A stretch of 63,581 nucleotides of DNA, the filler included. It is 5 parts of 5 records of this genome, joined end to end, with 100 filler letters (N's around TTAATTAATTAA, not from the genome) between each part and the next. Parts side by side here need not be neighbours in the genome. Positions count along the whole stretch, not along the records: positions 8,763 to 38,342 come from SRR20825010_33; 4 more parts are not named here. One strand, written 5' to 3'. The position numbers were made by a program, and so were the translations under genes. This document shows positions 1-63,581 of this stretch, piece by piece. Position 1 is the first letter of the stretch, and every line of letters begins with the position of its first letter. The notes beneath the pieces were generated by a model, which was not told the origin of the DNA, ran no database searches, and worked only from the letters and a program-made list of their open reading frames with translations.

Positions 1-27
1 GAAATGGATTAAATTATTTTCCTTTGA

Positions 28-60
28 ATATCTCGTAGGCTTGCCTCGAGATAGTTGATT
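28..60. repeat. REP-like palindromic repeat, copy 1
   Basis: The minus strand reads AATCAACTATCTCG-AGGC-AA-GCCT-A-CGAGATA, a hairpin. Positions 33-60 match the reverse complement of 8635-8662 at 27/28 nt. Confidence 0.8.
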
Positions 61-221
61 GTATACTCTCGAGAAATAAGGGTAGTGTATAATAAATTAA
101 ACCTCTAATTCAGTATTAAAATAACTACGATTAAAAAAGTTAACAAAATTTAAGCGTTTGGCACAGAATTGGATATTATTTTTACTCCAAAAGTTAGATA
201 TTTTTTATATTTATCGCGGTT

Positions 222-926
222 ATGAATTTGAATTATAAAATGAAGTTTTTATTTGTCTCTATATGTATGGTTTTTCTTGGGTATACTTCCTATGCGCAAG
301 TTGAATCTACAAACACCCCTATTAAATTAGAAGGACTGAATGCAACACAGCTTCCAAAAGAGAATTCAAATGAAGCTACCGATTTAAATATAAAGGCTAC
401 ACCAGATGTAGAAGTCCCTAAAAAGTATGTTCCTAAAACTCCCAAAAAACCATCTGCTACCGACATAGCAAATAAAGAAGTAGATATGATGGAGATTCAA
501 GAAGCTTTTTTAGATCCAGGAGACCGGTTTGAAAAAAAGCTGAACAAAAAATTTAACGGGAGTGGAGATGACGGAAAAATGGGCGCTACAACAACACAGT
601 ATTTTGGCGACTTTAAAAGCAATGCCAAATCAATTAAAATACTTTGTAGAGATCATCAATATGTGGATGGAGACCGTGTAAGTGTTATTGTAAATGATAA
701 AGTAGTAGCACCAAATATATACTTAGAATCGAGTTTTAAAGGAATTTATATTGACCTTGAAAAAGGATTTAATAAAATAGAATTTAAAGCGTTAAATCAA
801 GGTTCTTCAGGGCCAAATACTGCTCAATTTGCTGTTTTTGATGATAAAGGAGTCGAAATATCTTCAAATATTTGGAATTTAGCTACTGGCGTAAAAGCTT
901 CTCTTTTAATTATAAAAGAAGAATAG
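222..926 (+). CDS. Secreted hypothetical protein
   Basis: Signal-peptide-like N-terminus, low-complexity middle and a beta-rich C-terminal domain. No family recognised. Confidence 0.7.
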   Translation: MNLNYKMKFLFVSICMVFLGYTSYAQVESTNTPIKLEGLNATQLPKENSNEATDLNIKATPDVEVPKKYVPKTPKKPSATDIANKEVDMMEIQEAFLDPGDRFEKKLNKKFNGSGDDGKMGATTTQYFGDFKSNAKSIKILCRDHQYVDGDRVSVIVNDKVVAPNIYLESSFKGIYIDLEKGFNKIEFKALNQGSSGPNTAQFAVFDDKGVEISSNIWNLATGVKASLLIIKEE

Positions 927-1092
927 AGCTTCCTTTTATAGCTTATAATCAATATTTAAAGAATCTAGCTTCTAAATATGTTATTAGCAAACGTATAACT
1001 TACATCCATATAAATTATTTCAGAAAAACTTAACGCAAATTTTTTTAACAATTTCATACCTTTATAAGTATATCATTGAATTCTCATAAACT

Positions 1093-1551
1093 ATGAATAA
1101 AGTACTAATAGCCATAGATTACAATCCAACCTCAGAGGAGGTTGTTAAAAAAGGGTATGAGCTTGCTAAAACCTTGGATGCAGAAGTTTGTTTAATTCAT
1201 GTTATTAGCAATCTCCAATATTACGGGATTCAATATCCTAGTTTTATGGGATACGATGCCATGAATGTAACATACGACCCATCAATCCAAGATGAAATGA
1301 AAAAGATAGCCAAGGATTTCCTTAAAACTGCAACCGAAAATTTAAAGGATCCAATGGTAAAATCTCATATAGCAGAAGGTGATACTGCCGACGAGGTGCT
1401 AAATTATGCTGAAGAATGGAAGGCTTCCTTAATTGTTATGGGAACTCACAGTCATAGTGCACTAGAAAAATTATTAATTGGAACAGTTGCTTCTTCTGTT
1501 TTGGAACATACAAAAGTTCCTGTTTTTATGGTTCCTATTAAGAAAGATTAG
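1093..1551 (+). CDS. Universal stress protein (UspA family)
   Basis: N-terminal KVLIAID and C-terminal LIVMGTHSHS...IGTVASSVL...VPVFMVP motifs. Confidence 0.93.
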   Translation: MNKVLIAIDYNPTSEEVVKKGYELAKTLDAEVCLIHVISNLQYYGIQYPSFMGYDAMNVTYDPSIQDEMKKIAKDFLKTATENLKDPMVKSHIAEGDTADEVLNYAEEWKASLIVMGTHSHSALEKLLIGTVASSVLEHTKVPVFMVPIKKD

Positions 1552-1552
1552 T

Positions 1553-2155
1553 TTGGAATTACGTATTAAAAATTTTATAACTGAATTTCCTTTTTTTACT
1601 GAAGAAGAGAAAAGACCATGGGAATTTACTTCTAATATAAAGCAACTCGTTTTAGATTTTCAAAAATCCTTAAATGATGATTTTATAATAGAAAATCATA
1701 TTGCTATTCATAAATCTGCTGTTATTGAAAAGGGAGCGGTACTAAAATCTCCAGGTATTATTTGTAAGAATGCTTTTGTGGGAGCTAATTCCTATTTAAG
1801 AGAAGGTTTTTTTATTGCTGAAAATGCTCATATTGGCGCCAATTGTGAAATTAAAAGTAGTTTTATAGGATCTCATTCTGCAATTGCTCATTTAAATTAC
1901 ATCGGAAATAGTATTATTGGTTCTAATGTAAATTTTGAAGCGGGATCAATAGCTGCTAATCATTATAATGAAAGAACTGATAAACAAATTTGGGTGCTTC
2001 ATAACAATGAACATATAGATACAGGAGTTACCAAATTTGGTTCTATTGTGGGAGATAGCAGTAGAGTGGGAGCTAATGCGGTACTTTCTCCAGGCACTAT
2101 TTTACCACCTCATTTTATAGTAAAACGGCTAGAACTAATTGCTCAAATACCATAA
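1553..2155 (+). CDS. Left-handed beta-helix (hexapeptide repeat) transferase, GlmU/LpxA-like
   Basis: Hexapeptide repeats (VGANSY, IGANCE, HLNYIGNSIIG). The in-frame TTG at 1553 avoids overlapping the USP gene. Confidence 0.8.
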   Translation: MELRIKNFITEFPFFTEEEKRPWEFTSNIKQLVLDFQKSLNDDFIIENHIAIHKSAVIEKGAVLKSPGIICKNAFVGANSYLREGFFIAENAHIGANCEIKSSFIGSHSAIAHLNYIGNSIIGSNVNFEAGSIAANHYNERTDKQIWVLHNNEHIDTGVTKFGSIVGDSSRVGANAVLSPGTILPPHFIVKRLELIAQIP

Positions 2156-2197
2156 ATTTTATATAACTTCACATTTATTTAATATACTTTAAATCTA

Positions 2198-2219
2198 TTA
2201 ATTGTAATATTGCAATAAA
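2198..2219 (+). promoter_or_regulatory. Putative ArsR operator 1
   Basis: Near-palindrome ATTGTAATATTGCAAT just upstream of arsR; 20/22 identical to 2601-2622. Confidence 0.7.
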
Positions 2220-2228
2220 CAAATTGAC

Positions 2229-2564
2229 ATGGGACTAACAAAGGCTGAAATTTTTTCAGAAGAACAAAATAAAATTGCTAGTATAGCAAAAGTGCTAGGG
2301 CATCCCGCTAGAGTAGCTATTTTACAATATTTATTTAAAACAAATGCCTGTGTTTGTGGAGATTTGGTTGGAGAAATCGGGCTTGCACAACCAACAATCT
2401 CTCAACACTTAAAAGAATTAAAAAATATAGGAATTATAAAAGGAACTATTGAAGGGACTAGTGTTTGCTATTGCATCAACCAAACGAACTGGGATGAAAT
2501 GGCTCATATTTTGAATCTTTTTATTAATCAATCTCCTAATATTTCTACAGGCGATTGTTGTTAG
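2229..2564 (+). CDS. arsR: ArsR/SmtB metalloregulator
   Basis: LGHPARVAIL, ACVCGDL and AQPTISQHLKELK motifs, C-terminal CC; heads the ars operon. Confidence 0.93.
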   Translation: MGLTKAEIFSEEQNKIASIAKVLGHPARVAILQYLFKTNACVCGDLVGEIGLAQPTISQHLKELKNIGIIKGTIEGTSVCYCINQTNWDEMAHILNLFINQSPNISTGDCC

Positions 2565-2600
2565 CTTGTCATTATAAATTTATGAACTTATTTAGTTTAG

Positions 2601-2622
2601 TTAATCGTAATATAGCAATAAA
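2601..2622 (+). promoter_or_regulatory. Putative ArsR operator 2
   Basis: TTAATCGTAATATAGCAATAAA, a second copy of the arsR upstream motif. Confidence 0.65.
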
Positions 2623-2651
2623 GCAATGTTTAAAATATAAAATTTTACAAA

Positions 2652-3122
2652 ATGAAATTATCAGATTTTAAAAAACACTTAAAAGGGAAAGAAAAAATAG
2701 CATTTCAATTACCAAATGGAAGTCTTGTTCCAAATCATTTCCATGTTACGGAAGTAGGCGCTATCAGTAAAAAATTCATTGATTGCGGAGGAACGTTAAG
2801 AGAAGAAAAAGTAATTAATTTTCAACTTTGGGAAGAAAATGATTACAACCATCGATTACATCCAGAAAAATTAATTCACATTATAGAGCTATCAGAGGAA
2901 AAATTAAATCTAGAAGACAACGAAATAGAAGTTGAATACCAAGGCGAAACCATCAGTAAATATGGTTTAGACATTGCAAATGGAATCTTTATGTTAACTA
3001 CTAAACAAACAGACTGTCTTGCAAAAGATGCTTGCGGAATTCCAGAAAAAAAGAAAGTAAGATTATCAGAAATCCCTATAAGCTCATCTAATTCATGCAC
3101 CCCAGGAAGTGGTTGCTGTTAA
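2652..3122 (+). CDS. DUF6428-like ars-operon protein with a Cys-rich tail
   Basis: HFHVTEVG, FIDCGG, CLAKDACG and terminal CTPGSGCC motifs; position in the operon. Confidence 0.75.
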   Translation: MKLSDFKKHLKGKEKIAFQLPNGSLVPNHFHVTEVGAISKKFIDCGGTLREEKVINFQLWEENDYNHRLHPEKLIHIIELSEEKLNLEDNEIEVEYQGETISKYGLDIANGIFMLTTKQTDCLAKDACGIPEKKKVRLSEIPISSSNSCTPGSGCC

Positions 3123-3137
3123 CCTAAATTATTAAAT

Positions 3138-3749
3138 ATGTATCCTACAATAAATAATAATATAAGTACACTAAATATTGAATCCTTATCCGAAGAACGT
3201 AAGGAATTGTTAACATCATTAATCGAATTTATCAACAATAAAGTCGCGAAAAAGGAAGCTGTTACTATAAATTTTATCTGCACCCACAACTCAAGAAGAA
3301 GTCACTTATCGCAAATTTGGGCACAAACTATGGCTCATTATTTTGGAATAGAAAATGTATTTTGTTACTCTGGAGGAACAGAAAGTACAGCTATGTTTCC
3401 TATGGTTGGTGAAACTTTGAAGCAGAGTGGGTTTCTAGTAAAAAATATTTCAGAAGGGGATAACCCAGTATATAGTATTAAATATGCCGAAAATGAACAT
3501 CCTGTAATTGCTTTTTCTAAAAAGTATGATGATGATTTTAATCCTGAATCAGGGTTTGCAGCTATAATGACTTGTTCTCAGGCAGATGGAGGCTGTCCGT
3601 TTATAGCAGGAGCAGAAAAAAGAATCCCTATTACTTATGAAGATCCAAAATTATTTGATGGAACTCCAGAACAAGCAGCAAAATATCAGGAAAGAAGCTT
3701 ACAAATAGCTACAGAAATGTATTATGTATTTTCAAAAGTCAGTAACTAA
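3138..3749 (+). CDS. arsC: Arsenate reductase, LMW-PTP fold
   Basis: [11 protein letters not shown]-loop, downstream C-x6-CP and EDP; adjacent to acr3. Confidence 0.82.
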
Positions 3750-4795
3750 TGAAGCAGTCTAAAAAATTAAGTTTTCTCGATAAAAATTTAACGCTGTGGA
3801 TTTTTGTAGCCATGGCAATAGGAGTTTTTATAGGTTATGTATATCCAAACATTTCAAATATTATAAACTCTTTTAATAGTGGTACTACAAATATCCCTAT
3901 TGCAATTGGACTCATATTAATGATGTATCCTCCTTTGGCTAAGGTTAATTATGCCTTATTGCCAAAAGTTTTTAAAAACGTAAAAGTATTATCTATTTCC
4001 TTGGTTTTAAATTGGATAATAGGCCCCTTTTTAATGTTTTTTCTAGCTATCATTTTTCTTCATGACTATCCAGAATACATGGTAGGTCTAATTTTAATTG
4101 GTCTTGCTAGGTGTATAGCTATGGTTTTAGTATGGAACGATTTAGCTGAAGGGAGTAGCGAATACGGCGCAGGATTGGTAGCCTTAAATAGTATTTTTCA
4201 GGTTTTTGGCTATAGTTTTTATGCATGGCTATTTATTACCAAATTACCACCTCTTTTCGGATTTGAAGGAGCAATCGTAGATATTTCAATAGCAACAATT
4301 GCAGAAAGTGTAGCTATTTATCTAGGAATCCCTTTTGTTTTAGGCTTTTTAAGTAGGCTAATTTTAGTTAAAATTAAAGGAGAGGAATGGTATACAAAAA
4401 AATTCATTCCTTTTATTTCTCCAATAACACTCATAGCCTTGCTATTTACCATTCTGGTTATGTTTTCATTAAAAGGAGAACTTATTGTTCAAATTCCATT
4501 TGATGTTGTATTAATAGCCATTCCATTACTCATTTATTTTACTGTAATGTTTTTTATTGGTTTTTTTGTTAGTAAAGCAAAAGGAACTCCATATGATGAG
4601 AATGTAGCTATTGCTTTTACTGCCGCAGGAAATAACTTTGAGCTTGCCATTGCTGTAGCTATTGCTGTATTTGGGTTAAATTCCGGACAAGCATTTACTG
4701 GGGTTATCGGACCATTAGTGGAAGTTCCAGCACTTATATTATTAGTAAGAGTTGCTTTTTGGCTTCGAAAAAAATATTATCCATCGCTTACTTAG
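3749..4795 (+). CDS. acr3: Arsenite efflux transporter, ACR3 family
   Basis: [30 protein letters not shown] and GPLVEVP motifs; TAATG coupling to arsC. Confidence 0.96.
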
Positions 4796-4861
4796 CTTCA
4801 GATATAAAAATGATTCACTCTATTCTAGTATAGAATAGTTAGGAATGATAACTATAAAATT

Positions 4862-4899
4862 ATTCCCCCGAGATATATACCTCGGGGGAATTTTATTAT
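4862..4899 (+). terminator. Hairpin after the ars operon, likely a terminator
   Basis: ATTCCCCCGAG-ATATATAC-CTCGGGGGAAT followed by a T-rich tract. Confidence 0.75.
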
Positions 4900-4994
4900 A
4901 TGGGTTGTTAAATTAATGCTAATATTGGGTAAGTTTTTTCTTCATCTAGAATAAAATGTAAATTAGAACAGTACAACTAAATCAAATAAAAAAA

Positions 4995-6272
4995 ATGAAA
5001 AAATTAATCTACCTTCTAGCCATTCCCTTGGTAATAGCTAGTTGTAAAAATCAAAGTAAAAATACTTCAGAAGAAACAAATGAAGTTATAAAAGATAGTA
5101 CACCAACTGTTCAAACAGCCATTGGTGAAATTGAATTACCTGCACCATTTTCTACTAGGTCTGTTTCTAGACCTAGTACAGTAATAGATTGGCCAAAAGA
5201 GAAAACTCCTACAGCTCCTGCAGGTTTTAAGGTAACTCGCTTTGCTGAAGATTTAAAACATCCTCGTTGGACGTATATTGCTCCTAATGGAGATGTTTTT
5301 GTTGCAGAAGCTAATACAAGTAAAGACAGTGCAAACAGAATTACACTACTTAGAGATACCAATGGAGATGAAAAAGTAGACGAGCAGCATATTTATCTTG
5401 AAGGGTTACACCAAAATTTAGGAATGTTGGTTTTGAATAATTATTTCTATGTAGCAAATACCGATGGATTGTATAGATATCCGTACAAAAAAGGAGCTAA
5501 TAAAATTACATCTGAAGGAGAAAAAATTGTAGATCTTCCTGCTGGCGGATACAATAATCATTGGACTAGAAATATTATTAGTAGTAAAGATGGTAGCAAA
5601 ATTTATATTTCTGTAGGTTCTGCAAGTAATGTAGGAGAACATGGAATGGAAGAAGAACAAAGACGCGCTTCTATCCTGGAAGTAAACCCTGACGGCTCTG
5701 GAGAGGAAATATATGCTAGCGGAATTAGAAACCCTGTAGGAATGGATATAAATCCTGTAACTGGAGAGTTATGGACAGCTGTTAATGAGCGTGATGGACT
5801 AGGAGATAATTTAGTACCAGATTACATTACTAGCGTTAAAAAAGGTGGTTTCTACGGTTGGCCATTTAGCTATTATGGAGCTATTAACGATCCACGTTGG
5901 GAGGAAGACCCACACCAAGATATGGTGGAAAAAACTATTATTCCTGATGTTCCTGTTGGAAGTCATACTGCTTCATTAGGTTTAACATTTTATACAGCTG
6001 ATCAATTTCCTAATAACTATAAAAATGGAGCTTTTGTAGGACAACATGGTTCTTGGAATAGAGCAAATTTTGCAGGATATAAAGTTGTATTTGTTCCTTT
6101 TAGTGATGGCAAGCCACAACAACCTCAAGATTTCTTAACCGGATTTATTGCAAATGATGAAGCTGGAGAGGTTTATGGACGTCCGGTAGACGTAACTGTA
6201 ACCCCAAAAGGTTCTTTATTAGTTAACGATGACGATGCTGGGATTATTTGGAAAGTAACTGCAGCTAATTAA
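4995..6272 (+). CDS. Sorbosone/PQQ-dependent sugar dehydrogenase family lipoprotein
   Basis: Lipobox IASC; NNHWTR, GIRNPVG, VNERD, HGSWNR and GRPV propeller motifs. Confidence 0.9.
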   Translation: MKKLIYLLAIPLVIASCKNQSKNTSEETNEVIKDSTPTVQTAIGEIELPAPFSTRSVSRPSTVIDWPKEKTPTAPAGFKVTRFAEDLKHPRWTYIAPNGDVFVAEANTSKDSANRITLLRDTNGDEKVDEQHIYLEGLHQNLGMLVLNNYFYVANTDGLYRYPYKKGANKITSEGEKIVDLPAGGYNNHWTRNIISSKDGSKIYISVGSASNVGEHGMEEEQRRASILEVNPDGSGEEIYASGIRNPVGMDINPVTGELWTAVNERDGLGDNLVPDYITSVKKGGFYGWPFSYYGAINDPRWEEDPHQDMVEKTIIPDVPVGSHTASLGLTFYTADQFPNNYKNGAFVGQHGSWNRANFAGYKVVFVPFSDGKPQQPQDFLTGFIANDEAGEVYGRPVDVTVTPKGSLLVNDDDAGIIWKVTAAN

Positions 6273-6290
6273 TAAAATATAAACTTTTAG

Positions 6291-6336
6291 TAGCTTCCTA
6301 AGTTATAATACTCATAATTTAGGAAGCTATTTTTTT
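6291..6336 (+). terminator. Intrinsic terminator
   Basis: TAGCTTCCTAAGTTAT...ATAATTTAGGAAGCTA stem followed by T7. Confidence 0.8.
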
Positions 6337-6355
6337 AATATAATACCTGTTAAAA

Positions 6356-7360
6356 ATGCGTTTATCAATTATACTTCTCCTATTTATAAGTAGTGTTTTC
6401 CAACTATTCTCACAAGAGTATGAGCGAATATCTGACTTTAAAGAATACTATCCAATAGCGGAACGGCCTTATGTTATGGGTGGGTTAGGTAATAATCCCT
6501 ACGAAACAATGTTATTCGACGCTAAACCAGTTGTGTATTATAGTATTTATAATGATATCCGAAAAGCATTAAGCACCGATACAATTACCCCTGGATATGC
6601 TGTGTATGCCACATTTCAACCACAATTAAGAATGTATAACGAAACCTCTAAACCAATAAAAACTCCTTCTTATAAAATATTGTTTGGCTGGCAACCAATT
6701 ATAAAAACACAAGAGAATAATTTCTTGACATTAGCAATAGAAACTGGGCATTATTCTAACGGACAATCTAAAAGTGCTTTTAGTGAAGAGTTCGATGATG
6801 AATCGGAAGAAAGTAAAGAAATATATAACACAATTACTGATGAAACTAATTTGGCAGAAATACTTAATAGAAGAAGTGGGAATTTCTCTACTAATCTCAC
6901 ACGTTTATCTGTAAATTATAGGATTAATAGTATCGATAAAAACAACAGACCGCATAGAATTCACTCTTTTACATTAACTTATCAACTTTACCACGATAAG
7001 TTTTTAGGGGTTTTTAATTTTGGAGGCTATAATCCAGAAGATATCAACCTTTATGGAAGGCATCAATTGGAATTTAAATATGAATATTCTGGCTATATAA
7101 ATAAAATGAGATATGTTGTTGGACAAGATTTATACCTTCACTTTGGATCTCATCCTTCTACAGATCCATATCGAGTTCAATCTAGAGCCATCCTATTTCC
7201 CTGGGATACAGATTTAGGTTTTATAGCTCAATTCTCTGCAGGTTTCGACGATTATAATTATCGATTTGTAGATAGTTATGCAAGAGTTTCTGTAGGGGTT
7301 ACATGGGATTGGTTTACGCCTTTTATCATTAAGCCTACAAGACCAAAAACAGGCAAATAA
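6356..7360 (+). CDS. Outer-membrane beta-barrel protein, possibly a divergent phospholipase A (OMPLA-like)
   Basis: Signal peptide, GHYSNGQ resembling the OMPLA HxSNG motif, and amphipathic aromatic-rich strands. Confidence 0.5.
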   Translation: MRLSIILLLFISSVFQLFSQEYERISDFKEYYPIAERPYVMGGLGNNPYETMLFDAKPVVYYSIYNDIRKALSTDTITPGYAVYATFQPQLRMYNETSKPIKTPSYKILFGWQPIIKTQENNFLTLAIETGHYSNGQSKSAFSEEFDDESEESKEIYNTITDETNLAEILNRRSGNFSTNLTRLSVNYRINSIDKNNRPHRIHSFTLTYQLYHDKFLGVFNFGGYNPEDINLYGRHQLEFKYEYSGYINKMRYVVGQDLYLHFGSHPSTDPYRVQSRAILFPWDTDLGFIAQFSAGFDDYNYRFVDSYARVSVGVTWDWFTPFIIKPTRPKTGK

Positions 7361-7423
7361 TTTTGTCAAAATTAACTCCTTCTGGTAAGTCCTGAAGCAT
7401 GTAAATCTCGATTATTAGTAACT

Positions 7424-7453
7424 AAAAAAACGCCTTACTAATAAAGTAAGACG
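7424..7453 (-). terminator. Intrinsic terminator of the OmpA-family gene
   Basis: ACGCCTTAC...GTAAGACGT stem with an upstream A-run, which is a U-tract on the minus strand. Confidence 0.6.
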
Positions 7454-7490
7454 TCCTTTCAGCTTAAAGTGTGTGTTAATCTATTATTGT

Positions 7491-8324
7491 TTATTCATTT
7501 GAAGCCATTAAAGCAAAGAATTTGTTGATGTTTGGTAAAATCACAATTCTAGTTCTTCTATTTTTGGCTCTATTTTCTTTAGTTTCATTATCTACTAGCG
7601 GTTGGAAACTACTTCTTCCAGAAGCTATTAATTTTTCTGGACTTACTTCGTAATCGTTTTGAAGTTTTCTAACAACAGATGTAGCTCTTAAAACACTTAA
7701 ATCCCAGTTGTCTTGCACTTTCTCTGTATGAATACTTCTGGCATCTGTATGTCCTTCTACCATTACCTCAATACTTGGCTCAGAGTTTATAACGTCTGCA
7801 AGTTTTTGTAAAATATCGTTTGCCTTATTACTCACTCTGTAACTAGCTGTATTGAATAGTAATTTATCAGAAATAGAAATCATTACTACAGTCTCATCAA
7901 TATCAATAGCAATATCATCATCTTCATTCAAACTGCTGTTATTCATTGATTTTTGTAGATTGTAAGAGACAGCTAAATTCATTGAATCTTTTAAAGTCTT
8001 AGCCTCACTAAGTTGAGAAGGGTCTACATTTTGTAGTGTTTTACGCATTCCTCTTTTAGTTTCTTCAGAAATAACTGCTACATCGCCAACAGTAACCAAT
8101 TTACTATCGTTCTCTTCTGTTAAACTATTAATTTTACTATTGTACTCATCAACACGATTTTGAATAGCAGAGAATTTTGTTTCCAATTCTTCTTTTTCAA
8201 CTTGTGTTTTTTGTAGCTGACTTTGAAGTTCTCCTTTTTCATTCTCTAATTCCACATATTTCTTCTTCGATACACAAGAAGTTAATATTGCAATTGTAAA
8301 TAATGTTATTGCTGTTTTTTTCAT
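7491..8324 (-). CDS. OmpA/MotB-family lipoprotein
   Basis: Lipobox LTSC, coiled coil, VEGHTD, NWDLSVLRA and NRAKNRRT. Confidence 0.92.
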   Translation of the reverse strand: MKKTAITLFTIAILTSCVSKKKYVELENEKGELQSQLQKTQVEKEELETKFSAIQNRVDEYNSKINSLTEENDSKLVTVGDVAVISEETKRGMRKTLQNVDPSQLSEAKTLKDSMNLAVSYNLQKSMNNSSLNEDDDIAIDIDETVVMISISDKLLFNTASYRVSNKANDILQKLADVINSEPSIEVMVEGHTDARSIHTEKVQDNWDLSVLRATSVVRKLQNDYEVSPEKLIASGRSSFQPLVDNETKENRAKNRRTRIVILPNINKFFALMASNE

Positions 8325-8634
8325 CTGTTAATAGTTTTAATTATTTTTAAAAGTCTTAGTTAAAACACCCAAGTAACTACATCTTGAAATTTACTTTTTG
8401 AAGGATGTTTCAGCATCAATTTTTTAATTCATTCTGTAATATCTACGGAGATCTTTCTAAAATAGATTATTTAAAAATGTTAAAATGAAACGTTTTATCG
8501 TTTAAAACATTCATTTTATCGAAGAATATAAATGATGAAGTCGTGGTTTTCAAGAGGTTAAACTTCAGTATTTATCTTACAAAAAAACAGCAAATAAATT
8601 TCAATATTATAGTACCTTTGATTTTTTATCTGAA

Positions 8635-8662
8635 AATCAACTACCTCGAGGCAAGCCTACGA
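8635..8662. repeat. REP-like palindromic repeat, copy 2, truncated by the contig end
   Basis: AATCAACTACCTCGAGGCAAGCCTACGA, an inverted copy of 33-60. Confidence 0.8.
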
Positions 8663-8762
8663 NNNNNNNNNNNNNNNNNNNNNNNNNNNNNNNNNNNNNN
8701 NNNNNNTTAATTAATTAANNNNNNNNNNNNNNNNNNNNNNNNNNNNNNNNNNNNNNNNNNNN
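8663..8762. other. Artificial contig linker
   Basis: N-run + TTAATTAATTAA + N-run, 100 nt. Confidence 0.99.
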
Positions 8763-9770
8763 CCCATCACACGCATTGGACACAATCGCTATGTGAACCA
8801 CAGCGAACATGGTGGAATCATGGACCACAAGGGCAATTATATTGCAAAATATCCTTATGCGAAATTCCAAGAATGTTATGCGACGAACGATTTCATCTAT
8901 TCAGTCAGAGTAGGGAATGTCACGACGTTTGGCATTATGGCGAATGATCTCACCGTTAAAACTGAACCCATCTATTTTAGAGTGAATCCGCTTTCGTATG
9001 GTTATGCAGTCATGACAGCAGGTAGCAATCAGTTCGCGATTGTAAATATGTCGGGGAAGCAGATCACAGGATTTGACTTTGATCCAACACGAACTTTATA
9101 CAATCCCGAGGGGACCTATAATCTTTTAAAAATTACAGATGACGGTCCGAAGCACGGTGTAGTTGACACGTTGGGCAATACGATTATTCCATTTGAATAC
9201 GACATGATTCACCGCTACAAGTATGATTTAGCCATCGTTGAAAAGAATAAAAAAATGGGCATCGTAGATCGCACAGGGAAAGTCCAAGGTGAAATCGAAT
9301 ATGTTCAAATTAGCTTGCTTGACACGAACAAAATTCAAGTTCAAATCGCTGATCGAATTGGATTCATTGATCGAAATGGAGTAGTGGTTGAGCCTCTAAA
9401 ACACAAGGGTTTTGAGTCTTTGGATCCTAAATTCATCCACTTTACCGGTGCTAATGAATCGCGGTGGATTGTGAACACCATTACGAATGACACGATGGCC
9501 ATACTTCGTAGTGAAAGCTATGGAAAACAAGGATTTGCCCGTGTTATCCAAGGTGGAAAAAGAGGAATGATTGACAGAACAGGGAACTTTGTTTTGCCCT
9601 GCGAATATGATCAAATCTATCAGTTTAGAAATGGCGTTCTGCTCGTTCAAAAAAATTGGCTTTATGGATTATTGGACGAAGAGCTAAACATAGTTGAGCC
9701 GCTGGTTCACCGATTTTATAAGACAGGTAGTAATGGGAAGTATGCATTTTCTGAGACGCCAGAACAGTGA
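8763..9770 (+). CDS. WG-repeat protein, probably 5' truncated
   Basis: Repeated K.G.ID..G..I.P.EYD units. Confidence 0.85.
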   Translation, partial: PITRIGHNRYVNHSEHGGIMDHKGNYIAKYPYAKFQECYATNDFIYSVRVGNVTTFGIMANDLTVKTEPIYFRVNPLSYGYAVMTAGSNQFAIVNMSGKQITGFDFDPTRTLYNPEGTYNLLKITDDGPKHGVVDTLGNTIIPFEYDMIHRYKYDLAIVEKNKKMGIVDRTGKVQGEIEYVQISLLDTNKIQVQIADRIGFIDRNGVVVEPLKHKGFESLDPKFIHFTGANESRWIVNTITNDTMAILRSESYGKQGFARVIQGGKRGMIDRTGNFVLPCEYDQIYQFRNGVLLVQKNWLYGLLDEELNIVEPLVHRFYKTGSNGKYAFSETPEQ

Positions 9771-9779
9771 TTTACATCG

Positions 9780-9817
9780 ATTGCACTAAAATTGGGTTGC
9801 GATATGTTAAATAGCTT
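9780..9817 (+). other. Degenerate dif-like site (left island boundary)
   Basis: TTGCACTAAAA matches the left arm of the 17357 site at 9/11. A 10-nt spacer and ATATGTTAAAT follow. TATGTTAAATAGCTT (9803-9817) is an exact direct repeat of 17375-17389. Confidence 0.6.
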
Positions 9818-10041
9818 AGAAGATCAGTTCCAATCAAAGATTGAACGGATCGTTTTTTTCCTTTCTCTTTAAAGTTTATACCCATAAACAACCTCAAACG
9901 GATTCCTTTTTTCTTACAGCGCGGCGGAGAGAAATAGGGAAGGAGTGGTGTGAAGAACTTTAGTAATCGCAACAAATACCTGAAGAATACGGTATATATA
10001 CTCATGATTTTATGGTTTTCGGATGTATATATTTGATTCGG

Positions 10042-10245
10042 ATGACTTTGCAGAGAAAGTTTGGTCAAAACGTTTCGTTGAGGCGTAAACAAATTGGCAT
10101 CTCCCAAGAGAAGCTTGCTTTGACGGCAAATATTGATCGGACTTATATCTCAAAAATTGAGAAAGGTTCAGCAAACATTACGATAGGTATAATTGAAAAA
10201 TTATCTTTGGCACTTTCTACAGAAGCTGCCGATCTATTCAAATGA
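10042..10245 (+). CDS. XRE HTH regulator resembling restriction-modification controller (C) proteins
   Basis: GISQEKLA...NIDRTYISKIEKG. A Bacteroidota -7 box (TATATTTG, 10028-10035) lies 6 nt before ATG 10042, which suggests a leaderless mRNA. Confidence 0.85.
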   Translation: MTLQRKFGQNVSLRRKQIGISQEKLALTANIDRTYISKIEKGSANITIGIIEKLSLALSTEAADLFK

Positions 10246-10254
10246 TGATAATCG

Positions 10255-10291
10255 GACAAAATGTACTTTTGTCACGGACTATCGTCTACAT
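10255..10291. promoter_or_regulatory. C-box-like operator plus adjacent inverted repeat
   Basis: Minus strand 10273-10291 reads ATGTAGACGATAGTCCGTG. GACAAAA-N5-TTTTGTC lies at 10255-10273. Confidence 0.55.
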
Positions 10292-10447
10292 TCTGACATT
10301 TTTGCGTTGTAAAAGCATGACATTCAGTCAGCTATCGCGCTAATGCCAAATTGTTGATAACTCACAAAATCCCTGTGAATAGTGGGGTATAAGGTGAGAT
10401 AAATCTGTGTGCTTGATTTTGTTAATTCCCAATGGCACAGCTATTGC

Positions 10448-10537
10448 CAAAAAGAACAGCCACCCAAACAGGCGGCTGTCATAAAGCTAACTATTATCAA
10501 TAGCCACGTTTTGACCCTAGGCATCGATAATAAAAAC
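10448..10537 (-). ncRNA. Candidate ~90-nt antisense sRNA in the CBASS leader
   Basis: Minus-strand -7 box TAAATTTG (10543-10550) and minus-strand terminator ACAGCCGCC-TGTTTG-GGTGGCTGT-TCTTTTT (10449-10479). Confidence 0.4.
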
Positions 10538-10670
10538 TGCTACAAATTTATGCGAATTTTCCTATTCTCATAATTCCGTCGCGTTCACCTTATGCTATCG
10601 CTCTGTTTCTGTGGCTCTATCCGTTAGGCGGGTAGGTAGTTTTATTTATTAATTAATTAATTCAGAAACG

Positions 10671-10799
10671 ATGAGAAAAATATTACCTCATTTTTTGTAC
10701 GTGAATGATGCTGACACGTTAAAAACTGCATCCCAGCATGGTATCAGCAATGGTGCAGGATACACAATTATTAACCTGCAATTAAAAAAGGAGAACTAG
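10671..10799 (+). CDS. 42-aa small ORF immediately upstream of the CD-NTase (not in the ORF track)
   Basis: MRKILPHFLYVNDADTLKTASQHGISNGAGYTIINLQLKKEN*. AT-rich Bacteroidota-type start context; the stop lies 1 nt before the CD-NTase ATG. Confidence 0.55.
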   Translation: MRKILPHFLYVNDADTLKTASQHGISNGAGYTIINLQLKKEN

Positions 10800-10800
10800 G

Positions 10801-11820
10801 ATGGCAACAGACAGGAATGAACACTTAGAGAAAGTTCTGGCTACTCATGATATTTCGAAAGTTGAAAATCTGAGTAAGTTCGTGGAAAAGAAGAACGGCG
10901 TAAAAAGCGCGTTGGCAACAAAGTTTTCTAAAGAGAAGGCTTCAAATCCAATTGACTCCGGCTCATACGCAAAGAAAACTGCAAATAACAACAAGTTTGA
11001 TATAGACAGTTGTATTCCTTTCAAAAAGAAAACCAAAGAAGAAGAGGACGGGTTCGGTACCTTGAGTGAAATGTTCGAAGCTGTATATGATTATCTGAAA
11101 AATGAGTATGCGGATACGGATAGCGACCTGAAGAAAGAAGATGTAAGAAAGCAAAAAGTGTCAATTGGACTGAAATTCACTATCGACGGCGAAGATTTTG
11201 ATATGGATGTCGTTCCAGGTCGAGAACGCCCAAACCATGGTGATTACAATGATAATAATACAGACCTGAGTCTTTATATCAATCCAAGTAAACGCTCAAA
11301 AAAGGAGGAGGATGAAAATAAGACGAGTATCAAAACAAACATTAAGACACATGTTGATTTGCTGTCAGGTGCAGGGCGTAAACATGAACGCAAAGTAGCC
11401 AGACTTTTAAAGGTTTGGAAAACTGAAAGAAAGGAACAGAATGGTGGTAAGTTGATCAAATCCTTCATGATGGAACTTTATACCAAGGAAGCATTTGACA
11501 ATAACTCAGATGACATTCCCAATGGGATATGGAATAAGGTCAAAATGGTCATGAATCATATTGTCGAAAATATTGAGACGAATAATCTTGTTGATCCAGC
11601 AAATTCGTCAAATGTTGTGTCTGATTCAATGAGTGATACTGCAAAAACAGATACGAAGCGAGAAATGAAGAAGACAATTAAGGAAATTGATGAGGATTCT
11701 GATAAAATTAAAGAATACTTTCCTGTCAATGATGATTACGACAACGACGACGACGACGGGAGCGGTAATGGGGGAACAGGGCTTGGGGCATCTCAGTTAA
11801 GCACTAATAGTTTCGGTTGA
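10801..11820 (+). CDS. CBASS CD-NTase (cGAS/DncV-like nucleotidyltransferase) 1
   Basis: SGSYAKKTA...FDID, RKQKVSIGL, DMDVVPG, RLLKVWK and LVDPANSSN motifs; flexible tail ending NSFG. Confidence 0.92.
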   Translation: MATDRNEHLEKVLATHDISKVENLSKFVEKKNGVKSALATKFSKEKASNPIDSGSYAKKTANNNKFDIDSCIPFKKKTKEEEDGFGTLSEMFEAVYDYLKNEYADTDSDLKKEDVRKQKVSIGLKFTIDGEDFDMDVVPGRERPNHGDYNDNNTDLSLYINPSKRSKKEEDENKTSIKTNIKTHVDLLSGAGRKHERKVARLLKVWKTERKEQNGGKLIKSFMMELYTKEAFDNNSDDIPNGIWNKVKMVMNHIVENIETNNLVDPANSSNVVSDSMSDTAKTDTKREMKKTIKEIDEDSDKIKEYFPVNDDYDNDDDDGSGNGGTGLGASQLSTNSFG

Positions 11821-11821
11821 A

Positions 11822-13975
11822 ATGAGTGAGTTATTAGAAACAGTAAAGTCTTTATGCAGCAATGACAGTTCAATAAAAGTTATTGTAGACTTTGTTGTTC
11901 AAGATTATTGGGTAGTTGGAAAAATAAGTATTGATTGTTTAGGTACAACGGTGCCTTTTAATGTAGAGATACCAACCAACTATCCATTAACTAATCCTAA
12001 TACGGATAACATTTCTATACGTTTCTACAATGAAGACCTAATCGGATTTAATCATATTAATCCGGACGGCTCTGTCTGCTTTCACCCTGAAAAGGATGAT
12101 AATATTGAGCGAAAATTTTTGTCGGAAATAGAAGGAGTTAAAAACTGGATAAACAAATATCTAATTCAAGGTATAGAGGACGAACGTTATACATACATAA
12201 TACATGACATTGACTATAGTAAAAGGCACAAGTTCTTTTTTACAAATGTTGATCTCAAATTTAAACCTGGAATGTATGGACATTTTGTCTATTCCATCCG
12301 TGATGAGACAACTTTTAGTAGAAAAGATCGTGGTGTTGACGTAGAAGTAAAAAGTATGTATCGAATTGGAATTGAATATTCTACTGACTATTGGTCTGCT
12401 CAATTTTCAGGAGATTTATTTGATGACAATCATTTTATCGGCGCATGGTATTTCTTAGATGAGGAACCTGTTGTAAAAGGTGATTCAAACAGAAGAAAAG
12501 GAATAACATCTTGGGATCAATTTAAAGGACTCCTTAGTGATGAGTTTATTAAGTATCTATATGATGGGTTGAGACGGGATTTTGGTAAAAATTATCTAAA
12601 CGATGGTTTCATTTATATTTCCTTTGGTTATAAAATACCCAACAACGAAGGGTATGAAGTGCATTGGGATTTATTAAAAGTACCTGCGGATCAGAATCCA
12701 ATTCAAACGGAGTTGATACCATTAGAGCAACGAACTTCAATGAATAAATACAGAGGTGTATTGACAGATCAAAAAACGCTATGGGTAGAAACTGAAAATG
12801 CCGACTATTCTCGGTTCTTTGGGCGTGGAAAATTAAGTAAGTCCATTACGGAAAGTCATATTCTTATCGTTGGTTGTGGTGCTTTAGGAAGTATGCTGGC
12901 GGAAAACCTTGTAAGAGGTGGTGCAAGGTCTTTGATACTTGAGGATTTTGATAAAGTGGAAATCGGAAATTTATGTAGAGCAAATTTTGATCTTGACAGA
13001 GTAAGTTTTCAAAAAGTAGAAGCTCTTAAGCGAAGGTTGAGTTCCATATCGCCATTTGTTTCCATAAATCAAGTAGATGTTAAGATGAACATTTTTGATC
13101 CTGAGAAATTGAAGGGGCTTCTAGATGAGAATATCGATATAATCTTTGATTGTTCAACGGACTCCGAATTGTTACACATTTTAGATGGCATTAATTATCA
13201 AGGAAAAGTTTTTAGTCTTGGAATTACTAATAAGGCCAAAGCACTTGCTTGCGTCAGTGGTGACATGCTAACTGAGAAAAAACATCACTTGTTTAATCTT
13301 CTTGAAAACGAACCTGCTGATTTCTTTGAAGGAACGGGGTGTGGTTACCCAACATTTGAGGCTAGTTATAATGATGTTAGCACTTTGCTGAATATCGCAG
13401 TCAACAAAATCAACAGAATCCTACAAGCGCAAAATGAATACTCATCTTTTGTAACAACTATTAGGGATAGTGAATCGTGCCTACAGTTTGACACAGTAGA
13501 ATATCTTCGCTATAAATCCGATCAACGTGAGAGGCTCATATATGTTTCAAAACTTGCGCTATCCAGAATGGAAGAAGAGTTAGTAAAGTATTATCCAAAT
13601 GAGTTTGGTGGAGTTTTAGTTGGGGCACGGTATAAAGGAGTATTAATGATTTCTGACATACTAGTTCCTGATGAGTATGAGAATGGTCGTACAAAATTCG
13701 TGAGGCATCCGGGGTCACTTAATGATAGATTAGAAAAGCTTTTTAACGAATCGAACGGTAGGATTGAATATTTGGGAGAATGGCATTCCCATCCTGACCA
13801 AAATGCTGTTCCAAGCAATGAAGATTTACGTACTATGCACTTGATAGCGGAGGACAAAAAAATAAACACAAATTCTCCAATATTACTTATAGGGGAAACA
13901 AGAAAGGACTCAATGAGTCCAAGGATCTATATGATAGACAGTAAAAAATTGATTGAATATGAGCGGGAAAATTGA
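11822..13975 (+). CDS. E2-E1-JAB fusion (Cap2 + Cap3 in one chain)
   Basis: E2: HINPDGSVCFH. E1/ThiF: IVGCGALGS, DFDKVEIGNLCR, GTGCGYPTF. JAB: EFGGVLVG...GEWHSHP...PSNED. Confidence 0.92.
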   Translation: MSELLETVKSLCSNDSSIKVIVDFVVQDYWVVGKISIDCLGTTVPFNVEIPTNYPLTNPNTDNISIRFYNEDLIGFNHINPDGSVCFHPEKDDNIERKFLSEIEGVKNWINKYLIQGIEDERYTYIIHDIDYSKRHKFFFTNVDLKFKPGMYGHFVYSIRDETTFSRKDRGVDVEVKSMYRIGIEYSTDYWSAQFSGDLFDDNHFIGAWYFLDEEPVVKGDSNRRKGITSWDQFKGLLSDEFIKYLYDGLRRDFGKNYLNDGFIYISFGYKIPNNEGYEVHWDLLKVPADQNPIQTELIPLEQRTSMNKYRGVLTDQKTLWVETENADYSRFFGRGKLSKSITESHILIVGCGALGSMLAENLVRGGARSLILEDFDKVEIGNLCRANFDLDRVSFQKVEALKRRLSSISPFVSINQVDVKMNIFDPEKLKGLLDENIDIIFDCSTDSELLHILDGINYQGKVFSLGITNKAKALACVSGDMLTEKKHHLFNLLENEPADFFEGTGCGYPTFEASYNDVSTLLNIAVNKINRILQAQNEYSSFVTTIRDSESCLQFDTVEYLRYKSDQRERLIYVSKLALSRMEEELVKYYPNEFGGVLVGARYKGVLMISDILVPDEYENGRTKFVRHPGSLNDRLEKLFNESNGRIEYLGEWHSHPDQNAVPSNEDLRTMHLIAEDKKINTNSPILLIGETRKDSMSPRIYMIDSKKLIEYEREN

Positions 13976-14780
13976 AATAAAGGAGTTGTTTAAGGGATTG
14001 CAAGATCAAATGACTTCTCAGTTAAACACTAATAGGGATTTTATTAAGCATCCCGGAAGCAAAGGAGACTCACTGGAGAACACTTGGATAGAATGGCTTA
14101 GCAATTATCTCCCCAACCGTTACTGCGTTGACAAGGCTATAGTTGTAGATTCTAAAGGAAACCTAAGTGATCAACTTGATTTAGTTATCTATGACCAAAC
14201 GTTTACACCATTTGTTTTTAAACAAAATGGTATAATGTATATTCCGGCAGAGGGAGTCTATGCTGTTTTTGAAGTTAAGCCAGACCTTTCGAAGGAGTAT
14301 ATTGAATATGCTGGAAATAAAATTGAAAGTGTTAGAAAGTTGTACCGAACTTCAACCTCAATAATTGACGTAGGAGTTAAGAGAAATGCAAGGCCGTTAA
14401 CTCAAATTCTTGGTGGAATCTTGGCAAGTGAAAGTAAAATTAAAACTGAAAAGACCATTACTTCACACGTCCAATCTTTGAAAGGTTTTGAAGGAATTGA
14501 CATTGGGTGTGCTGTAGACTTTGGGACGTTCTATGTGGATTATAGGGAATCATATACACCTTCCGGGACATTAGTAGTTTCTGATATGAATAAAGAAATT
14601 TCGGAATACTATTCCACGAGGACAATTGATAAGGTTCATTTCAGTGATAAGGAAAATTCTCTGGTAGCATTTTTTTTACAACTGATGAGATACCTTCAGC
14701 AGAGCATTGGCACAGTAGCAGCAATTGATTTGAACGAATATTCAAAAGCAATTGGTTTTACAATTGACAAAGAGCTTTAA
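13959..14780 (+). CDS. nucC: NucC-family cyclic-oligonucleotide-activated endonuclease
   Basis: HPGSKGDSLE..W, YLPNRY, SDQLDLVIYD, IPAEGVYAVFEVK, KIESVRKLYRTS and GTVAAID closely follow E. coli NucC as recalled. The ATG at 13959 overlaps the upstream gene. Confidence 0.92.
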   Translation: MSGKIEIKELFKGLQDQMTSQLNTNRDFIKHPGSKGDSLENTWIEWLSNYLPNRYCVDKAIVVDSKGNLSDQLDLVIYDQTFTPFVFKQNGIMYIPAEGVYAVFEVKPDLSKEYIEYAGNKIESVRKLYRTSTSIIDVGVKRNARPLTQILGGILASESKIKTEKTITSHVQSLKGFEGIDIGCAVDFGTFYVDYRESYTPSGTLVVSDMNKEISEYYSTRTIDKVHFSDKENSLVAFFLQLMRYLQQSIGTVAAIDLNEYSKAIGFTIDKEL

Positions 14781-14792
14781 TATCCAACCCTT

Positions 14793-15857
14793 ATGAAGAA
14801 AACCGTTAAATATGCTGGTCGTGGAGCATTAATTGTAGGCATTGGTAATGCGTTGTTAAATGCTATTCAGCAATTAAATTCAATTGATGAAAACCCAGAA
14901 AAAGAATTTGATTGGGGGGAATTGGTATTGGCTGGAGGAAAAGGCGCGCTGACTGGTGCTGCCGGCGGGGCTGTTGTTGGTGGTATTTTGGATTACCAGA
15001 ACTCTAAGGAGGCTCCGCTGAATACCAGTGCCATAATTAATACAATCGTTTCAGATTTGACACTCGATAAGACGAGTTCGGAATATATCTTTTTATCTAG
15101 AAAGGCAGATAATCTCATTAAAATTATTGAACGGGAGTTTCAACGAGAGCTTGGTGGGCATCTTTTAAAAATTGGCTCGACGGAAGATGGAACAGCTCTG
15201 AACTACGATTTTGATATTGATATTAGTGTTCCATTCAGTCCGAATAGCTTTTCATCAGTTGAAGTAATGTATAATGACGTGTATGATTTTTTGAATCGTT
15301 CATACAGCGACGAACATTTGAATATAATTCGAAAGCAAGGAAAATCAATAGGTCTGATTTACACTTACCGTGGTGAAGTAATGAAGATTGACATTGTACC
15401 TTATAAGCAAAGTCGAAATGCAAATAATAAGACAACTGGATATTTGTATGTTAACAAGAATTCTTTGTTTGAGCCAAATGGCTACACCAAAACGGACATT
15501 AGGGCCTTAAAAGCTATCAGTCTCAGTAATAGCCAACAGAAAATTCTAATTGTACTTAAAAACTGGAAAGAAACTAGATCTGTGCCAATTGGCTCGCATC
15601 TTTTGAAGTTATTTATTCTTGATGCTTATGCTGTAAATCGAGGTAATATTCCAGGTCGTTTAACCGATAAGGTAATAATGGTTCTATCTCATATTGAAAG
15701 TGGGATTATGACAAGACGAATCGTAAGTGCTGAGAATACGAATAACGTTTTAACTGACCTTTCCAAAGATAGAAAGAGAGAAATTGTATTGGAATGCAAA
15801 CGGTTACTAGATGATTACGAGTATCAACCAAACTCGATTTTGAAGTATTTGGAATGA
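14793..15857 (+). CDS. Second CD-NTase-like nucleotidyltransferase with an N-terminal glycine-zipper/hydrophobic extension
   Basis: IGSTEDGTA...FDIDISVPF, RKQGKSIGL, KIDIVP, LKNWK and ENTNNV motifs; N-terminal GKGALTGAAGGAVVGG. Confidence 0.85.
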   Translation: MKKTVKYAGRGALIVGIGNALLNAIQQLNSIDENPEKEFDWGELVLAGGKGALTGAAGGAVVGGILDYQNSKEAPLNTSAIINTIVSDLTLDKTSSEYIFLSRKADNLIKIIEREFQRELGGHLLKIGSTEDGTALNYDFDIDISVPFSPNSFSSVEVMYNDVYDFLNRSYSDEHLNIIRKQGKSIGLIYTYRGEVMKIDIVPYKQSRNANNKTTGYLYVNKNSLFEPNGYTKTDIRALKAISLSNSQQKILIVLKNWKETRSVPIGSHLLKLFILDAYAVNRGNIPGRLTDKVIMVLSHIESGIMTRRIVSAENTNNVLTDLSKDRKREIVLECKRLLDDYEYQPNSILKYLE

Positions 15858-15929
15858 AGGGTAGAGGTCTCGCAGTTGATAATTTAAAAAAAATTTAATT
15901 GTAATTGTTCTGAAGCAGGAGAACATTGG

Positions 15930-16265
15930 TTGTCCATTTATTCAAATGATAATATTGAACAGAGAATCTTCATCCAAGAACTCAATCTCAACAAACGACG
16001 CTCCGTCAAAATTCAAGTCGGGGATTTAGGAGAACCAAGCAAAAATCTGTGGGTGTGCCTGGTACTAATCATGGAAGAAATGGAACCAACACTATACCTC
16101 ATTCCAAGTCTAGCACTCGCAGATATGGACGACTTCATTTTCAAGTACAACAAGTTGAACGCGCCTTTCGAGCATTTATCGAATTACGAGATCAAAGTGT
16201 TTAGAAATGGGATGGAAGAATTAGGCAAATACGCTTTTGAAAATATGATAGGGGAGTTGAGCTAA
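15930..16265 (+). CDS. Hypothetical protein, possibly an N-terminally truncated remnant
   Basis: 111-aa ORF with a TTG start; no family recognised. Confidence 0.45.
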   Translation: MSIYSNDNIEQRIFIQELNLNKRRSVKIQVGDLGEPSKNLWVCLVLIMEEMEPTLYLIPSLALADMDDFIFKYNKLNAPFEHLSNYEIKVFRNGMEELGKYAFENMIGELS

Positions 16266-16465
16266 TCTTTAGTAGAAACCAACAATTCCCGAATATCAAC
16301 ATCCAAAATTTCAGCAATACGCTTCAAATCCTTCAAATGTGGCTGAGACTTATTATTGCAAAACGAAGTAACAGCGGTAGTACTTTTACCCAATTCTTCA
16401 GCTAACCATTTCTGTGATTTATCTGTAATGACAAGTACTTCTTTGATTCTATTTATTCGTTCCAT
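16262..16465 (-). CDS. XRE/Cro-like HTH regulator
   Basis: NRIKEVL...SQKWLAEELGKS...NKSQP. A -7 box (TATATTTG, 16471-16478) lies 5 nt before the ATG. Confidence 0.9.
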   Translation of the reverse strand: MERINRIKEVLVITDKSQKWLAEELGKSTTAVTSFCNNKSQPHLKDLKRIAEILDVDIRELLVSTKD

Positions 16466-16511
16466 TGATTCAAATATAGCAACAATTAAACAAAATTTTT
16501 CGAATGAAACG

Positions 16512-16620
16512 TAAGTCTGGCTTATGTTTTAGATAGTTAGACTTGTTTTAAATTAAGTTTAAATTACAGTTTTCATTGCTTTTATGTAAGTTGTTCATAT
16601 CTTTACATAAGTTTAACTTA
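16512..16620. promoter_or_regulatory. Array of five TAAG-N5-CTTA operator-like palindromes
   Basis: Copies at 16512, 16533, 16554, 16587 and 16608, with 21-nt spacing within each cluster. Confidence 0.65.
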
Positions 16621-16634
16621 CACTATTAATAGAC

Positions 16635-17000
16635 ATGAAAAACAAAGACCTTATTATCAGCCTTATCCAACAAGACCTCAAACACAACCAACTTATTATC
16701 GGTTTAGACAATATCGGGCTGCAAGCAGGGGAGAAACACCATTTAGAACTCTTAAACGTAGTTTATGTCCTCATGAAAGTTCCAGAAACAGTAGAAATGG
16801 ATTGGGGAATGACGTACACCAACTACATGAACAAAGCATTGCGTTACAGGATTCAATCAACATCAGAAGGATTAAGACATCAGGCAGAATTGTGTTATAC
16901 ACACTTATCCTTCAGTTTAACGGTCGAACTGGTCGAGCTTCAGTCTTCAAAAGCTGCAGTTTTCTCTTTTTCTAGAAATGATGCATTTGATTGGGCATGA
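16635..17000 (+). CDS. Hypothetical protein divergent from the HTH gene
   Basis: 121-aa ORF with an ATG start in a Bacteroidota-like context. Confidence 0.6.
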   Translation: MKNKDLIISLIQQDLKHNQLIIGLDNIGLQAGEKHHLELLNVVYVLMKVPETVEMDWGMTYTNYMNKALRYRIQSTSEGLRHQAELCYTHLSFSLTVELVELQSSKAAVFSFSRNDAFDWA

Positions 17001-17356
17001 GTATTCTCTCTAAAAAATTACTTTTGAGAATTCCGTTAGGTTTCGTATGGACAATTGAATAAATACTAAAGTCTGTGAGAATTGCTTAAAAAATTCAAAG
17101 CTGTACAATTTATCGTGCGCGCTAATTTTACGGCGTAAGACCTAGATATTTTATGCATCTGATAGTTGAGCTAGAAATTGAAACCACGAGAATATTGAAC
17201 ACAACGAATCAGAACTAGTTCATAGAGTAGCCGAAAAAGACCTTCTTGAAAAAGAATAAGAAGTGTACCAGTTCCACGGTATAAATGATTTTCGTTTCAC
17301 AGCTTAAATGGACCGCGACACACGAGCCTCAGCCACCAGATTATACAAACACCCAA

Positions 17357-17384
17357 TTGCCCTATAATTAATATTATGTTAAAT
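17357..17384 (+). other. dif: dif site (XerC/XerD recombination site)
   Basis: TTGCCCTATAA-TTAATA-TTATGTTAAAT: 11-6-11 architecture, XerD arm identical to E. coli dif, intergenic. Confidence 0.85.
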
Positions 17385-17453
17385 AGCTTCTCACGCCAAA
17401 CTAACAACCTTTCCAAGTCATCCGTTTTGGTAATACCTTCCATCATCCTCCTC

Positions 17454-18266
17454 CTAATCACAATTCCCGCAAATTATCGCCAAATCATCATCGCAAATAA
17501 ACTTCACATACTTCCCTTCTAAATCTTCCCACCAGCCAAACGTGAAACTAAACGAATCCGTTCCTGAAATTTTCGACATCCATTTATTGTTGCCTTTTTT
17601 CATGTGCAGATCAAGCTTCTTAATTTTGTTCTGCCGTACCTTCGTAGAAAAATCAAATTCTAGGCCAGCGTCCAAGGCTTGTTGTTTTATATTCTCAATC
17701 TCCTGATTCGTAGTTTTCTCAGAAATTTCGAACATCTTCATTTTTAGCGAATCTTGAGCATTTTTATCTCTTTTAATCAAATATGGAGCTGCAAGGTTCT
17801 TATTAAACCACTTTCCGTCTCGTGGAATCATCGTTAAACTCAGTTTTTCTAGATTCGGTGTTTGAACCGCTGCGCGCAATTTTTCTTGAGTGACAATCCG
17901 TTCTGGTTGATCCTCTTCATAATAAACGTTGATTTCTGGTCGCGTTTCGTTTTCTACCGGATTAACCGCTTTATCCTCCAAGGTTTGAATCATTGGTAGT
18001 GACTGTGGTTCAGTTGTTTCGCTTGAGTTTGTAGTTGATAATGTCGATACGACCAATGCGCTCGTCACTGTAATAATACTGATAGCTGTAATCATAATAA
18101 GTGTTTTAAATTTGAGTGATAACGCAGCCCATTTTGTGAGAATTCCACCGCCCGCTGCGGCTATAATAGACACATTTAATGCCTCCGAAGCTTGTGAATA
18201 CGACGTTTTTGGCGCTTGTTCACGTGCGCGACTGAACAGTTGATCGATTCTTTCGTTAGTTTCCAT
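17454..18266 (-). CDS. Membrane-anchored putative anti-sigma factor
   Basis: Overlaps the ECF sigma gene; short N-terminal domain, TM segment and a Ser/Thr linker. Confidence 0.55.
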   Translation of the reverse strand: METNERIDQLFSRAREQAPKTSYSQASEALNVSIIAAAGGGILTKWAALSLKFKTLIMITAISIITVTSALVVSTLSTTNSSETTEPQSLPMIQTLEDKAVNPVENETRPEINVYYEEDQPERIVTQEKLRAAVQTPNLEKLSLTMIPRDGKWFNKNLAAPYLIKRDKNAQDSLKMKMFEISEKTTNQEIENIKQQALDAGLEFDFSTKVRQNKIKKLDLHMKKGNNKWMSKISGTDSFSFTFGWWEDLEGKYVKFICDDDLAIICGNCD

Positions 18267-18786
18267 TCATTGCCTCCTTCCCTGTTTTGTATGCTGACTC
18301 AAAGGTCAAAATGGTGGTTAATTGAATCCTTCCTCGCCTCAAGCGTTGCTTTACTGAGTCCTCTGAAACGGATTGAATTTCAGCTATTTCACGAATAGAA
18401 AATCCAGAGATTTCAAATAGAATCAGGCATTCTCGTTGATCTGGCTTAAGTTCTGCCAATGCCTTGTGAAGTAAATGTACTTCTGCATCAATTTCGGCTT
18501 GATTTGTTCCTGGAATCGAGAAAATTTCTTCTGAATCCGCAAATACGCTCGTTTTCTTCTTGCGGTGACTATTCGCCAATAAACGAACGCTGATTCCAAA
18601 CAAAAAGGAAAGAAAAGCCTCAGATGATTTTAATGAATCGAACTTGTTGTACGCCACAATCAACGTTTCATTCATCAGGTCGTTATACTCCATCTCTCCA
18701 TACACACGCGCCCTGCAGAAGCGTTCGAAACGATCGTGAACCGGTTCGTAAAGTGATAAAAAGCGATGTTGTTTTGAAACTGACAT
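18256..18786 (-). CDS. ECF RNA polymerase sigma factor
   Basis: Region 2 (DLMNET...FLSFLFGI) and region 4 (GFSIREIAE...SVKQRLRRGR). Confidence 0.92.
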   Translation of the reverse strand: MSVSKQHRFLSLYEPVHDRFERFCRARVYGEMEYNDLMNETLIVAYNKFDSLKSSEAFLSFLFGISVRLLANSHRKKKTSVFADSEEIFSIPGTNQAEIDAEVHLLHKALAELKPDQRECLILFEISGFSIREIAEIQSVSEDSVKQRLRRGRIQLTTILTFESAYKTGKEAMNGN

Positions 18787-19063
18787 GCGTAAATTGAACT
18801 GCGTTTAATTGTTAAGTGTCGTTTTTGGTGCAAAAGTGACAAGCATTCTAAAAATAAGTGAAATCTTTTTTCTTCACCGAACCCAAATTCTCTGCAAACT
18901 AAGTTAAATGTGCTATTCCCCGAAGATGCTAAATTCGAGAAGAACACCATAAATTAATTTTTTATTCATAGTTAAAGTCTCAATTGCTCAAATTAAATAG
19001 TTATTTTGGTGAGAACGATTTATGATTGTCATGAATCAAACCAATTAACCAAAACCACTATTA

Positions 19064-19822
19064 ATGAAATTACTACAAACTAAAATGTCCTCATGGACTA
19101 AAGAATCATCGGACTTTCGTTCATTGGCAAAGGCGATAAAATTTACAGGTCTTTTTTTCTTATTTGCGTTCTCAAGTGTCGGTCAAGACCTGTCTGTTTT
19201 TAAAAAATGTGCATTAGGAAGTGGAATTGATGCAATTCCATACCCCACTTTGGAAAAAAAAGCCAGTGATTTACAATCTGCTAAGGACAAAGCCTTTGAT
19301 GCGTGCAAGGGTTACAAAGGACGTGCATTGCATGATAGTAAAAAGAATTCTTTGAGAATTAAAAAAGAAATGACTGAAGACCTTGTGGAAGCGGAAAAGA
19401 AAGTGGCAGATTACAAGGGTTCTTCATCTTCTGAGCTGAATAGCCTAAATTCGAAAGTGAAGGAACTTAAGAAAGAATTAGCAGATGTGACCGAGGAAAT
19501 CGCGGAATTCGATAAAAAGATCAATGAAGGATTAAAACTTTGGCAAAAACTTTTGGATATCCGATTTGAAATAGATCAAGTATACTCCGAAGTAAAAAAA
19601 CAACTATTGCAATCAAAATCTTCTCCTGACGACCACATTAAGAAGCCTTCGAGTTCGGATAAAGTAGCAATGGATCAATATAACAAAGATGTCACGGAAT
19701 TAAAGGGGTATATTGACAAAATTGTCGGCACTGTAGACAAAGGAAGATCCGAACATAAGAAACCAATAGATGAAGCAGTAAACGTGATTGAGTGGTTGGA
19801 AAATGCTCAAGATTTAAAGTAA
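19064..19822 (+). CDS. Secreted coiled-coil hypothetical protein
   Basis: Hydrophobic signal-like segment and Lys/Glu heptads. Confidence 0.65.
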   Translation: MKLLQTKMSSWTKESSDFRSLAKAIKFTGLFFLFAFSSVGQDLSVFKKCALGSGIDAIPYPTLEKKASDLQSAKDKAFDACKGYKGRALHDSKKNSLRIKKEMTEDLVEAEKKVADYKGSSSSELNSLNSKVKELKKELADVTEEIAEFDKKINEGLKLWQKLLDIRFEIDQVYSEVKKQLLQSKSSPDDHIKKPSSSDKVAMDQYNKDVTELKGYIDKIVGTVDKGRSEHKKPIDEAVNVIEWLENAQDLK

Positions 19823-19990
19823 AAGTAAGTTGAGAAATTCAGAGCATCATCAGCTAAATTGGGTGACGCTTCAACCCTGTGCTATAATTCACATTCAGGA
19901 TTGATTATGTATCCATCGATTAAAATTGGGTTCAGCAAAATTTAAGAGCTATTAATTTCCGTTATTTGCAGAGATTAAAACCTATAATTT

Positions 19991-20842
19991 ATGATTATGA
20001 AAAAAAGTGTCTTAGTTATTCTTGCGTTTGGATTTTCACAACTGATATTCGCTCAAAATCAGAGCTTTATTGAAGTAGCGGTTGATGAAGCCATAGAATT
20101 GAAAGCGAAAAGCGTTGCCTTCCACATAGCTGTAGTTTCTGAATATGAACAACGTGAGATTATGTTGTACAATGATTACGAAAGTGAGTACTATTATTTC
20201 GAAAGTGACGAAGATTACTACTATGAAGAAATGATGGCAGAATCGCCAAAGAAAGTGACTAAGGAAATGAAACAGGCCTACGAGCAACGTCAGCGTGAAC
20301 GTGATGAACGACTCGCAGAACAAAGTCTCAAGGAAGCTCAGTTTGTGCCTTTTCGAATTTCTGATTTAATGAAAATATTAAACGATAATTCGATAGCGTA
20401 TACTGTAAAAACAGATCGTGGTGTTTTCGACGAGTTGTTGTATTCGGAGAGCTACGAAAATGACAGTAGCTTAGTAGTTAACCTGACTTCAAAAGAAGGG
20501 TATGATAATTTAATCTCACTCATTTCTGATTTACAAGTGAACTCCAATACGGGGGCTGTTGTCTATGAGGAATTAAATGATCAGTATGAAACGGCCATTC
20601 CTAAAATCACAGCGAAAGCAACAAAACAAGCGAATTTATTGGCGAGTTCAATGCAACGCAAGGCTGGAAAAGTGATTCAGTGTACAAATGTACTACCAAC
20701 AGGAATGAGCACGAGCTTGATTAATGAAATGATTACTAATCCTTTAGGTAGATTTGGATTAAGTGATAGTTTCGATTCGAATCCATTTAACAAGATCCAA
20801 AAGAATTACATTACGTTCGTTTATCGTTTTGAGCTTATTTAA
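19991..20842 (+). CDS. SIMPL/DUF541-like secreted protein
   Basis: Signal peptide, FIEVAVDE...LKAK start, KATKQANLLA...GKVI and a terminal YRFEL strand. Confidence 0.55.
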   Translation: MIMKKSVLVILAFGFSQLIFAQNQSFIEVAVDEAIELKAKSVAFHIAVVSEYEQREIMLYNDYESEYYYFESDEDYYYEEMMAESPKKVTKEMKQAYEQRQRERDERLAEQSLKEAQFVPFRISDLMKILNDNSIAYTVKTDRGVFDELLYSESYENDSSLVVNLTSKEGYDNLISLISDLQVNSNTGAVVYEELNDQYETAIPKITAKATKQANLLASSMQRKAGKVIQCTNVLPTGMSTSLINEMITNPLGRFGLSDSFDSNPFNKIQKNYITFVYRFELI

Positions 20843-20850
20843 GACTAAAA

Positions 20851-22326
20851 TCACCCATTTACCAAAGCGAGGGTAGTTTCGTATACGTTACTGCCCTCCA
20901 TTTTTGACTTCAACCACGCATAATAACTCATTCGCAGCAAATCTTCCTCTTCTTTGGGTTTCCAAATAAATGTTTTTTCCACCTTTTGTTTAAATTCGTC
21001 CGTGGTCGCTATACTTGGCGTTGATTCAATCTCTCTTACCAATTTCAAAAAAGGCAAAATCTGAACGTTCTCAGGAAGTTTTAATTCCGCTCGAAACTTT
21101 CGGGTCAAACTGGAAATCCGCGATTCAACAAAATCTACATCTGCCAATTCTATGTGCAGTAAAATTTCAAAGTATTTCAGGTTTAAAAGCCATTCCATTC
21201 CAGCTTCACGGGTGTAGAAAGTGTCAGATCCATTCAAGGTTGCGAGAATACTTTTTGCTTGAGAAAGCTCTCCCTGCTGAAAATGAATCATCGCTCGCGT
21301 GAGTCGCGCATTGAGTAACAGATCCAATTCTGCGTACTTTCCATTGATCAATTCATCAATAATTCGCGCCGCCTCTTCGTGTTTTCCCAGTAGATTGAGA
21401 TTCAGTGCTTCAAGCGTCGCGTATTTAACATAACGAAGATCAAAAAGCATTTCGTCAAAGCGTTTCATTTGAACCAACATATCACTCAAATATTCCCGAC
21501 TTTGGTTGAATTTCTTCTTCCGAAAGTAAATATTTGCAATGCTATACAAAAGATCGATGTGGTAAATTAACGAGCGCTCATTATCTCCCTCCTCCCCTTT
21601 CAAATCAGTTATTCTATCTGCGAAAAACACATTCAAGGAATGATAATCATTTCGCTTTGTTCCAGCTATATCGGCAATACTCGCAAGTTGACAAAGCGAT
21701 TTAAAACTATATCCCAATTGCCGACTCACGCCATATTTCTCATAGTTTTCGGTAAGAATTTCTTCTAAATCAATGGATTGCTCCTTTCGTGACGCATCTT
21801 TGAAAGCCTTCTTAACAATTGCATATACAGTGTTGAGTCTTTCTTGCTCCAGAAACGATTGTGTGTTTTTCTCCAATTTGTCAAAAATCACTGCTTGATC
21901 TTCTGCTAATTCATGGTCAGAATACTCAATTTGAGTGTGATAAATCTCGTTGAGAATGGAGAAATGATCCAGAGCCAAAGCGGATTGTTCGGTTTTTTTG
22001 AGAATTTTGAATCCACTTCTAAACTTTCCAAAACGAATGAGTTTTCGAGCAACAAGCAAGTGCTTAATCACGGAAATTTCTTGTGTTGCTTCCGCATCCA
22101 GAGTTCTCGTCGAAATAAAATCGAGGAGTCTATCTGAAAGACGCTTTTTTAACACATTGTAGGCATTGTCTCCAATTTCATTTGAAATCACCTCTTCTTC
22201 GCCGGCAATTATTGCTTTGAAAAGATCGATATTTCGGGTGTCGTGCCGCTTATTCCTGCTCTTTAAATAATCGATAAAGTGATTTTGCTCTGAATTATCC
22301 AGTAAGGCAATAAGATCTTTGGTCAT
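20851..22326 (-). CDS. Helical (TPR-like) hypothetical protein
   Basis: 491-aa sequence with a helical-repeat pattern. Confidence 0.65.
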   Translation of the reverse strand: MTKDLIALLDNSEQNHFIDYLKSRNKRHDTRNIDLFKAIIAGEEEVISNEIGDNAYNVLKKRLSDRLLDFISTRTLDAEATQEISVIKHLLVARKLIRFGKFRSGFKILKKTEQSALALDHFSILNEIYHTQIEYSDHELAEDQAVIFDKLEKNTQSFLEQERLNTVYAIVKKAFKDASRKEQSIDLEEILTENYEKYGVSRQLGYSFKSLCQLASIADIAGTKRNDYHSLNVFFADRITDLKGEEGDNERSLIYHIDLLYSIANIYFRKKKFNQSREYLSDMLVQMKRFDEMLFDLRYVKYATLEALNLNLLGKHEEAARIIDELINGKYAELDLLLNARLTRAMIHFQQGELSQAKSILATLNGSDTFYTREAGMEWLLNLKYFEILLHIELADVDFVESRISSLTRKFRAELKLPENVQILPFLKLVREIESTPSIATTDEFKQKVEKTFIWKPKEEEDLLRMSYYAWLKSKMEGSNVYETTLALVNG

Positions 22327-22344
22327 GGATCGGGAGATGAAATT

Positions 22345-23742
22345 TTATGTTCTCTTCGTTAATCGCACTTGATAACCTCCTGCCATCATTGTAAATGCCA
22401 TAATCTCGTCTACTTTATCATATTCCGTAATTAACTCGAGATCAAAGTTTTTGACAAGCATCGACATAACCATTCGGATTTCCAAAATTGCTAAGTTCCT
22501 CCCTGGACAATACCTTGCTCCACCGCCAAAAGGCGTAGACGCTTCTGGAGTATGCACGGGACATTTATTCTCCTTCAACCAACGTTCAGGCTTGAAGGAT
22601 TTCGCTTCTGAAAAATAATCATCCTTCAGTGCAGCATGTCTGTATTGTGTAAGAATTTTCTGTCCTTTTGGAATTTTCAATCCTTCAACGACCATTTCTT
22701 CTGCTGATTCAAAAAGGAGCACAGGAGCAACGGGTTTAAAACGCATAGTTTCAAAAGCTGCACCTTCAAGGTACTTTAATTTCCCAGTCATTTCATACGC
22801 CCTTGGCCAGTTCAAATCACCCAAGGCGTCATCTGTTTCCGTACGTATTTTTTCATAAACGTCTGGTTCTTGTGAGAGCAAATAAATCATCCAAGTTAAT
22901 GTATGCGCAGTGGTGTCCTCTCCTGCCATTAACAAGGTGAGTAGGTTTCCTCGAACTTCCTCATCGGTAAAGTTTTCATCTTCATCCGCAGCGACAAGAA
23001 TGGATTCAATCACAGACGGTGGATTTTCCTTCAATTCGGGGTTCAGGCGTAAGCGCTCTCGTGCACTTTCAATAAATTGATCTACCAAGCGATTCATTTC
23101 TTCAACCGCTGCTTCAAATGTCTTATCTGCCTTCGTTTTATACAATTTATACCACGGAATCGGTTGATTAATTCGTTTGAAAATCATCGGAAAAACCTTT
23201 TCCATGTGATCTTGAATTGCTCCGTCTTGCTGCTCTAGCGTGTTCATCGGATATCCGAAAGCCAAAGAACACGTTACATCAACGGTAAATCTTAATAAAT
23301 CGCGCTGAATGTCAAATACATCTCCATCATTTGCATTTTTCTCCCATTTGCGAAATAATCGCTCCAAAACAGGTTCCATCGCAGGATAAAAATCCTTTTG
23401 ATGCTTCACATCTAATCCTTTAGCAACAATATGTCTATGTCGTTTCCAGTCCTCCCCTTCTGTGTTAAACACGCCGTAAACTCCACCATCTCTAATAACC
23501 TTGTTCATTTTGGAATTGCGAATCAAACTATCAGGTCGTGCATTTAGCAGTTCTTGAATCATACTTGGGCGCGTAATGACCAATTGTTCAGAAACTCCGA
23601 GATTTAAACGGTAGACATCACCAAACTCATCTGCCCAATCTTCTATTTGACGGTGTAAGCTGGGTAAGTCGAGAGAAAACAAATTCCCAACAATGGGCGC
23701 TCCTTTCGGTCCCGGAAGTGATTTAATGATTAGATCAGACAT
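22345..23742 (-). CDS. Cytochrome P450
   Basis: AGEDTT I-helix, ETMR, FKPERW and the PFGGGARYCPG heme motif. Confidence 0.97.
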   Translation of the reverse strand: MSDLIIKSLPGPKGAPIVGNLFSLDLPSLHRQIEDWADEFGDVYRLNLGVSEQLVITRPSMIQELLNARPDSLIRNSKMNKVIRDGGVYGVFNTEGEDWKRHRHIVAKGLDVKHQKDFYPAMEPVLERLFRKWEKNANDGDVFDIQRDLLRFTVDVTCSLAFGYPMNTLEQQDGAIQDHMEKVFPMIFKRINQPIPWYKLYKTKADKTFEAAVEEMNRLVDQFIESARERLRLNPELKENPPSVIESILVAADEDENFTDEEVRGNLLTLLMAGEDTTAHTLTWMIYLLSQEPDVYEKIRTETDDALGDLNWPRAYEMTGKLKYLEGAAFETMRFKPVAPVLLFESAEEMVVEGLKIPKGQKILTQYRHAALKDDYFSEAKSFKPERWLKENKCPVHTPEASTPFGGGARYCPGRNLAILEIRMVMSMLVKNFDLELITEYDKVDEIMAFTMMAGGYQVRLTKRT

Positions 23743-23822
23743 AATTTAATTTTATGATTCTAAAGATAGAAAAAGTGGTTCATGATTGGCTAACGGAGCA
23801 AGGGATAACTTCACTTGTGCAC

Positions 23823-23856
23823 AAAAAAAAGGGCGAATGAAACTTCATCCGCCCTT
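23823..23856 (-). terminator. Intrinsic terminator
   Basis: GGGCG...CGCCC stem with an upstream A8, downstream of the T9SS cargo gene. Confidence 0.75.
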
Positions 23857-23873
23857 CAAAAAAATAGTTATTC

Positions 23874-25679
23874 TTACTCTTTAATGATTTTTTGAGTCAT
23901 TTTTGAGTTTCCAACTGTTAACTCAATTAAGTAAATTCCTTTTGAAGCATCGCTAATATCAATTTGATCATTCACGCTACCTCCAGTGTATGTTTTTTGA
24001 ACGATCACACGTCCTTGAACATCAACAAGTCTTACGTTAACTGAAGCTGTAGAAGTTCCTTTGAAATCTAAAGTAAACACACCGTTATTTGGATTCGGGT
24101 AAACTGTGAATCCAGCTGACAATGATGATTCATCTAATCCTGCACAAGCATCAATATACATTGAAGTTGAATCTGAGTTTGTACATCCAGAAGTATCTGT
24201 GTAAGAATAAGTGATCCAGTTGTATCCTTGAACGCCTAATGAAGGGTCAAAGTTATTTCCTGAGATTCCCGTTCCAGAGTAAATCCCCGAAGCTGGCGTT
24301 CCAGCTGGCAATGTTACTGGACTGCTGTAAGCACAAAGCGTATCTTCTAGGAACGAAGCCAAAGTAACCGTTGGCAAAGGAAGAACTGTAACATCAAACG
24401 ATATACTGTCAGCATTTCCTGACCCATCTGTAGCGATGTACCAAACAGTTGTAACTCCAACGTTAAATGTACTTCCATTTGCATCACCTGATCCAGAACC
24501 AGTTGTTGCACCAGAGAGTGTGTGAGTGATAACTTCTCCACCACATGGGTCTACTGCAGTTACAGAAATTCCAGAAACAACAGGATCACAACTTTGAACG
24601 TTTGCAATTGGATCAATTACTGGAGCCAATGTATCAATAACAGTTACCGTAAAGTTACATGTCATTGTATCTGATGGTGTTACTGTTACAAGGTATGTTT
24701 CAGTTGTTGTTCCAACTGGGAAAGAACTTCCAGAACCTAACCCTCCGATGAGTGTTGTTGGAGCAGGAATAATTACTGTGAAAATCACCATTCCATTCCC
24801 AGAATTCACACCAGACAAGTTGTTTGGATTTGTTCCATTATTAAGGGAACCACCTCCGCCGCCATTAGCAGCACCAGTAGAATTTGATCCAGATCCTCCA
24901 CCAGAGTATCCGCCGCCACCGCCGCCGACTTGGTTTCCAGAACCGTTTCCGCCGCCGCCGAAGCCACCAACACCATAACCGATATTCGCACCAGCTCCAC
25001 CATTTACAAAGGCAAAACCACCAGAACCTGCAGACCAACCGTCAGCACCATTGGTAAAGAAACCTCCACCAGCACCTGAAGCAAATGATGCACCTACAGA
25101 ACCACCATTACCTAGTGTTCCGCCAGCACCGCCACCTCCACCGCCAGCTGCACCAGCTGTAGTGATTTGTCCGTGCTTTCCAATCCAATCAACTCCTCCT
25201 GATGCACCAGCACCACCGCCAGCGATGATTAATGGGTTCCCACTTACGGCATCCACCACAAATGTTCCACCACCACCACCGTTTCCAGCGTTGTTGTTTT
25301 CACCAACCAAAACATTTAAAACTTGACCAGGAGTTACAGCGAAATCACCAATCATAATTGCTCCTAAACCTTCAGTAACGCTTGATCCACCAGCACCATT
25401 TCCACCTGATGCTCCTCTTGTTTCAATAGTCAAACTTGTAATTCCAGCAGGAACTGTCCATTGTGTGATTGCTCCTGAAAATACAATTGTATCTGTGACG
25501 GATTGACAAGCATCAAAGCCTTGAGGGGCAGTGTAAGTGAAAAGTGTACCGCATGATCCTGAATCTGCATAGGCAGTGACATTCGAAGGACAAGTGATCT
25601 CGGCGCATTGCGACCAAGCACTCATTGAAAAGGCGACTGAGGCAAATGCCAAGCCTGTTTTTGTAATAATTGTTCTCAT
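23874..25679 (-). CDS. T9SS cargo: glycine-rich domain, HYR domains and a type A C-terminal sorting domain
   Basis: Signal peptide, poly-Gly segments, FPVGTTT/FNVGVTTV HYR motifs and VYPNP...GIYLI...KIIKE. Confidence 0.9.
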   Translation of the reverse strand: MRTIITKTGLAFASVAFSMSAWSQCAEITCPSNVTAYADSGSCGTLFTYTAPQGFDACQSVTDTIVFSGAITQWTVPAGITSLTIETRGASGGNGAGGSSVTEGLGAIMIGDFAVTPGQVLNVLVGENNNAGNGGGGGTFVVDAVSGNPLIIAGGGAGASGGVDWIGKHGQITTAGAAGGGGGGAGGTLGNGGSVGASFASGAGGGFFTNGADGWSAGSGGFAFVNGGAGANIGYGVGGFGGGGNGSGNQVGGGGGGYSGGGSGSNSTGAANGGGGGSLNNGTNPNNLSGVNSGNGMVIFTVIIPAPTTLIGGLGSGSSFPVGTTTETYLVTVTPSDTMTCNFTVTVIDTLAPVIDPIANVQSCDPVVSGISVTAVDPCGGEVITHTLSGATTGSGSGDANGSTFNVGVTTVWYIATDGSGNADSISFDVTVLPLPTVTLASFLEDTLCAYSSPVTLPAGTPASGIYSGTGISGNNFDPSLGVQGYNWITYSYTDTSGCTNSDSTSMYIDACAGLDESSLSAGFTVYPNPNNGVFTLDFKGTSTASVNVRLVDVQGRVIVQKTYTGGSVNDQIDISDASKGIYLIELTVGNSKMTQKIIKE

Positions 25680-25689
25680 ATATGTTGTG

Positions 25690-26058
25690 TTAATTAGTTA
25701 CTGAAAGAATGAAATCTACTGCGCTTTCGTTTGATTCAATCGGAATAAAAATGGAAGCATCGAAGGTTTCGACTGTGTTATTTGGGGCAATACTATAGCT
25801 AAGATCTCCCAAAACAAGAGTTGTCCCCTTGAAAAGAGACAACGAGATGAATTGCACCTCGCTAGATGAATTTGTAAGCTGAATGTTTAAGTATTTTTTT
25901 CCGTTGCTGAAACTCTCACTCAATGCAGTGGATACAGCATTTGATGAATTGGAATTGCTCCTTTCTTGCGATACAGTATTTGCCTCGTACTGTGCATACA
26001 TAGGAATACCAAATAAAAGGAAAGATAGAACAAGAAGTTGACAAGTACTTGGCTTCAT
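25690..26058 (-). CDS. Secreted hypothetical protein
   Basis: Signal peptide from ATG 26058; ends 10 nt upstream of the T9SS cargo gene. Confidence 0.55.
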   Translation of the reverse strand: MKPSTCQLLVLSFLLFGIPMYAQYEANTVSQERSNSNSSNAVSTALSESFSNGKKYLNIQLTNSSSEVQFISLSLFKGTTLVLGDLSYSIAPNNTVETFDASIFIPIESNESAVDFILSVTN

Positions 26059-26261
26059 TAGTAAATAGTTTTTTATTCGGTTACGCAAATATACGTTTTT
26101 CTCACGTCGGGTCAATGGGGGTATGTACGCGCTTTAGATTCTTACATCATAAGAGATTGTGATTAATGAAAATAACATGATATCGTAATATTTCTCGAAT
26201 AGTTGATTTTGACTTAGCTCGAGTACTCAGCACCTTTGTTTCAACATTTAATCTAAAAATT

Positions 26262-26717
26262 ATGAAATCAGAAACGATAGAATCAACCGTAGAAAATTCA
26301 TCAGTAAAATCAGCGAACGTGAATCATTTAGCAATCAAACCAACACCTGCATTTATAGGAGCATCATGGGCAGCTCTCGCTATTGGACTCATCTCCTACT
26401 GCATCGGGTTATGGAATGCAGACATGGTGTTGAATGAAAAAGGATACTATTTCACCATCATCCTATTTGGACTTTTTTCCGCGATTTCTGTGCAGAAATG
26501 TGTTAGAGACAAGGCCGAAGGAATCGAAGTAACCGATATTTATTATGGATTGAGCTGGTTTACTACACTCACTTCTATAGTATTACTAGTTGTTGGACTA
26601 AGGAATGCTGAAATTACGTTAAGCGAGAAGGGATTTTACGCCATGGCATTCACGCTTGCTTTATTCTCTGCAATTGCGGTTCAAAAGAATACGAGAGACA
26701 GTAAGCTATTAAAGTAA
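26262..26717 (+). CDS. yiaA: Inner membrane protein YiaA
   Basis: Two YiaAB repeats (LNEKGYY...QKCVRD; LSEKGFY...QKNTRD). Confidence 0.92.
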   Translation: MKSETIESTVENSSVKSANVNHLAIKPTPAFIGASWAALAIGLISYCIGLWNADMVLNEKGYYFTIILFGLFSAISVQKCVRDKAEGIEVTDIYYGLSWFTTLTSIVLLVVGLRNAEITLSEKGFYAMAFTLALFSAIAVQKNTRDSKLLK

Positions 26718-26751
26718 TACTAGACATCCAATTATACTAAAACATCACACT

Positions 26752-27156
26752 ATGGAAATTCGGAAAAGGGAAACAAACTTGAATTCGACTAGATTGCTGT
26801 CGGAATGGAGGAAAATTATAATCACATTGATTTTAGGCTTGGCTTGTTTTAGTTCCCTTTTTTCGGCTTATCTCTACCTCCATTTTAGTTTTGTGGCCAA
26901 CGTATTATTGATCTATCTATCAGTGATCCTTTGTTTCTTAGCGATTACTCTCGGGATAATTTCTGGAGTTTCTAGAAAAATGCCTGTATTACTATTTTCA
27001 ACTCTTTTCATTGCTGCTTCCGTCGGGGTTCCTGCCTTGCTAATCAACTTTAATAGTCCACATTCAGATGAATGGATTCAAACTGGGTGTGGGCTATGTT
27101 TCTTGTCCGCGATTTGTGCTCTTTTCTCAATAATGTACACTTGGAAAGAGGAATGA
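26752..27156 (+). CDS. Small 4-TM membrane protein
   Basis: Four hydrophobic stretches. Confidence 0.6.
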   Translation: MEIRKRETNLNSTRLLSEWRKIIITLILGLACFSSLFSAYLYLHFSFVANVLLIYLSVILCFLAITLGIISGVSRKMPVLLFSTLFIAASVGVPALLINFNSPHSDEWIQTGCGLCFLSAICALFSIMYTWKEE

Positions 27157-27250
27157 ATTAGCGGAATACAGCGACACTTTTTATTTTTAAAGAATTGTTC
27201 ACGTTGGAACTCTAATTTAGACTAATTTTGCTCCAAATAGCACCGCAATT

Positions 27251-28777
27251 ATGAACATTAGTGAAATTGAAAATATTGAGTTAAAATTCTTGAGCCTAGA
27301 AGATTACCAAGAATTGAAGGAGACGATGATTGAAGTATATCATACCATGCCTGACTCATATTGGAGAGAAAATCAAATTAAGTCTTTAACGAGCAAATTT
27401 CCCGAAGGACAAATTGTCATTAAGATTAACGGTCAAATTGCGGGATGCGCGCTTTCTATTATTGTAGATTACAATTCATTCTCTAGTAATCATACTTACA
27501 GAGATGTGACTGGAGATTACTCTTTCAATACACATACTATTGACGGCGATATTTTATATGGCGTCGATGTATTCATCAAACCAGAATTCAGAGGTTTGCG
27601 CCTTGGAAGACGTTTATACGATTACCGTAAAGAACTTTGTGAGAAATTAAACCTTCGAGGAATCGTTTTTGGAGGAAGAATTCCAAACTACAAGAACTTT
27701 GTAAATGACCTTTCGCCGAAAGAATATATTGAGAAGGTAAAAAGGAAAGAAATTCATGATCCTGTCCTGAACTTCCAAATCTCTAATGACTTCCACCCTG
27801 CGCGTATTTTGAAAGGGTACTTGGAAGGCGATACAGATTCGAAGGAATTTGCCGTTCTATTAGAATGGGACAATATTTATTACGAAAAACCAACTGAAAA
27901 AGCGGAAACGAAGAAAAAAGTCGTTCGCTTAGGTCTCGTGCAGTGGCAAATGCGGAATTATAAGGATCTTGAAGAGATGATGCAGCAAGTCGAATTTTTC
28001 ATCGATTCTGTTTCAGGATATCGTGCAGATTTCGCCTTATTCCCAGAATTCTTTAACGCTCCGTTAATGGCGGAGAACAATCACATGTCGGAATCTGATT
28101 CTATCCGTGAGTTAGCATCGCATACTGAAAATATTATCGCGAAGTTTTCCGAATTTTCGATTTCATACAATATTAATATCATCACTGGTTCTATGCCAGA
28201 ATTGATCGGAAATGACCTATACAACGTAGGTTATCTTTGCCGAAGAGATGGGACGATTGAGCGCTATGAAAAACTACATGTTACCCCAGACGAAGCAAAA
28301 GTATGGGGAATGCAAGGTGGATCGAAACTTCAAACATTCGATACCGACTGCGGAAAAATTGGTGTCCTAATTTGTTATGATTCGGAGTTCCCTGAGTTGA
28401 GTCGCTTATTGGCGGACGATGGAATGGATATTTTGTTCGTGCCTTTCCTTACAGATACTCAAAATGGTTACTCGCGGGTGCGCAACTGTGCACAAGCCAG
28501 AGCAATTGAGAATGAATGTTACGTAGCTATCGCTGGAAGTGTAGGAAACCTCCCAAAAGTGCACAATATGGACATTCAATATGCTCAATCGATGGTTTTT
28601 ACTCCGTGTGATTTCTCTTTCCCTGCGAATGGAATAAAAGCGGAAGCAACTCCAAATACGGAAATGATCTTGATCGCTGACGTAGATATTGATTTACTGA
28701 GAGAACTCAACCAATTTGGAAGTGTAAGAAATATGAAAGATCGAAGAACTGATCTTTTTGAACTAAGAAAACGTTAA
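27251..28777 (+). CDS. GNAT + carbon-nitrogen hydrolase (nitrilase superfamily) fusion
   Basis: FRGLRLGRRL acetyl-CoA motif; FPE, YEKLH and ICYDSEFPE triad motifs. Confidence 0.93.
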   Translation: MNISEIENIELKFLSLEDYQELKETMIEVYHTMPDSYWRENQIKSLTSKFPEGQIVIKINGQIAGCALSIIVDYNSFSSNHTYRDVTGDYSFNTHTIDGDILYGVDVFIKPEFRGLRLGRRLYDYRKELCEKLNLRGIVFGGRIPNYKNFVNDLSPKEYIEKVKRKEIHDPVLNFQISNDFHPARILKGYLEGDTDSKEFAVLLEWDNIYYEKPTEKAETKKKVVRLGLVQWQMRNYKDLEEMMQQVEFFIDSVSGYRADFALFPEFFNAPLMAENNHMSESDSIRELASHTENIIAKFSEFSISYNINIITGSMPELIGNDLYNVGYLCRRDGTIERYEKLHVTPDEAKVWGMQGGSKLQTFDTDCGKIGVLICYDSEFPELSRLLADDGMDILFVPFLTDTQNGYSRVRNCAQARAIENECYVAIAGSVGNLPKVHNMDIQYAQSMVFTPCDFSFPANGIKAEATPNTEMILIADVDIDLLRELNQFGSVRNMKDRRTDLFELRKR

Positions 28778-28799
28778 TAAATGATCGTATCTTAATGCC

Positions 28800-29213
28800 A
28801 TGAAGTTAATTTGGTCTCTAAGCATAGCATCACTCGTATTGATCATAGCGGCTATGTTTTTACCATATTCACGATTGACGTTATACAATGAGTCACCCAT
28901 CGAAACTTTTGGGTACAACTACTCTATCGCACTGTTTCAAGTGATTTTTACGATTGTGATTTTTATGATTTCAACCATCGTTCGAAATAGAATCACCGCA
29001 GTCATTGCTTTTTCCTTGTGCTTTGGGTTTTCAATCTATTTTATTGTGTTATCGTATTTTATTAATCCAGTTGATTTGGGAATTGAAGGAGAATTCACCT
29101 ACGGAATCGGTTTATATGCTGCAGTGTTGTCGGCTATACTTTGCTGGTTCACTCACTTACTCAATGTTATTCGGATTTATCGCTCTGAAATAAATAAAGA
29201 AAACAGTTTATGA
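28800..29213 (+). CDS. Membrane protein, hypothetical
   Basis: Four TM segments; FLPY and GIGLY motifs. Confidence 0.65.
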   Translation: MKLIWSLSIASLVLIIAAMFLPYSRLTLYNESPIETFGYNYSIALFQVIFTIVIFMISTIVRNRITAVIAFSLCFGFSIYFIVLSYFINPVDLGIEGEFTYGIGLYAAVLSAILCWFTHLLNVIRIYRSEINKENSL

Positions 29214-29695
29214 AACATTTCCATTGGTTTGCACTTGCTTTGATTGTATTAATTGGGATTTCTCTGTTTTTACCTTATGAAACTCACGACTTTCAAGAAG
29301 GAGGATGGAAACATTCGGGCAAAATCACAGAAAGAAATATTCATCAGGCTGGGATCTCTATTTGGGGAGCGTACGTGCCGATTATTCTATTTCTTCTTCT
29401 TTCCTTTTTTATAATTCAATGGAAGAACGTCGCCGCGGCAATTATTGGATTGGTGGGAAGTGTTTTTTTATTGGTGTATGACGGAATAATGAAGATCTGG
29501 CTCACTTTTTCTTTGAATTTTGGCGGTGGACCTGTGAACAAGCACGTAAACCTCGGATTCTATTTACTTCTGTTTGCAACAATTGGTTTCATCGCGCTTA
29601 TGATCGTGAATTTGGTCGCGACGGTAAGAAATCGAAAAAGGCTAAATCAGCATCATTTACCCAACTCAAATTTATTGGATGATCTGCTCGATTAA
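29210..29695 (+). CDS. Membrane protein, hypothetical; probable paralogue of the previous gene
   Basis: FLPY and LGFY motifs; ATGA overlap. Confidence 0.65.
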   Translation: MKHFHWFALALIVLIGISLFLPYETHDFQEGGWKHSGKITERNIHQAGISIWGAYVPIILFLLLSFFIIQWKNVAAAIIGLVGSVFLLVYDGIMKIWLTFSLNFGGGPVNKHVNLGFYLLLFATIGFIALMIVNLVATVRNRKRLNQHHLPNSNLLDDLLD

Positions 29696-29869
29696 ACCGA
29701 AATTTTAGCCCTAAGTTATTGACAATTTGGTATTCGTAAAATTGCTGATAATTCATTCGTTTTTGTGTGCGTACGTGTCCGAACTATTCATACCTTTCGC
29801 CTAGTTTACAGAGGTCTCACAAACGGCGTGAAAGAACTTTAAACGACTAAAAATCAATCTATTTCTATT

Positions 29870-32020
29870 ATGATGTTGCCATTAAACATCTACGAAACCA
29901 CCCTGCCACTTACGAGTCCTGTACTCAAGTTTCTTGTAATTTTAGTGATTATTCTTTTTGCACCGCTTATCTTGAATAAGTTCAAGATTCCACCGTTGCT
30001 GGGATTGATCATTGCAGGAGCGGTAATTGGACCGTTTGGCACGAACTTAATTGAGCGTGATGGAAGTATCATCCTCTCCGGAACTGCAGGACTTTTTTAC
30101 ATCATGTTTCTCGCCGGTTTAGAGATCGACATGGCTGATTTTAAGAAGAATCGGAATAAGAGTATGGTTTTCGGGCTTCTTACTTTCACAATCCCCATGA
30201 CTCTCGGGATCTTCTCAACGCTCTATCTGCTAAATCTTTCATTGGTTTCTTCAGTGTTGCTCGCAAGTATGTATGCATCTCACACGTTAATCGCCTACCC
30301 GATTATTCGGAAATACGATATCGTAAAGAATCGCGCGGTTACCATTGCCGTTGGAGGAACAGTGATCACTGATATTCTAGCACTTTTAGTTCTTGCAATA
30401 ATTGTTGGGATGATGAAGGGAGAAATGGACCTGCATTTTTGGCTGAGATTAACAATTTCCACAGTTTCATTTGGATGCATCATATTATTCCTCTTCCCTA
30501 TTTTTGCTCGATGGTTTTTTAAACGCTTTCAAGACAGCGTAACTCAATACATTTTCGTACTCGTATTGGTTTACCTCGGTGCTGTACTTGCAGAGCTCGC
30601 AAGCATAGAAGGGATTGTTGGAGCGTTTTTAACTGGACTTGCATTAAATAGAATGATTCCGCATACTTCGCCGCTCATGAACCGTGTGGAATTTGTTGGA
30701 AACGCCATTTTTATTCCATTCTTCCTGATCGGTGTTGGAATGTTAATCGATTATCGGGTTTTTATAAAAGATACCGAAACCATCAAAGTGGCTGTTGTTA
30801 TGACGGTAGTCGCAACATTATCCAAATTTCTCGCGGCTTGGCTTACGCAGAAAACGTATCGCTTATCAAAAGATGAACGAAGGGTTATTTTTGGTTTAAG
30901 TAATGCACAAGCTGCAGCTACATTAGCAGCAGTTTTGATTGGATATAATTTGATTATTGGTGAAACAGAAACGGGAGAACCTATTCGATTACTCAATGAA
31001 AGTGTACTAAACGGAACTATCCTAATGATTCTTGTAACCTGCACGATAGCTTCATTTGTGGCGCAAAAAGGAGCGAAAAAAGTGGCAATGCTAGAACTCA
31101 ATGGACAAGAGATAAATGACATTGAACACATCGACAGGACACTTATTCCGTTGAATCAAGCCACAGTAATAGATGATTTAGTGAACCTTGGTGTCATGAT
31201 GAAATCCAAGAAAAACAAGGAAAGTTTCTACGGATTGAACGTCATTAATCAAAACTCAAATCATCAAGTAGCAGAAGATAACGCTAGAAAAGTTCTTTCA
31301 AAGGCTGCTGTTTCTGCCGCGGCTACGGACACCAACTTTAGGGAATTAATTCGCTACGATTTGAATATTATCAACGGTATTTCTGGTGTAATAAATGAGC
31401 ATAAAATCACAGATTTGATTCTAGCCGCTCGTGCACTTGAAAATGGAACGAACTCATTTCACGGAAAATTAATCGATGACATCTTGAAAAAATGTCCTGT
31501 AACCGCATTTATTTTTAAGCCAAGTCAACCTTTAACTACAATTAAGCGACATGTAATTGTGATTCCACCAAACGCTCAAGAAGAAATAGGCTTCCCGTTT
31601 TGGTTGGTGAAAGTTTGGAATTTAGCGAGGAATTCTGGTGTCAAACTTGTGTTCTATGGCACAGATGAAACACTCAATTTTATAAAGGAAGTTCATGAAC
31701 AGCATCCGATTCATGCAGATTTCGTGCCTTTCAACGATTATGAAGATTTCTTGATCATTTCTACTGATTTCCAAGCAGACGACAATTTAATTGTGGTTTT
31801 AAGTCGAAAAGAAAACGTCTCTTATCACAAAATGATGGACAAAATCCCTGGCTACTTAAACAAGTACTTTAAGGACAAAAGTGTTCTCGTGATCTATCCG
31901 AAACAGGAAAACATGAGCGAATCTGAGAAGTTGAATCTAACAAATCCAACATTTATGGAGCCATTCGAAAAACTTGATGACATTAGAAAGACCTTTGTTA
32001 AGATGCTGCTAAAGAAGTAG
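29870..32020 (+). CDS. Cation:proton antiporter (CPA2) with a C-terminal USP-like region
   Basis: MFLAGLE, GAFLTGL and FIPFFLIGVG motifs, many TMs, soluble C-terminus. Confidence 0.92.
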   Translation: MMLPLNIYETTLPLTSPVLKFLVILVIILFAPLILNKFKIPPLLGLIIAGAVIGPFGTNLIERDGSIILSGTAGLFYIMFLAGLEIDMADFKKNRNKSMVFGLLTFTIPMTLGIFSTLYLLNLSLVSSVLLASMYASHTLIAYPIIRKYDIVKNRAVTIAVGGTVITDILALLVLAIIVGMMKGEMDLHFWLRLTISTVSFGCIILFLFPIFARWFFKRFQDSVTQYIFVLVLVYLGAVLAELASIEGIVGAFLTGLALNRMIPHTSPLMNRVEFVGNAIFIPFFLIGVGMLIDYRVFIKDTETIKVAVVMTVVATLSKFLAAWLTQKTYRLSKDERRVIFGLSNAQAAATLAAVLIGYNLIIGETETGEPIRLLNESVLNGTILMILVTCTIASFVAQKGAKKVAMLELNGQEINDIEHIDRTLIPLNQATVIDDLVNLGVMMKSKKNKESFYGLNVINQNSNHQVAEDNARKVLSKAAVSAAATDTNFRELIRYDLNIINGISGVINEHKITDLILAARALENGTNSFHGKLIDDILKKCPVTAFIFKPSQPLTTIKRHVIVIPPNAQEEIGFPFWLVKVWNLARNSGVKLVFYGTDETLNFIKEVHEQHPIHADFVPFNDYEDFLIISTDFQADDNLIVVLSRKENVSYHKMMDKIPGYLNKYFKDKSVLVIYPKQENMSESEKLNLTNPTFMEPFEKLDDIRKTFVKMLLKK

Positions 32021-32110
32021 ATATTGTGATTTGGAGAACTTTTGCGTGAAAGATTTCGTAGTATGATTCAGTGATTTGACTTATATTTGAGAGAATCAAA
32101 AACACGAATT

Positions 32111-32620
32111 ATGTTTCCTAACATCCTAGTAGTACTAGCTTCTGCCCTCATTCCATTGTTTGTAGGGTTCATTTATTACAACAAGAACGTTCTTGGCACA
32201 GCTTGGATAAAAGCTTGCGGAATCTCTCAGGAAAAGATCGATAGCGCCAAAGGTTCACGAATGTTATTAATCTTCGGACTTACGTTCATATTGAGTTGCA
32301 TGTTCTCTCTAATGCTTTTCAGTCTTGTAGTCCATCAAACAGATTTGTATTCAATGGTGATGAATGAGCCTGGATTCGGTCAAGAAGGATCAGCGGTTAT
32401 GAATGATGTTAACTCTTGGATGGATGCTTATGGAACTAATTTTAGAACGTTTAAGCACGGTGCGTTTCATGGGATACTTATTGGCTTGTTTGTCGCATTT
32501 CCAATTATTGGAATCAACGCGTTGTTTGAGCGTCGAAATGCAAAGTATATTTTCATCAATGTAGGTTTCTGGGTGATTTGCCTCGCTCTTATGGGTGGAA
32601 CGCTTTGTGAATTGGGCTAA
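32111..32620 (+). CDS. DUF1761-like membrane protein
   Basis: GFIYY...LGTAW, FRTFKHGAFHG and INVGFW motifs; -7 box TATATTTG at 32082-32089. Confidence 0.75.
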   Translation: MFPNILVVLASALIPLFVGFIYYNKNVLGTAWIKACGISQEKIDSAKGSRMLLIFGLTFILSCMFSLMLFSLVVHQTDLYSMVMNEPGFGQEGSAVMNDVNSWMDAYGTNFRTFKHGAFHGILIGLFVAFPIIGINALFERRNAKYIFINVGFWVICLALMGGTLCELG

Positions 32621-32623
32621 AAC

Positions 32624-33262
32624 TCACTTCTTTCTTGTGATTAAAACTATAACGATTATGATCAAAGTGATGACGATCAATATAACAATCGTTCTTAGTA
32701 TTTGAGTTACACCAGAGGTTTTCTTTTCTATTCTTTCTGAAAGCTTACTATTCGATCTGTCCGGGATATTCAGTTCAAATGATTCAAGAAAATAAGTTCG
32801 ATCTACGCTGCTCTCTTCCCAATTACTTGCTAAAGTTTTACTTGATAGTGAATAGATAATTCCTTCTATATCAATGGATTTTATTTCGTATTTATAGAGT
32901 TCTGAATCTCTTCCGAATCCTTCGCAGATAAATTGCACACCAATGTAACCTTTCAAATTAAAATAATTACTCTCAACTATTTTTGAGTACGTTGAGTTTA
33001 AAAAACCTTGCTTAAATTGATCATAGAATTTTCGAATCTCTTCTGGCTTACGATAATTCAAGAAACTCCCAGAAAGTATAGCTGTAGCAGTATAGACTAC
33101 TCCGTCACTCTGAGATAGAAAGACTTTTTTATCTTCGATTACGTTCACTTCAGCTTCGGAAGGGAAAAACAAAATAGCCTCTTTGGATAAGCGAGTTTTC
33201 ACCCAATCTTCTTGACTAAATGAAAATGAGGATGCCAGAATAAATATGAGTATAAGCTTCAT
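32624..33262 (-). CDS. Hypothetical protein with signal peptide and C-terminal TM anchor
   Basis: Hydrophobic segments at both termini. Confidence 0.65.
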   Translation of the reverse strand: MKLILIFILASSFSFSQEDWVKTRLSKEAILFFPSEAEVNVIEDKKVFLSQSDGVVYTATAILSGSFLNYRKPEEIRKFYDQFKQGFLNSTYSKIVESNYFNLKGYIGVQFICEGFGRDSELYKYEIKSIDIEGIIYSLSSKTLASNWEESSVDRTYFLESFELNIPDRSNSKLSERIEKKTSGVTQILRTIVILIVITLIIIVIVLITRKK

Positions 33263-33279
33263 TTTTTCTTAAAATTGTT

Positions 33280-34425
33280 TCATTTCCCTGTAACGCGTGT
33301 TGCCAAATTACTCATGGCGTTCCCAATTCCACCTTTTATCTCAGGTTGATCTCTTTCTACTCTCGCCTTTCCTTTGGAATCTACATAAATGCGGTAGTTC
33401 CACAAAAAAGGAGATTGATCTTCGTCGAACCCGAACTGTCCAAAACGCAAATCTGTGAACAGCAAATAACCGTCCATTTGAGTCACCGTGTACCAACCTA
33501 CAGCAATATGCAACAATTGTTTAATTTGTTTTTGATCCTTAATTGGATTCAATAAGTGATGATTTTTAGGATATTCGTGCGAAAAAGTGATCGTTTTTGC
33601 ATCATCAAAGATGGAATAATAGCCAACTCGGTAGCCCGTTTTTGTCTCGACTTGTGCATTCCATAAAAAGCTATTTAGCGGCGTTGGTTTTGTATTCAAA
33701 TCAACGTAATCTATGCCTTGCGCTTCTAAGTTTTCTTCGAAATGTGAAAATCCAATTCCTTTAAATACGAATGTTAACAACATATAGAACGTGCTCACGA
33801 TAAGTCCAGCATTATTGAATTTTCGTCGTTTTGGATTCGTTTTCTTCATGAAAAGAGCAATCATTAAGAAAATCAAGAAAGGGAGAGTATAGAGCGGATC
33901 GACTACGAAAATGTTGTCGTATGCCAAACGATAATCGAACGGCCAAAAGAACTGTGTTCCCCACGTCGTATGTGCGTCAAGCAAAGGATGCGTCACTAAA
34001 CTCCAGAAAAATAGCTTCGTCCAATCCCATTTTGTGGCTGGAGTATATTCTCGCTTGTTTCTCAATAGTAAAAATGAAACTCCCGCGAGCACTACTAAAA
34101 TGATGACCTGCGCGATTGAATTGCTCAATGTTGCCGTCATACCGATTAGCAAAACTGCGACAAAGCCAGTTAACGTCCACTTCTCTCGTTTATGAACCAA
34201 CCAGGCGAGAATCGGAGCCATAAGCAGAGAGAAAAACAAGGAATGGGAAATTCCCCTATGCAATTCTGTCGAAGTTAATTCATCAGTGAAAAGTTTGATG
34301 AAAACGTCTAAGTCTGGAATAGTTCCTGCAACCGCTCCCCAGAGCATCGCGCGATTTCCTATTTTTTTTCCGAGTACTGCTTCGCCAACGGCCGCTCCAA
34401 GTACGATTTGTGTTAATGAATCCAT
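33280..34425 (-). CDS. Membrane metal-dependent hydrolase (YdjM-like)
   Basis: MDSLTQ, GTIPDLD, HRGISHS and THPLLDAHTTWG motifs. Confidence 0.9.
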   Translation of the reverse strand: MDSLTQIVLGAAVGEAVLGKKIGNRAMLWGAVAGTIPDLDVFIKLFTDELTSTELHRGISHSLFFSLLMAPILAWLVHKREKWTLTGFVAVLLIGMTATLSNSIAQVIILVVLAGVSFLLLRNKREYTPATKWDWTKLFFWSLVTHPLLDAHTTWGTQFFWPFDYRLAYDNIFVVDPLYTLPFLIFLMIALFMKKTNPKRRKFNNAGLIVSTFYMLLTFVFKGIGFSHFEENLEAQGIDYVDLNTKPTPLNSFLWNAQVETKTGYRVGYYSIFDDAKTITFSHEYPKNHHLLNPIKDQKQIKQLLHIAVGWYTVTQMDGYLLFTDLRFGQFGFDEDQSPFLWNYRIYVDSKGKARVERDQPEIKGGIGNAMSNLATRVTGK

Positions 34426-35618
34426 TAATGCGTGAAATTTGCTTTGAAAGGAGTTCGCAATTCGAACTCACTTGGAGATATTGAATTTACAATCGGCTTG
34501 AGAAGTAGATTGGATACACTCTTCCGATGTTTTACGTATAATTTCATATTTACGGGTAATGCCCCAATCTGACTCTTGACCAATTCAGCTGTTCTTCCGA
34601 GTTGAAGTTCTCGGACTTGTCGCTCTAACGCTTGTTCTACATAATCATAAAGAAGTCGCTGATAAACAGAATAATCTACGTTACAGTCGTAATCTATGCC
34701 TACAAAATTGGATTCTAGAATGTCATTGTTGATAAACGACGTGCTAAATCCAACCATTTCTTCGTCCTTAAAAAGCGCTCGAAAGCAAAAATTATCCTTC
34801 AAAAGCTTACTAAAATTGACAAATGCTTCCACTTTTAGGCCTCCAACGCTAAATTCTGATTTCATCAAGACGTTCGAAAACAAAAAATCGATTCTTTCAG
34901 AATGAGCGATAATTTCGTCTGTTGACAATGTTCTAATGGTCAGTATTTGCGACTTTTTATAAACGCTTTTCGCGCGTGTTCGATACTTGGTTGTCATGCT
35001 GGACAAATAATCCTGCATAGTCTTCCACTCCGGATGAATTTTCAAGACCATGTTTACATCAATCATGAAATCACGATAACTGCGCGTTTTCAACAAATCG
35101 CTGGCTTGTGTTGAAGTTGGCCAGAACTCTTTGAAGAGAGTAATTGAAGCTTTTTCTTTTATTACAGGATCTTTTTTCAGTTCCTCAATCGTGTCTGCAA
35201 CTTCATTTATGGCTTGATCAGCACTTAGACTTGAGTCCCACATGAATCCGTTTTCTCCGTCGCTAAAAACATTCCCACAAACGAGCACGTTAATTGTTTG
35301 GATATCCAATAATTTCTTGTGTAAGTGATACGAGAGCTTGCACAATAAATCAGCGTATTTATTTCGTTTATCTTTAAAAGTAACCAGCTGATAAACACAA
35401 CATAATACAGCTTTTCCTTTAGCGTTAAATGAAATGGAATAAAAGAAATTAATTTCATCTTTCATTGCACTTTCCAATGCCGTTAGATAGTTAATGGACA
35501 GGTAGATATTCCCAGCATCGACCACACTTTGCCATTGTTCTTTAGGCACATCAAGAACCGAATAGAATACTCTTCGCGTAAACTTAGAAGATACAGACTC
35601 GCTTTTATTCATGATCAA
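34425..35618 (-). CDS. FemAB-like/GNAT-fold protein
   Basis: YLSSMTTKYRTR, FVGIDY and LQLGRTA...KSQIGA motifs. Confidence 0.75.
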   Translation of the reverse strand: MIMNKSESVSSKFTRRVFYSVLDVPKEQWQSVVDAGNIYLSINYLTALESAMKDEINFFYSISFNAKGKAVLCCVYQLVTFKDKRNKYADLLCKLSYHLHKKLLDIQTINVLVCGNVFSDGENGFMWDSSLSADQAINEVADTIEELKKDPVIKEKASITLFKEFWPTSTQASDLLKTRSYRDFMIDVNMVLKIHPEWKTMQDYLSSMTTKYRTRAKSVYKKSQILTIRTLSTDEIIAHSERIDFLFSNVLMKSEFSVGGLKVEAFVNFSKLLKDNFCFRALFKDEEMVGFSTSFINNDILESNFVGIDYDCNVDYSVYQRLLYDYVEQALERQVRELQLGRTAELVKSQIGALPVNMKLYVKHRKSVSNLLLKPIVNSISPSEFELRTPFKANFTH

Positions 35619-36449
35619 TTAATCGAAATCAAAAATACAGAATAATTAACCGCTATAGTGTAAATGGAATCTCTGTCTTAACTTTAATTCACATAAAAAA
35701 GAACCTCATAAATGAGGCCTTGAAATAAATGTGTATGTAGGCTGAACTCTGTCGTTTGAGTCTCGTTATCATCTTTGATATGACGATCAGTGTATCTCAG
35801 TTTCAATTTACGTAACAATTGAAAATGGCAATCAAATTAAATGTGTAAATAGCTACTAATCAAGGTGATAAATTTTAAACATTGTTTTTTTATCGTGTTT
35901 TTAATCATTAAATAGTAATAATTTTAACACTTTGAAGGTTTACTTTCTCAAAATTGAGAAAAATGTAGGACATAATTATAAAATGCCTACTGGACAGTTT
36001 TTGAAATTAATATTTTATGCTTACTTTCGAATTAATGCATACGTAACCACTTGTATCACAAGGTTTAACAACCTAAGTTAAAGACAATAATGCTTTACCG
36101 TTACATGAAACTAAGCCAAAAAGAAAGGTGCTAGATTGAAAACCTTTCAAAAAAAATAAAGTTGTACTAGCAAAAATGCAAGCACGACACTTCGCAATGT
36201 AGTATGCCGAAAATGCAATTGCGAAGGAAGTCAAATCAGAGTAGGCAATAACCACTATACCTAAATTGATATGAATGTATCAAAACCACTTGTCAAAGCC
36301 AGGAATGTTATCGAAAAAATAGGCTTTTATTGAGTCAGTTTGTCGGCCTATGGAAAATGAATCCTGCAGAATATCGACATACAACCAATAGAGGTATTCA
36401 GTATGCAGGCATGAATCACAAACATTACTAATATTAAAAACTATTTAAT

Positions 36450-38342
36450 ATGAAAATTAAATTTATACCCAGAAAAAATAACTGGGGAATGTTACTCCTT
36501 ATGTGTACATTTCTCTTCGCATCAACCTCTTTCGGGCAAAGCGATTACTTCTATTACTACAAAGGCGAAAAAATAGCCCTCGAATTGAATCCGAAAGCAT
36601 TCACCGTTTCAGTCTTCGAAAACTTTCGTAAAGAAAACTTAAACGACTTAAACCTAAAGGATTTCAAGCTAGAAGCTGATCGAAGTCAAAACAAGGTTTC
36701 TAATCTGCGTTATGCGGAAATTCAGTTCGAAACACCCCTCACGAACGCCGAGTATCTAGCGAGTTTAGAGCGTATTAAAAAAAGTCAAGGTATCAGAACA
36801 GTTTATCCAAGTTTCAAGAGTGAAACAGGTACTGAAATAGGATTATCTGATTACATCTACGTTAAACTCCAAAACGCAGGAGATTTTGATGTTTTAGAAG
36901 CACAAGCTGCTAAATATGATCTAACAATCGTTGAGCAAAATAAGTACATGCCACTTTGGTATACTTTGCGCTGTTCAGAAAGCACCAAGTATTCATCGCT
37001 TGAAGTAGCGAATAGAATGTTTGAAACAGAATTATTTGTATCATCCGTTGCTGATTTAATGACACACGATGACATTGAGTGCACGAATGATCCAGATTTT
37101 AATCAATTGTGGGGCTTGTCAAACACATTAGACCCAAGTGCAGATGTAAATGCTTGTGACGCGTGGACAATTACTGAAGGAAGTGGAGTAAACGTGGCTG
37201 TTTTAGATCAAGGTATTGAATTAACACACATTGATTTAGCAGCCAACATCTCCCCTTCAAGCTACGATACAGAATCCAACACCTCTCCTAGTCAAATATT
37301 TGGTGACCACGGAACACATTGTGCTGGAACGGTAGGAGCAGTTGGTGATAACAACACACAAGTAGTGGGAATAGCACCGGAATGTACCTTGGTTTCAATC
37401 AGTAATTCACTTGCATCGACACCTAACAGTAGACAGAAAAGAGCCGATGGTTTTAACTGGGCCGTTCTCAATGGAGTTGACGTCGTAAGTAATTCGTGGG
37501 GATCTGGTGTTCAATATCAAATAATTGATGATGCCATAGAAAATGCCTTGATCAATGGACGCGGTGGTCTCGGATGTATTGTCGTATTTTCTGCTGGAAA
37601 CAACAATGGTAACCCTGTAAGCTACCCAGCGAATGCCATGCCAGGAATTCTTGCTGTTGGATCAATCACATCAACTGGCGCTAGATCAAGCTTTTCAAAT
37701 ATTGGTACTGACCTAGATGTAGTAGCACCAGGAAGTAGTATCTTCTCTACTGTTTTAAACGACGGAACTGGATATAAAAGTGGAACATCAATGGCATGTC
37801 CGCATGTTGCTGGTTTAGCCGCATTGATTTTATCAGTGAATCCTTGTTTAACAGGACTTCAAGTAAATGACATCATCGAACAGAGTTCACAGAAAAGTGG
37901 AGGGTACGCATACGCACCTACTTTAGGACGGCCTAATGGAGATTGGAACAACGAAATGGGCTACGGCTTGATTGACGCGCACGCAGCAGTACTGTTGGCT
38001 CAATCGACAAGTTGTATTTCTTCGTGTAGTGCAACTGTTACCACCTTCCCATACAACGAATCATTTGAAACTGATTTCGGTAATTGGGAACAATCAGCGA
38101 GCGATGATTTTGATTGGACACGAAACTCTGGTGGTACTTCCTCATTAAATACGGGGCCATCGGCAGCATCAGATGGAAGTTTCTATGCTTACGTGGAATC
38201 ATCTTTACCAAATCATCCAAATAAAACAACCATTTTGAACAGCCCATGCTTTGATTTATCAAATCAACAAGGGACAAATCTCAGTTTTTCTTACCACATG
38301 TATGGTGCATCAATGGGGAAATTAGAGTTGGAAGTAACCGAC
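36450..38342 (+). CDS. S8 subtilisin-like serine protease with a MAM-like domain, 3' truncated
   Basis: VAVLDQG, HGTHCAG and SGTSMACPHVAG triad motifs; DDFDW...TGP...YHMYG. Confidence 0.95.
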
Positions 38343-38442
38343 NNNNNNNNNNNNNNNNNNNNNNNNNNNNNNNNNNNNNNNNNNNNTTAATTAATTAANN
38401 NNNNNNNNNNNNNNNNNNNNNNNNNNNNNNNNNNNNNNNNNN
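38343..38442. other. Artificial contig linker
   Basis: N-run + TTAATTAATTAA + N-run. Confidence 0.99.
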
Positions 38443-38975
38443 GCGTCGATTAAACCAGCCTGCAATGCCCCCACCATTCGAATGGGCGGCACCACTTCAA
38501 AACGTACATCGTGATCAGGGTCCACATCGTTTAATCGCAGCCAGCGACGAAGCTGCAAAGTGTGCATGGAAAACGGAAACACCGTTCCAAAAACCATGGT
38601 CCGTTCGTCGCGCGACTTGCCCGCCCTTAACACCGAACCAAGCGTTTGGCCCTGCACCAAACTGGCCAGCACACCGGCCAGTTGCTTGTTCACGGTGATG
38701 GCATTGCCACCCCGATTCAGCACCACAGGGGCCAGCACATCTTTTCTGGGCGAACCGCCCAAACCCAATTGCAACGCAATCGCCATGGGCGAAAGCATGT
38801 GCGCAGCATCAATTTCCCCAAACGCCAGCTTGTCGCGCAGCGTGGCCCAGGAAGGCTGCTTGACCAAACGCACCGACAAATTTTCGGCCTGGAAAAAATC
38901 CATGTGCTGGGCCACCACAAAGGGTGCAGAATCGGTCAGCGCAATCACACCAATGCGAATGTCCTGCTGCATCAC
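38443..38975 (-). CDS. NrtA/CmpA-like nitrate-binding protein (NasS-like), 3' truncated
   Basis: IALTDSAP, SWATLRDKL..GEIDAAHML and VFPFSMH motifs; no signal peptide; overlaps the ANTAR gene. Confidence 0.82.
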
Positions 38976-39595
38976 ACACCACCCCCGCCCAACATTTCAA
39001 ACACCTCGATCACACTGCGTGCGGTGTCTGCCAACCGTTGATTGCGTTCCATGGCCAGCTTGCGCATGGCGTGGTAGGCCTCGTCTTCGTTGAAATTGCG
39101 GTGCTTCATCAGCAAACCTTTTGCCTTGTCGATCAACTTGCGATCGGCCAGTTGATCCCGGGTTTTCTGAAGTTCATTTTTCAGGGCCTGAAATTCCCGA
39201 AACCGCGCCACCGCCACTTGAACAATGGGGCGCACCCGCTCGGGGTTCATGCCATCGGCCACATACGCGCTCACCCCCGCCCGGATTGCACTGGCAATCG
39301 TGTCCTCATTGTCTTCATCAGAAAACATGATGACGGGCTTTGGGTTGCTGCGCGACAGCACCGCCATGTTTTCCAGACAATCGCGATCGGGTGAATCAAT
39401 GTCAACGATCACAATGTCGGGCTGCGACACAGCCACGTGCTCGGCCAGCCGGTCCGCGGAACTTAAGCGCGACACCAGCACATACCCGGCATCAAGCAAG
39501 GCGCGTTCCAGGATCGCAGCGCGCCCCGGTTCTTCGTCAACCAGAAGTACTTTTAGTGCGGGCGTATTGGCTTTGCCTGGCTTGGTATTTGACAT
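38972..39595 (-). CDS. nasT: ANTAR response regulator (NasT-like)
   Basis: REC domain plus RKLIDKAKGLLM...EDEAYHAMRKLAM. Confidence 0.85.
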   Translation of the reverse strand: MSNTKPGKANTPALKVLLVDEEPGRAAILERALLDAGYVLVSRLSSADRLAEHVAVSQPDIVIVDIDSPDRDCLENMAVLSRSNPKPVIMFSDEDNEDTIASAIRAGVSAYVADGMNPERVRPIVQVAVARFREFQALKNELQKTRDQLADRKLIDKAKGLLMKHRNFNEDEAYHAMRKLAMERNQRLADTARSVIEVFEMLGGGGV

Positions 39596-39612
39596 GGGTG
39601 CGGTACAAATCC

Positions 39613-40248
39613 TTAAGGAGCAAGACGGGATATTGTCCATGAATCGCCCTGCCGCGTGTAGGCCAACCGATCATGAAGGCGCGAAGGCCGCCCCTGCCAG
39701 AATTCAAAAAAATCGGGCACCAAACGGTAACCGCCCCAAAATGGTGGCCGGGTTTGCGGGTCGCCCTGCTGTTCGGCCTGGGCCTGTTGCACCTTGGCCT
39801 CCAATACTTGCCGCGACTCAATCACCTGGCTTTGCGGTGAAGCCCATGCCCCCAGGCGGCTGCCTGCGGGGCGGGACAAGTAATATGCATCCGATTCCTC
39901 GGCGCTGCACTTTTCAACCCGCCCTTCAATACGTACCTGGCGTTCAAGTTCAGTCCAGTGGAACAAAATGGCTGCATGTGGATTGTCCGCCAGTTCCTGC
40001 CCCTTGCGGCTTTCATAATTGGTGAAAAACGTAAACCCCCGGTCGTCCAGCCCCTTGATCAGCACAATGCGTGCAGACGGCCTGCCCTGGGCATTCACGG
40101 TGGCCAGGGTCATTGCGTTGGGTTCTGGCAGTTTTGCATGCAGGGCTTGGTTAAACCACTGCCTGAAAAAATCGAAGGGATTGGCCAAGGCATCGGCCTC
40201 ATCCAAGGTGGCTTGTGTGTAATCTTTACGCAGGTCTGCAATCGACAT
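39613..40248 (-). CDS. pdxH: Pyridoxine/pyridoxamine 5'-phosphate oxidase
   Basis: [26 protein letters not shown] and [13 protein letters not shown] motifs; start MSIADL at 40248. Confidence 0.96.
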
Positions 40249-40316
40249 AAAACGAAAACTCCCGGGTGCTGCCAAAGGTATGATGACCTTTATTTTCACA
40301 CGTCGCCAGCACCAGA

Positions 40317-41216
40317 ATGAAGAACAATGCCGATCTGATTGATGAATTCTGCACCACTTTGTGGCTTGAAGAAGGATTGGCCAAAGCCACACTACAGGCC
40401 TACCGCAGCGACCTTCAACAACTGGCAAACTGGCTGGAAGAACAATTTTCTGAAAACCTGCTGCAAACCAACAGCGAACACATCCGCAACCACGTACACA
40501 ATTTGCTGGAATTGAAACCCAGCAGCCTGAATAGAAAAACAAGCAGCTACAAACGGTTTTACCTGTGGCTAAACACCACCAAACAACGTGAAGACAACCC
40601 CTGCGCGCAACTACAAAGCGCCAAACAAGGCTTGCGAATACCCAAAACCCTGAGCGAACAGCAAATGCTGAACCTGCTTGCTGCGCCCAATGTAGGCAAT
40701 GCCGCGGGCCAACGCGACAAAGCCATGCTTGAATTCATGTATGCCAGCGGCCTGCGTGTCAGTGAACTGGTCAACATGCCATTGCGGGCCGTTGACCTGA
40801 ATGCCGGGGCAGTGAAGGTACTGGGAAAAGGCAACAAGGAAAGGCTGGTACCCATGGGCGAACCCGCAAGGCTGGCGATTGCGCTTTACCTGCAACAGGC
40901 ACGCGGCGAACTACTGAAAGCAAAAACCAGTGATTATTTATTCGTAACCCACTTTGGCAAACCAATGACCCGGCAAGGCTTCTGGAAAAACATCAAACGA
41001 CTTGCCCTGATTGCAGGAATTAATTCCCCCATCAGCCCACATGTGTTGCGCCACGCATTTGCAAGCCACTTGATCAACCACGGTGCCGATTTGCGCGTTG
41101 TACAGCTGCTGCTCGGCCATGCCGACATTGGCACCACCCAGATTTACACCCACGTGGCCAAAGAACACCTGCACAGCCTGCTCAACCAAAGCCATCCACG
41201 GTCAAAAAGTCGATAA
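40317..41216 (+). CDS. xerD: Tyrosine recombinase XerD
   Basis: [28 protein letters not shown] and [16 protein letters not shown] motifs. Confidence 0.93.
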
Positions 41217-41251
41217 AATCGACGCCAAAGCTAAACAACAAGGAGACACCT

Positions 41252-41863
41252 TTGCTTAATTTTGCTGCTGGCCTGTTGGTCGCCTACCTGATCGGCTCTA
41301 TTTCCTTTGCCGTGGTGGTGTCCAAATTCGTGGGGCTTGCTGACCCCCGCACCTATGGTTCCAAAAACCCCGGTGCCACCAACGTGCTGCGAAGCGGCAA
41401 CAAAAAAGCGGCAATACTTACCCTGCTGGGCGATGCACTGAAAGGCACCCTGGCCGTGGCACTGGCCTTTCATTTTCAAGACCAGTTGGGCTACACCCGC
41501 AGCGACATTGCCTGGATCGGCCTGGCCGCTTTTGTTGGGCATCTGTACCCCATCTTTTTCAGGTTTGAAGGCGGCAAAGGCGTTGCCACCGCACTGGGCG
41601 TGCTGCTGGGCCTGAACCTGGTTCTTGGCCTGGCCACTGCTGTAACGTGGATTGTGATTGCCTACTTTTTCCGCTACTCATCGCTAGCCGCGCTAATTGC
41701 CAGCTTGTTCGCTGCGTTCTACAACGTATTGCTGTTTGGCGTGAACGGCCAAGCCGCAGCCATTGCCATTATGTCTGCATTGCTTGTTTACCGGCACAAA
41801 CAGAATATTGCAAACCTGATCGAAGGCAAGGAAAGCAAAATTGGTGAAAGCAAAAAAAAGTGA
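41252..41863 (+). CDS. plsY: Glycerol-3-phosphate acyltransferase
   Basis: GSKNPGATN, GGKGVAT and RHKQNI motifs. Confidence 0.95.
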   Translation: MLNFAAGLLVAYLIGSISFAVVVSKFVGLADPRTYGSKNPGATNVLRSGNKKAAILTLLGDALKGTLAVALAFHFQDQLGYTRSDIAWIGLAAFVGHLYPIFFRFEGGKGVATALGVLLGLNLVLGLATAVTWIVIAYFFRYSSLAALIASLFAAFYNVLLFGVNGQAAAIAIMSALLVYRHKQNIANLIEGKESKIGESKKK

Positions 41864-41918
41864 ACTTTACATCGAATAGAGTGTACTCAAATAGATAGCC
41901 ACCCTATCGGAGAGTGCC

Positions 41919-44879
41919 ATGCCAACGAATAACGTGACGGATACAGACCACGTACGAGCTCATCACGAGCCTGGCACGACGGCCAGCTTATGTTCAGCTT
42001 TTAAACAGATTGGTAAAGACTTGGGAATAATGCTTTCTAATGCATTCAGGCTTAACCGACACAACCAAGCCGAAACCCCACGAAATACGCCTACCCCAGC
42101 CGCTGGAGGCCCTGCACCCAATAATGCCGCTGCCGCTGCACCCAATGCCGCTGCACCCAATGCTGCCGGTGCCGCTGCTGCCCCCCCGCCAACGAACAAC
42201 TTTGATTCGAAAGCCTGGCTGAAAGACCAATGCTCGCAGATCAGCGAAGCGCTGGACAAAAAAACACCAGCAGGGCGAAATAAACGGGATTTCCAGCTCA
42301 ACGAGCTTTACAAAGCAGCCCAAACACTCCGCCTGTCACTTGTCGACCAACGAAATGACATCACCAACAGCCTGCCACCAGACTTTCGGGCTGACTTTGA
42401 TGCCAATGTGGCAATCATTGCAAATTACTTCGACAGCCCGGATAAAAGCAGATGCATGTCCCAACATGAACTTCGTTTTTTTAAAACTTATATCCACTTC
42501 CTGAAAACCTGTGTTGCAGGTACAGATGCCGAACTAAACAAAAGCCTGGAAAAAATAAGTAAATCATTGTCCGACGTGTTAGCCCCCCTGACGACCGCCA
42601 TTGACGAAGCCGAAGCCGAAGTGAAAACGGCAAACGACACGGCAACAAATTTAGAAACAGAAGCAATGGCAGCCAGAGCTGCCGCAACTGCTGCAGAAGC
42701 CACTTTCCAAGCCAAGTCTGCGGCACAAAGAGAGCGACCAAAAGCCATCAACACCAGGGACACCGCAATCCGCAGGGCTACAAATGCAGAACGGGAAGCC
42801 ACCACTGCACGAACCACAGCGAATAACACCACAGAAGAACATCAGGATTTGCTTGCGTCACCTGAAGGAAAAACAGTTCAACGATTCGAACAGTCGTTGG
42901 AAGCGATAAATAACGACCTGACCACGTTACAGCAGCATGTGCGCGACCTACAAGCAAATAACGAACCGCAATCTAGCATAGATGCCGTAAATACAAGGAT
43001 TAGAGAAAAACGACAGTTGCACGCAGAGGCTACAGGGCGTCTGAACTACGCCGAGACTAAGATGCAAGATCGTCTGGAAACGACTGCGGCAATAAAAACT
43101 GCAACAATAGACCTGGTTTCCACAACGCAGACCTTGGAAATCAAGTCGCTCCAACGGGGCGGGGACGTAGGGAACTTCGGTAATCAGGTTATTAAACACG
43201 CAAAGCAACAACTTCAAGAGGTAGTCGGCCTGGCCCGCGCAGATAAAAACCATAGCTCAAAGTGGCTGAAATTTGCAGAAACGTTCAACGACGCGGTTGC
43301 GAGCATTGAAATGCGGGGGACGGATGCAATTGCACTGCCCGAAGGGTTCCGTGCCGAACCTACCCCTCAAAACGAGTCGGCGAGCCTTAAACACGGCGGA
43401 CAAACCATCTATGAACTGGCACGTGACATAGTGGACAACAACCTACCAAATACAGACATCAACCTCAATGACAAAAAACTGGCATTAATAATATTAGGGG
43501 CATACTGCACTGAACAGTCGGTTCGCAATACCCGTTCATGGCCGAAGATTGCATATGAAAAGGCTTTCTACCTGCTGGAATCGTCAGCCATTTTATTGGC
43601 TGCTTCACAGAGCCTTAAAAATCCTGGAACTGAAATTTCAGCAGTAAGAATTGCGCTTTGCGATGTTGTCGAGAAAATTAAAACGATTCAAAAAGCCAAA
43701 CAGACCGAACTGAGCAATCTGAACAAACTGAGCGAAACGCTCAAATCACTGCCAGACAACACCACCATTGATGATGTAAAAACTGCATTCGAACGTGGGA
43801 TCAACCTGACGGCGACAGAAAATATGGCTGGCCGCAGATCCGGTTTGGCCAAGCTATTTGAGCTGGCGCATACCAACCGCACTTTCGAAAATGACATGGT
43901 TCCGATGCCGGGCGCCAGTCGTCAAGCCGTGTATAAAAAGTCAATGCTACGCGCAGTGGAGATTCTTGGACCTCTTCCTGATGACGAAGCAGCCCCCAAA
44001 GACACCCGTATGTCGAGGGTGGGATCCCTCATATCGAAAAATCTGATTCCACTGGAAAACGATCACATTAAAAACCTGATAGGGTTGGGTGATGACGCAA
44101 GGCTGAATGCTGACTCTGAATTACTTGACCAGCTGGTGATCGCCAGCATAGCCCACAACGACCTGACAACAGAAGAAAATGCTGTATCGCGTGGTTCGCT
44201 ACGAGACCGGGCAAAAAATTATGAAAGAAACACAACGATCGAGTCACTGAAGAACCACGACCTCACGGGATTCAGCGCACTGAGTAATACGATGATCAAG
44301 GTAGCAATGGGTATTCGCGAGGCAGCGGGCAACCGGGTTGACGAAATGATCACCCGCTTAGAAAACAACAATCCGCCTGTAACCGGGCAAGAGATTCAGC
44401 AACTGGTCAAATACATCATCGTAACAACAGATCTAAAAGCTGCAAACCACGAGAATTTTAATCTCAAACAACTGCTTGATTCTGCTGACCAGCTTATTCA
44501 GTCGAATTCGAAAGAAAACCGGGACGCATTTCATGGCGTGCTGACAAACGTTAAAACTGCCTGGAGAGACACTAATACTGAAGAGAATCCAATCGGTTAT
44601 TCATCTTGGTTATTGAAAGACCAGCGATCAAACCTTGACAAAACCCTGAAAGCAAACCCGATTAAATCTGTCCCGTTCTTAAACAAGACCCCCGTCGTGT
44701 CTCGACTAACCGCAGTGACTTCAAACATTGCGAAATATTTGGTCATTGGCTCAGCAGGTGCAGCCGGTGGCGCGGTCATAGCCGGTGCCGGAATTGCAGC
44801 GGTAGCAGGTGTTATCGGTGGCGCTGTGGTGGCGGCTCCCGTTGTCGGAGCATACCAAGCGATGAAAAGAGCCAGGTAA
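41919..44879 (+). CDS. Orphan 986-aa helical protein with effector-like architecture
   Basis: Pro/Ala/Asn low-complexity N-terminus, coiled coil and a C-terminal Gly/Ala hydrophobic segment. Confidence 0.75.
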   Translation: MPTNNVTDTDHVRAHHEPGTTASLCSAFKQIGKDLGIMLSNAFRLNRHNQAETPRNTPTPAAGGPAPNNAAAAAPNAAAPNAAGAAAAPPPTNNFDSKAWLKDQCSQISEALDKKTPAGRNKRDFQLNELYKAAQTLRLSLVDQRNDITNSLPPDFRADFDANVAIIANYFDSPDKSRCMSQHELRFFKTYIHFLKTCVAGTDAELNKSLEKISKSLSDVLAPLTTAIDEAEAEVKTANDTATNLETEAMAARAAATAAEATFQAKSAAQRERPKAINTRDTAIRRATNAEREATTARTTANNTTEEHQDLLASPEGKTVQRFEQSLEAINNDLTTLQQHVRDLQANNEPQSSIDAVNTRIREKRQLHAEATGRLNYAETKMQDRLETTAAIKTATIDLVSTTQTLEIKSLQRGGDVGNFGNQVIKHAKQQLQEVVGLARADKNHSSKWLKFAETFNDAVASIEMRGTDAIALPEGFRAEPTPQNESASLKHGGQTIYELARDIVDNNLPNTDINLNDKKLALIILGAYCTEQSVRNTRSWPKIAYEKAFYLLESSAILLAASQSLKNPGTEISAVRIALCDVVEKIKTIQKAKQTELSNLNKLSETLKSLPDNTTIDDVKTAFERGINLTATENMAGRRSGLAKLFELAHTNRTFENDMVPMPGASRQAVYKKSMLRAVEILGPLPDDEAAPKDTRMSRVGSLISKNLIPLENDHIKNLIGLGDDARLNADSELLDQLVIASIAHNDLTTEENAVSRGSLRDRAKNYERNTTIESLKNHDLTGFSALSNTMIKVAMGIREAAGNRVDEMITRLENNNPPVTGQEIQQLVKYIIVTTDLKAANHENFNLKQLLDSADQLIQSNSKENRDAFHGVLTNVKTAWRDTNTEENPIGYSSWLLKDQRSNLDKTLKANPIKSVPFLNKTPVVSRLTAVTSNIAKYLVIGSAGAAGGAVIAGAGIAAVAGVIGGAVVAAPVVGAYQAMKRAR

Positions 44880-44908
44880 CCCGCCTCTTGCCATCTTGGT
44901 TATTCCAA

Positions 44909-44950
44909 AAAAGAAACCCCAAACCTAATCGGTTATTGGGGTTTCTTTTA
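44909..44950. terminator. Bidirectional terminator
   Basis: AAAAGAAACCCCAA...TTGGGGTTTCTTTT between convergent genes. Confidence 0.8.
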
Positions 44951-45348
44951 TTGTTTCCTTGTGTCGTAAAACTGCGCCATCGCCAGCGCAGTATGCCCAG
45001 CCTTTTTTCCCTTCGCCTTGGCAATTTCTTGCGGGCTACCCTGCGCCACCAATTGGCCACCGCCAATGCCCGCCTCAGGGCCCATGTCGATTACCCAGTC
45101 GGCCTGGGCAATCAAATCCAGGTCGTGTTCAATTACCACCACGGTGTGCCCGGCATCCACCAACCTGTGCAGCACGGCAATCAGTTTTTCCACGTCGTTC
45201 ATGTGCAGGCCCACGGTGGGTTCGTCCAGCACATACAAAGTGGGCGGGCTCATTTGCACGCCGGCTTTGTTTTCTCGTACCTTTACAAGTTCAGTCACCA
45301 ACTTGATCCGTTGTGCTTCACCACCACTCAGGGTGGGGCTGGGTTGGC
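44948..45348 (-). CDS. uvrA: UvrA-family excinuclease ATPase, C-terminal fragment
   Basis: [31 protein letters not shown] and [11 protein letters not shown] motifs. Confidence 0.9.
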
Positions 45349-45448
45349 NNNNNNNNNNNNNNNNNNNNNNNNNNNNNNNNNNNNNNNNNNNNTTAATTAA
45401 TTAANNNNNNNNNNNNNNNNNNNNNNNNNNNNNNNNNNNNNNNNNNNN
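45349..45448. other. Artificial contig linker
   Basis: N-run + TTAATTAATTAA + N-run. Confidence 0.99.
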
Positions 45449-45502
45449 AGTATGTGGACAGAGCCATCGTTCAATCAACTATTTCACATTTAAACCCTGG
45501 AC

Positions 45503-46117
45503 GTGGAAGAAAAAGCCTTTGATCCGAACATGTTTGAAGAAGAGATACTTGCCTTGGAGCAGAAAATCATCGAATGGCAAGCCAAAGAGGACTTAATTAT
45601 ATTTTATGGTAGTTCTTCGTTTCGGCTTTGGAACGATCTCGCCGTGGATTTATCGCCGCTAAATGTAATCAATCTTGGTTTTGGTGGCTCTTCATTTGGC
45701 TGGTGTGTGCATTATTATAATCGCCTATTTAAAAAAATCAACCCTCCAAAACACATCGTCTTATACGGAGGTGATAACGATCTGGACAATGGGCTTTCGC
45801 CGGAAATGGTAATGAAAAGATTCAGAAAACTGGTTTCTATGATGCGTGAAGACTTTCCGATCACTCCCATTTCAGTTCTTACCATCAAACCAAGTCCATG
45901 CAGAAATCATTTGCAACCACAAATTCGACTTACTAACAGTCTAATACGAAAAGACATGATCGGACTGCCCAAAGCCTACCAGGTGAACACCTTCGACGCG
46001 ATGCTGGATGCAAACGGCTTTGCCCGCCCGGAGCTTTATCTGGAAGATGAGCTACACATGAATAGAAACGGGTATGAAATATGGAAAGGGGTGATCAGAA
46101 AGCATTTTGGCATATAG
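45503..46117 (+). CDS. SGNH/GDSL hydrolase (start uncertain)
   Basis: FYGSSS, NLGFGGS, YGGDND and DELH motifs. Confidence 0.9.
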   Translation: MEEKAFDPNMFEEEILALEQKIIEWQAKEDLIIFYGSSSFRLWNDLAVDLSPLNVINLGFGGSSFGWCVHYYNRLFKKINPPKHIVLYGGDNDLDNGLSPEMVMKRFRKLVSMMREDFPITPISVLTIKPSPCRNHLQPQIRLTNSLIRKDMIGLPKAYQVNTFDAMLDANGFARPELYLEDELHMNRNGYEIWKGVIRKHFGI

Positions 46118-46122
46118 CCGTA

Positions 46123-46839
46123 TTATTCTTCAAACGATCGCTTCAGTTGCAAATATCTACTTTTTCGAATGTCATCATTCAATTTTTCAGAAACTTCAAT
46201 AAGATCCGTTACACATTCCTGGCAATCGTTGTTTCCGCGCAAAGCCAGTTCAAGATAGCGTAGTGCCGCACGGTAATTGGCTGTGCCCCGGTCTGTTCCC
46301 TGCTGAGTGTATAAATCTCCAAATTCCAAATAGAGTTCTCCCATTATCTGATTTAATTGCGGGTTCGTACGGATTGTTTGCGCAGCATTCAAATGATTCA
46401 GAGCGCGGGTTAATAGATTCCCTTTAGTGGTTAGGTTTTCTGTCCTGCCAGCATTTTTTATGGCATCCCCAGCCTGGCTCAGCAAACCATCGTAAAGCTC
46501 ACCAATCTCCTTTTCAGATCGATCCACCCATGTTGCGATCCCGAATGACTGAGCTATTCTGAAATCATTAAACGAATTCATATACGGTACACCAGCGATC
46601 AAATCTGAGCTTGAGTTCGCAAGTAATAAACGTTTCATGGCAATGCCCCGGTAAAAATATGCTTTGGATTTTTCATCGCTAGACAACATGCTTTCGCTTT
46701 CCAAAGCAGTATTTATATCCTGAATGGTGCGCTCATAAGCCCCTCCTGAAAATGCAATTATGGCACTTGAAATGTACCTTTGCTGAGCGGAGGAAAAAAA
46801 AGTCACCAGTAGTAAAAAAATGAAAATATTTCCCTTCAT
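46123..46839 (-). CDS. Secreted TPR-like protein
   Basis: Signal peptide; KAYFYRG and helical repeats. Confidence 0.7.
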   Translation of the reverse strand: MKGNIFIFLLLVTFFSSAQQRYISSAIIAFSGGAYERTIQDINTALESESMLSSDEKSKAYFYRGIAMKRLLLANSSSDLIAGVPYMNSFNDFRIAQSFGIATWVDRSEKEIGELYDGLLSQAGDAIKNAGRTENLTTKGNLLTRALNHLNAAQTIRTNPQLNQIMGELYLEFGDLYTQQGTDRGTANYRAALRYLELALRGNNDCQECVTDLIEVSEKLNDDIRKSRYLQLKRSFEE

Positions 46840-46891
46840 TATCGCATGATTCGATAGTAAAACTACAACCTAAACATGCAATATTAGAATA

Positions 46892-48526
46892 ATGGCAGAA
46901 AAAGAACCTATACAACTCCCTCCAAAGTATTATTTGGATTACTTCAGATTCCTCCTGGAATTTGTTGGGGAAAAATCAGGTCACCTCCTTGGCTCCATCG
47001 GAACCGACTTTATAAGTCAATACAAGCAACTCAGCGAAAACGCACAATGCCTGGCCATCCGAATGGCCAATCGAAAAGGAGAATATTACCGCCTGACTAA
47101 GTTCAACTATGAGGAAATCGAAAACATTGGAGCTGCTACCGAAGAACTGGTAGAATCCAATTTTGTATCACTCGACCCTCCCAACGACCCGCTGCTTTTC
47201 CGGCTTTTTACCAAAACAGAGCTGATGCATCTCTTTCCCGATAGGATTATGAAGCATCACAAAAAAGAGGATATCTTGTTTGAGTTCAGCGAAAATTCTG
47301 TACCAGATGATTACACAGTGCTATGTGCCTCCGAACCTATTTTGCATTTTCTCCGTCAGGAGGAAATTGAGTTTATCAAGCTTCTTTTTTTCGGCCACAC
47401 ACATGGAATGATGACGGAATTTGTCATTCGAGACATAGGCAATATTAAATTGGAAAACCTGGATGGACATGCCTTCACCCCATGGTTCGATAGTCACGAG
47501 GAAGCTATGGCCGTATTCAAACTTTCGCGCATAGGGCGAGCCATTCGAGAACTGATGCACGCGGGTCTTCCGGAAGAGCTGATGGAGATTTTGGCTCCTA
47601 TGAATTGGAGCAATCTGATCAATTTTCCAAACGCAAGAAAGTCCGCAGATAAGCTTATGTTAACTCTGGGGGAATATTTTGAGAAAACCGGATACCCTGA
47701 GGAAGCATTGATTTATTATTCTCTGGCCAAAAAACACCCTTGCCGCGAACGACAAGTACGTATTTACCAAAAGACAGATCGCATCGAAGATGCACAGGAT
47801 CTGGCTCGTTTTGTTTTGGACAATCCCTACAATGCATCTGAACGGATTTTTGCGAAGGATTTTCTAGCCAAAACAGGTGCAAGAACCTTGCGAAGCACCA
47901 CTACCCGAATAAAACTCAGTAATGAGATTTTTGTGGAAAATATTTCTATCAAAAGAGTGGAAGAAAAAGCACTCGACCATTTCAGGAACCTGGGCTATGA
48001 GGGAGTTCACACGGAAAATTACTTATGGAGAAATCTTTTCGGTCTATTATTTTGGGATGAACTTTTTGATGCTGCACAGGCTGTGTTTCACCATCCGCTA
48101 CAGCGTGCCCCATCAGATCTATATTCGCTTGATTTTTATGAGCTCAGAAAAAATACCTTAGGTAAAAAACTCGAATCCTGTAAAACAAAAAAACAGCTTC
48201 TGAAACAACTCACAGAAACGTACTCAAAAAAAGAAAACATCAACAATCCGCTGGTAGGATGGCATGAGTCCTCACTACTGACGCTCGAGGTTTGCGTAAC
48301 CCTGCTCCCACTCAAAGGTCTGAAAAAGGTTATGTTAGAAATAGCAAAAAACGTAAAAGACAACAGCACAGGCTTCCCAGATTTATTTATCTGGAATGGA
48401 AAGGAGTACCATTTTTATGAAATCAAATCCCCCAACGATCACCTCTCTTCACAACAACTCTTTTGGCTCGACTTTTTTGAAACGCACAAAATCAAATCTG
48501 ACATCCTTCGTGTGAATTATCTCTAA
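46892..48526 (+). CDS. VRR-NUC (FAN1-like) nuclease
   Basis: YYLDYF, VEEKAL...HTEN and GFPDL...FYEIKSPNDHLSSQQ..W motifs. Confidence 0.92.
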   Translation: MAEKEPIQLPPKYYLDYFRFLLEFVGEKSGHLLGSIGTDFISQYKQLSENAQCLAIRMANRKGEYYRLTKFNYEEIENIGAATEELVESNFVSLDPPNDPLLFRLFTKTELMHLFPDRIMKHHKKEDILFEFSENSVPDDYTVLCASEPILHFLRQEEIEFIKLLFFGHTHGMMTEFVIRDIGNIKLENLDGHAFTPWFDSHEEAMAVFKLSRIGRAIRELMHAGLPEELMEILAPMNWSNLINFPNARKSADKLMLTLGEYFEKTGYPEEALIYYSLAKKHPCRERQVRIYQKTDRIEDAQDLARFVLDNPYNASERIFAKDFLAKTGARTLRSTTTRIKLSNEIFVENISIKRVEEKALDHFRNLGYEGVHTENYLWRNLFGLLFWDELFDAAQAVFHHPLQRAPSDLYSLDFYELRKNTLGKKLESCKTKKQLLKQLTETYSKKENINNPLVGWHESSLLTLEVCVTLLPLKGLKKVMLEIAKNVKDNSTGFPDLFIWNGKEYHFYEIKSPNDHLSSQQLFWLDFFETHKIKSDILRVNYL

Positions 48527-48607
48527 CTGGAATAATTCAGCTTTTTTTCCTCTTGCATCCACCAACCTGTCAAATAATGCTATAAATTATTGACTCAATT
48601 GAATGTT

Positions 48608-49882
48608 ATGAAAATACTAATGCTTGGGTGGGAGCTTCCTCCACATATCTCCGGTGGACTTGGAATCGCCAGTCAGGGGATTGCTGAAGGTTTGGCGAAA
48701 AACGGTAGTGAAATTGATTTTTTCCTACCAAAAAAACGAAAAAAGCACCAAAGCAACGCCTTCAAAATAGTGGATGCCAGTAAAATGAAGCCCGATCTGA
48801 ATCTCTGGAAGAAAAAGACAAGCTATACAGAAGTACTTCGCGAAACGGAAATGGGGATGCGCCTGGTACCCTACCTACCACCCGAAATATTTGAGACCGC
48901 TCGTGAAAAACAGGTGCTCGTAGAGCAACTAGAGGACACAGAAGAATCGGAGCTGATAGAAAAGGTAACCCTCACGGGAAACTATCAGGACAATCTGATC
49001 AATGAGATATCGAAATATGCCTTGCTGGCCACTCAGTTCGCTTCTAAAAAAAACCATGACGTGATCCATGCACATGATTGGGTCACATTCAAAGCGGGAC
49101 GAATGGCTGCCAAGGAGTCGGGACGGCCACTCTACACACATTGCCATAGTACGGAATATGATAGAAATGGATTTCATGCCCAGCCTTTTGTGATTGAAGA
49201 AGAGCGTTTGGGTTTTGAGGCGTCAAAATTCATCTTCTGTGTGAGTTATAAACTCAAATCGACAATCATAGATAAGTATAAAATAAGTCCGGCACGAATC
49301 AAGGTTATCCCGAACGCTACAGATATCACTACCGGAAAAAAATCATTCAACAAAAGCCGCAAAAAGAAAGTGCTGTTTATCGGCCGATTTACAAGTCAAA
49401 AAAGCCCGGGTTCGTTCGTTGACCTTGCTCGCGATTTGGTCAATCGGGGAATTGATTGCCAGTTTTCAATGCTCGGAAGTGGTTACCTGGAAGGCGATTT
49501 AAAACACAAAGTGGAGCAAATGAACCTTACAAAAAGGTTCGAATTTCCCGGCTTTCTTTCCAGAGAAAAAGTATTGGAGCGTCTGGATAACGCTGATTTA
49601 CTAATAACACCGTCATCATCCGAACCTTTTGGTCTGGTGGTCTTGGAAGCCATTATGAAAAAAGTGCCGGTGGCAGTAGCAACAGGAGCAGGAATCGCTG
49701 ACTTTATTCCAAGTTTACCTCAGGCTGATCTTTGGGATAAATACAATTTTGTGAGACTTGCTGAGCGGCTGCTTACTGAAGAGACATTCAGAAACGAAAG
49801 CGTTAAAAATTGCTATAAAGAAGCCTCCGCGCTTAGCTGGGAAAACGCTGGAGCCTTAATTCAAAAATATTATCCTTCCTGA
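48608..49882 (+). CDS. Glycosyltransferase family 4
   Basis: GWELPPHISGGLG, HAHDW and SEPFGLVVLEA motifs. Confidence 0.93.
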   Translation: MKILMLGWELPPHISGGLGIASQGIAEGLAKNGSEIDFFLPKKRKKHQSNAFKIVDASKMKPDLNLWKKKTSYTEVLRETEMGMRLVPYLPPEIFETAREKQVLVEQLEDTEESELIEKVTLTGNYQDNLINEISKYALLATQFASKKNHDVIHAHDWVTFKAGRMAAKESGRPLYTHCHSTEYDRNGFHAQPFVIEEERLGFEASKFIFCVSYKLKSTIIDKYKISPARIKVIPNATDITTGKKSFNKSRKKKVLFIGRFTSQKSPGSFVDLARDLVNRGIDCQFSMLGSGYLEGDLKHKVEQMNLTKRFEFPGFLSREKVLERLDNADLLITPSSSEPFGLVVLEAIMKKVPVAVATGAGIADFIPSLPQADLWDKYNFVRLAERLLTEETFRNESVKNCYKEASALSWENAGALIQKYYPS

Positions 49883-49885
49883 TCC

Positions 49886-51007
49886 ATGATCAGTATTTGG
49901 GAGAAAGAATCGTTTATTTCTTATGACATCATCATTGTGGGTGCCGGAATCACAGGATTATCCACTGCGGCCAGTCTTAAAGAGAAGTCACCCAATCTTG
50001 ACATTTTAATTTTGGAGCGCGGTTTGTTGCCGACTGGGGCGAGTACCAAAAATGCCGGATTTGCATGCTTTGGAAGTATCTCTGAACTATCGAATGACCG
50101 AAAATTGCTTGGCGATGAGGGGATGGTGGAACTGGTAAACAAACGCTGGTCTGGTTTGCAAAAAACCATTTCCCGACTAGGGAAAGAACCCATCGGCCTG
50201 GAAGAAAAAGGTGGTTACGAATTGCTTGCGGAAGCTAACTCACCCTATTTAAAGGAGATGAACGAAATCAACTCGTTACTCAGTGGAACATTCCGAAAGC
50301 CCGTGTTTAATCAATACGACCAAAAACTCCGCTCTTTCGGTTTCACCAAAACGCATCATTTGGTTTTCAACTCTTTTGAAGGCCAATTACATACTGGAAA
50401 ACTTATCAAATCATTATGGGAATATTGCAATAAACTGGGTGTAAAAATCATCACTGGAGCAAAAGTAACTAGTCATTATGAATCCGAACATACGGTCGAT
50501 ATCCTCACTGACACACTGACCTTTAAGTCAAAAAAAGTCGTCTTCTGCACCAATTCTTTCACTACCGAATTGTTTCCCAATCAAATGGATATCACACCCG
50601 GACGAGGCATGGTTATGTTGATCAAACCATCAAAACCACTCCGATTTGAAGGTACCTTTCACATGCAGGAGGGCTACTACTATTTTCGGGATTTCAAAAA
50701 TATGCTCCTCTTTGGTGGGGGTCGAAATGTGGACTTTGAAGGTGAAAAAACAACCCGATTCGGAATAAATGAGAAAATACAAGCCTCCCTTCATGCCCTG
50801 CTTGGCGAGGTGATTTTACCTGAGTGCAACTACGAAACAGAGATGGTCTGGTCAGGGATAATGGCCTTTGGCAGAACAAAGCAACCAGTGGTGGAACAAC
50901 TAAACGATCGTGTGTATGTAGGTGCTAGATTAGGGGGAATGGGTGTTGCTATCGGCAGTATGGTGGGCGAAGAACTGGCCAATCTGGTTTTAGAATCTTC
51001 ATTGTGA
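49886..51007 (+). CDS. FAD-dependent oxidoreductase (DAO family)
   Basis: IVGAGITG, GASTKNAG and LGGMGVAIG motifs. Confidence 0.92.
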   Translation: MISIWEKESFISYDIIIVGAGITGLSTAASLKEKSPNLDILILERGLLPTGASTKNAGFACFGSISELSNDRKLLGDEGMVELVNKRWSGLQKTISRLGKEPIGLEEKGGYELLAEANSPYLKEMNEINSLLSGTFRKPVFNQYDQKLRSFGFTKTHHLVFNSFEGQLHTGKLIKSLWEYCNKLGVKIITGAKVTSHYESEHTVDILTDTLTFKSKKVVFCTNSFTTELFPNQMDITPGRGMVMLIKPSKPLRFEGTFHMQEGYYYFRDFKNMLLFGGGRNVDFEGEKTTRFGINEKIQASLHALLGEVILPECNYETEMVWSGIMAFGRTKQPVVEQLNDRVYVGARLGGMGVAIGSMVGEELANLVLESSL

Positions 51008-51055
51008 GAATTTTGAATTAATTTTCTGGTTAGCAAACCTTATAAAAATCACTTA

Positions 51056-52549
51056 ATGTCTGCAAAAAGAGCTCCGTCACTCCTCGAATCATTCATACCC
51101 ATTTTCTTTTTGATTATCCTGCTCAGCCTGAATGTGAGCATTTTCGGAGATGCGGCGCTTGATGGGTCCAACCAAATCATTCTCATTCTTTCCGCCGGAT
51201 GTGCTGCTCTGGTCGCTGGTCGATTGGGTTTCAAGTGGGGAGAGATTGAAAAGGGAGTCGTGAAAAGCATTAGTTCGGCCATGGCAAGCATACTTATCCT
51301 TTTGCTTATTGGTTCTCTGGCAGGCAGTTGGCTATTAAGTGGCGTGGTGCCGGCCATGATCTATTACGGGCTCAAAATATTAAATCCAACGATTTTTCTT
51401 TTTGCCTCATGCGTTGTTTGTGCAATTGTTTCCATGGCCACAGGCAGTTCCTGGACCACCTCGGCAACCGTCGGTATTGCGCTCATGGGTATTGGACAGG
51501 CATTGGGTCTTTCTCAAGGCCTCATAGCAGGCTCTGTGTTATCGGGAGCTTACTTCGGTGATAAGATGTCACCCCTTTCCGACACTACGAATCTTGCTCC
51601 GGCTATGGCGGGAACCGATCTATTCACACACATTCGATACATGTCAATCACCACAGTTCCATCCATTGTTATCACTTTGATCTTGTTTCTGATCATCGGA
51701 TTCAATCTGGATTCATCGGGCACGGTAGATCAGACTAAAGTTATTCTTGCGGCCATTGATGATAAGTTTTTCATAACACCATGGCTTTTCATTGTTCCGG
51801 CCGTGGTTATCTTTTTGATTGTAAAAAAGGTTCCGGCCATTCCGTCGCTGCTGGCTGGCACTTTGCTTGGAGCCCTTTTCGCCTTGATTTTTCAGCCAGA
51901 CATAGTCATTGAAGTCGGAAATAGTGCAAGTGCCTACGGCAAATTGCTGGATTATTTCCAAACGGATTTTCCGTTGTTTGTTGGCCTCTTCCTTGGCACG
52001 ATGCAATCACTTTTTGGGGATGTGAGTATCGGAACTTCCAATGATCTAGTTACTGACCTGTTAAGTTCTGGAGGAATGAAAGGCATGCTAGGAACCATCT
52101 GGCTCATCTTGTCAGCCATGATCTTCGGTGGGGTAATGGATAAATCAGGAATGCTTAAACGAATAGCAGCGGCCATCATTAGCCTGGTCAATTCCACAGG
52201 AAACCTAATCGCATCTACAGTAGGCACTTGTTTCTTTTTTAATGTGACTGCCTCCGATCAGTATCTGGCCATCGTGGTGCCAGGAAGAATGTATGCTGAT
52301 ATTTATGAAAAGAAGGGACTTGCACCTGAGAATTTGAGCAGAACGCTGGAGGATTCAGGTACTGTTACTTCTGTACTTGTGCCCTGGAATACCTGCGGCG
52401 CATACCACTCCCAGGTACTGGGGGTTTCCACCCTTGCTTTTGCACCTTATTGTTTTTTCAATTTGATTAGTCCGTTCATGACCATGTTTGTTGGTTATAC
52501 CGGGTATAAAATCAAGAAATTAATCCAACCGTCATCGAAAAAAGCTTGA
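51056..52549 (+). CDS. nhaC: Na+/H+ antiporter NhaC family
   Basis: TGSSWTT, SGAYFGDKMSPLSDTT and SRTLEDSGT...LVPWN motifs. Confidence 0.93.
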   Translation: MSAKRAPSLLESFIPIFFLIILLSLNVSIFGDAALDGSNQIILILSAGCAALVAGRLGFKWGEIEKGVVKSISSAMASILILLLIGSLAGSWLLSGVVPAMIYYGLKILNPTIFLFASCVVCAIVSMATGSSWTTSATVGIALMGIGQALGLSQGLIAGSVLSGAYFGDKMSPLSDTTNLAPAMAGTDLFTHIRYMSITTVPSIVITLILFLIIGFNLDSSGTVDQTKVILAAIDDKFFITPWLFIVPAVVIFLIVKKVPAIPSLLAGTLLGALFALIFQPDIVIEVGNSASAYGKLLDYFQTDFPLFVGLFLGTMQSLFGDVSIGTSNDLVTDLLSSGGMKGMLGTIWLILSAMIFGGVMDKSGMLKRIAAAIISLVNSTGNLIASTVGTCFFFNVTASDQYLAIVVPGRMYADIYEKKGLAPENLSRTLEDSGTVTSVLVPWNTCGAYHSQVLGVSTLAFAPYCFFNLISPFMTMFVGYTGYKIKKLIQPSSKKA

Positions 52550-53130
52550 TACAACGCACATTTATTTCAAAAGAGGAAGTTCAATCACTAGACATTGTCC
52601 GGTTCGATGGAGTCATTGAAATCATTGACACGAAAGAAGAATTAACGGAACTACTGAACATACTCCGATTTGAAGAATTCCTTGGTTTCGATACCGAAAC
52701 AAAACCGAGTTTTTCCAAAGGGGAATACTACGACCCGGCGATTATTCAAATTTCCACTATCGACACAGCCTACCTGATTCGTATTCAAAAAACAGGTTTC
52801 ACCAACGATCTGAAAAATTTTCTGGAAGATACACGAGTGAAAAAAATAGGAATCAGTATTCGGGACGATCTGAAAGACATGCGAAAAGTGCGGGAATTTA
52901 CCCCCGGGGGGTTTCTGGATCTAAATGCGATTTCCGATCGGTTGGGCATCCGGCAAATTGGAGTCAAAAGCCTTACAGGTATTTTCCTAAACAAACGAGT
53001 CAGCAAAAGCCAACAAACCTCCAACTGGGAAAACAATGAGCTTACCCCTGCGCAACAAGTCTATGCCGCCACAGACGCCTGGATATGTCTGAAAATATAT
53101 CAGGCACTACAACAAAGAGGTTTTGTGTAA
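52546..53130 (+). CDS. 3'-5' exonuclease (DEDDy)
   Basis: GFDTETKP, SNWE and YAATDAW motifs. Confidence 0.92.
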   Translation: MIQRTFISKEEVQSLDIVRFDGVIEIIDTKEELTELLNILRFEEFLGFDTETKPSFSKGEYYDPAIIQISTIDTAYLIRIQKTGFTNDLKNFLEDTRVKKIGISIRDDLKDMRKVREFTPGGFLDLNAISDRLGIRQIGVKSLTGIFLNKRVSKSQQTSNWENNELTPAQQVYAATDAWICLKIYQALQQRGFV

Positions 53131-53197
53131 ACAATAAAAGGCCTTTTCTAACAACTCATCATCTAAACGGTTAGTAGGTTAACTTACCGAGCATGTC

Positions 53198-53855
53198 ATG
53201 AGAATACTACTAACAGGAGCTACTGGTTACATTGGGAAAAGATTACTTCCGCTACTCGTCCAGCATAATCACACCGTAATTTGCTGTGTGCGAGACAAAA
53301 CCCGCTTTGCTCCCCCAAAAAGTATCGCTAATAGTATTGAAGTGCTGGAGGTAGATTTCTTGAATAAAGATTCCCTTTCACAAATCCCTACCAACATTGA
53401 TGCGGCCTATTATTTGATTCACTCCATGTCTTCGGCTTCAGCATATGAGGAATTGGAGGAGCGCTCGGCCATTAATTTTCGCGAGCAAATCAATACTACC
53501 CGTGCAAAACAGGTGATTTATCTGAGCGGAATTGTAAATGAAGACAGCTTATCAAAGCATTTGAGTTCAAGGAAAAATGTTGAAGACGAACTAGGAAAAG
53601 GTTCTTACCACTTAACTACGCTGCGCGCCGGAATTATTATTGGCTCGGGTAGTGCTTCATTCGAAATCATACGGGATTTGGTCGAAAAACTCCCCGTAAT
53701 GATAGCCCCAAAATGGCTACACACCCGATCACAACCAATAGCTATTACAGACGTCATTCTTTTTCTTCACGGCAGTCTGCTCAATGAACAAACCTTCGGC
53801 AAAAACTATGACATAGGTGGCCCTGATGTGATGACTTATAAGGAAATGTTGCTTG
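53198..53855 (+). CDS. NAD(P)-binding SDR-like protein (YbjT-like), 3' truncated
   Basis: TGATGYIG, YYLIHSM and GSGSASFE motifs. Confidence 0.9.
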
Positions 53856-53955
53856 NNNNNNNNNNNNNNNNNNNNNNNNNNNNNNNNNNNNNNNNNNNNT
53901 TAATTAATTAANNNNNNNNNNNNNNNNNNNNNNNNNNNNNNNNNNNNNNNNNNNN
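53856..53955. other. Artificial contig linker
   Basis: N-run + TTAATTAATTAA + N-run. Confidence 0.99.
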
Positions 53956-54547
53956 ATCTACTTTTATGGTAGAAATGAATGAAACCGCCTCTATTCTAAA
54001 CAACCTTTCTGAGCGCAGTTTAATTCTTTTAGATGAAATAGGAAGAGGAACCAGTACTTATGATGGGATTTCGATTGCTTGGGCAATTGCCGAATATATC
54101 CATGAGCACCCAGGGAAAGCAAAAACACTTTTTGCTACACATTACCATGAGCTCAATGAAATGACCGAAACCTTTTCTAGAATAAAAAACTACAATGTCT
54201 CTGTAAAAGAATTAAAAGACAATGTTCTTTTTCTTCGGAAATTAATCCCAGGAGGGAGCGAGCACAGCTTTGGAATCCATGTAGCAAAAATGGCTGGAAT
54301 GCCACAACAGGTAATTCATAGAGCTAATAAAATCTTAAAGAAATTAGAAAAATCTCATAGCAGTGAAGAGCTTACCGATAACCTAAAAGCATCTCAAAAT
54401 GAAATGCAATTGAGCTTTTTTAATTTAGACGATCCACTTTTACAAAACATAAAAGAAGAAATTCTGCATACCGATATAGACACACTAACCCCTGTAGAAG
54501 CATTAATGAAGCTAAATGAGATAAAAAGAATGCTTGTTAAGAAGTAG
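53956..54547 (+). CDS. mutS: DNA mismatch repair protein MutS, C-terminal fragment
   Basis: [36 protein letters not shown] and LTPVEAL motifs. Confidence 0.96.
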
Positions 54548-54594
54548 ATACTGTGGCAGTTAAAAAATAAATTGAATTCTTTTTCAAAAAAAGC

Positions 54595-54624
54595 TTTGGT
54601 TTTTATAGAATTATATTAAATTTG
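54595..54624 (+). promoter_or_regulatory. Bacteroidota -33/-7 promoter of the tRNA
   Basis: TTTG-N18-TAAATTTG. Confidence 0.7.
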
Positions 54625-54690
54625 CATCCGCAATCAGAGAGATACTGAGCGCTACAAAGACCAAGTGTTCTTTTATTTATTTAAACTAAT

Positions 54691-54766
54691 GCGAAAATAG
54701 CTCAGTTGGTAGAGCGCAACCTTGCCAAGGTTGAGGTCGCGAGTTCGAGCCTCGTTTCCCGCTCCA
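54691..54766 (+). tRNA. tRNA-Gly(GCC), apparently chimeric
   Basis: Cloverleaf with anticodon GCC at 54724-54726, a T-loop and CCA. The acceptor stem GCGAAAA/TTCCCGC has two A-C mismatches. Confidence 0.93.
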
Positions 54767-54773
54767 TTATTAG

Positions 54774-54812
54774 AACAGGGCCAGTGATGTAAATCACTGG
54801 CCCTGTTTTTTT
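54774..54812 (+). terminator. Intrinsic terminator after the tRNA
   Basis: AACAGGGCCAGTGAT-GTAA-ATCACTGGCCCTGTT followed by a T-tract. Confidence 0.9.
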
Positions 54813-54999
54813 AGGCCTTTTCCCCTGCTGCGAATCCTGTTCAGTTTGGCGATCCAAGCCCGGTTTGGTTCTCCTGTGGATCCCTGTCAAACCCACCGAA
54901 ATAGCCTATCGTGGTAGCCCCCTCCTTTTTTTCGATCTGATGTCAGAGGAAAATGAGTGATGAACTTGCTGCAAGCAGTCCACATGACTCCGGCCAAGC

Positions 55000-55278
55000 T
55001 TGCTCGTCACACTGCGCGAGTCCGATAATCTGGGGCGCTGGGGTGGTGAAGAATTTATTGTGCTGGCAGCCAACAGCACGCTGGATGATGGTGCCCAATT
55101 GGCAGAGCGTTTGCGAGCCCATGTCGAAGCTCTCGATTTTGGTGAGCTCGGCGGGGTCACGATCAGCGTGGGTGTCGCGGAATGGCGCAAGGGGGACACC
55201 CGAAAGGCACTGGTGGCTCGTGCTGATGAAGCCATGTATCGGGCCAAAAACAGTGGTCGAAACTGCGTTAAATGCTGA
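55000..55278 (+). pseudogene. GGDEF domain C-terminal remnant
   Basis: LRESD..GRWGGEEF and ADEAMYRAKNSGRN are present; the N-terminal D.D.FK..ND..GH half is missing. Confidence 0.75.
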
Positions 55279-55316
55279 GTGCCGGGCATTATTGAGCTGG
55301 CGGTTGGGGCAGGGGA

Positions 55317-58300
55317 TCAGGGCGGGTCCAGTATCTCGCGCAATTTTAGTGCCAGCTGCTCGCGATGATAGGGTTTGCTGATCAACTGCACGCCTTTATC
55401 CAGGCGACCATTGTGAATAATGGCGTTTTCACTGTAGCCTGAAGTAAACAATACTTTCATATCGGGATGGATGCTAAGCGCCTGCTCGCTAAGTTGTCGA
55501 CCATTGATACCTCCCGGCATCACAACATCGGTAAATAACAGTTCAATATCCTTGTGCTGTAGCAGGATATCTAATGCCTCCGCCCCGGACCGGGCAGCTG
55601 TGACCCGGTAACCGAGGCTTTCCAGCAGATTGGTGACATAGGTCCTCACCTGATCGTCATCCTCAACCGCCAGAATATGTTCTGATCCGCCTCTGGGCTC
55701 AATCTCCCGCGTTGCTTCATGGGGCTCCACGTCTGTTGTGGCCGCACGTGGAAAATAGAGTCTGATTGTGGTGCCTTCATTTTCTTCAGAATAAATCCTG
55801 GCATGCCCACCGGATTGTTTGACAAAGCCATACACCATACTGAGGCCGAGACCACTGCCTTTGCCCATCACTTTGGTGGTAAAAAATGGGTCGAAGGCCT
55901 GGCTGACAATATCGGCAGGCATGCCGGAGCCACTGTCTGATACCGATACCTGCACATAGTCACCGGCGATCACATCCACCTGGTCCTGCGTATAGGCCTC
56001 ATCCAGCAGCGTATTAGCTGTCTCTATCAACAGCCTGCCGCCCTCTGGCATGGCATCCCGTGCATTGATGGCCAGATTGAGCAGTGCCACTTCCAGTTGG
56101 CCAGGATCAATCTCGGTAGTCCAGAGCTCTCTGGTATCGACAAACGTCAATTCAATATCTTCGTTGAGAGCTCGCTTTAGTAATCCCAGAGTGTCGGTAA
56201 CCAGTTTATTGATATCCACCCGCCTGGGTTGCAATGCCTGGCGACGGGCAAAGGCGAGCAAGCGGTTGGTGAGCTCCGCTCCCCTCTCCGCTGCGGTGAC
56301 AGTCATTTCTGCCAACTGCTGCAGATCGGGTTGCTCATTGAGCTGTTCCTGCATGAACTCGGCGTTGCCCAATATCACAGTCAGCAGATTGTTGAAGTCG
56401 TGGGCAATACCGCCGGTGAGGTGACCGACCGCTTCTAATTTTTGTGACTGACGCAGCCGTTCATCCATTTCCCGCAGTTCGGTGACATCCACCATGCTGC
56501 CGACCATTCTTACAGCTTTGCCTGAGGTGTCGCGTGTAATAAAGCCGCGATCTACCACGGACAGCGCCTTGCCATTGGCGTGAAGAAACCGGTATTCACC
56601 CTGCCACGTGACGTCATCGCTGCTAAATACAGCATAGAGTTCCGCGAGAACATTATTGCGGTCATCCGGGTGAATATGCTCAACCCAGAACTGTAGCCCG
56701 TCAGTGATCTGTATCGGATCGTAACCGAACATGGTTATAAGGTTGTCGTTCCACCAGACGCCGTCGTGAGCCAGATCCCAGTCCCAGATCACATCGTTGG
56801 TGGCTTTGGTGACCAGTTGGAATCGCTCGTCACTCTGTCTGACAGCCTGCTCAGCCATTTTCCGGTCAGTAATATCCCGCTCTACTGCAACCCAGTGGGT
56901 AAACCAGCCGGTTTCGTCCGCCAGTGGGACAATGTCCATTTCCAGCCAGAACTCATCACCACTTTTGGTGTAGTTGATTAGTTCAGCACGCACGGGCTGC
57001 CAAAGGGTAAGGGCCTCCCGAATGCGATCCAGCTCTGCCCGCTGGGTTTTTGGCCCCTGCAGCAGGCGCGGTGTTTTGCCGATGACCTCCTCCCGGCTAT
57101 ACCCGGTGCGTCGCTCGAAGGCATCGTTGACATAGATGATTCTGGGCCCCTCGGGTTCATCCAGAGGTCTTGCTTCAGTGATCAGTAAAATGTCATTTTG
57201 CCGGGAGATGGCGGATTCCAGCAGTCGCAGGTGTTGCTCTCTGGCTCGCTCCTGGGTGACATCCTGAAAATAGATGGCGAGTCCTTCGATCGAGGGGTAG
57301 GCCTTTACCCGCAACCAGATATTCAGTTCGCTGTAACGTTCGGTAAACGTACGTGTCGTCTGTGTTGTAAGGGCCGCTTCATACTCGGTGCGGAAAGCAG
57401 AATCCGCGGCAGCCGGAAAGCACTCCCAGGCGTTATTGCCAATCAGTGCATCCCGGCGCTTGTTGAGAATTCGGCAAAATTCGTTGTTGACGAAGGTGAA
57501 ATTGAAGTCCCTGTCGAGGGTGAAGAAGCCATCGCTCATACTCTCCAGGGTCTGTTCCAACCGTTGGGATAACGTCTTCGATTGTTCCCGTGCGTTGATG
57601 TGATCGGTAATATCCTGGAAGGCGCCGCGCACAGCACAGATGTTTCCTTCGGCATCGTATTCAGCCTCACCGGTGCTGCGCACCCAGATGCGCCTGCCGG
57701 TGGCAGTAACTTTTGGCATAACCTCACTGAAGGATTCACCCCGTTCTGCGCAGGCATCAAAGATGCGTCGAAAGCGGTTGCGATATTCCGGCAGGTAAAA
57801 GTTGATGGCTTCCTGCAGTGTGGGTTGAAAGTCCGGCCCGACATCGTGAATGTCGGCGGTCTCTATTGACCATTTCATGGTTTTTGTCTGAAGGTCAAAA
57901 CGCCAGCCTCCCAAATGGGCTGCCTGCCCTGCAATCCGTTGCAGGCTGGAGGCCTCGGCCAATTGACTGTCGGCCAGAACCTGATCGGTAATGTTCTGTA
58001 CCACCCCGGTGAGCAGGCGTCCGTCGGCGGTATTGGCCAGTTCCCCCATGCCCTGAACATGCATAATGCTGCCGTCCGGTTTGGGGATTCTGTGACGAAA
58101 CTGCAGCGGCGTATCGGGTTTTTCCAGAAAACTGTTCAGCTCGTCTACCAGACCCTGCCGGTCATCCGGGTGTATTAATCCTAGGTAGGCATCAAAGCAG
58201 TGACCAAATTCCTCGGGGGCAATATCGTACATTTCGTAGATATCATCAGACCAACTGAGCACATCGCTGTCGAGATTGAGTTTCCATATGCCCAGCTTCA

Positions 58301-59279
58301 GCAGTCGTTTGGCCGTGCGCAGGCTGGCCCCCTGTTCCTGCAGGCGGCTGTTGGCAATTTTCAATTCGCGGGAGCGCAACAGGATATCCAGCTCCAGCTG
58401 GGCTTCATCATGTTCCTCAGTGGCAGTGGATCCCCGGGCTGTCAGTCGTCCCTCGGCCGAGTAGACAAAGTCGGTGACATCCTCGGTTCTGAGAATAATG
58501 AATGTGATTTGGCCATCGGTTCCCTTCAGGGGGGTATTGACACAACTCCAGAAGTGTTCGGCGAATCCGCCGCCCTGGTCTTCCGGGCGAGGGATGGGGT
58601 AGCGCTGAACCGGCAGAATATCGGACATGCCGGTTTCTTTAACTTGCTCCAGCGAGGCCCGAAGATTCCGGACGCCGTCTGCCATGCTGTCCGCGGGATC
58701 ATCGGGGAAAACATCGAACATTCGACGGCCCTTGATATCCTGCCGCCGGGTGCCTGTGGCATTGAGGTAGGCATCACTGGCGGCAACAATCCTGAATTCA
58801 TCGGGGGTCAGGACCAGAAACTGACCGGGCGCTGACTCGAACAGGGACTGAAACAGATGAGCCGAGGCTTCGGCCTCCTGCCGTAAGACCTGCTCCCGGT
58901 TCAGGTAGTTGGCCTGGTCCGCCTCCAGCGCCAGTAACCGCGTGACATCCCGGGCTGAGACCAGTTCGGCTTCGGTGCCACCATGGTCAAGTGTGTGCGC
59001 GGTGATTTCCACCGAGATAATATCTCCGGACTTGAGGCGGTGGCGCCAGATACCTGCATCATTAAAACCCGCAACCAAACTGGCGATGTTTTCGAGTAAC
59101 CCGGGAACATCTTCCGTCGGTCGAATATCCTTGATGGTCATGGCGAGGAACTCGTCCCGGGAATAGCCGTATTTGGCGATGGCGGCATCGTTGACGTCAA
59201 GAAAACGCAGGGTTTCCCGATCATAGATCCACATTGGATCCGGGTGGCAATTGAAGAGTACATCTCCGGGGATAGGCAT
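55317..59279 (-). CDS. Multi-PAS hybrid histidine kinase with C-terminal REC
   Basis: Several PAS/PAC repeats, [19 protein letters not shown] and [10 protein letters not shown]. The start at 59279 overlaps the upstream stop (TAATG). Confidence 0.93.
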
Positions 59280-60484
59280 TAACGAACCCCGTTGGTTGCC
59301 GGTGGGTTCGTCAGCCAGGCGAGTGTGGCGTCCGGAGGCATGGGCCGGCCAATAAAGTATCCCTGAGCTGTATCGCAACCAATCTCGGCGAGGAAGGACA
59401 GTGTCCATTGATCTTCCACGCCTTCGGCGGTCACCAGTAGCCCCAGTGCCCTGGCCAGGCCGACGATCGCCGCCGCAATTTTTTGTGATTCCTCGGACTG
59501 TGGTGCCGAGATGACAAACATTTTGTCAATTTTCATTTCCGAGAACGGCAATCGGGCCAGCTGAATCAGGGATGAGTAGCCCACCCCGAAATCATCGATC
59601 GACAGGCTGAAACCCTTGATACGGAACTGGGTCAGAAATTCCAGCATCATGATCGGATTTTCCATGCTACTGCTTTCGGTAATTTCAAGAACAATCTGTT
59701 CAGGGTTCAGTCCCAGCACCTGACACTGGGTCATCAGCCACTCGGATAGGCCGGCGTCAGCTATCACCCTGGCGGACATGTTCAGGGCGATGGTGGTATT
59801 GGTGCCACGAAACGATTCGGCAAACCAGCGAAGAGCTTGGCCAAATACCTGTCGGGTCAGCTCGCCGATCAGACCGGTATCTTCCGCCAGCGGAATGAAG
59901 CGGTCGGGCAAAATGATGCCGATATCGGGATGGTGCCACCGGGCCAGCGCTTCAAAGCCTATACATTTTCCCGTGGCGCAGGAGACTTTGGGCTGGTAAT
60001 AGACGCCTATTTGCTGCTCAGCCAGGCCCGCGGTGAGGGTCTGCCGGGTAACCTGGAATTCCTGTGGCCGGTTTTCGGGAGCCTTTAGGGGAGGCTGGTG
60101 GGTCTTGTCACTGAGCAGCTCGCGGAGTCGGTTGGGGGTAAAGGGCTTACCCAGCACCCCCGAGACATTGAGACCATTCTCTGCGGCGGCTCGACCCGCA
60201 GCCTCCAGCACCCTGTTTCCCAGACCGCTGGCAACGATCACGACGCCATCAAAGGCGATATCGGCCAGACGTTTCAGTATCTCGACACCATCCACTTCCG
60301 GCATGGCGAGATCAACTATCAGGTGTGAAGGGGCCCAATCTGCAACCAGGTGAAGAAACTCATCGGCACTGGTGGTGGCGCGGGCATCGTGACCGGCGCC
60401 TTTGGCAATGGTGCAGATGGTAAAGCTGACGTCGGCATCATCATCGAGTACCAACAGCCGTTTATCGGGGGGGCCTAATGTCAT
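59279..60484 (-). CDS. REC-EAL c-di-GMP phosphodiesterase
   Basis: VDLAMP; YYQPK, FEALARW, DDFGVGYSS and AEGVE motifs. Confidence 0.93.
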   Translation of the reverse strand: MTLGPPDKRLLVLDDDADVSFTICTIAKGAGHDARATTSADEFLHLVADWAPSHLIVDLAMPEVDGVEILKRLADIAFDGVVIVASGLGNRVLEAAGRAAAENGLNVSGVLGKPFTPNRLRELLSDKTHQPPLKAPENRPQEFQVTRQTLTAGLAEQQIGVYYQPKVSCATGKCIGFEALARWHHPDIGIILPDRFIPLAEDTGLIGELTRQVFGQALRWFAESFRGTNTTIALNMSARVIADAGLSEWLMTQCQVLGLNPEQIVLEITESSSMENPIMMLEFLTQFRIKGFSLSIDDFGVGYSSLIQLARLPFSEMKIDKMFVISAPQSEESQKIAAAIVGLARALGLLVTAEGVEDQWTLSFLAEIGCDTAQGYFIGRPMPPDATLAWLTNPPATNGVR

Positions 60485-60694
60485 TACCAGACCTTAATTA
60501 TTTGTAGGTTTGTCTGGCGGAGAGACCTGTCTGGCCAGAAAGATAATCCGTGATCAAATCCAACATAGTTCCAGCATGCGGTATTGTGAGGGTTGTTTCA
60601 AGCCCGCTTGAAAGGCCCCCAGTTTCCAGAGATACGATGGTTGTTGACCGCAGGATGACTGTCGGTTTCCTGGGGTTGAGGTAATCGTGATTCA

Positions 60695-62758
60695 TCATGT
60701 GTTGTCCTGCTGTGTCAGTACCCGTCGCAGGCACTGGGCAAGTTCAGCGCGGTGGTAAGGTTTTCTGATGAGGTTGGTGTTGTCTTGCAGCCCGTCGCCT
60801 TCATCGTCGTGGCCGGCAAATCCAGTGGTGAACAGTATTTTCAGGTAGGGGCATTGCTCACTGGCCAGTTGGGCCAGTTGTCTGCCGCCCATGCCGGGCA
60901 TGCGCAAATCGGTGAACAGCAGGTCAACCGCATTGCCTTTGCGCAACAGGTCGAGTGCCTGCTGGCCATCAGTTGCCGTGATGACCTGATAGCCCAGGGA
61001 TTCCAGTTGATGTTTGGCGACACTCCGAACCAGGTGGTCGTCCTCCACCAGCAGGATCCATTCGTTGCCGCCGATCTTTTCAGATGGTTTCTCGTCAACC
61101 TGCAGCGGTATCGGTGGCTGGTCGGAGACAGGCAGATAGAGGAGGAAGGTGCTGCCTTCCCCCGGCTTTGAGTGGACGCTGATTTGTCCGCCAGACTGAT
61201 TGATGAACCCGTGTACCATCGCCAAACCCAGCCCTGTTCCCCCTCCCTGTTCTGTAGAGGTGAAGAAAGGCTCAAACAGCCGATCCACAAGCTCGGGGGC
61301 TATACCGGTGCCCGTATCGGTGATTGATAACACGACATATTGGCCACGACTCAAATCCAGCTCGGTTGAATCGCTCGTCTGAGTGGTACGTGTTGAGATG
61401 GTCAGGCTGCCGCCCAGTGGCATGGCATCGCGTCCGTTGACACACAGGTTCAGCAATGCGTGCTCCAGTTCCGAAGGATCCACATAGACTGCCGGTAGCC
61501 GGGAATCGAGCTCCAGTGCGATTACAATATTGCTGCCCAGCGTTCGCTGCAGCAGCGGTTCGATACCGAGCACCAGTTGATTCAGGTTCACGGCCCTTGG
61601 GGTGAGGCTCTGTTGTCGGGCAAATGCCAGTAGGCGATGGGTCAGATCTGCTCCACGTTCAGCAGCCTCTGTGATCATACTTGCCAGCTTTTGATGGTCG
61701 GGATGGTCGTGCAGCGAGTCTTCCAGAATTTGCGCGTTACCCATGACCACAGTAAGCAGGTTATTGAAATCATGGGCGACCCCGCCGGTCAACATACCCA
61801 GCGCCTCCAGCCGTTGTGCCCGGTGAAGTTGTTTTTCCATTGTGATGCGGTTTGTTATATCGGTCATGCCACCGACCATCCGGATGACAGTGCCGTTGTC
61901 ATCGCGAATCAGATGACCTCGATCCTCCACCTGAGCCCAATGACCATCTGCACACCTGAAACGATAGCTGGCGGACCAATGATTGTTGCCATTTTGGGAA
62001 ATGGCCAGTCGGCGTCCGGCCAGCACCTCCTCCCGATCGTCGGGGTGAATCAGCGCAGCCCAGGTGGCGTCGTCAGGTTGTGAGTCGGCGCGACGGTGGC
62101 CAAAGAGCTGTGTGAAACCATCATTCCACCAGCGATTGTCACTGAGCATATCCCAGTCCCAGGCGGCATCACTGGTGGCCTGGGCCAATAGCCGGAATCG
62201 CTCCACGCTGACCCGAAGCGCCGCTTCCGTGGCTTCCCGGCGGGCAATGTCCTTCTGTAAGGCCCGGTTGGCGATTTCCAATTGACGGGATTTTTCTTCC
62301 AGTTTGCGAACCAGTGTCTGGTTATAGGTCTTCAGAATTGTGTTTTCATCGAGGCCGATAGGACTGGTCGCAATAGGTTTGGCGATATGGGGTTGATCCT
62401 GTATCTGCCACAGGACTTTGAGAAAAGCTTCAGGCTCGGCGGACTTGAGGATAAAGGCATCGGCACCCAAATCCAGGGCCAGCTCACGGTCACTTTCCTC
62501 GGTGTAGGTAGCGGTGTAGATGATGAATGGGATATGCGAGAGGCGGGAGTCGGACTTCCATTGCTGGAGAAGCGTGTAACCGTCCATGATGGGCATCAAC
62601 AGATCAGAAACAATCATGTCGGGAGGGGTATTGCGTGCCTTCTCCAGTGCTTCGTTGCCCTGGCTGGCGGTATCGACCTGATAACCGTGGCTGATGAGCA
62701 GCGTCTCCAGGTAATAGAGGTTTTCCTCCCGGTCATCAACAATGAGAATCCGCGACAT
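60695..62758 (-). CDS. REC-PAS-HisKA-HATPase-REC hybrid kinase
   Basis: [24 protein letters not shown] and FTDLRMPG motifs. Confidence 0.93.
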   Translation of the reverse strand: MSRILIVDDREENLYYLETLLISHGYQVDTASQGNEALEKARNTPPDMIVSDLLMPIMDGYTLLQQWKSDSRLSHIPFIIYTATYTEESDRELALDLGADAFILKSAEPEAFLKVLWQIQDQPHIAKPIATSPIGLDENTILKTYNQTLVRKLEEKSRQLEIANRALQKDIARREATEAALRVSVERFRLLAQATSDAAWDWDMLSDNRWWNDGFTQLFGHRRADSQPDDATWAALIHPDDREEVLAGRRLAISQNGNNHWSASYRFRCADGHWAQVEDRGHLIRDDNGTVIRMVGGMTDITNRITMEKQLHRAQRLEALGMLTGGVAHDFNNLLTVVMGNAQILEDSLHDHPDHQKLASMITEAAERGADLTHRLLAFARQQSLTPRAVNLNQLVLGIEPLLQRTLGSNIVIALELDSRLPAVYVDPSELEHALLNLCVNGRDAMPLGGSLTISTRTTQTSDSTELDLSRGQYVVLSITDTGTGIAPELVDRLFEPFFTSTEQGGGTGLGLAMVHGFINQSGGQISVHSKPGEGSTFLLYLPVSDQPPIPLQVDEKPSEKIGGNEWILLVEDDHLVRSVAKHQLESLGYQVITATDGQQALDLLRKGNAVDLLFTDLRMPGMGGRQLAQLASEQCPYLKILFTTGFAGHDDEGDGLQDNTNLIRKPYHRAELAQCLRRVLTQQDNT

Positions 62759-63156
62759 CAGCTGCTTTCCATATCCGGAGACTGCCAGCAGACACTTTCC
62801 ACCTCATCAACAAAAGTATCGGGGTCGATGGGCTTTTCGATATAACCGCTACAGCCCGCTGCCAGTGCTTTCTCTCGATCACCTGCCATGGCATGGGAGG
62901 TCACTGCGATAATGGGGATATTGCCCACTGACTCGACCTCGCGCAGGGTTGCCGCCACGTCATACCCATGCATGGTCGGTAATTGTATATCCAGCAGAAT
63001 CAGGTCGGGCAACAGCGCCTTGGCCAGTGCAATGCCTGCCGGTCCGTCGGTGGCCGATCTGACGCGGTGACCCCGGTGTTCCAGTAAAAAAGTCAGCAGG
63101 TAGCGATTGAGCTCATTGTCTTCAATGACCAGAATATCGAGGCGGGGTTCTTTCAT
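62758..63156 (-). CDS. Single-domain response regulator (DivK-like)
   Basis: IEDN, LLDIQLP, AVTSHAMAGD and EKP motifs. Confidence 0.92.
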   Translation of the reverse strand: MKEPRLDILVIEDNELNRYLLTFLLEHRGHRVRSATDGPAGIALAKALLPDLILLDIQLPTMHGYDVAATLREVESVGNIPIIAVTSHAMAGDREKALAAGCSGYIEKPIDPDTFVDEVESVCWQSPDMESS

Positions 63157-63581
63157 GATAGCTCCAGTGGCAATATCACGGTAAATTCACTGCCCTGTGA
63201 CCATTGACTGTCGACCTTGATTGCGCCGCCGAGTAGGTTGGTCAGGCGGCCGCAGATCGCCAATCCCAACCCGGTGCCGTCGTGTTGACGGGTGAGGCCA
63301 CTGTCGACCTGGTTGAAGGGTTTGAATAACTGCTCTATATCTTCCGGTCGGATACCAATGCCGGTATCGGTGACCCGGAATCGAACAGCAGGTACCGGCT
63401 GCTTGCCACGAAGTGATATTCTGTTGTTTGCACTGTCGACCGCAGTGGTAGGAATCCATGCCGGTTCCAACTCCACATGCAACGCGACACTGCCCTGGTC
63501 CGTGAACTTAATGGCGTTGTTCAGCAGATTCAGCAGAATCTGTTCAACCCGTCGACGATCACTGCACATGGTGGATAAACC
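63153..63581 (-). CDS. Histidine kinase HATPase C-terminus, 5' truncated by the window edge
   Basis: NLLNNAIKFT, DTGIG and GTGLGLAI motifs. Confidence 0.92.
   Translation of the reverse strand, partial: GLSTMCSDRRRVEQILLNLLNNAIKFTDQGSVALHVELEPAWIPTTAVDSANNRISLRGKQPVPAVRFRVTDTGIGIRPEDIEQLFKPFNQVDSGLTRQHDGTGLGLAICGRLTNLLGGAIKVDSQWSQGSEFTVILPLELS

Follow-up and report, generated by a model that had tools for sequence, protein, structure and literature searches.

To account for defence islands one usually turns to integrases, transposases or prophages, and the mobile elements of the Bacteroidota are poorly charted. The pdif modules of Acinetobacter plasmids are small groups of genes that contain no recombinase and are enclosed by XerC/XerD sites, which lie in inverted order on either side of what are mostly resistance genes. 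IMEXs of the VGJphi, TLCphi and GGI type rely on the host XerC/XerD to recombine one double-stranded attachment site with dif, and direct dif-like repeats flank the element; the XafT protein of TLCphi carries DUF3653. The attP of VGJphi is 29 bp and TLCphi combines a degenerate XerD arm with XafT as its own activator (PMC4246890 and PMC9226527, in part). CTXphi/RS1 of Vibrio cholerae, as treated in part of PMC4246890, has no integrase and sits at dif; its attP1 keeps the arms around a central region that is too long, at 12 bp, which makes the insertion irreversible, with a working dif regenerated at one junction, and a second, inverted site is needed to fold the single strand into a substrate. 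XerC-first IMEXs are described in the same part. Anti-phage systems, CBASS included, are carried on integrase-less elements by dif-integrated prophages of Vibrio, both inoviruses and double jelly-roll phages (PMC12715192 and PMC11630473, in part), and PhiCjT23-like prophages in Flavobacterium are dif-flanked (PMC9719478, in part).

The window, which is the whole stretch of DNA that was analysed (63,581 nucleotides), consists of five contigs joined by N44-TTAATTAATTAA-N44 linkers. The island lies on contig B (8763-38342), behind the linker at 8663-8762, and its left flank is only 1 kb long. Two direct-repeat sites bracket a block of 7.6 kb, with dif at the right edge and a site with a 10-nt central region at the left, and the block holds a type II CBASS operon and small genes, five by our count, of which HTHa, u1, HTHb and u2 are listed with the other features below.

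8793-9770, + strand: WG-repeat protein gene, left chromosomal flank (Pfam WG_beta_rep, E 2.2e-22); 5′ end cut at the contig start, 8763
9781-9812, + strand: left dif-like site, made up of a XerC-type arm, a 10-nt central region and a XerD-type arm
9781-9791, + strand: XerC-type arm of the left site, TTGCACTAAAA
9792-9801, + strand: central region of the left site, TTGGGTTGCG, 10 nt as against 6 nt in dif
9802-9812, + strand: XerD-type arm of the left site, ATATGTTAAAT, followed by AGCTT
10012-10245, + strand: HTHa, small XRE-type HTH protein, the island's first gene (E 6.5e-16 with PADLOC control-protein models; capH, 8e-7)
10801-11820, + strand: CBASS CD-NTase, an oligonucleotide cyclase (PADLOC PDLC00803, E 1.6e-68)
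11822-13975, + strand: fused Cap2 (E1-E2)-Cap3 (JAB), the type II CBASS ancillary module (PADLOC PDLC00827, 4.3e-208; JAB, 1.7e-34)
13953-14780, + strand: NucC-type endonuclease effector (PADLOC Effector (NucC), E 1.2e-94; Pfam DUF6602)
14793-15857, + strand: second CD-NTase-like protein, extended at its N-terminus by a glycine-rich stretch (PADLOC PDLC00803, E 1.5e-34, residues 81-345)
15930-16265, + strand: u1, small protein (tblastn homologues at 38-43% identity in genomes L036, L137, L139, L140 and L141)
16262-16465, − strand: HTHb, XRE-type HTH protein, with close homologues (77-91% identity) in other genomes
16635-17000, + strand: u2, small protein divergent from HTHb (tblastn matches in L138, 39%, and L143, 43%)
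17357-17384, + strand: dif, with XerC arm TTGCCCTATAA, central region TTAATA and XerD arm TTATGTTAAAT, followed by AGCTT
17454-18266, − strand: membrane protein, putative anti-sigma factor by its position, with no family match; right flank
18256-18786, − strand: ECF sigma factor, right flank (Pfam Sigma70_r4_2 and Sigma70_r2; NCBIfam sigma70-ECF)

The PADLOC matches cover every component of a type II CBASS (CD-NTase, Cap2 with E1/E2, Cap3 with JAB, and effector), so the cargo is CBASS, as the first-pass annotation had it. The operon is of the kind with a NucC nuclease as effector, but differs in that Cap2 and Cap3, which also match Pfam ThiF and Prok-JAB, are fused and in that a second cyclase-like gene follows NucC. 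HTHa matches the NCBIfam RstR-family model at 4.7e-6, below the cut-off of that model; it is the first gene after the left site, and in the Vibrio prophages an rstR-type HTH repressor is likewise a terminal gene (PMC12715192 and PMC11630473, in part). No Pfam family was found for u1 or u2, nor a PADLOC family for u1. An Atlas match of u2 to winged-helix proteins is a lead only, its structure model being too poor for use. The gene at 17454-18266 ends 70 nt after dif, so that both chromosomal flanks converge on the island.

Searches of the island ORFs against Pfam, NCBIfam and PADLOC, and of 9700-17500 by tblastn with a XerD-like protein, revealed no recombinase, neither an integrase, as stated earlier, nor a remnant of one. 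No internal junction or second repeat pair was seen inside the island, and its block holds a defence operon and regulators with no phage gene. This sets it apart from CTXphi, a phage with replication and morphogenesis genes, and from the Vibrio prophages, which carry capsid, replication and xafT genes and belong to Gammaproteobacteria, whereas the island lies in a Bacteroidota contig. The PhiCjT23-like prophages and the Bacteroidales microvirus proviruses are of the same phylum and are alike in their size of 6-8 kb, their lack of an integrase and their dif or dif-like repeats (PMC9719478 and PMC3091885, in part), but their cargo is a virus genome. The pdif modules are alike in being recombinase-less and bounded by Xer sites, and differ from the window, where the sites are direct repeats on the chromosome at dif.

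The 28-mer family of the right site, defined by at most three mismatches, is present in exactly one copy each in 22 of 401 Bacteroidota genomes, with no match in the reversed control. In a complete chromosome of 3.53 Mb, 9 of 10 samples to one side of the 28-mer show a positive GC skew, and 9 of 10 to the opposite side a skew of zero or below. As the family is conserved, single-copy and, in this one complete genome, placed where the skew changes sign, the right site is on sequence grounds a genuine dif-family site, and its description as a canonical 28-bp dif stands. A XerD-like gene and a second Xer-like gene were found in all five genomes tested, and a Xer-like gene is present on another contig of the window.

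The left site begins 10 nt past the stop codon of the WG-repeat ORF and shares with dif the exact 15-mer TATGTTAAATAGCTT, of which the window contains these two copies and no others even with two mismatches allowed; these features and the 10-nt spacer were seen as previously described. A two-arm scan of the whole window returned the left and right sites only, with two matches in the reversed-sequence control. The identity of the two sites extends through AGCTT to 9817, and their similarity stops sharply at the edges, the adjoining 80 nt being unalike on the outer as well as the inner side (127 of 500 and 312 of 500 shuffles, respectively, reach the observed scores). The site had been called a degenerate dif-like direct repeat. 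It is dif-like and a direct repeat, but "degenerate" does not fit, since only the central region is aberrant and the arms are near-intact, each about one mismatch from natural dif variants such as TTGCACTATAA in L019. We know of no double-stranded Xer substrate with a 10-nt central region. In having a good XerD arm together with such a central region the site is unlike those of VGJphi and TLCphi (PMC4246890 and PMC9226527, in part), and by analogy with CTXphi attP1, whose central region is also too long (PMC4246890, in part), it looks like a selected or element-borne design and not random decay. An inverted partner site, which CTXphi requires (PMC4246890, in part), was not found in 16466-17356 or 9818-10300 even at relaxed thresholds, and the CTX-type pair of inverted dif-like sites folding as a hairpin is thus not seen at the ends of the island. 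As read from the sequence, three general marks of an IMEX appear to be there: location at dif, no integrase of its own, and direct dif and dif-like repeats of which one is an intact dif.

We favour the reading that 9818-17356 is an integrase-less element of the IMEX kind that inserted at the chromosomal dif, between convergent host genes, by means of the host Xer recombinases, and give it a probability of roughly 0.55. The element would have existed in a circular form with one dif-like site, in which a long central region with GCG at its end would lie between a good XerC arm and a XerD arm. The host XerC/XerD would pair this site with dif, XerC would swap one strand pair where the XerC arm meets the central region, and insertion would be completed by replication or by a second exchange. 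The left junction would then be a hybrid of the host XerC arm with a 10-nt central region and a XerD arm that both stem from the element, and would not be recombinable, while the right junction would be a working dif whose XerC arm stems from the element and whose central region and XerD arm are those of the host. This hybrid layout places the element on the XerC-arm side of dif. It would be locked in place, with resolution of chromosome dimers kept.

Homologues of HTHb, u1 and u2 recur in other genomes, in blocks that have no integrase and lie next to dif on the side of its XerC arm, and these blocks end in dif-like sites with central regions of 7-10 nt and a final GCG or GCA. The HTHb homologues of L136-L142 are 77-91% identical, and six of the seven loci with HTHb homologues of at least 77% identity lie within arrays of dif-like sites, in which the HTHb/u1 and HTHb/u2 pairs are conserved; at 45-60% identity HTHb-like proteins are widespread (88 of 351 genomes) and multi-copy. 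Homologues of u1 adjoin HTHb homologues or dif in five other genomes, and in L138 the same divergent HTHb/u2 pair precedes a dif-like site. We infer that the host family of these cassettes is probably the Flavobacteriaceae. Blocks at dif carry Avs4, RM, DRT2, Gabija and other systems, and this varied cargo bears out the suggestion that dif is a defence hotspot for further genomes within one large family of Bacteroidota.

Two conserved ends could be defined in the cassettes, a left end (LE) of about 200 nt after a long-central-region site and a right end (RE) of about 570 nt, which carries inverted dif-like sites before dif. An LE with its long-central-region site is present at 5 of 49 dif loci; all five sites lie 5.2-8.2 kb from dif on its XerC-arm side and in the same orientation, with none on the XerD side. 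The LE-to-dif intervals contain Avs4, type I and type II RM, and PDC-S60, and no tyrosine recombinase was detected in these loci. LE sites end in GCG (GCA in L077), mostly followed by nGCTT, and in the window the central region ends in GCG, and nGCTT follows the site. LE profiles from 7 and 21 copies, with the window excluded, had no match at 9.7-10.1 kb, the RE profile matched only the dif core of the window (E 5.5e-4), and the non-coding DNA near the window dif is unlike that of L138; a pairwise score of 52 with L037 at the left end, against a shuffle maximum of 35, is weak. With its ends unmatched by LE and RE, the kinship of the island with the cassettes rests on the three small genes, HTHb, u1 and u2, and on the site design, namely a central region longer than 6 nt ending in GCG and the nGCTT flank.

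The region 8763-24000 is present within a single 105-kb contig of one public run, showing that the stretch is real DNA, and a second run, from a different study, covers it at no less than 99%. Genome searches found no close relative of the host, and the contigs of four runs contained no joint skipping the island, no empty site and no circle. A seawater run, X1, contains a relative of the island at 90-95% in which both sites are kept and the flanks have no cover; the matches end exactly at 9817 and start exactly at 17355, the X1 relative diverging past 9817. Sites and cargo thus seem to travel together. Delivery by Xer recombination, as proposed in the first-pass annotation, is in part supported: the cut-off at the site edges, the X1 relative with both sites and the small genes in dif-linked blocks speak for it, and against it speak the unlikeness of the window ends to the ends of those blocks, the commonness of the less similar HTHb-like proteins, the 10-nt central region with no inverted partner at the island's ends, the AGCTT shared by both sites, and the failure to see an empty site or a circle in the contigs of the four runs.

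That the left site is unrelated to dif and resembles it by chance is hardly credible. A local match to the dif 34-mer at the level of the 15-mer is not rare in the 29.6-kb contig, being reached in 8 of 200 shuffles, and loose two-arm scans gave 20 chance matches in the reversed control over 890 kb; however, the match takes in both arms, whose order and orientation are the same, with the XerC-arm block matching at 12 of 14 positions at a nearby offset (about 1e-6 for the pair by chance, in a hand calculation), and the site is conserved in the X1 relative and lies precisely at one end of a foreign-looking defence block that has dif at its other end. The identity that runs 5 nt past the XerD arm, AGCTT, is not predicted by a hybrid junction and, on the sequence, would be explained more simply by local duplication, where dif was copied on the spot, a 4-nt insertion and a few substitutions put one copy out of action, and genes gathered between the two without Xer delivery. 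This is nevertheless improbable, as nothing outside 34-38 nt is duplicated and as neither the small genes common to dif-linked cassettes nor X1 would be accounted for; moreover, 12 of 20 dif sites keep the AG directly after the XerD arm, and only CTT then needs explaining.

It would also be conceivable, if unlikely, that both sites were left by an older dif element and that CBASS entered later by homologous or illegitimate recombination, with Xer not acting on the cargo. The cargo of the blocks between a long-central-region site and dif elsewhere is unrelated and includes ordinary genes, such as the LytTR two-component systems of L031 and L077, the DNA common between genomes is limited to the end regions and the HTHb/u1 module, and the L025 genome has a related CBASS that lacks a dif-like site and adjoins a tyrosine integrase instead, so the cargo is separable from its vehicle, a point that also speaks for the favoured reading. 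Such a replacement fits poorly with the X1 relative, which keeps both sites without flank cover, and with an island that has neither an internal junction nor a second repeat pair. There is little to recommend a recombinase acting in trans, either the tyrosine integrase of a helper or an ssDNA-phage machinery that recognises dif-like sequences and inserts the block in place of the host XerC/XerD. A prophage-like 8-kb block with an ssDNA-phage replication protein is present at dif in L057, and in related cassettes the conserved ends form strong single-strand folds (z −3.9 and −5.4), which fits helper-dependent satellites, but no such recombinase was found at a distance of up to 10 kb from any cassette array, the attachment sites are detailed mimics of both Xer arms, and integration of phages at dif in Flavobacterium and Vibrio is ascribed to XerC/XerD (PMC9719478 and PMC4246890, in part).

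Taking insertion by the host Xer as the preferred reading, we tentatively suggest, with some doubt, that one large Bacteroidota family may hold an undescribed class of phage-gene-free, integrase-less cassettes, arrayed on the XerC-arm side of dif and each closed by a site with a 7-10-nt central region ending in GCG or GCA. They would form a Xer-driven, integron-like store of CBASS, Avs4, RM I/II, DRT2, Gabija and PDC candidates, to which the island in the window would belong as a diverged member whose conserved non-coding ends were lost. IMEXs that carry defence genes have already been reported from phages of Vibrio, and a defence cassette free of phage genes adds a new variant to these. The only recombination signal recognisable at the island is the host's own dimer-resolution site. 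If the reading is true, all bacteria with XerC/XerD would offer a universal, ever-present docking site for immune genes, new defence systems of the Bacteroidota could be mined at little cost around dif, and IMEX biology would reach past the phages and pathogenicity islands of Proteobacteria; a lengthened central region would then be a simple rule for locking an insertion without harm to chromosome segregation. The prophage-like block at dif in L057 is itself comparable to the PhiCjT23-like and microvirus proviruses.

The island is bracketed by two sites on the same strand (+), 7.6 kb apart, each read as XerC arm, central region and XerD arm.

Left site, 9781-9812, + strand: TTGCACTAAAA / TTGGGTTGCG / ATATGTTAAAT, then AGCTT
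Right site, 17357-17384, + strand: TTGCCCTATAA / TTAATA / TTATGTTAAAT, then AGCTT

Re-reading of the sequence bore out the anatomy described in the first-pass annotation, a direct repeat in which the left copy has a 10-nt spacer. The exact 15-mer common to both sites, whose frequency had been proposed as a check, has no third copy in the window, and a two-arm scan of the whole window matched only these two sites. A match at the level of the 15-mer is by itself unremarkable, because 8/200 shuffles reached it; the XerC-arm block adds a 12/14 match, and by hand calculation the chance of the pair is roughly 1e-6. Neither outside nor inside the sites do the adjoining 80 nt resemble each other (observed scores met by 127/500 and 312/500 shuffles), and the repeat is thus the 34-38-nt site and not a larger duplication. 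Host genes converge on the island: a WG-repeat gene stops 10 nt short of the left site, and on the opposite strand a membrane-protein/ECF-sigma pair ends 70 nt past dif. The left site had been called degenerate, which does not describe it well: each arm is about one mismatch off natural dif variants, TTGCACTATAA being the XerC arm of a locus from another genome (L019). With both arms kept and the central region alone aberrant (10 nt vs 6), the pattern is not that of random decay.

The right site is dif, as had been proposed. Of 401 Bacteroidota species genomes, 22 have the 28-mer when up to 3 mismatches are allowed, one copy in each, and the reversed control gave 0; the consensus of this family is TTGTCCTATAA TTWATA TTATGTTAAAT, and AG comes next in 12 of 20 loci. 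Only the 6-nt-spacer class was usable, since over the 401 genomes a variable-spacer pattern was equally frequent in reversed controls. On the complete 3.53-Mb chromosome of another genome (G465) the family site lies at 1,807,102, and GC skew in 20-kb samples is positive in 9/10 on one side of it and zero or negative in 9/10 on the other. Two Xer-like genes, one of them XerD-like, were present in 5/5 genomes tested, and, in the portion of the source available, dif was predicted in 19/19 Bacteroidetes genomes studied (PMC3025954). Inside the window the cumulative GC skew peaks near 15-17 kb, and this was set aside because the island itself drives the maximum and the contig is short.

The island and both sites lie on the second contig of the window (29,580 nt), the start of which limits the left flank to 1 kb and truncates the WG-repeat gene at its 5' side. 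The stretch is real DNA, as 8763-24000 lies within one 105,222-nt contig of a public run (X3); a run from a second study also covers it at an identity of at least 99%. The genes of the island are as follows.

10012-10245: HTHa, XRE-type helix-turn-helix protein
10801-11820: CD-NTase
11822-13975: Cap2-Cap3 fusion (E1/E2-JAB)
13953-14780: NucC
14793-15857, + strand: second, CD-NTase-like (cyclase-like) protein, located after NucC
15930-16265: u1
16262-16465, - strand: HTHb, XRE-type helix-turn-helix protein
16635-17000: u2

The CD-NTase, Cap2-Cap3 fusion and NucC identify the cargo as CBASS, in agreement with the initial reading. The absence of an integrase also agrees with that reading: family scans and tblastn with a XerD-like protein found no recombinase or recombinase remnant in the island. 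About 80 glycine-rich residues extend the second CD-NTase-like protein at its N-terminus and look membrane-associated; by eye the GS...DxD motif of this protein seems to be kept. No CapP remnant was found in the 555-nt gap at 10246-10800, no family was found for u1, and Rfam gave no match in the island or in the ends of the cassette at locus L036. A winged-helix match of u2 in Atlas is a lead only; its single-sequence structure model has a pLDDT of 52.7.

Pieces of a relative of the island, at 90-95% identity (9899-11736, 13958-15885), were found in a seawater run (X1). One X1 contig matches the window to 9817 and diverges beyond, and another matches from 17355 on and is unlike the window before that point; a relative with different surroundings thus retains the odd left site. 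X1 covers about half of the island bins and essentially none of the flanks (8763-9778 and 17399-24000), though as contigs these data are evidence of presence and not of absence. A metagenome scan with Cap2-Cap3 gave one locus (L025), identical to the window at 67% in CD-NTase, 58% in NucC and 45% in Cap2-3. As no dif-like site lies within 4.6 and 6.5 kb of this relative and a tyrosine recombinase gene adjoins its CBASS, the operon is separable from its vehicle and is cargo able to ride different ones. A viral-sequence scan gave no match. The scan of genome contigs with the WG-repeat protein for an empty site yielded one locus only, at 25% identity, the anti-sigma-like protein had 0 matches in 35 genomes, and the flank genes of the window were in 0/20 dif loci. 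The best identity of a conserved hydrolase reached a plateau of 77-83% in 2 x 401 genomes, so that no close host relative could be located. No joint across the island or a circle was seen in public runs, which as contigs carry little weight here. One candidate joint, 9877>19888, was set aside, its support being 21-nt words from a contig of 7956 nt. This contig, found in runs X3 and X6 at about four times chromosomal depth, shares only 18-21-nt words with the window at 9857-9877, 17009-17026 and 19888-19908, probably chance low-complexity matches.

Because no close host relative was found, the dif loci of one large Bacteroidota family, at a guess Flavobacteriaceae, were surveyed over about ±10 kb around dif in 49 loci; 2 further loci failed the dif criterion. 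On the XerC-arm side there were 23 extra dif-like sites and on the XerD side 5, vs 20 in all in the reversed-sequence control, and direct-oriented long-spacer sites alone were not clearly enriched (6 rows at 5 places vs 3, own count). Abutting dif on its XerC-arm side in 13/49 loci is a conserved non-coding right end (RE) of about 570 nt, which terminates in the dif core, contains inverted dif-like sites with central regions of 7 and 9 nt, and is full length in 4. It matches no Rfam family and could be a Xer accessory sequence, the attachment region of a phage or satellite, or an origin.

Copies of RE
L036, 10186-10750
L035, 9992-10508
L077, 9489-10020
L031, 9621-10081

The corresponding left end (LE) is a dif-like site with a variant XerD arm and a 7-10-nt central region ending GCG (GCA in L077), followed mostly by TGCTT and then by about 200 conserved nt. 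It is present in 5/49 loci, in every case 5.2-8.2 kb from dif, on the XerC-arm side and in dif orientation, with 0 on the XerD side (432,512 vs 456,564 bases scanned). In none of the LE/RE loci was a tyrosine recombinase detected.

Cargo between LE and dif
L036: Avs4 and a u1 homologue
L037: 1405-aa protein with an HNH-type nuclease head
L035: type II methylase and ATPase
L055: complete type I RM
L067: PDC-S60

Ordinary genes are found there too (L031, L077 and L030). In L057 the 8 kb from RE to dif (2139-9822) hold twelve small ORFs, all on one strand and one of them with a domain of ssDNA-phage replication (REP_ORF2-G2P), and this block is probably a PhiCjT23-like or filamentous prophage, resembling the PhiCjT23-like prophages as far as these are described in the part of the source available (PMC9719478). 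Folded as single-stranded DNA, RE-LE junctions give strong predicted structures (z -3.9 and -5.4; 0/200 shuffles as stable), which fits a CTX-like hairpin substrate. In three cassettes LE is directly followed by a gene for a 218-aa protein (L137 16493-17626; L067 14998-15983; L140 7824-8807), 42-62% identical among copies, apparently the sole gene between two LE copies in L137 and missing from the window. The copies scanned had no Pfam or PADLOC match; motifs picked out by eye suggest a TraB/GumN-like protein. About 200 kb from dif in another genome (G583), L034 10001-19987 carries pAgo, type III RM, HTH and DUF3987 primase-like genes adjoining a pair of inverted dif-like sites, and may be another kind of element using such sites.

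A possible link of the island to these cassettes was sought gene-first, through HTHb. Homologues at 45-60% identity are uninformative, being common (88/351 genomes), but at 77-91% there are 7 loci, with LE/RE arrays in 6/7 of the form dif-RE-HTHb-cargo-LE|RE-HTHb-cargo-LE. Their cargo comprises Gabija GajA, CapP, DRT2, PDC-M62, a PglX/type IIG enzyme and IetS; u1 follows HTHb in four of the six arrays, and a divergent HTHb/u2 pair stands before an LE site in L138 and before dif in the window. In L137 (8711-10504) the HTHb and u1 homologues come directly after a gene for a CapP-type peptidase, and HTHb may therefore regulate cassette cargo in the manner of CapH and not be a recombination factor. 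The left site of the window and the LE sites have in common a central region ending GCG and the flank nGCTT. LE profiles built from 7 or 21 copies with the window left out gave no match at 9.7-10.1 kb, a match to a profile that included the window being discounted, and the RE profile matched the dif core of the window and nothing else. The non-coding DNA near the window dif is unlike that of L138 and the island has no inverted partner site. On these comparisons it would at best be a diverged relative of the LE/RE cassettes, sharing genes and design and not the conserved ends.

The most economical account is insertion at dif in the manner of a mobile element that integrates by exploiting Xer (IMEX), with exchange on the XerC side. 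On the left this would put the element's long central region and XerD arm next to the host XerC arm, giving an inert junction, while the right junction would comprise the XerC arm of the element with the host central region and XerD arm, a working dif; we infer Xer dependence, a circular form and the order of strand exchange. Such an insertion would explain the one-sided position of all such blocks relative to dif, and also the intact arms, the sharp repeat edges and the stability of the island. To our knowledge, no double-stranded Xer substrate has a 10-nt central region. The AGCTT common to both sites beyond the XerD arm fits local duplication better, although its AG is itself conserved at dif loci. 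Another possibility is that 4 nt were inserted into the central region later and that selection favoured this change, as a pair of working dif sites at a distance of 7.6 kb would delete the island. For IMEX-type insertion, the left site recalls CTXphi attP1, where, in the part of the source available, kept arms and a 12-bp central region (10 nt here) give an inert double-stranded site and irreversible insertion (PMC4246890). While the observation of the sites is confirmed, the proposed delivery of CBASS by Xer is partly supported, by the direct dif-like sites and the X1 relative in which the left site is kept, and against it stand the lack of LE/RE ends and of an inverted partner.

Known IMEXs include CTXphi, VGJphi, TLCphi and the gonococcal island (PMC4246890, PMC9226527), and dif flanks microvirus proviruses in Bacteroidales (PMC3091885) and PhiCjT23-like prophages in Flavobacterium (PMC9719478); Vibrio prophages integrated at dif carry defence loci including CBASS (PMC12715192, PMC11630473), all as described in the parts of these sources available. 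In the literature as far as covered we found no account of defence cassettes or arrays that lie at dif in Bacteroidota and have neither phage genes nor an integrase, and supplements (dif tables of PMC3025954, prophage lists of PMC9719478) may bear on the point. The suggestion of a defence hotspot at dif holds in that dif loci of other genomes carry defence cassettes; at the window locus itself, with no close relative found, neither an empty site nor other cargo was seen. The broader picture of defence cassettes docking at dif merits a proper census.

The five contigs of the window are separated by four linkers of 100 nt, each 44 N, TTAATTAATTAA and 44 N.

Contigs: 1-8662, 8763-38342, 38443-45348, 45449-53855, 53956-63581
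Linkers: 8663-8762, 38343-38442, 45349-45448, 53856-53955

GC differs strongly between contigs, ranging over 0.31-0.56 (about 0.31-0.40, 0.51, 0.43, 0.55), and they may therefore derive from more than one organism or replicon. A XerD-type tyrosine recombinase gene at 40317-41216 (+ strand; TIGR02225, 350.7 bits, above cut-off) adjoins plsY and, lying on another contig of different GC (about 0.51), may or may not be that of the island host. The ORF at 53966-54547 (+ strand), which begins at a contig boundary, encodes no more of MutS domain V than its C-terminal part, the gene therefore being cut by assembly.

Follow-up and report, generated by a model that had tools for sequence, protein, structure and literature searches.

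A four-gene CBASS operon in the DNA analysed here (the window, a stretch of 63,581 nucleotides) ends, directly behind its effector, in a second CD-NTase headed by an N-terminal helical hairpin, and we give an even chance to the idea that this protein, cyc2, is an add-on synthase whose product is the signal of the primary cyclase, probably cyclic tri-AMP. The hairpin is the feature that sets this fourth gene apart; in our searches, it was found nowhere outside the cyc2 family. The usual description of CBASS has one cyclase, one effector or several, and regulators that may be absent, and a literature search for a second or tandem CBASS cyclase, or for a glycine-zipper CD-NTase, returned no description, with a mention in earlier surveys or supplementary tables being possible. 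The features discussed below are as follows.

10671–10799, + strand: 42-codon ORF, probably not a gene; stop codon TAG at 10797–10799, frame different from that of gene 1
10801–11820, + strand: gene 1 (cyc1), primary CD-NTase, 339 aa; its acidic low-complexity tail has ...NSFG at the end
11822–13975, + strand: gene 2, fused Cap2-Cap3 (E2-E1-JAB), 717 aa
13959–14780, + strand: gene 3, NucC endonuclease effector, 273 aa from the ATG (275 aa from a TTG at 13953)
14793–15857, + strand: gene 4 (cyc2), second CD-NTase, 354 aa
14793–15014, + strand: N-terminal hairpin of cyc2 (aa 1–74), two helices of 30 residues each and a GxxxG zipper (G51/G55/G59/G63)
15015–15857, + strand: CD-NTase domain of cyc2 (aa 75–354 plus the stop codon), complete fold

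The genes are closely packed, with a 1-nt gap (11821) between genes 1 and 2, a 17-nt overlap of genes 2 and 3 (counted with ATG 13959 as the gene 3 start), and a 12-nt gap (14781–14792) between genes 3 and 4. These coordinates agree with the four tightly coupled genes, at just these spacings, that a sequence-only reading of the same DNA had described. That reading had also named all four proteins correctly, as judged by PADLOC matches far beyond chance (1.5e-34 to 4.3e-208), and the catalytic motifs it had called intact were found in each of them. Its operon start at 10671, however, has to be moved: the first gene begins at 10801, and the ATG at 10671 opens another frame. The 42-codon ORF in that frame has no Pfam or PADLOC match, and its best tblastn match against 50 related loci has an E value of 3.7. 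Because this frame is separate, belongs to no family and lacks relatives in the related loci, we take ATG 10801 as the start of gene 1. Scans for promoters and terminators at the operon stayed at chance level, and sequence near-identical to the window was absent from the plasmid and E. coli collections searched.

By its gene content, the locus belongs to the type II CBASS anti-phage operons, with the CD-NTase, Cap2 (E2 and E1), Cap3 (JAB) and an effector all recognizable. Gene 1 matches the PADLOC cyclase model PDLC00803 (1.6e-68), has CdnC of E. coli MS115-1 as its nearest solved sequence (6p80, 2.5e-5), and shows the CD-NTase active-site pattern GS...[DE]x[DE]...[DE] in the form of GS 54–55, DID 67–69 and DMD 134–136. 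A C-terminal Gly or Ala on the cyclase is reportedly (Ledvina 2023, Jenson 2023) a feature of Cap2 conjugation; the ...NSFG terminus of gene 1 has the expected end, and among the primary cyclases listed for loci with full Cap2+Cap3, the window included, 15 of 16 have a C-terminal FG.

Gene 2 is covered nearly throughout (residues 6–714 of 717) by the PADLOC E1-E2 model PDLC00827 (4.3e-208; model positions 7–708 of 711), and its residues 563–715 also match the JAB model PDLC00890 (1.7e-34). Pfam assigns ThiF to residues 339–446 (4.6e-21) and Prok-JAB to 580–693 (4.5e-13), and the protein resembles E. cloacae Cap2 (7to3, 5.8e-19). Along the chain, we find an E2-type motif, HINPDGSVC at 78–86 (pattern HxNx5C), the E1 loop GCGALGS at 351–357, the stretch GTGCGYP at 504–510, and the JAB motif HSHPx7Sx2D at 655–668 within the C-terminal part, that is, the Cap3 JAB/JAMM domain. 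For gene 3, there are matches to the PADLOC model of the NucC effector, PDLC00745 (1.2e-94), to Pfam DUF6602 (3.1e-32) and to NucC of E. coli MS115-1 (6p7o, 2.1e-45), in which D...EAK is the counterpart of its D...EVK; it has LDLVIYD 73–79 and EVK 105–107 and a PD-(D/E)xK nuclease core homologous to that of E. coli NucC. A review gives cAAA as the NucC ligand. By homology, the NucC of gene 3 would be activated by cyclic tri-AMP. In the scheme we propose for these three genes, the fused Cap2-Cap3 would control the gene 1 cyclase through its C-terminal glycine, and the cyclase signal, most likely cyclic tri-AMP, would switch on the NucC DNA endonuclease.

How unusual is this arrangement? Since the PADLOC models span each protein from end to end, a type II CBASS that combines NucC with fused Cap2-Cap3 must be regarded as already catalogued. 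Of three features for which the locus had been called atypical, two thus lose that standing. The fusion fits the 711-position PADLOC model, and the four-gene layout recurs in locus L015 with a 715-aa fusion. Among known systems, the type II operon CdnD-Cap2-Cap3-Cap4 of Enterobacter cloacae (7to3) likewise has, within a single operon, a Gly-tailed cyclase, E2/E1, JAB and an effector nuclease. The window differs in having Cap2 and Cap3 on one polypeptide (the form covered by PDLC00827), in using NucC rather than Cap4, and in adding a hairpin-headed second cyclase after the effector. With the type III system CdnC-HORMA-TRIP13-NucC of E. coli MS115-1 (6p80, 6p7o), it shares the NucC effector (2.1e-45), and for both window cyclases no solved sequence is nearer than CdnC of that system. 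We take the E. coli system to have a single cyclase, in agreement with the deposited record. Seven related loci that carry cyc2 have HORMA+TRIP13 as the E. coli system does, and these genes are present, for example, in L012 and L032; in contrast, neither regulator has a match in the four contiguous genes of the window.

The CD-NTase domain of cyc2 appears to be active. It matches PDLC00803 over residues 81–345 (1.5e-34), with GS at 128–129, DID at 141–143 and a third Asp at D200. The AF2 model (pLDDT 94, pTM 0.84) superimposes on Bacteroides fragilis CdnB, 7ljo, with Z 24.0 and an rmsd of 2.6 over 259 residues (VIA-align; model residues 75–354 on chain 1–284 of 290), and on CdnC with Z 22 by the same method; the best Foldseek match is the CdnC structure 6u7b (1.1e-10). 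Similarly, when solved proteins are compared with the cyc2 family profile, E. coli MS115-1 CdnC comes out nearest (6p80, 4.5e-12), the GS, DxD and DIVP elements being aligned. No substitution of G128, S129, D141, D143, K256 or N315 occurs across 81 sequences with identities down to 21%, and at least 90% of them retain D200. On this evidence, cyc2 is probably a CD-NTase paralogue with catalytic activity, and would be a cyclic-oligonucleotide synthase. A C-terminal FG tail is absent from 30/30 cyc2 sequences, and cyc2 is therefore not itself a Cap2 substrate of the FG-tail kind. A predicted complex of two cyc2 copies scored 0.00, which speaks neither for nor against self-association.

The sequence-only reading had overlooked the N-terminal hairpin. 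AF2 places its helices at residues 3–33 and 41–71 (pLDDT 81–95) and treats the hairpin as rigidly attached, the linker to the domain having a pLDDT of 91. At least 90% of the 81 sequences share G51, G55 and G59 of the zipper and the polar Q27, and in a set of 26 the same level of conservation is reached by N23 and K50. In all 22 pairs listed, the hairpin has a dN lower than its dS. None of the solved CD-NTases covers it in the structure comparison. Searched alone (aa 1–78), it found no match among shorter or longer proteins in word-based searches, which are weak, and no usable match in the ESM Atlas.

Fourteen percent of the hairpin residues are glycine, and with its GxxxG zipper it bears a likeness to glycine-zipper membrane domains that we use only as a description: Gly-zipper_YMGG gives an E value of 0.0042 at 17.2 bits, below the Pfam gathering score of 28.9, and Gly-zipper_OmpA gives 10.8 bits, below the Pfam cut-off of 27. 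This composition and the weak similarity could be read as marking cyc2 as a second effector, one in which an NTase-like domain binds the signal and the zipper hairpin inserts into and damages the membrane; two-effector CBASS operons are indeed named in a preprint (VvCdnG09-CapV-Cap5; 10.1101/2023.05.21.541620). We consider this improbable. The best 19-residue Kyte-Doolittle window of the hairpin reaches 1.37, a borderline value under the usual transmembrane cut-off of 1.6 (family means 1.26 and 1.38, range 0.45–2.26), its helices contain the conserved polar residues Q27, N23 and K50, and the model attaches it rigidly. In addition, the invariant GS and DxD together with the near-invariant third Asp suggest catalysis beyond binding alone. 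Under the add-on synthase reading, the hairpin would instead be a control or localization element of cyc2.

The cyc2 family is large and belongs to the Bacteroidota, with at least 155 members at full-length coverage among protein clusters and 340 representatives at E<=1e-3. In a tree, 29 of 30 cyc2 sequences form a clade of their own (SH-aLRT 99), and the identity of cyc2 to the primary cyclase next to it is only ∼27 to 30%. We considered an origin of cyc2 by recent tandem duplication of gene 1 and rejected it, cyc2 being an old, separate clade. Viral contigs scanned with alignment A1 yielded no relative. Individual copies are damaged, as in L041, which has an in-frame stop, and L046, of which only a C-terminal remnant is left; it is nevertheless very unlikely that cyc2 is a decaying duplicate without a role, given the many full-length members, the invariant catalytic residues, the fixed position described below, and dN/dS ratios of 0.04 to 0.28 in the 21 close pairs, of 22 listed, that yielded a ratio, which indicate purifying selection.

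Inspection of the neighbourhoods gave a uniform picture at one end of the operon and a varied one at the other. Directly upstream of cyc2 lies an effector in all 37 loci with a visible upstream gene, namely NucC in 33 and the 2TM membrane effector Mem_03/NARF in 4. The sequence-only reading had made its case dependent on the second NTase co-occurring with homologues of the operon, and the survey bears this co-occurrence out. All 29 cyc2 loci that reach far enough upstream contain a primary cyclase, accompanied by Cap2+Cap3 (15 loci), E2 only (7) or HORMA+TRIP13 (7). The last group uses a different class of primary cyclase, PDLC00808, and cyc2 from these type III loci is interspersed in the tree among cyc2 linked to type II. 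Downstream of cyc2, a comparison of 25 loci showed no conserved gene. Pairwise-identity correlations among cyc2, NucC and cyc1 were all weak (rho 0.25–0.33), and cyc2 therefore has no special tie to any one partner; NucC+cyc2 as a co-inherited module was rejected on the same grounds, the correlations being similar for all pairs. Locus L036, for instance, has a close cyc1 (72%) and cyc2 (56%) with a distant NucC (42%).

Because cyc2 is compatible with any of three sets of regulators, either of two classes of primary cyclase and either of two unrelated effectors, we propose that it couples to the system through the diffusible signal alone, in which case it would feed the same pool that NucC reads, as an add-on beside a regulated primary cyclase. 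Operons without it also exist. In our samples, 2 of 4 carriers of a PDLC00803-type cyclase at the phylum level and 1 of 4 at the order level lack a second cyclase, and L003 and L005 are PDLC00803-type operons that end at NucC; cyc2 is therefore dispensable. The NucC proteins of L003 and L005 nest inside NucC from cyc2 operons (branch labelled 99*; two sequences only), from which we argue that cyc2 does not change the ligand. These two NucC sequences and the single effector per operon are the footing of the proposal that both cyclases make the same signal.

The same observations bear on the proposal, made in the sequence-only reading, that the locus issues two signals. Here, cyc2 would make a second, different molecule, read differently by NucC or by a receptor encoded elsewhere, and its low identity to the primary cyclase and its separate clade would suit such a divergence. 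We do not favour this and rate its chances as slim: each operon has one effector, the 25 loci compared share no conserved gene behind cyc2, NucC from operons lacking cyc2 nests among NucC from operons that have it, and cyc2 accompanies two very different classes of primary cyclase. Moreover, the cyc2 profile is closest to CdnC, the cyclase of a NucC system.

A somewhat better case, though still an unlikely one, can be made for cyc2 as an enzyme that modifies or counteracts the signal, altering cyclic tri-AMP or making a competing ligand, and so setting the firing threshold or protecting the host. Such an activity would agree with the conserved catalytic residues, with the invariable place next to the effector (37/37), with the failure of cyc2 to occur without a primary cyclase (0/29), and with its exchange between systems that share only the signal. 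Yet the closest relatives of cyc2, by sequence and by fold, are all synthases, and L003 and L005, of the same operon types, show that the effector needs no antidote. To our knowledge, no CD-NTase-fold enzyme modifies a cyclic oligonucleotide.

Returning to cyc2 as an add-on synthase, when would it act? An effector+cyc2 pair without a primary cyclase was found in none of the 29 loci, which we argue reflects dependence on the primary system. Were cyc2 to make the NucC ligand by itself, one would expect to meet such pairs in the form of type I systems; their absence fits a booster and also a modifier or regulator. The succession of NucC and cyc2 does resemble the two-gene cyclase+effector unit of the type I system XpCdnC03-NucC, as named in the same preprint (10.1101/2023.05.21.541620), but cyc2 bears the hairpin and its pairing with an effector comes with a primary cyclase in all 29 loci. 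We lean, tentatively, toward a booster that, after the system has fired, would supply additional or feed-forward signal, over an independent second trigger, which we consider the less likely of the two. The backup against phage sponges or nucleases suggested in the sequence-only reading would be compatible with an add-on synthase. Slightly more speculative than the booster itself is a specific form of it, in which cyc2 would represent a new accessory class, a hairpin-controlled CD-NTase activated by the primary signal or by firing, possibly at the membrane, and amplifying that signal.

Whatever its precise task, a conserved, hairpin-headed second cyclase that appears active sits behind the effector in operons of type II, of type III and of the E2-only kind. 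With ∼350 aa, a clear catalytic knock-out, and natural operons with and without it, cyc2 makes a compact test case. Should it boost the signal or add a second trigger, it would constitute a new regulatory layer in cGAS-like immunity and, if so, might also help cells withstand the sponges and nucleases with which phages counter CBASS. If cyc2 proves to be an amplifier, CBASS would possess a positive-feedback stage that may turn the suicide decision into an all-or-none event and outrun those phage sponges and nucleases.

The CBASS operon of the window consists of four ORFs found by ORF search:

10801-15857, plus strand, genes 1 to 4 (CD-NTase, fused Cap2-Cap3, NucC and a second CD-NTase, here cyc2)

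Genes 1 and 2 lie 1 nt apart, genes 2 and 3 overlap by 17 nt (with gene 3 taken from ATG 13959) and 12 nt lie between genes 3 and 4, the same spacings as in a sequence-only reading of this DNA. That reading's observation of four coupled genes is confirmed, and the identities it assigned are borne out by PADLOC, Pfam and matches to solved structures. Its operon start at 10671 has to be corrected, since the frame opened by ATG 10671 is a separate one of 42 codons whose stop, TAG 10797-10799, ends one base before the real start of gene 1 at 10801. This short frame (10671-10799) matches no Pfam or PADLOC family and has no counterpart among the related loci collected for comparison (L-numbers below). 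The ∼690 nt 5′ of the operon (10108-10800) hold no ORF of at least 100 aa; terminator-like hairpins lie at 10455-10480 (minus strand) and 10616-10636 (plus strand). Several related operons are preceded by other genes:

L013 3424-4431, WYL-WCX gene
L014 2270-3328, minus strand, HTH plus M78 peptidase gene
L001 3546-4337, minus strand, M78 peptidase gene
L026 901-1122, gene for a 73-aa DUF2188 protein

The first three resemble known CBASS transcription regulators, presumably CapW and CapH/CapP; no WYL-WCX, HTH plus M78 peptidase or M78 peptidase gene is found directly 5′ of the window operon.

The 339-aa product of gene 1 is identified as a CD-NTase by the PADLOC cyclase model PDLC00803 (1.6e-68), its closest solved sequence being CdnC of E. 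coli MS115-1 (2.5e-5). Its acidic, glycine-rich C-terminal tail ends in NSFG, and among 16 primary cyclases listed for full Cap2+Cap3 loci, the window included, 15 terminate in FG. These ends fit conjugation of the cyclase C-terminus by Cap2, as this enzyme reportedly performs. In place of FG, the primary cyclases of E2-only operons (L001, L013, L024 and L028, plus L009, which lacks cyc2) share the conserved C-terminal pattern ...G(V/I)(V/I)xKPW(C/S/I)xx; the C-terminus of type III cyclases reads ...FGP(S/T)FQI.

Gene 2 encodes E2, E1 and JAB in one polypeptide of 717 aa, with ThiF and Prok-JAB domains in Pfam, a match to E. cloacae Cap2 (7to3, 5.8e-19), the E2-type motif HINPDGSVC, the E1 glycine loop, the GTGCGYP cysteine and the JAB motif HxHx7Sx2D. 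The fusion had been taken as atypical, a view that does not hold: fused Cap2-Cap3 is already known, because the PADLOC model PDLC00827, built in 2023, spans the whole protein (4.3e-208, 7-708 of 711 model positions). Moreover, L015 repeats the four-gene arrangement exactly, its fusion being 715 aa long, and the same layout recurs, by hit pattern, in L016, L019, L036, L041 and L045; for another system, NCBIfam names a "cap2_3" protein (NF058523). Gene 3 is NucC (PDLC00745, 1.2e-94), aligning with E. coli NucC 6p7o (2.1e-45) across the D...EVK core. The operon is a member of type II CBASS, every defining feature that can be tested being present.

The unusual component is gene 4. cyc2 (354 aa) matches the same PADLOC model as gene 1, more weakly and over residues 81-345 only (1.5e-34). 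An AF2 model from an 81-sequence alignment (pLDDT 94, pTM 0.84) predicts a complete CD-NTase domain at residues 75-354. VIA-align superimposes it on B. fragilis CdnB with Z 24.0 (259 residues, rmsd 2.6, chain 1-284 of 290), on CdnC with Z 22 and on DncV and CdnD with Z of about 21-22, while the top Foldseek match is CdnC (1.1e-10). Residues 1-74 are modeled as two 30-residue helices (3-33 and 41-71), a hairpin present in no solved CD-NTase compared and, according to word-based protein searches, in no shorter or longer protein. It contains 14% glycine, with a zipper at G51/G55/G59/G63, and its best 19-residue hydropathy window (1.37) is borderline for a membrane segment; its helices also hold conserved polar residues (Q27 in at least 90% of 81 sequences, N23 and K50 in at least 90% of 26), Pfam glycine-zipper families give below-threshold matches only, and AF2 places it rigidly attached to the enzyme domain (linker pLDDT 91). 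The hairpin may either be a membrane hairpin or pack on the enzyme. That cyc2 is a second effector acting through these helices seems improbable to us.

The cyc2 family comprises at least 155 protein clusters at E≤1e-5 and 340 cluster representatives at E≤1e-3 in an exhaustive search. The 120 clusters listed are 309-375 aa long with 87-100% query coverage and, where named, are hypothetical proteins of Bacteroidota. A Bacteroidota host would fit both these relatives and the T9SS C-terminal sorting domain (Por_Secre_tail) of a protein encoded at 23874-25679 (minus strand). Per genome the family is rare: in samples from the phylum and the order of the genome holding L001 (G001), it is carried by 2 of 401 and 2 of 87 genomes, respectively. 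Across 81 sequences, down to 21% identity, G128, S129, D141, D143, K256 and N315 are invariant, and D200 and the zipper glycines G51, G55 and G59 are at least 90% conserved; the family profile matches CdnC at 4.5e-12 with the GS, DxD and DIVP motifs aligned. dN/dS is 0.04-0.28 in the 21 close pairs with a ratio (22 listed), and for the hairpin alone dN is below dS in 22 of 22. That cyc2 is a dead duplicate we regard as extremely improbable, even with occasional signs of decay in the family: an in-frame stop within cyc2 of L041 (7678-7681), and, in L046 (1679-1936), a remnant made up of only the last 86 residues of cyc2, beside an unrelated 337-aa gene.

The window is a mosaic in base composition: GC content is ∼30-40% as far as 38 kb, 48-57% between 39 and 45 kb, and 54-58% over the remainder beyond ∼55 kb, with the final rise directly following tRNA-Gly (54691-54766). 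In the GC-rich parts (38900-45400 and 54900-63581) lie genes for an ANTAR response regulator, a tyrosine recombinase (40317-41216), PAS histidine kinases and an EAL protein; an rRNA search of the window found none. Horizontal transfer or a chimeric assembly could account for the mosaic. At 46892-49882, a FAN1-HTH/VRR-NUC nuclease adjoins a glycosyltransferase also matching Pfam 'GT4-conflict' (family 4 glycosyltransferase in conflict systems), which may be another defence-related pair.

In a joint cyclase tree, built by a quick method with long-branch warnings in its output, 29 of the 30 cyc2 proteins group into a single clade (SH-aLRT 99), and L007, on a very long branch, falls outside it. 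A recent copy of the neighboring cyclase is rejected by this old, separate clade. The clade adjoins PDLC00803-type primary cyclases, far from type III cyclases, and cyc2 of type III loci are interspersed among those of type II loci; these placements make cyc2 an old paralogue, one that has passed from system to system. Correlations among the pairwise identities of cyc2, NucC and the primary cyclase are weak (rho 0.25-0.33), so all three shuffle. NucC of two operons lacking cyc2 nests within NucC of cyc2-bearing operons.

Related loci came from reference genomes (5), metagenomes (39) and further whole-genome searches, and were annotated with PADLOC and tblastn. The gene directly 5′ of cyc2 is an effector in 37 of 37 loci where it is visible, a count that includes duplicates (about 30 distinct), so the expected co-occurrence of the second NTase with homologs of this operon is upheld; seven further loci, L046 among them, are fragments without upstream sequence. 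The effector is NucC in 33 loci and a Mem_03-matching protein (PADLOC; ∼250-285 aa, two TM segments plus a globular domain) in the others:

L007 2520-3272, minus strand, Mem_03 effector, also matching NARF (Nucleotidyltransferase-Associated Rossmannoid Fold; the only one of the four scanned with Pfam)
L027 1693-2550, Mem_03 effector
L030 22-813, Mem_03 effector
L038 6224-6982, Mem_03 effector

No conserved gene follows cyc2 in 25 loci compared. L003 and L005 are of the same operon types and lack cyc2. In L026, a DUF772 transposase gene (3712-5349, minus strand) sits between Cap2 and Cap3 of an otherwise complete operon that retains NucC and cyc2. A type II CBASS of genome G411 (cyclase, Cap2, Cap3, NucC) has a different protein in the cyc2 position:

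L057 2000-2806, minus strand, 268-aa second cyclase with neither hairpin nor C-terminal tail (PDLC00803, 1.1e-64)

Second cyclases after NucC therefore have at least two forms. A full-text literature search, with major surveys and supplements outside its coverage, returned no description of a recurrent hairpin-bearing second cyclase, which is thus undescribed as far as searched.

All 29 cyc2 loci reaching far enough upstream contain a primary cyclase, together with Cap2+Cap3 (15), E2-only Cap2 (7) or HORMA+TRIP13 (7), the last with a cyclase that belongs to a separate class, PDLC00808, and shares just 20-23% identity with gene 1. Because cyc2 occurs alongside three sets of regulators, primary cyclases of two classes and two effectors unrelated to each other, it is unlikely to engage in a specific protein-protein partnership; the nucleotide signal is the sole thing common to these systems. 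A second, different signal made by cyc2 is a long shot in our estimate, and a role as signal modifier or threshold setter is unlikely. With a predicted intact, conserved catalytic centre and synthases as the nearest characterized relatives, a signal maker is the most economical reading: cyc2 would make the signal read by the effector, which for NucC is cAAA according to a passage of a review. None of the 29 loci has effector and cyc2 without a primary cyclase, which tips the balance toward a booster dependent on the primary system and away from a second sensor that works by itself. From these sequence comparisons, we give about an even chance that cyc2 adds to the effector's signal, as such a booster or as a second sensor.

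Follow-up and report, generated by a model that had tools for sequence, protein, structure and literature searches.

To our knowledge, CBASS operons are generally described with one cyclase, and the trigger that activates it is still poorly understood. In the window, by which we mean the whole 63,581-nucleotide stretch of DNA that was analysed, an anti-phage type II CBASS operon encodes, in order, CD-NTase 1, a Cap2-Cap3 fusion, NucC, and, as its last gene, a second CD-NTase (CDN2) that carries a glycine-zipper hairpin ahead of its catalytic core. The genes of the operon and those that flank it are as follows.

10012..10245, + strand: HTH_3 protein, 77 aa, 5′ of the CBASS operon (Pfam HTH_3, 3.1e-12)
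10801..11820, + strand: CD-NTase 1, the primary cyclase, 339 aa (PADLOC Cyclase PDLC00803, 1.6e-68)
11822..13975, + strand: Cap2-Cap3 fusion (E1-E2 plus JAB isopeptidase), 717 aa (PADLOC E1-E2 PDLC00827, 4.3e-208, residues 6–714; JAB, 1.7e-34; Pfam ThiF and Prok-JAB)
13953..14780, + strand: NucC endonuclease effector, 275 aa (PADLOC NucC effector PDLC00745, 1.2e-94; Pfam DUF6602, 3.1e-32)
14793..15857, + strand: CDN2, second CD-NTase with an N-terminal glycine-zipper hairpin, 354 aa (PADLOC Cyclase PDLC00803, 1.5e-34, residues 81–345)
14793..15008, + strand: N-terminal appendage of CDN2, residues 1–72 (AF2 helices, conservation, coevolution)
15009..15857, + strand: catalytic core of CDN2, residues 73–354 (GS/DxD/D residues; basic; without a C-terminal tail)
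15930..16265, + strand: small ORF 3′ of CDN2, 111 aa, TTG start (homologues in other CDN2 loci)

Gene and operon context of CDN2

The CDN2 reading frame opens at the first start codon past an in-frame stop, 12 nt 3′ of the NucC stop codon, and the opposite strand is full of stops. A wrong start or an artefactual frame was ruled out, as M1 is aligned in all full-length homologues, the N-terminus is conserved, and the reverse strand is closed. An earlier sequence-only reading of this DNA had allowed that the real start might lie downstream, and the conservation of M1 removes that concern.

In terms of flanking genes, the HTH_3 protein is, from its sequence, a possible transcriptional regulator and a putative member of the CBASS system; an HTH-Peptidase_S24 gene occupies the matching position in two other loci (L002 and L003). 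On the 3′ side, homologues of the 111-aa ORF lie directly 3′ of CDN2 in loci L032, L034, L042, and L047. Two in-frame stops precede the ORF in the window, and it probably represents a copy, shortened at its N-terminus, of a 133–141-aa protein whose gene comes after CDN2 in some of the other loci. Neither Pfam nor PADLOC returned a family match for this ORF.

We found 155 homologues of CDN2 and, among the matches listed, 119 of 120 align over 95% or more of the query length; conservation of this extent goes well beyond what chance would produce. In the alignment of 74 sequences from which conservation was scored, which reaches down to ~21% identity, the N-terminal appendage is conserved in full-length relatives down to that same level; the extension is thus present in homologues, where the sequence-only reading had considered that it might be absent. 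The N-extended proteins form one clade (SH-aLRT 97), with the PDLC00803-type primary cyclases as its sister group (support 95); this clade lies far from the type III cyclases and is found almost only in Bacteroidota. Searches of viral contigs and phage records found no relative, and a plasmid search returned one distant match, confined to the core. Together with the GC content, which is even along the whole CBASS operon, these results led us to reject a mobile-element origin of CDN2.

The position of the gene is uniform. In all 52 other loci with a visible upstream neighbour (19 genome loci, 32 metagenome loci, and the locus of G328), CDN2 lies directly 3′ of a CBASS effector on the same strand, with a median gap of 5 nt (range −8 to +23; 44 loci), and none of these 52 informative loci places the gene outside a CBASS operon. 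The operons that bear CDN2 are of type II, of an E2-only kind, or of type III (HORMA/TRIP13), and the upstream effector is NucC, NARF-TM, or a Cap4-like protein. CDN2 therefore shares its operon with a nucleotide-activated effector, NucC in the window and an effector in each of the 52 other loci; since these effectors differ between operons, that all CDN2 proteins make one shared product is an assumption. Sister operons in genomes G165 and G192 are without CDN2, which makes it an optional component.

Catalytic core and C-terminus

The core of CDN2 aligns colinearly with CD-NTase 1 (29% identity over 288 aa, E 2e-29, BLASTP), and the alignment takes in the motifs RKQ..SIGL, D.VP, LK.WK, and N..NV. 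The catalytic motifs are GS at residues 128–129, DFDID, which supplies D141 and D143, and KIDIVP, which supplies D200. G128, S129, D141, D143, and K256 are invariant in the 74-sequence alignment, and D200 is conserved in at least 90% of the sequences.

The AF2 model of CDN2 (mean pLDDT 96.5, pTM 0.89) has the bilobed fold of cGAS and DncV. Its top Foldseek matches are CdnC, CdnB, and CdnD, and by VIA-align it superimposes on CdnB from B. fragilis (7ljo) with a Z score of 24.1 and an rmsd of 2.5 Å over 259 aa, followed by CdnC (Z 22.1), DncV (Z 21.9), and CdnD (Z 21.8). In these alignments residues 73–354 are wholly cyclase fold, and no separate nucleotide-sensing domain is present. The proposal that CDN2 is a CD-NTase paralogue with intact catalytic residues is thus upheld by the PADLOC profile, the BLASTP alignment to CD-NTase 1, the invariant GS/DxD residues, and the fold; both the tree and the structural matches group it with CD-NTases and not with other nucleotidyltransferases. 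Judged by these residues, CDN2 is apparently a catalytically competent CD-NTase.

Sequence profiles recognise the protein to varying degrees. No Pfam family matched the CDN2 protein of the window, and the NCBIfam model CBASS_cyclase_a scores 26.1 bits with a cut-off of 200. Among the 120 matches listed, those homologues with any precomputed Pfam match mostly carry PF18144, which we take to be the SMODS family. A sequence search of the PDB matched only OAS2 (0.0035) and CdnC (0.006). The core is basic, with a pI of 8.4–9.5 in 16 of 16 family members, and the co-encoded primary cyclase has a pI of 5.1–7.1 in 15 of 16. Values of dN/dS are 0.07–0.13 for the core and 0.15–0.32 for the N-terminus, with dS saturated.

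The C-terminus of CDN2, LKYLE, directly follows the last helix (H346–353 in AF2) and so offers no exposed tail ending in Gly or Ala of the kind expected of a Cap2 substrate. C-termini are variable across the family, without a conserved Gly or Ala (last residue G in 5/74 and A in 4/74), whereas eight of the nine type II primary cyclases co-encoded with CDN2 end in FG; the CD-NTase 1 of the window has a long, acidic, Gly-rich tail that ends ...STNSFG. That CDN2 lacks a conjugatable tail, as the sequence-only reading had it, therefore holds for the family as well as for this protein, and the escape from Cap2 conjugation that was deduced from it is reinforced by the occurrence of CDN2 in type III and E2-only operons. 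From the missing Gly tail and the presence of CDN2 in operons without Cap2, we infer that the enzyme is regulated neither by Cap2/Cap3 nor by HORMA/TRIP13.

The N-terminal hairpin

The N-terminal appendage begins with a basic tail, M-K-K-x-x-K-Y, and continues with helix 1 (residues 3–33), a polar loop that ends in F39-D40-W41, and helix 2 (residues 41–71). AF2 predicts two helices of 31 residues each, H3–33 and H41–71, with block pLDDT values of 88–98, and the hairpin re-forms when it is folded alone (pLDDT 88.9). The coevolving pairs 19–47, 30–43, 15–58, 20–48, and 6–62 fit an antiparallel hairpin. Solved CD-NTases align to CDN2 by VIA-align only from residues 73–81 onward and have no counterpart of the hairpin. 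The linker between hairpin and core is modelled at pLDDT 94–96, which, taken with the pTM of 0.89, may point to a hairpin held rigidly against the core and not free in a membrane, an arrangement that would speak against a membrane reading.

The GxxxG repeats reported for the N-terminus by the sequence-only reading are located at residues 9–18 (GRGALIVGIG) and 48–64 (GGKGALTGAAGGAVVGG). Both segments are helical in AF2, and a GxxxGxxxG motif is present. In helix 2 the glycines form a ridge made up of G51 (91% of the 74 sequences), G55 (95%), G59 (88%), and G63 (59%), and helix 1 carries small residues at positions 11/12, 15/16, and 20. Positions M1, Q27, G51, and G55 are conserved in at least 90% of the sequences. 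Residues 8–25 and 47–65 form uncharged stretches in CDN2; across the 74 sequences, charged residues occur at no more than 5% at 14 of the 15 positions from 11 to 25 and at no more than 3% at every position from 51 to 62. Polar positions inside helix 1 are Q27 (95% of sequences) and N23 (69%), the aromatic residues Y7, F39, and W41 sit at helix ends, and the N-terminal tail, with a net charge of +2.5, is positive in 96% of sequences.

These features invite comparison with membrane helices. The summed hydrophobicity of the two helices is +5.6 (KD 1.37) and +7.0 (KD 1.15), compared with −1.2 to +1.4 (KD 1.9–2.3) for real TM helices encoded nearby and +5.4 for a buried Rossmann segment of soluble Cap2. 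On these simple hydropathy scales, which lend no support to classical TM helices, both helices fall well below the real TM helices and close to the soluble segment, and the membrane association suggested in the sequence-only reading is putative. Oligomerisation and the roles put forward there (membrane sensor, synthase-effector fusion, or producer of a decoy signal) are likewise candidates.

Searches for relatives of the hairpin outside the CDN2 family gave leads at most. Six of eight N-terminal segments matched Pfam glycine-zipper families below the gathering threshold, the best being PF13441 with the L009 homologue (4e-6; 26.9 bits vs 28.9), and the CDN2 of the window reached 17.2 bits, also below threshold, against the glycine-zipper families PF13441, PF13488, PF13436, and PF05433. 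Word-based searches with residues 1–78, which have limited sensitivity, did not find the hairpin in shorter or longer proteins; an ESM Atlas feature search gave no usable match; and Foldseek with the hairpin folded alone gave none at E ≤ 1e-3. Structural neighbours of a homologue's N-terminus in the Atlas are generic helical hairpins, many of them in membrane proteins (TM 0.40–0.57), and are leads only. A wide VIA-align search with the hairpin alone peaked at Z 7.0, the noise range for helical hairpins, and its top rows, mostly TM hairpins of membrane complexes, were not counted as evidence. PHROG matches to the N-terminal segments are weak and inconsistent. A link to PADLOC PDC-M09B was considered on the basis of weak colinear matches in six of eight segments (E 1e-4 to 1e-2) and rejected, as hhalign against a PDC-M09B-like protein of G153 gave a probability of 2%.

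Regulation of CDN2 and comparison with known systems

The reading that we tentatively favour, at a probability of roughly 0.45, is that CDN2 is an optional extra cyclase that works independently of Cap2 and HORMA and is regulated through hairpin-mediated membrane association or clustering. We infer its enzymatic product, the membrane or oligomer role of its hairpin, and its trigger along the following lines. The uncharged hairpin, ridged with small residues, would hold CDN2 at the inner membrane or drive its self-association. A phage-induced change, which might be envelope stress or another cue that the primary cyclase does not sense, would bring the basic NTase cores together or set them free and thereby switch CDN2 on. 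The active core would then make a nucleotide signal that is read by the operon's own effector, presumably a cyclic trinucleotide such as cA3 in the case of NucC, and two sensors would feed one effector.

The hairpin could instead be a soluble regulatory element whose helices bind the NTase core or a partner protein, in an autoinhibitory or partner-binding role, which would make CDN2 a second cytosolic sensor cyclase without a membrane role. A hydropathy no higher than that of the buried Cap2 segment is what such an element would show; the pTM and the confident linker suggest a fixed geometry between hairpin and core, and the polar Q27 and N23 lie within helix 1. However, docking on one face should leave a polar face, and positions 11–25 and 51–62 are nearly free of charge on every face across the 74 sequences. 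Coevolution between the N-terminus and the core is also unenriched (83 of 354 top pairs, 23%, vs 33% expected) and scattered over all core elements, and the hairpin folds without the core. We consider a purely soluble role rather unlikely. A role outside signalling, for which CDN2 would be a scaffold that recruits CBASS components, a protein- or RNA-modifying nucleotidyltransferase, or an NTP-depleting toxin, is very improbable. Non-catalytic uses of CD-NTase-like folds are known, with MiD51 and NF90/NF45 among the structural matches of CDN2, and the NCBIfam CBASS cyclase models score far under their cut-off (26 vs 200 bits). Yet a pure scaffold would not be expected to keep GS/DxD invariant and the third Asp nearly so; genuine CBASS cyclases head the structural and profile matches; the primary CBASS cyclases form the sister group of the clade; and each of the 52 other informative loci has CDN2 within a CBASS operon.

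A further possibility is that CDN2 is a guard contained in one polypeptide, similar to Panoptes and Hailong: the NTase would constitutively make a decoy nucleotide that restrains its own hairpin, and a phage sponge or nuclease aimed at CBASS would remove the nucleotide, upon which the hairpins would assemble into oligomers and damage the membrane. Oligomeric membrane pores typically contain glycine zippers. CDN2 accompanies CBASS whatever the type of regulator or effector, which fits a function against generic evasion of CBASS and which a guard, if real, would explain for operons of every regulatory type; nor would a guard need input from Cap2 or HORMA. Panoptes types I and II and Hailong are known guards of the decoy-nucleotide kind, in which a constitutive cyclase works with a TM effector (PMC13712596); the known Panoptes cyclases are mCpol enzymes and not CD-NTases, and each effector is a protein of its own (PMC13712596). 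CDN2 has no separate domain with which to sense a nucleotide, its hydropathy is marginal for membrane insertion, and constitutive cA3, if that were the product, would activate NucC. We therefore regard the guard as improbable and retain the optional, hairpin-regulated second cyclase as the preferred reading.

In the literature we found no description of a CBASS second cyclase with a glycine-zipper hairpin, with the qualification that the operon tables of Millman et al. 2020 or Whiteley et al. 2019 could already list two-cyclase operons. The hairpin recurs on these second cyclases as an undescribed extra element, through which the enzyme may be connected to the membrane or may cluster with itself. 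Three regulatory types of CBASS have acquired second cyclases of this one conserved clade, with a hairpin in place of a conjugation tail, and CDN2, in its small operon, offers a genetically simple handle on how a CD-NTase is switched, be it by clustering, membrane cues, or envelope stress. It also bears on whether two sensors are wired to a single effector in bacteria, or whether the signalling is guarded against phage sponges.

Among solved enzymes, CdnB (7ljo), CdnC from E. coli MS115-1 (6u7b/6p80), and CdnD (6p82, 7d4j) match residues 73–354 of CDN2 with rmsd values of 2.5–3.4 Å over 257–261 aa, and they share with it the GS/DxD/D catalytic set and a CBASS operon with NucC. CdnC and CdnD are cA3 synthases that partner NucC. 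The identity of these enzymes to CDN2 is only 13–18%, they are without the 72-residue hairpin, and CDN2 is the second cyclase of its operon, not the sole one. The ridge of helix 2, GxxxGxxxGxxxG, is reminiscent of the Pfam families Gly-zipper_YMGG (PF13441), Gly-zipper_Omp (PF13488), and Gly-zipper_OmpA (PF13436). Pfam glycine-zipper families are mostly small envelope lipoproteins, whereas the CDN2 module comprises two helices, lacks both a lipobox and Cys, and forms part of a cytoplasmic enzyme.

MiD51 and MiD49 are eukaryotic proteins with a cGAS-like NTase fold. The structural matches also include the cytosolic domain of MiD51 (4nxu; Foldseek E 2.7e-7), and MiD51 shares with CDN2 an architecture of an N-terminal anchor, putative in CDN2, followed by a cGAS-like fold. 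MiD51 is a catalytically inactive Drp1 receptor, held in the mitochondrial outer membrane by a single hydrophobic TM helix at its N-terminus. In contrast, CDN2 retains the full catalytic set, and its glycine zipper consists of two helices of marginal hydrophobicity; CDN2 would give bacteria an example of a cGAS-like enzyme tethered at its N-terminus, the tether being putative.

Type II primary cyclases regulated by Cap2/Cap3 belong to the sister clade and are encoded in the same operon, but CDN2 occurs in operons without Cap2 and, having no C-terminal Gly tail, cannot be a canonical Cap2 substrate. For B. cereus, one study describes conjugation of the type II CBASS cyclase by Cap2 to the membrane-stress protein PspA, reports the cyclase in the membrane-associated fraction, and proposes activation by clustering (PMC11153139). 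PspA conjugation is an experimental precedent for the idea of a CBASS cyclase that is held at or near the membrane and activated by a change in clustering (PMC11153139); any tether of CDN2 would differ from it in being built into the polypeptide and not added post-translationally. Panoptes (OptS/OptE) consists of an mCpol cyclase and a separate CARF-TM effector with its own nucleotide-binding domain (PMC13712596). Like Panoptes and Hailong, CDN2 combines a nucleotide-synthesising enzyme with a putative membrane-active module and is placed to back up cyclic-nucleotide immunity (PMC13712596). CDN2 lacks the mCpol cyclase and the separate TM effector with a nucleotide-binding domain that define a Panoptes-type guard; it is a CD-NTase with a 72-residue hairpin and no sensor domain, and, were it a guard, it would correspond to Panoptes and Hailong in a fused form built on a CD-NTase.

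The window operon and its second cyclase

The CBASS genes of the window form a compact operon, all on the plus strand, that ends with CDN2, a CD-NTase paralogue in which an N-terminal glycine-zipper hairpin (residues 1–72) precedes the nucleotidyltransferase core (residues 73–354):

10801–11820 (+), CD-NTase 1, the primary cyclase, 339 aa; PADLOC Cyclase PDLC00803, 1.6e-68
11822–13975 (+), Cap2-Cap3 fusion, 717 aa; E1-E2, 4.3e-208; also JAB, ThiF and Prok-JAB
13953–14780 (+), NucC endonuclease; PDLC00745, 1.2e-94
14793–15857 (+), CDN2, 354 aa; PDLC00803, 1.5e-34, residues 81–345 only

The NucC stop is separated from the CDN2 ORF by 12 nt, and the opposite strand is closed at this ORF. The observation made here by the sequence-only reading is confirmed: every string that it quoted is found in the CDN2 translation, the GS, DxD and D residues are intact, the chain ends in LKYLE, and the colinear similarity to CD-NTase 1 is recovered by BLASTP (29% identity over 288 aa, E 2e-29). 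As a CD-NTase, CDN2 is complete, and its catalytic residues are conserved.

The fusion of Cap2 (E1-E2) and Cap3 (JAB) in a single 717-aa ORF recurs at L002 and L003 (L numbers denote genome and metagenome loci holding CDN2 homologues, G numbers genomes), and the two are separate genes in L011–L017 and L021. A 77-aa HTH_3 protein (10012–10245, +) lies 5′ of the window operon, the GC content of which is uniform at 0.35–0.38. The flanks (17454–18786, −; 23874–25679, −) are chromosomal-looking and Bacteroidota-typical; among the products encoded there are a P450, an ECF-type sigma factor next to a single-TM protein, and a protein bearing a T9SS sorting domain at its C-terminus.

Structure and conservation of the N-terminal hairpin

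The AF2 model of CDN2, built from a 74-sequence alignment that spans the whole family (mean pLDDT 96.5, pTM 0.89), places two helices of 31 residues, 3–33 and 41–71, ahead of the NTase core. The best Foldseek matches are CdnC, CdnB and CdnD, after which come a cGLR, CdnG, OAS-family proteins, MiD51 and cGAS, and VIA-align superposes the model on B. fragilis CdnB with Z 24.1 and an rmsd of 2.5 Å over 259 residues (Z 22.1 for CdnC, 21.9 for DncV and 21.8 for CdnD). In every row the alignment begins with model residue 73–81 at about residue 1–5 of the bacterial enzyme, so that residues 1–72 constitute an appendage with no equivalent in the solved CD-NTases. Folded alone, residues 1–80 form this hairpin again (pLDDT 88.9, pTM 0.69); Foldseek returned nothing for it at E ≤ 1e-3 and VIA-align a best Z of 7.0, inside the noise range of helical hairpins. 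Mean-field DCA on 216 family members (Meff 166) places 19–47, 30–43 and 15–58 among the top 15 long-range couplings and 20–48 and 6–62 within the top 60; because i + j is 66–73 for the four helix–helix pairs, the coupled pairs indicate an antiparallel hairpin.

A search of 5.8 billion clustered proteins yielded 155 relatives of CDN2, and among the 120 listed, 119 have at least 95% query coverage, with lengths of 309–375 aa; their named sources are Flavobacteriales, Chitinophagaceae, Cytophagales and other Bacteroidota, and the databases name the family “hypothetical protein”. Exhaustive HMMER against 1.84 billion representatives gave 340 matches at E ≤ 1e-3, 62 of them at E ≤ 1e-30. Down to ~21–24% identity, the alignments of full-length relatives (~350 aa) begin at residue 1; lower identities belong to ordinary CD-NTases of ~270–320 aa, which align only from about residue 100. 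Invariant in a 27-sequence alignment are Q27, F39, K50, G51, G55, G59, G63, T78, G128, S129, D141, D143 and D200; in the 74-sequence alignment G128, S129, D141, D143 and K256 are invariant, and conservation is at least 90% for M1, Q27, G51, G55 and D200. Since N-terminal residues are conserved in these alignments, the start codon is correct and the extension is an ancient and selected part of CDN2. With dS saturated, dN/dS is 0.15–0.32 for the N-terminus and 0.07–0.13 for the core.

The hairpin is a conserved, autonomous glycine zipper. Its small-residue ridges run along 11/12, 15/16 and 20 and along 51/52, 55/56, 59 and 63, with G51 retained in 91%, G55 in 95%, G59 in 88% and G63 in 59% of sequences. 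Pfam glycine-zipper families match six of eight N-terminal segments, all sub-threshold (best 26.9 bits against a threshold of 28.9).

Operon context and distribution

Scanning one genome per species gave 23 loci and scanning metagenomes gave 39; the upstream neighbour is readable in 19 and 32 of these, respectively, and in G328. At all 52, CDN2 lies on the same strand, immediately 3′ of the CBASS effector or of one extra post-effector gene, and no stand-alone CDN2 was seen among them; the gap to the upstream gene has a median of 5 nt (range −8 to +23, 44 loci). Whatever the regulatory type of the CBASS operon, CDN2 is its last gene, and it is predicted to be co-transcribed with the rest.

Operon types at CDN2 loci. 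Some metagenome loci clearly come from populations that also supplied genome loci, which makes the counts non-independent.
Type II (Cap2/Cap3) with NucC: L002, L003, L012–L015, L021 and 16 metagenome loci
Type II with two-TM NARF-domain effector: L011, L017, L028, L047, L058
Type II with decayed Cap4-like effector: L020 (CDN2 frameshifted too)
E2-only with NucC: L001, L004 and 5 metagenome loci
Type III (HORMA/TRIP13, PDLC00808 cyclase) with NucC: L005, L007–L010, L016 and 7 metagenome loci
Type unreadable, contig end just 5′ of the effector: L006, L045 (NucC); L050 (NARF-TM)

The NARF effectors that replace NucC (L011 7193–7993; L017 7160–8008; L028 2520–3272, −; also L047, L050 and L058) are ~250–280 aa long and combine a pair of strongly hydrophobic segments with a NARF domain at the C-terminus (PF20299, up to 1.3e-33). 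They look like candidate membrane effectors with a Rossmannoid nucleotide sensor; a literature search found no use of the family's full name. The operon of L020 is decaying, with frameshifts or stops interrupting its primary cyclase, its Cap4-like endonuclease-SAVED effector and its CDN2, and at L061 CDN2 is in two pieces (6001–7055).

Several other genes accompany these operons. An HTH-Peptidase_S24 (LexA-like) gene lies directly 5′ at L002 (2872–3471), L003 (1514–2143), L036, L039 and L065, which suggests damage-responsive control of expression. An Mrr_cat restriction-endonuclease-like protein is found between NucC and CDN2 at L012 (7240–8004) and L013 (7239–7991) and 3′ of CDN2 at L044 (7175–7873), and a ChaC-like protein occupies the former position at L002 (7453–7992). 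A protein of 133–141 aa, without Pfam or PADLOC family, directly follows CDN2 in four metagenome loci, in type II and type III operons alike, and may be a CDN2-linked accessory gene or a neighbour at the edge of an inserted CBASS block:

L032, 5111–5596
L034, 7019–7492
L042, 2827–3252
L047, 3630–4040
Window copy, 15930–16265 (+); N-terminal ~35 residues missing, two in-frame stops upstream

Maximum-likelihood analysis of 72 rows unites the N-extended proteins in a single clade (33 rows, two of them short predicted proteins starting after the hairpin; SH-aLRT 97), the sister group being the PDLC00803-type primary cyclases (30 rows, support 95); type III primary cyclases occupy a very long separate branch. 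Because the CDN2 tree does not track operon type, the gene moves between CBASS backbones, and because sister operons in G165 (cyclase-E2-NucC) and G192 (cyclase-Cap2-Cap3-NucC) are without it, it is optional. It is also rare: among 401 sampled Bacteroidota genomes, an N-extended match occurs only in G001, itself the query centre, and G328. No relatives were found in viral contigs or phage records, and plasmids held one distant core-only match. L014 is the sole locus with a record labelled Caulobacter (Pseudomonadota); this MAG contig is likely mis-binned, as its two cyclases fall among Chitinophagaceae sequences in the tree.

Proposed regulation of CDN2 and comparison with known systems

In terms of C-terminal tails, FG terminates 8 of 9 type II primary cyclases at CDN2 loci (that of L021 ends in RYS), whereas the primary cyclases of the E2-only operons end in a Cys (...PWCDC or ...PWCNC; L001 5565–6524, L004 5645–6613). 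CDN2 has no conjugation tail: its chain ends right after the last helix, and the final residue is unconserved across 74 family members (G in 5, A in 4). As CDN2 lacks a conserved C-terminal Gly/Ala and is also present in operons without Cap2, its proposed escape from Cap2 conjugation is well supported. The two cyclases also differ consistently in charge: the core of CDN2 is basic, with a pI of 8.4–9.5, in 16 of 16 cases, and the co-encoded primary cyclase is acidic to neutral, with a pI of 5.1–7.1, in 15 of 16.

Across the family alignment, charged residues amount to ≤5% at 14 of the 15 positions 11–25 and ≤3% at every position 51–62, the net charge of residues 1–10 averages +2.5 and is positive in 96% of sequences, and aromatics (Y7, F39, W41) mark the ends of the helices. 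Such a profile would be expected of a membrane hairpin whose two ends lie in the cytoplasm, or of an oligomer interface that is completely buried. Summed over 19-residue windows with Hessa-scale values, the hairpin helices score +7.0 and +5.6 (Kyte-Doolittle means 1.15 and 1.37), genuine TM helices of neighbouring proteins −1.2 to +1.4 (1.9–2.3), and a GxGxxG segment buried in the E1 domain of soluble Cap2 +5.4. Simple hydropathy thus tells against a classical TM anchor; membrane insertion of the hairpin is a plausible prediction.

We assign a probability of roughly 45% to a mechanism in which CDN2 would act as a second cyclase signalling to the effector of its own operon and would be regulated not by Cap2/Cap3 or HORMA/TRIP13 but through its hairpin, via membrane association, self-association or both; such a cyclase would widen the sensing range of the CBASS system. 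The high pTM and confidently modelled linker could instead reflect a hairpin fixed on the core, and a soluble hairpin docked as a regulatory module is a possible, if doubtful, alternative; hairpin–core couplings are scattered and not enriched (83 of 354 top pairs against 33% expected). That CDN2 is a single-chain Panoptes/Hailong-like guard against anti-CBASS sponges, following the guard logic set out in PMC13712596, seems unlikely, and a non-signalling NTase role more improbable still.

Full-text literature searches turned up no account of a CBASS CD-NTase that has a glycine zipper, is N-extended or acts as a second cyclase; large CBASS censuses may already list such operons without comment. 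CDN2 would represent a CD-NTase in which both the conserved module and the role in the operon are new. The proposed hairpin-regulated second cyclase has a precedent in a type II cyclase of B. cereus: according to PMC11153139, Cap2 conjugates that enzyme to PspA, a membrane-stress protein, the cyclase was recovered in the membrane-associated fraction, and oligomerisation was proposed to activate it. CDN2 would carry the means of such tethering or clustering within its own chain.
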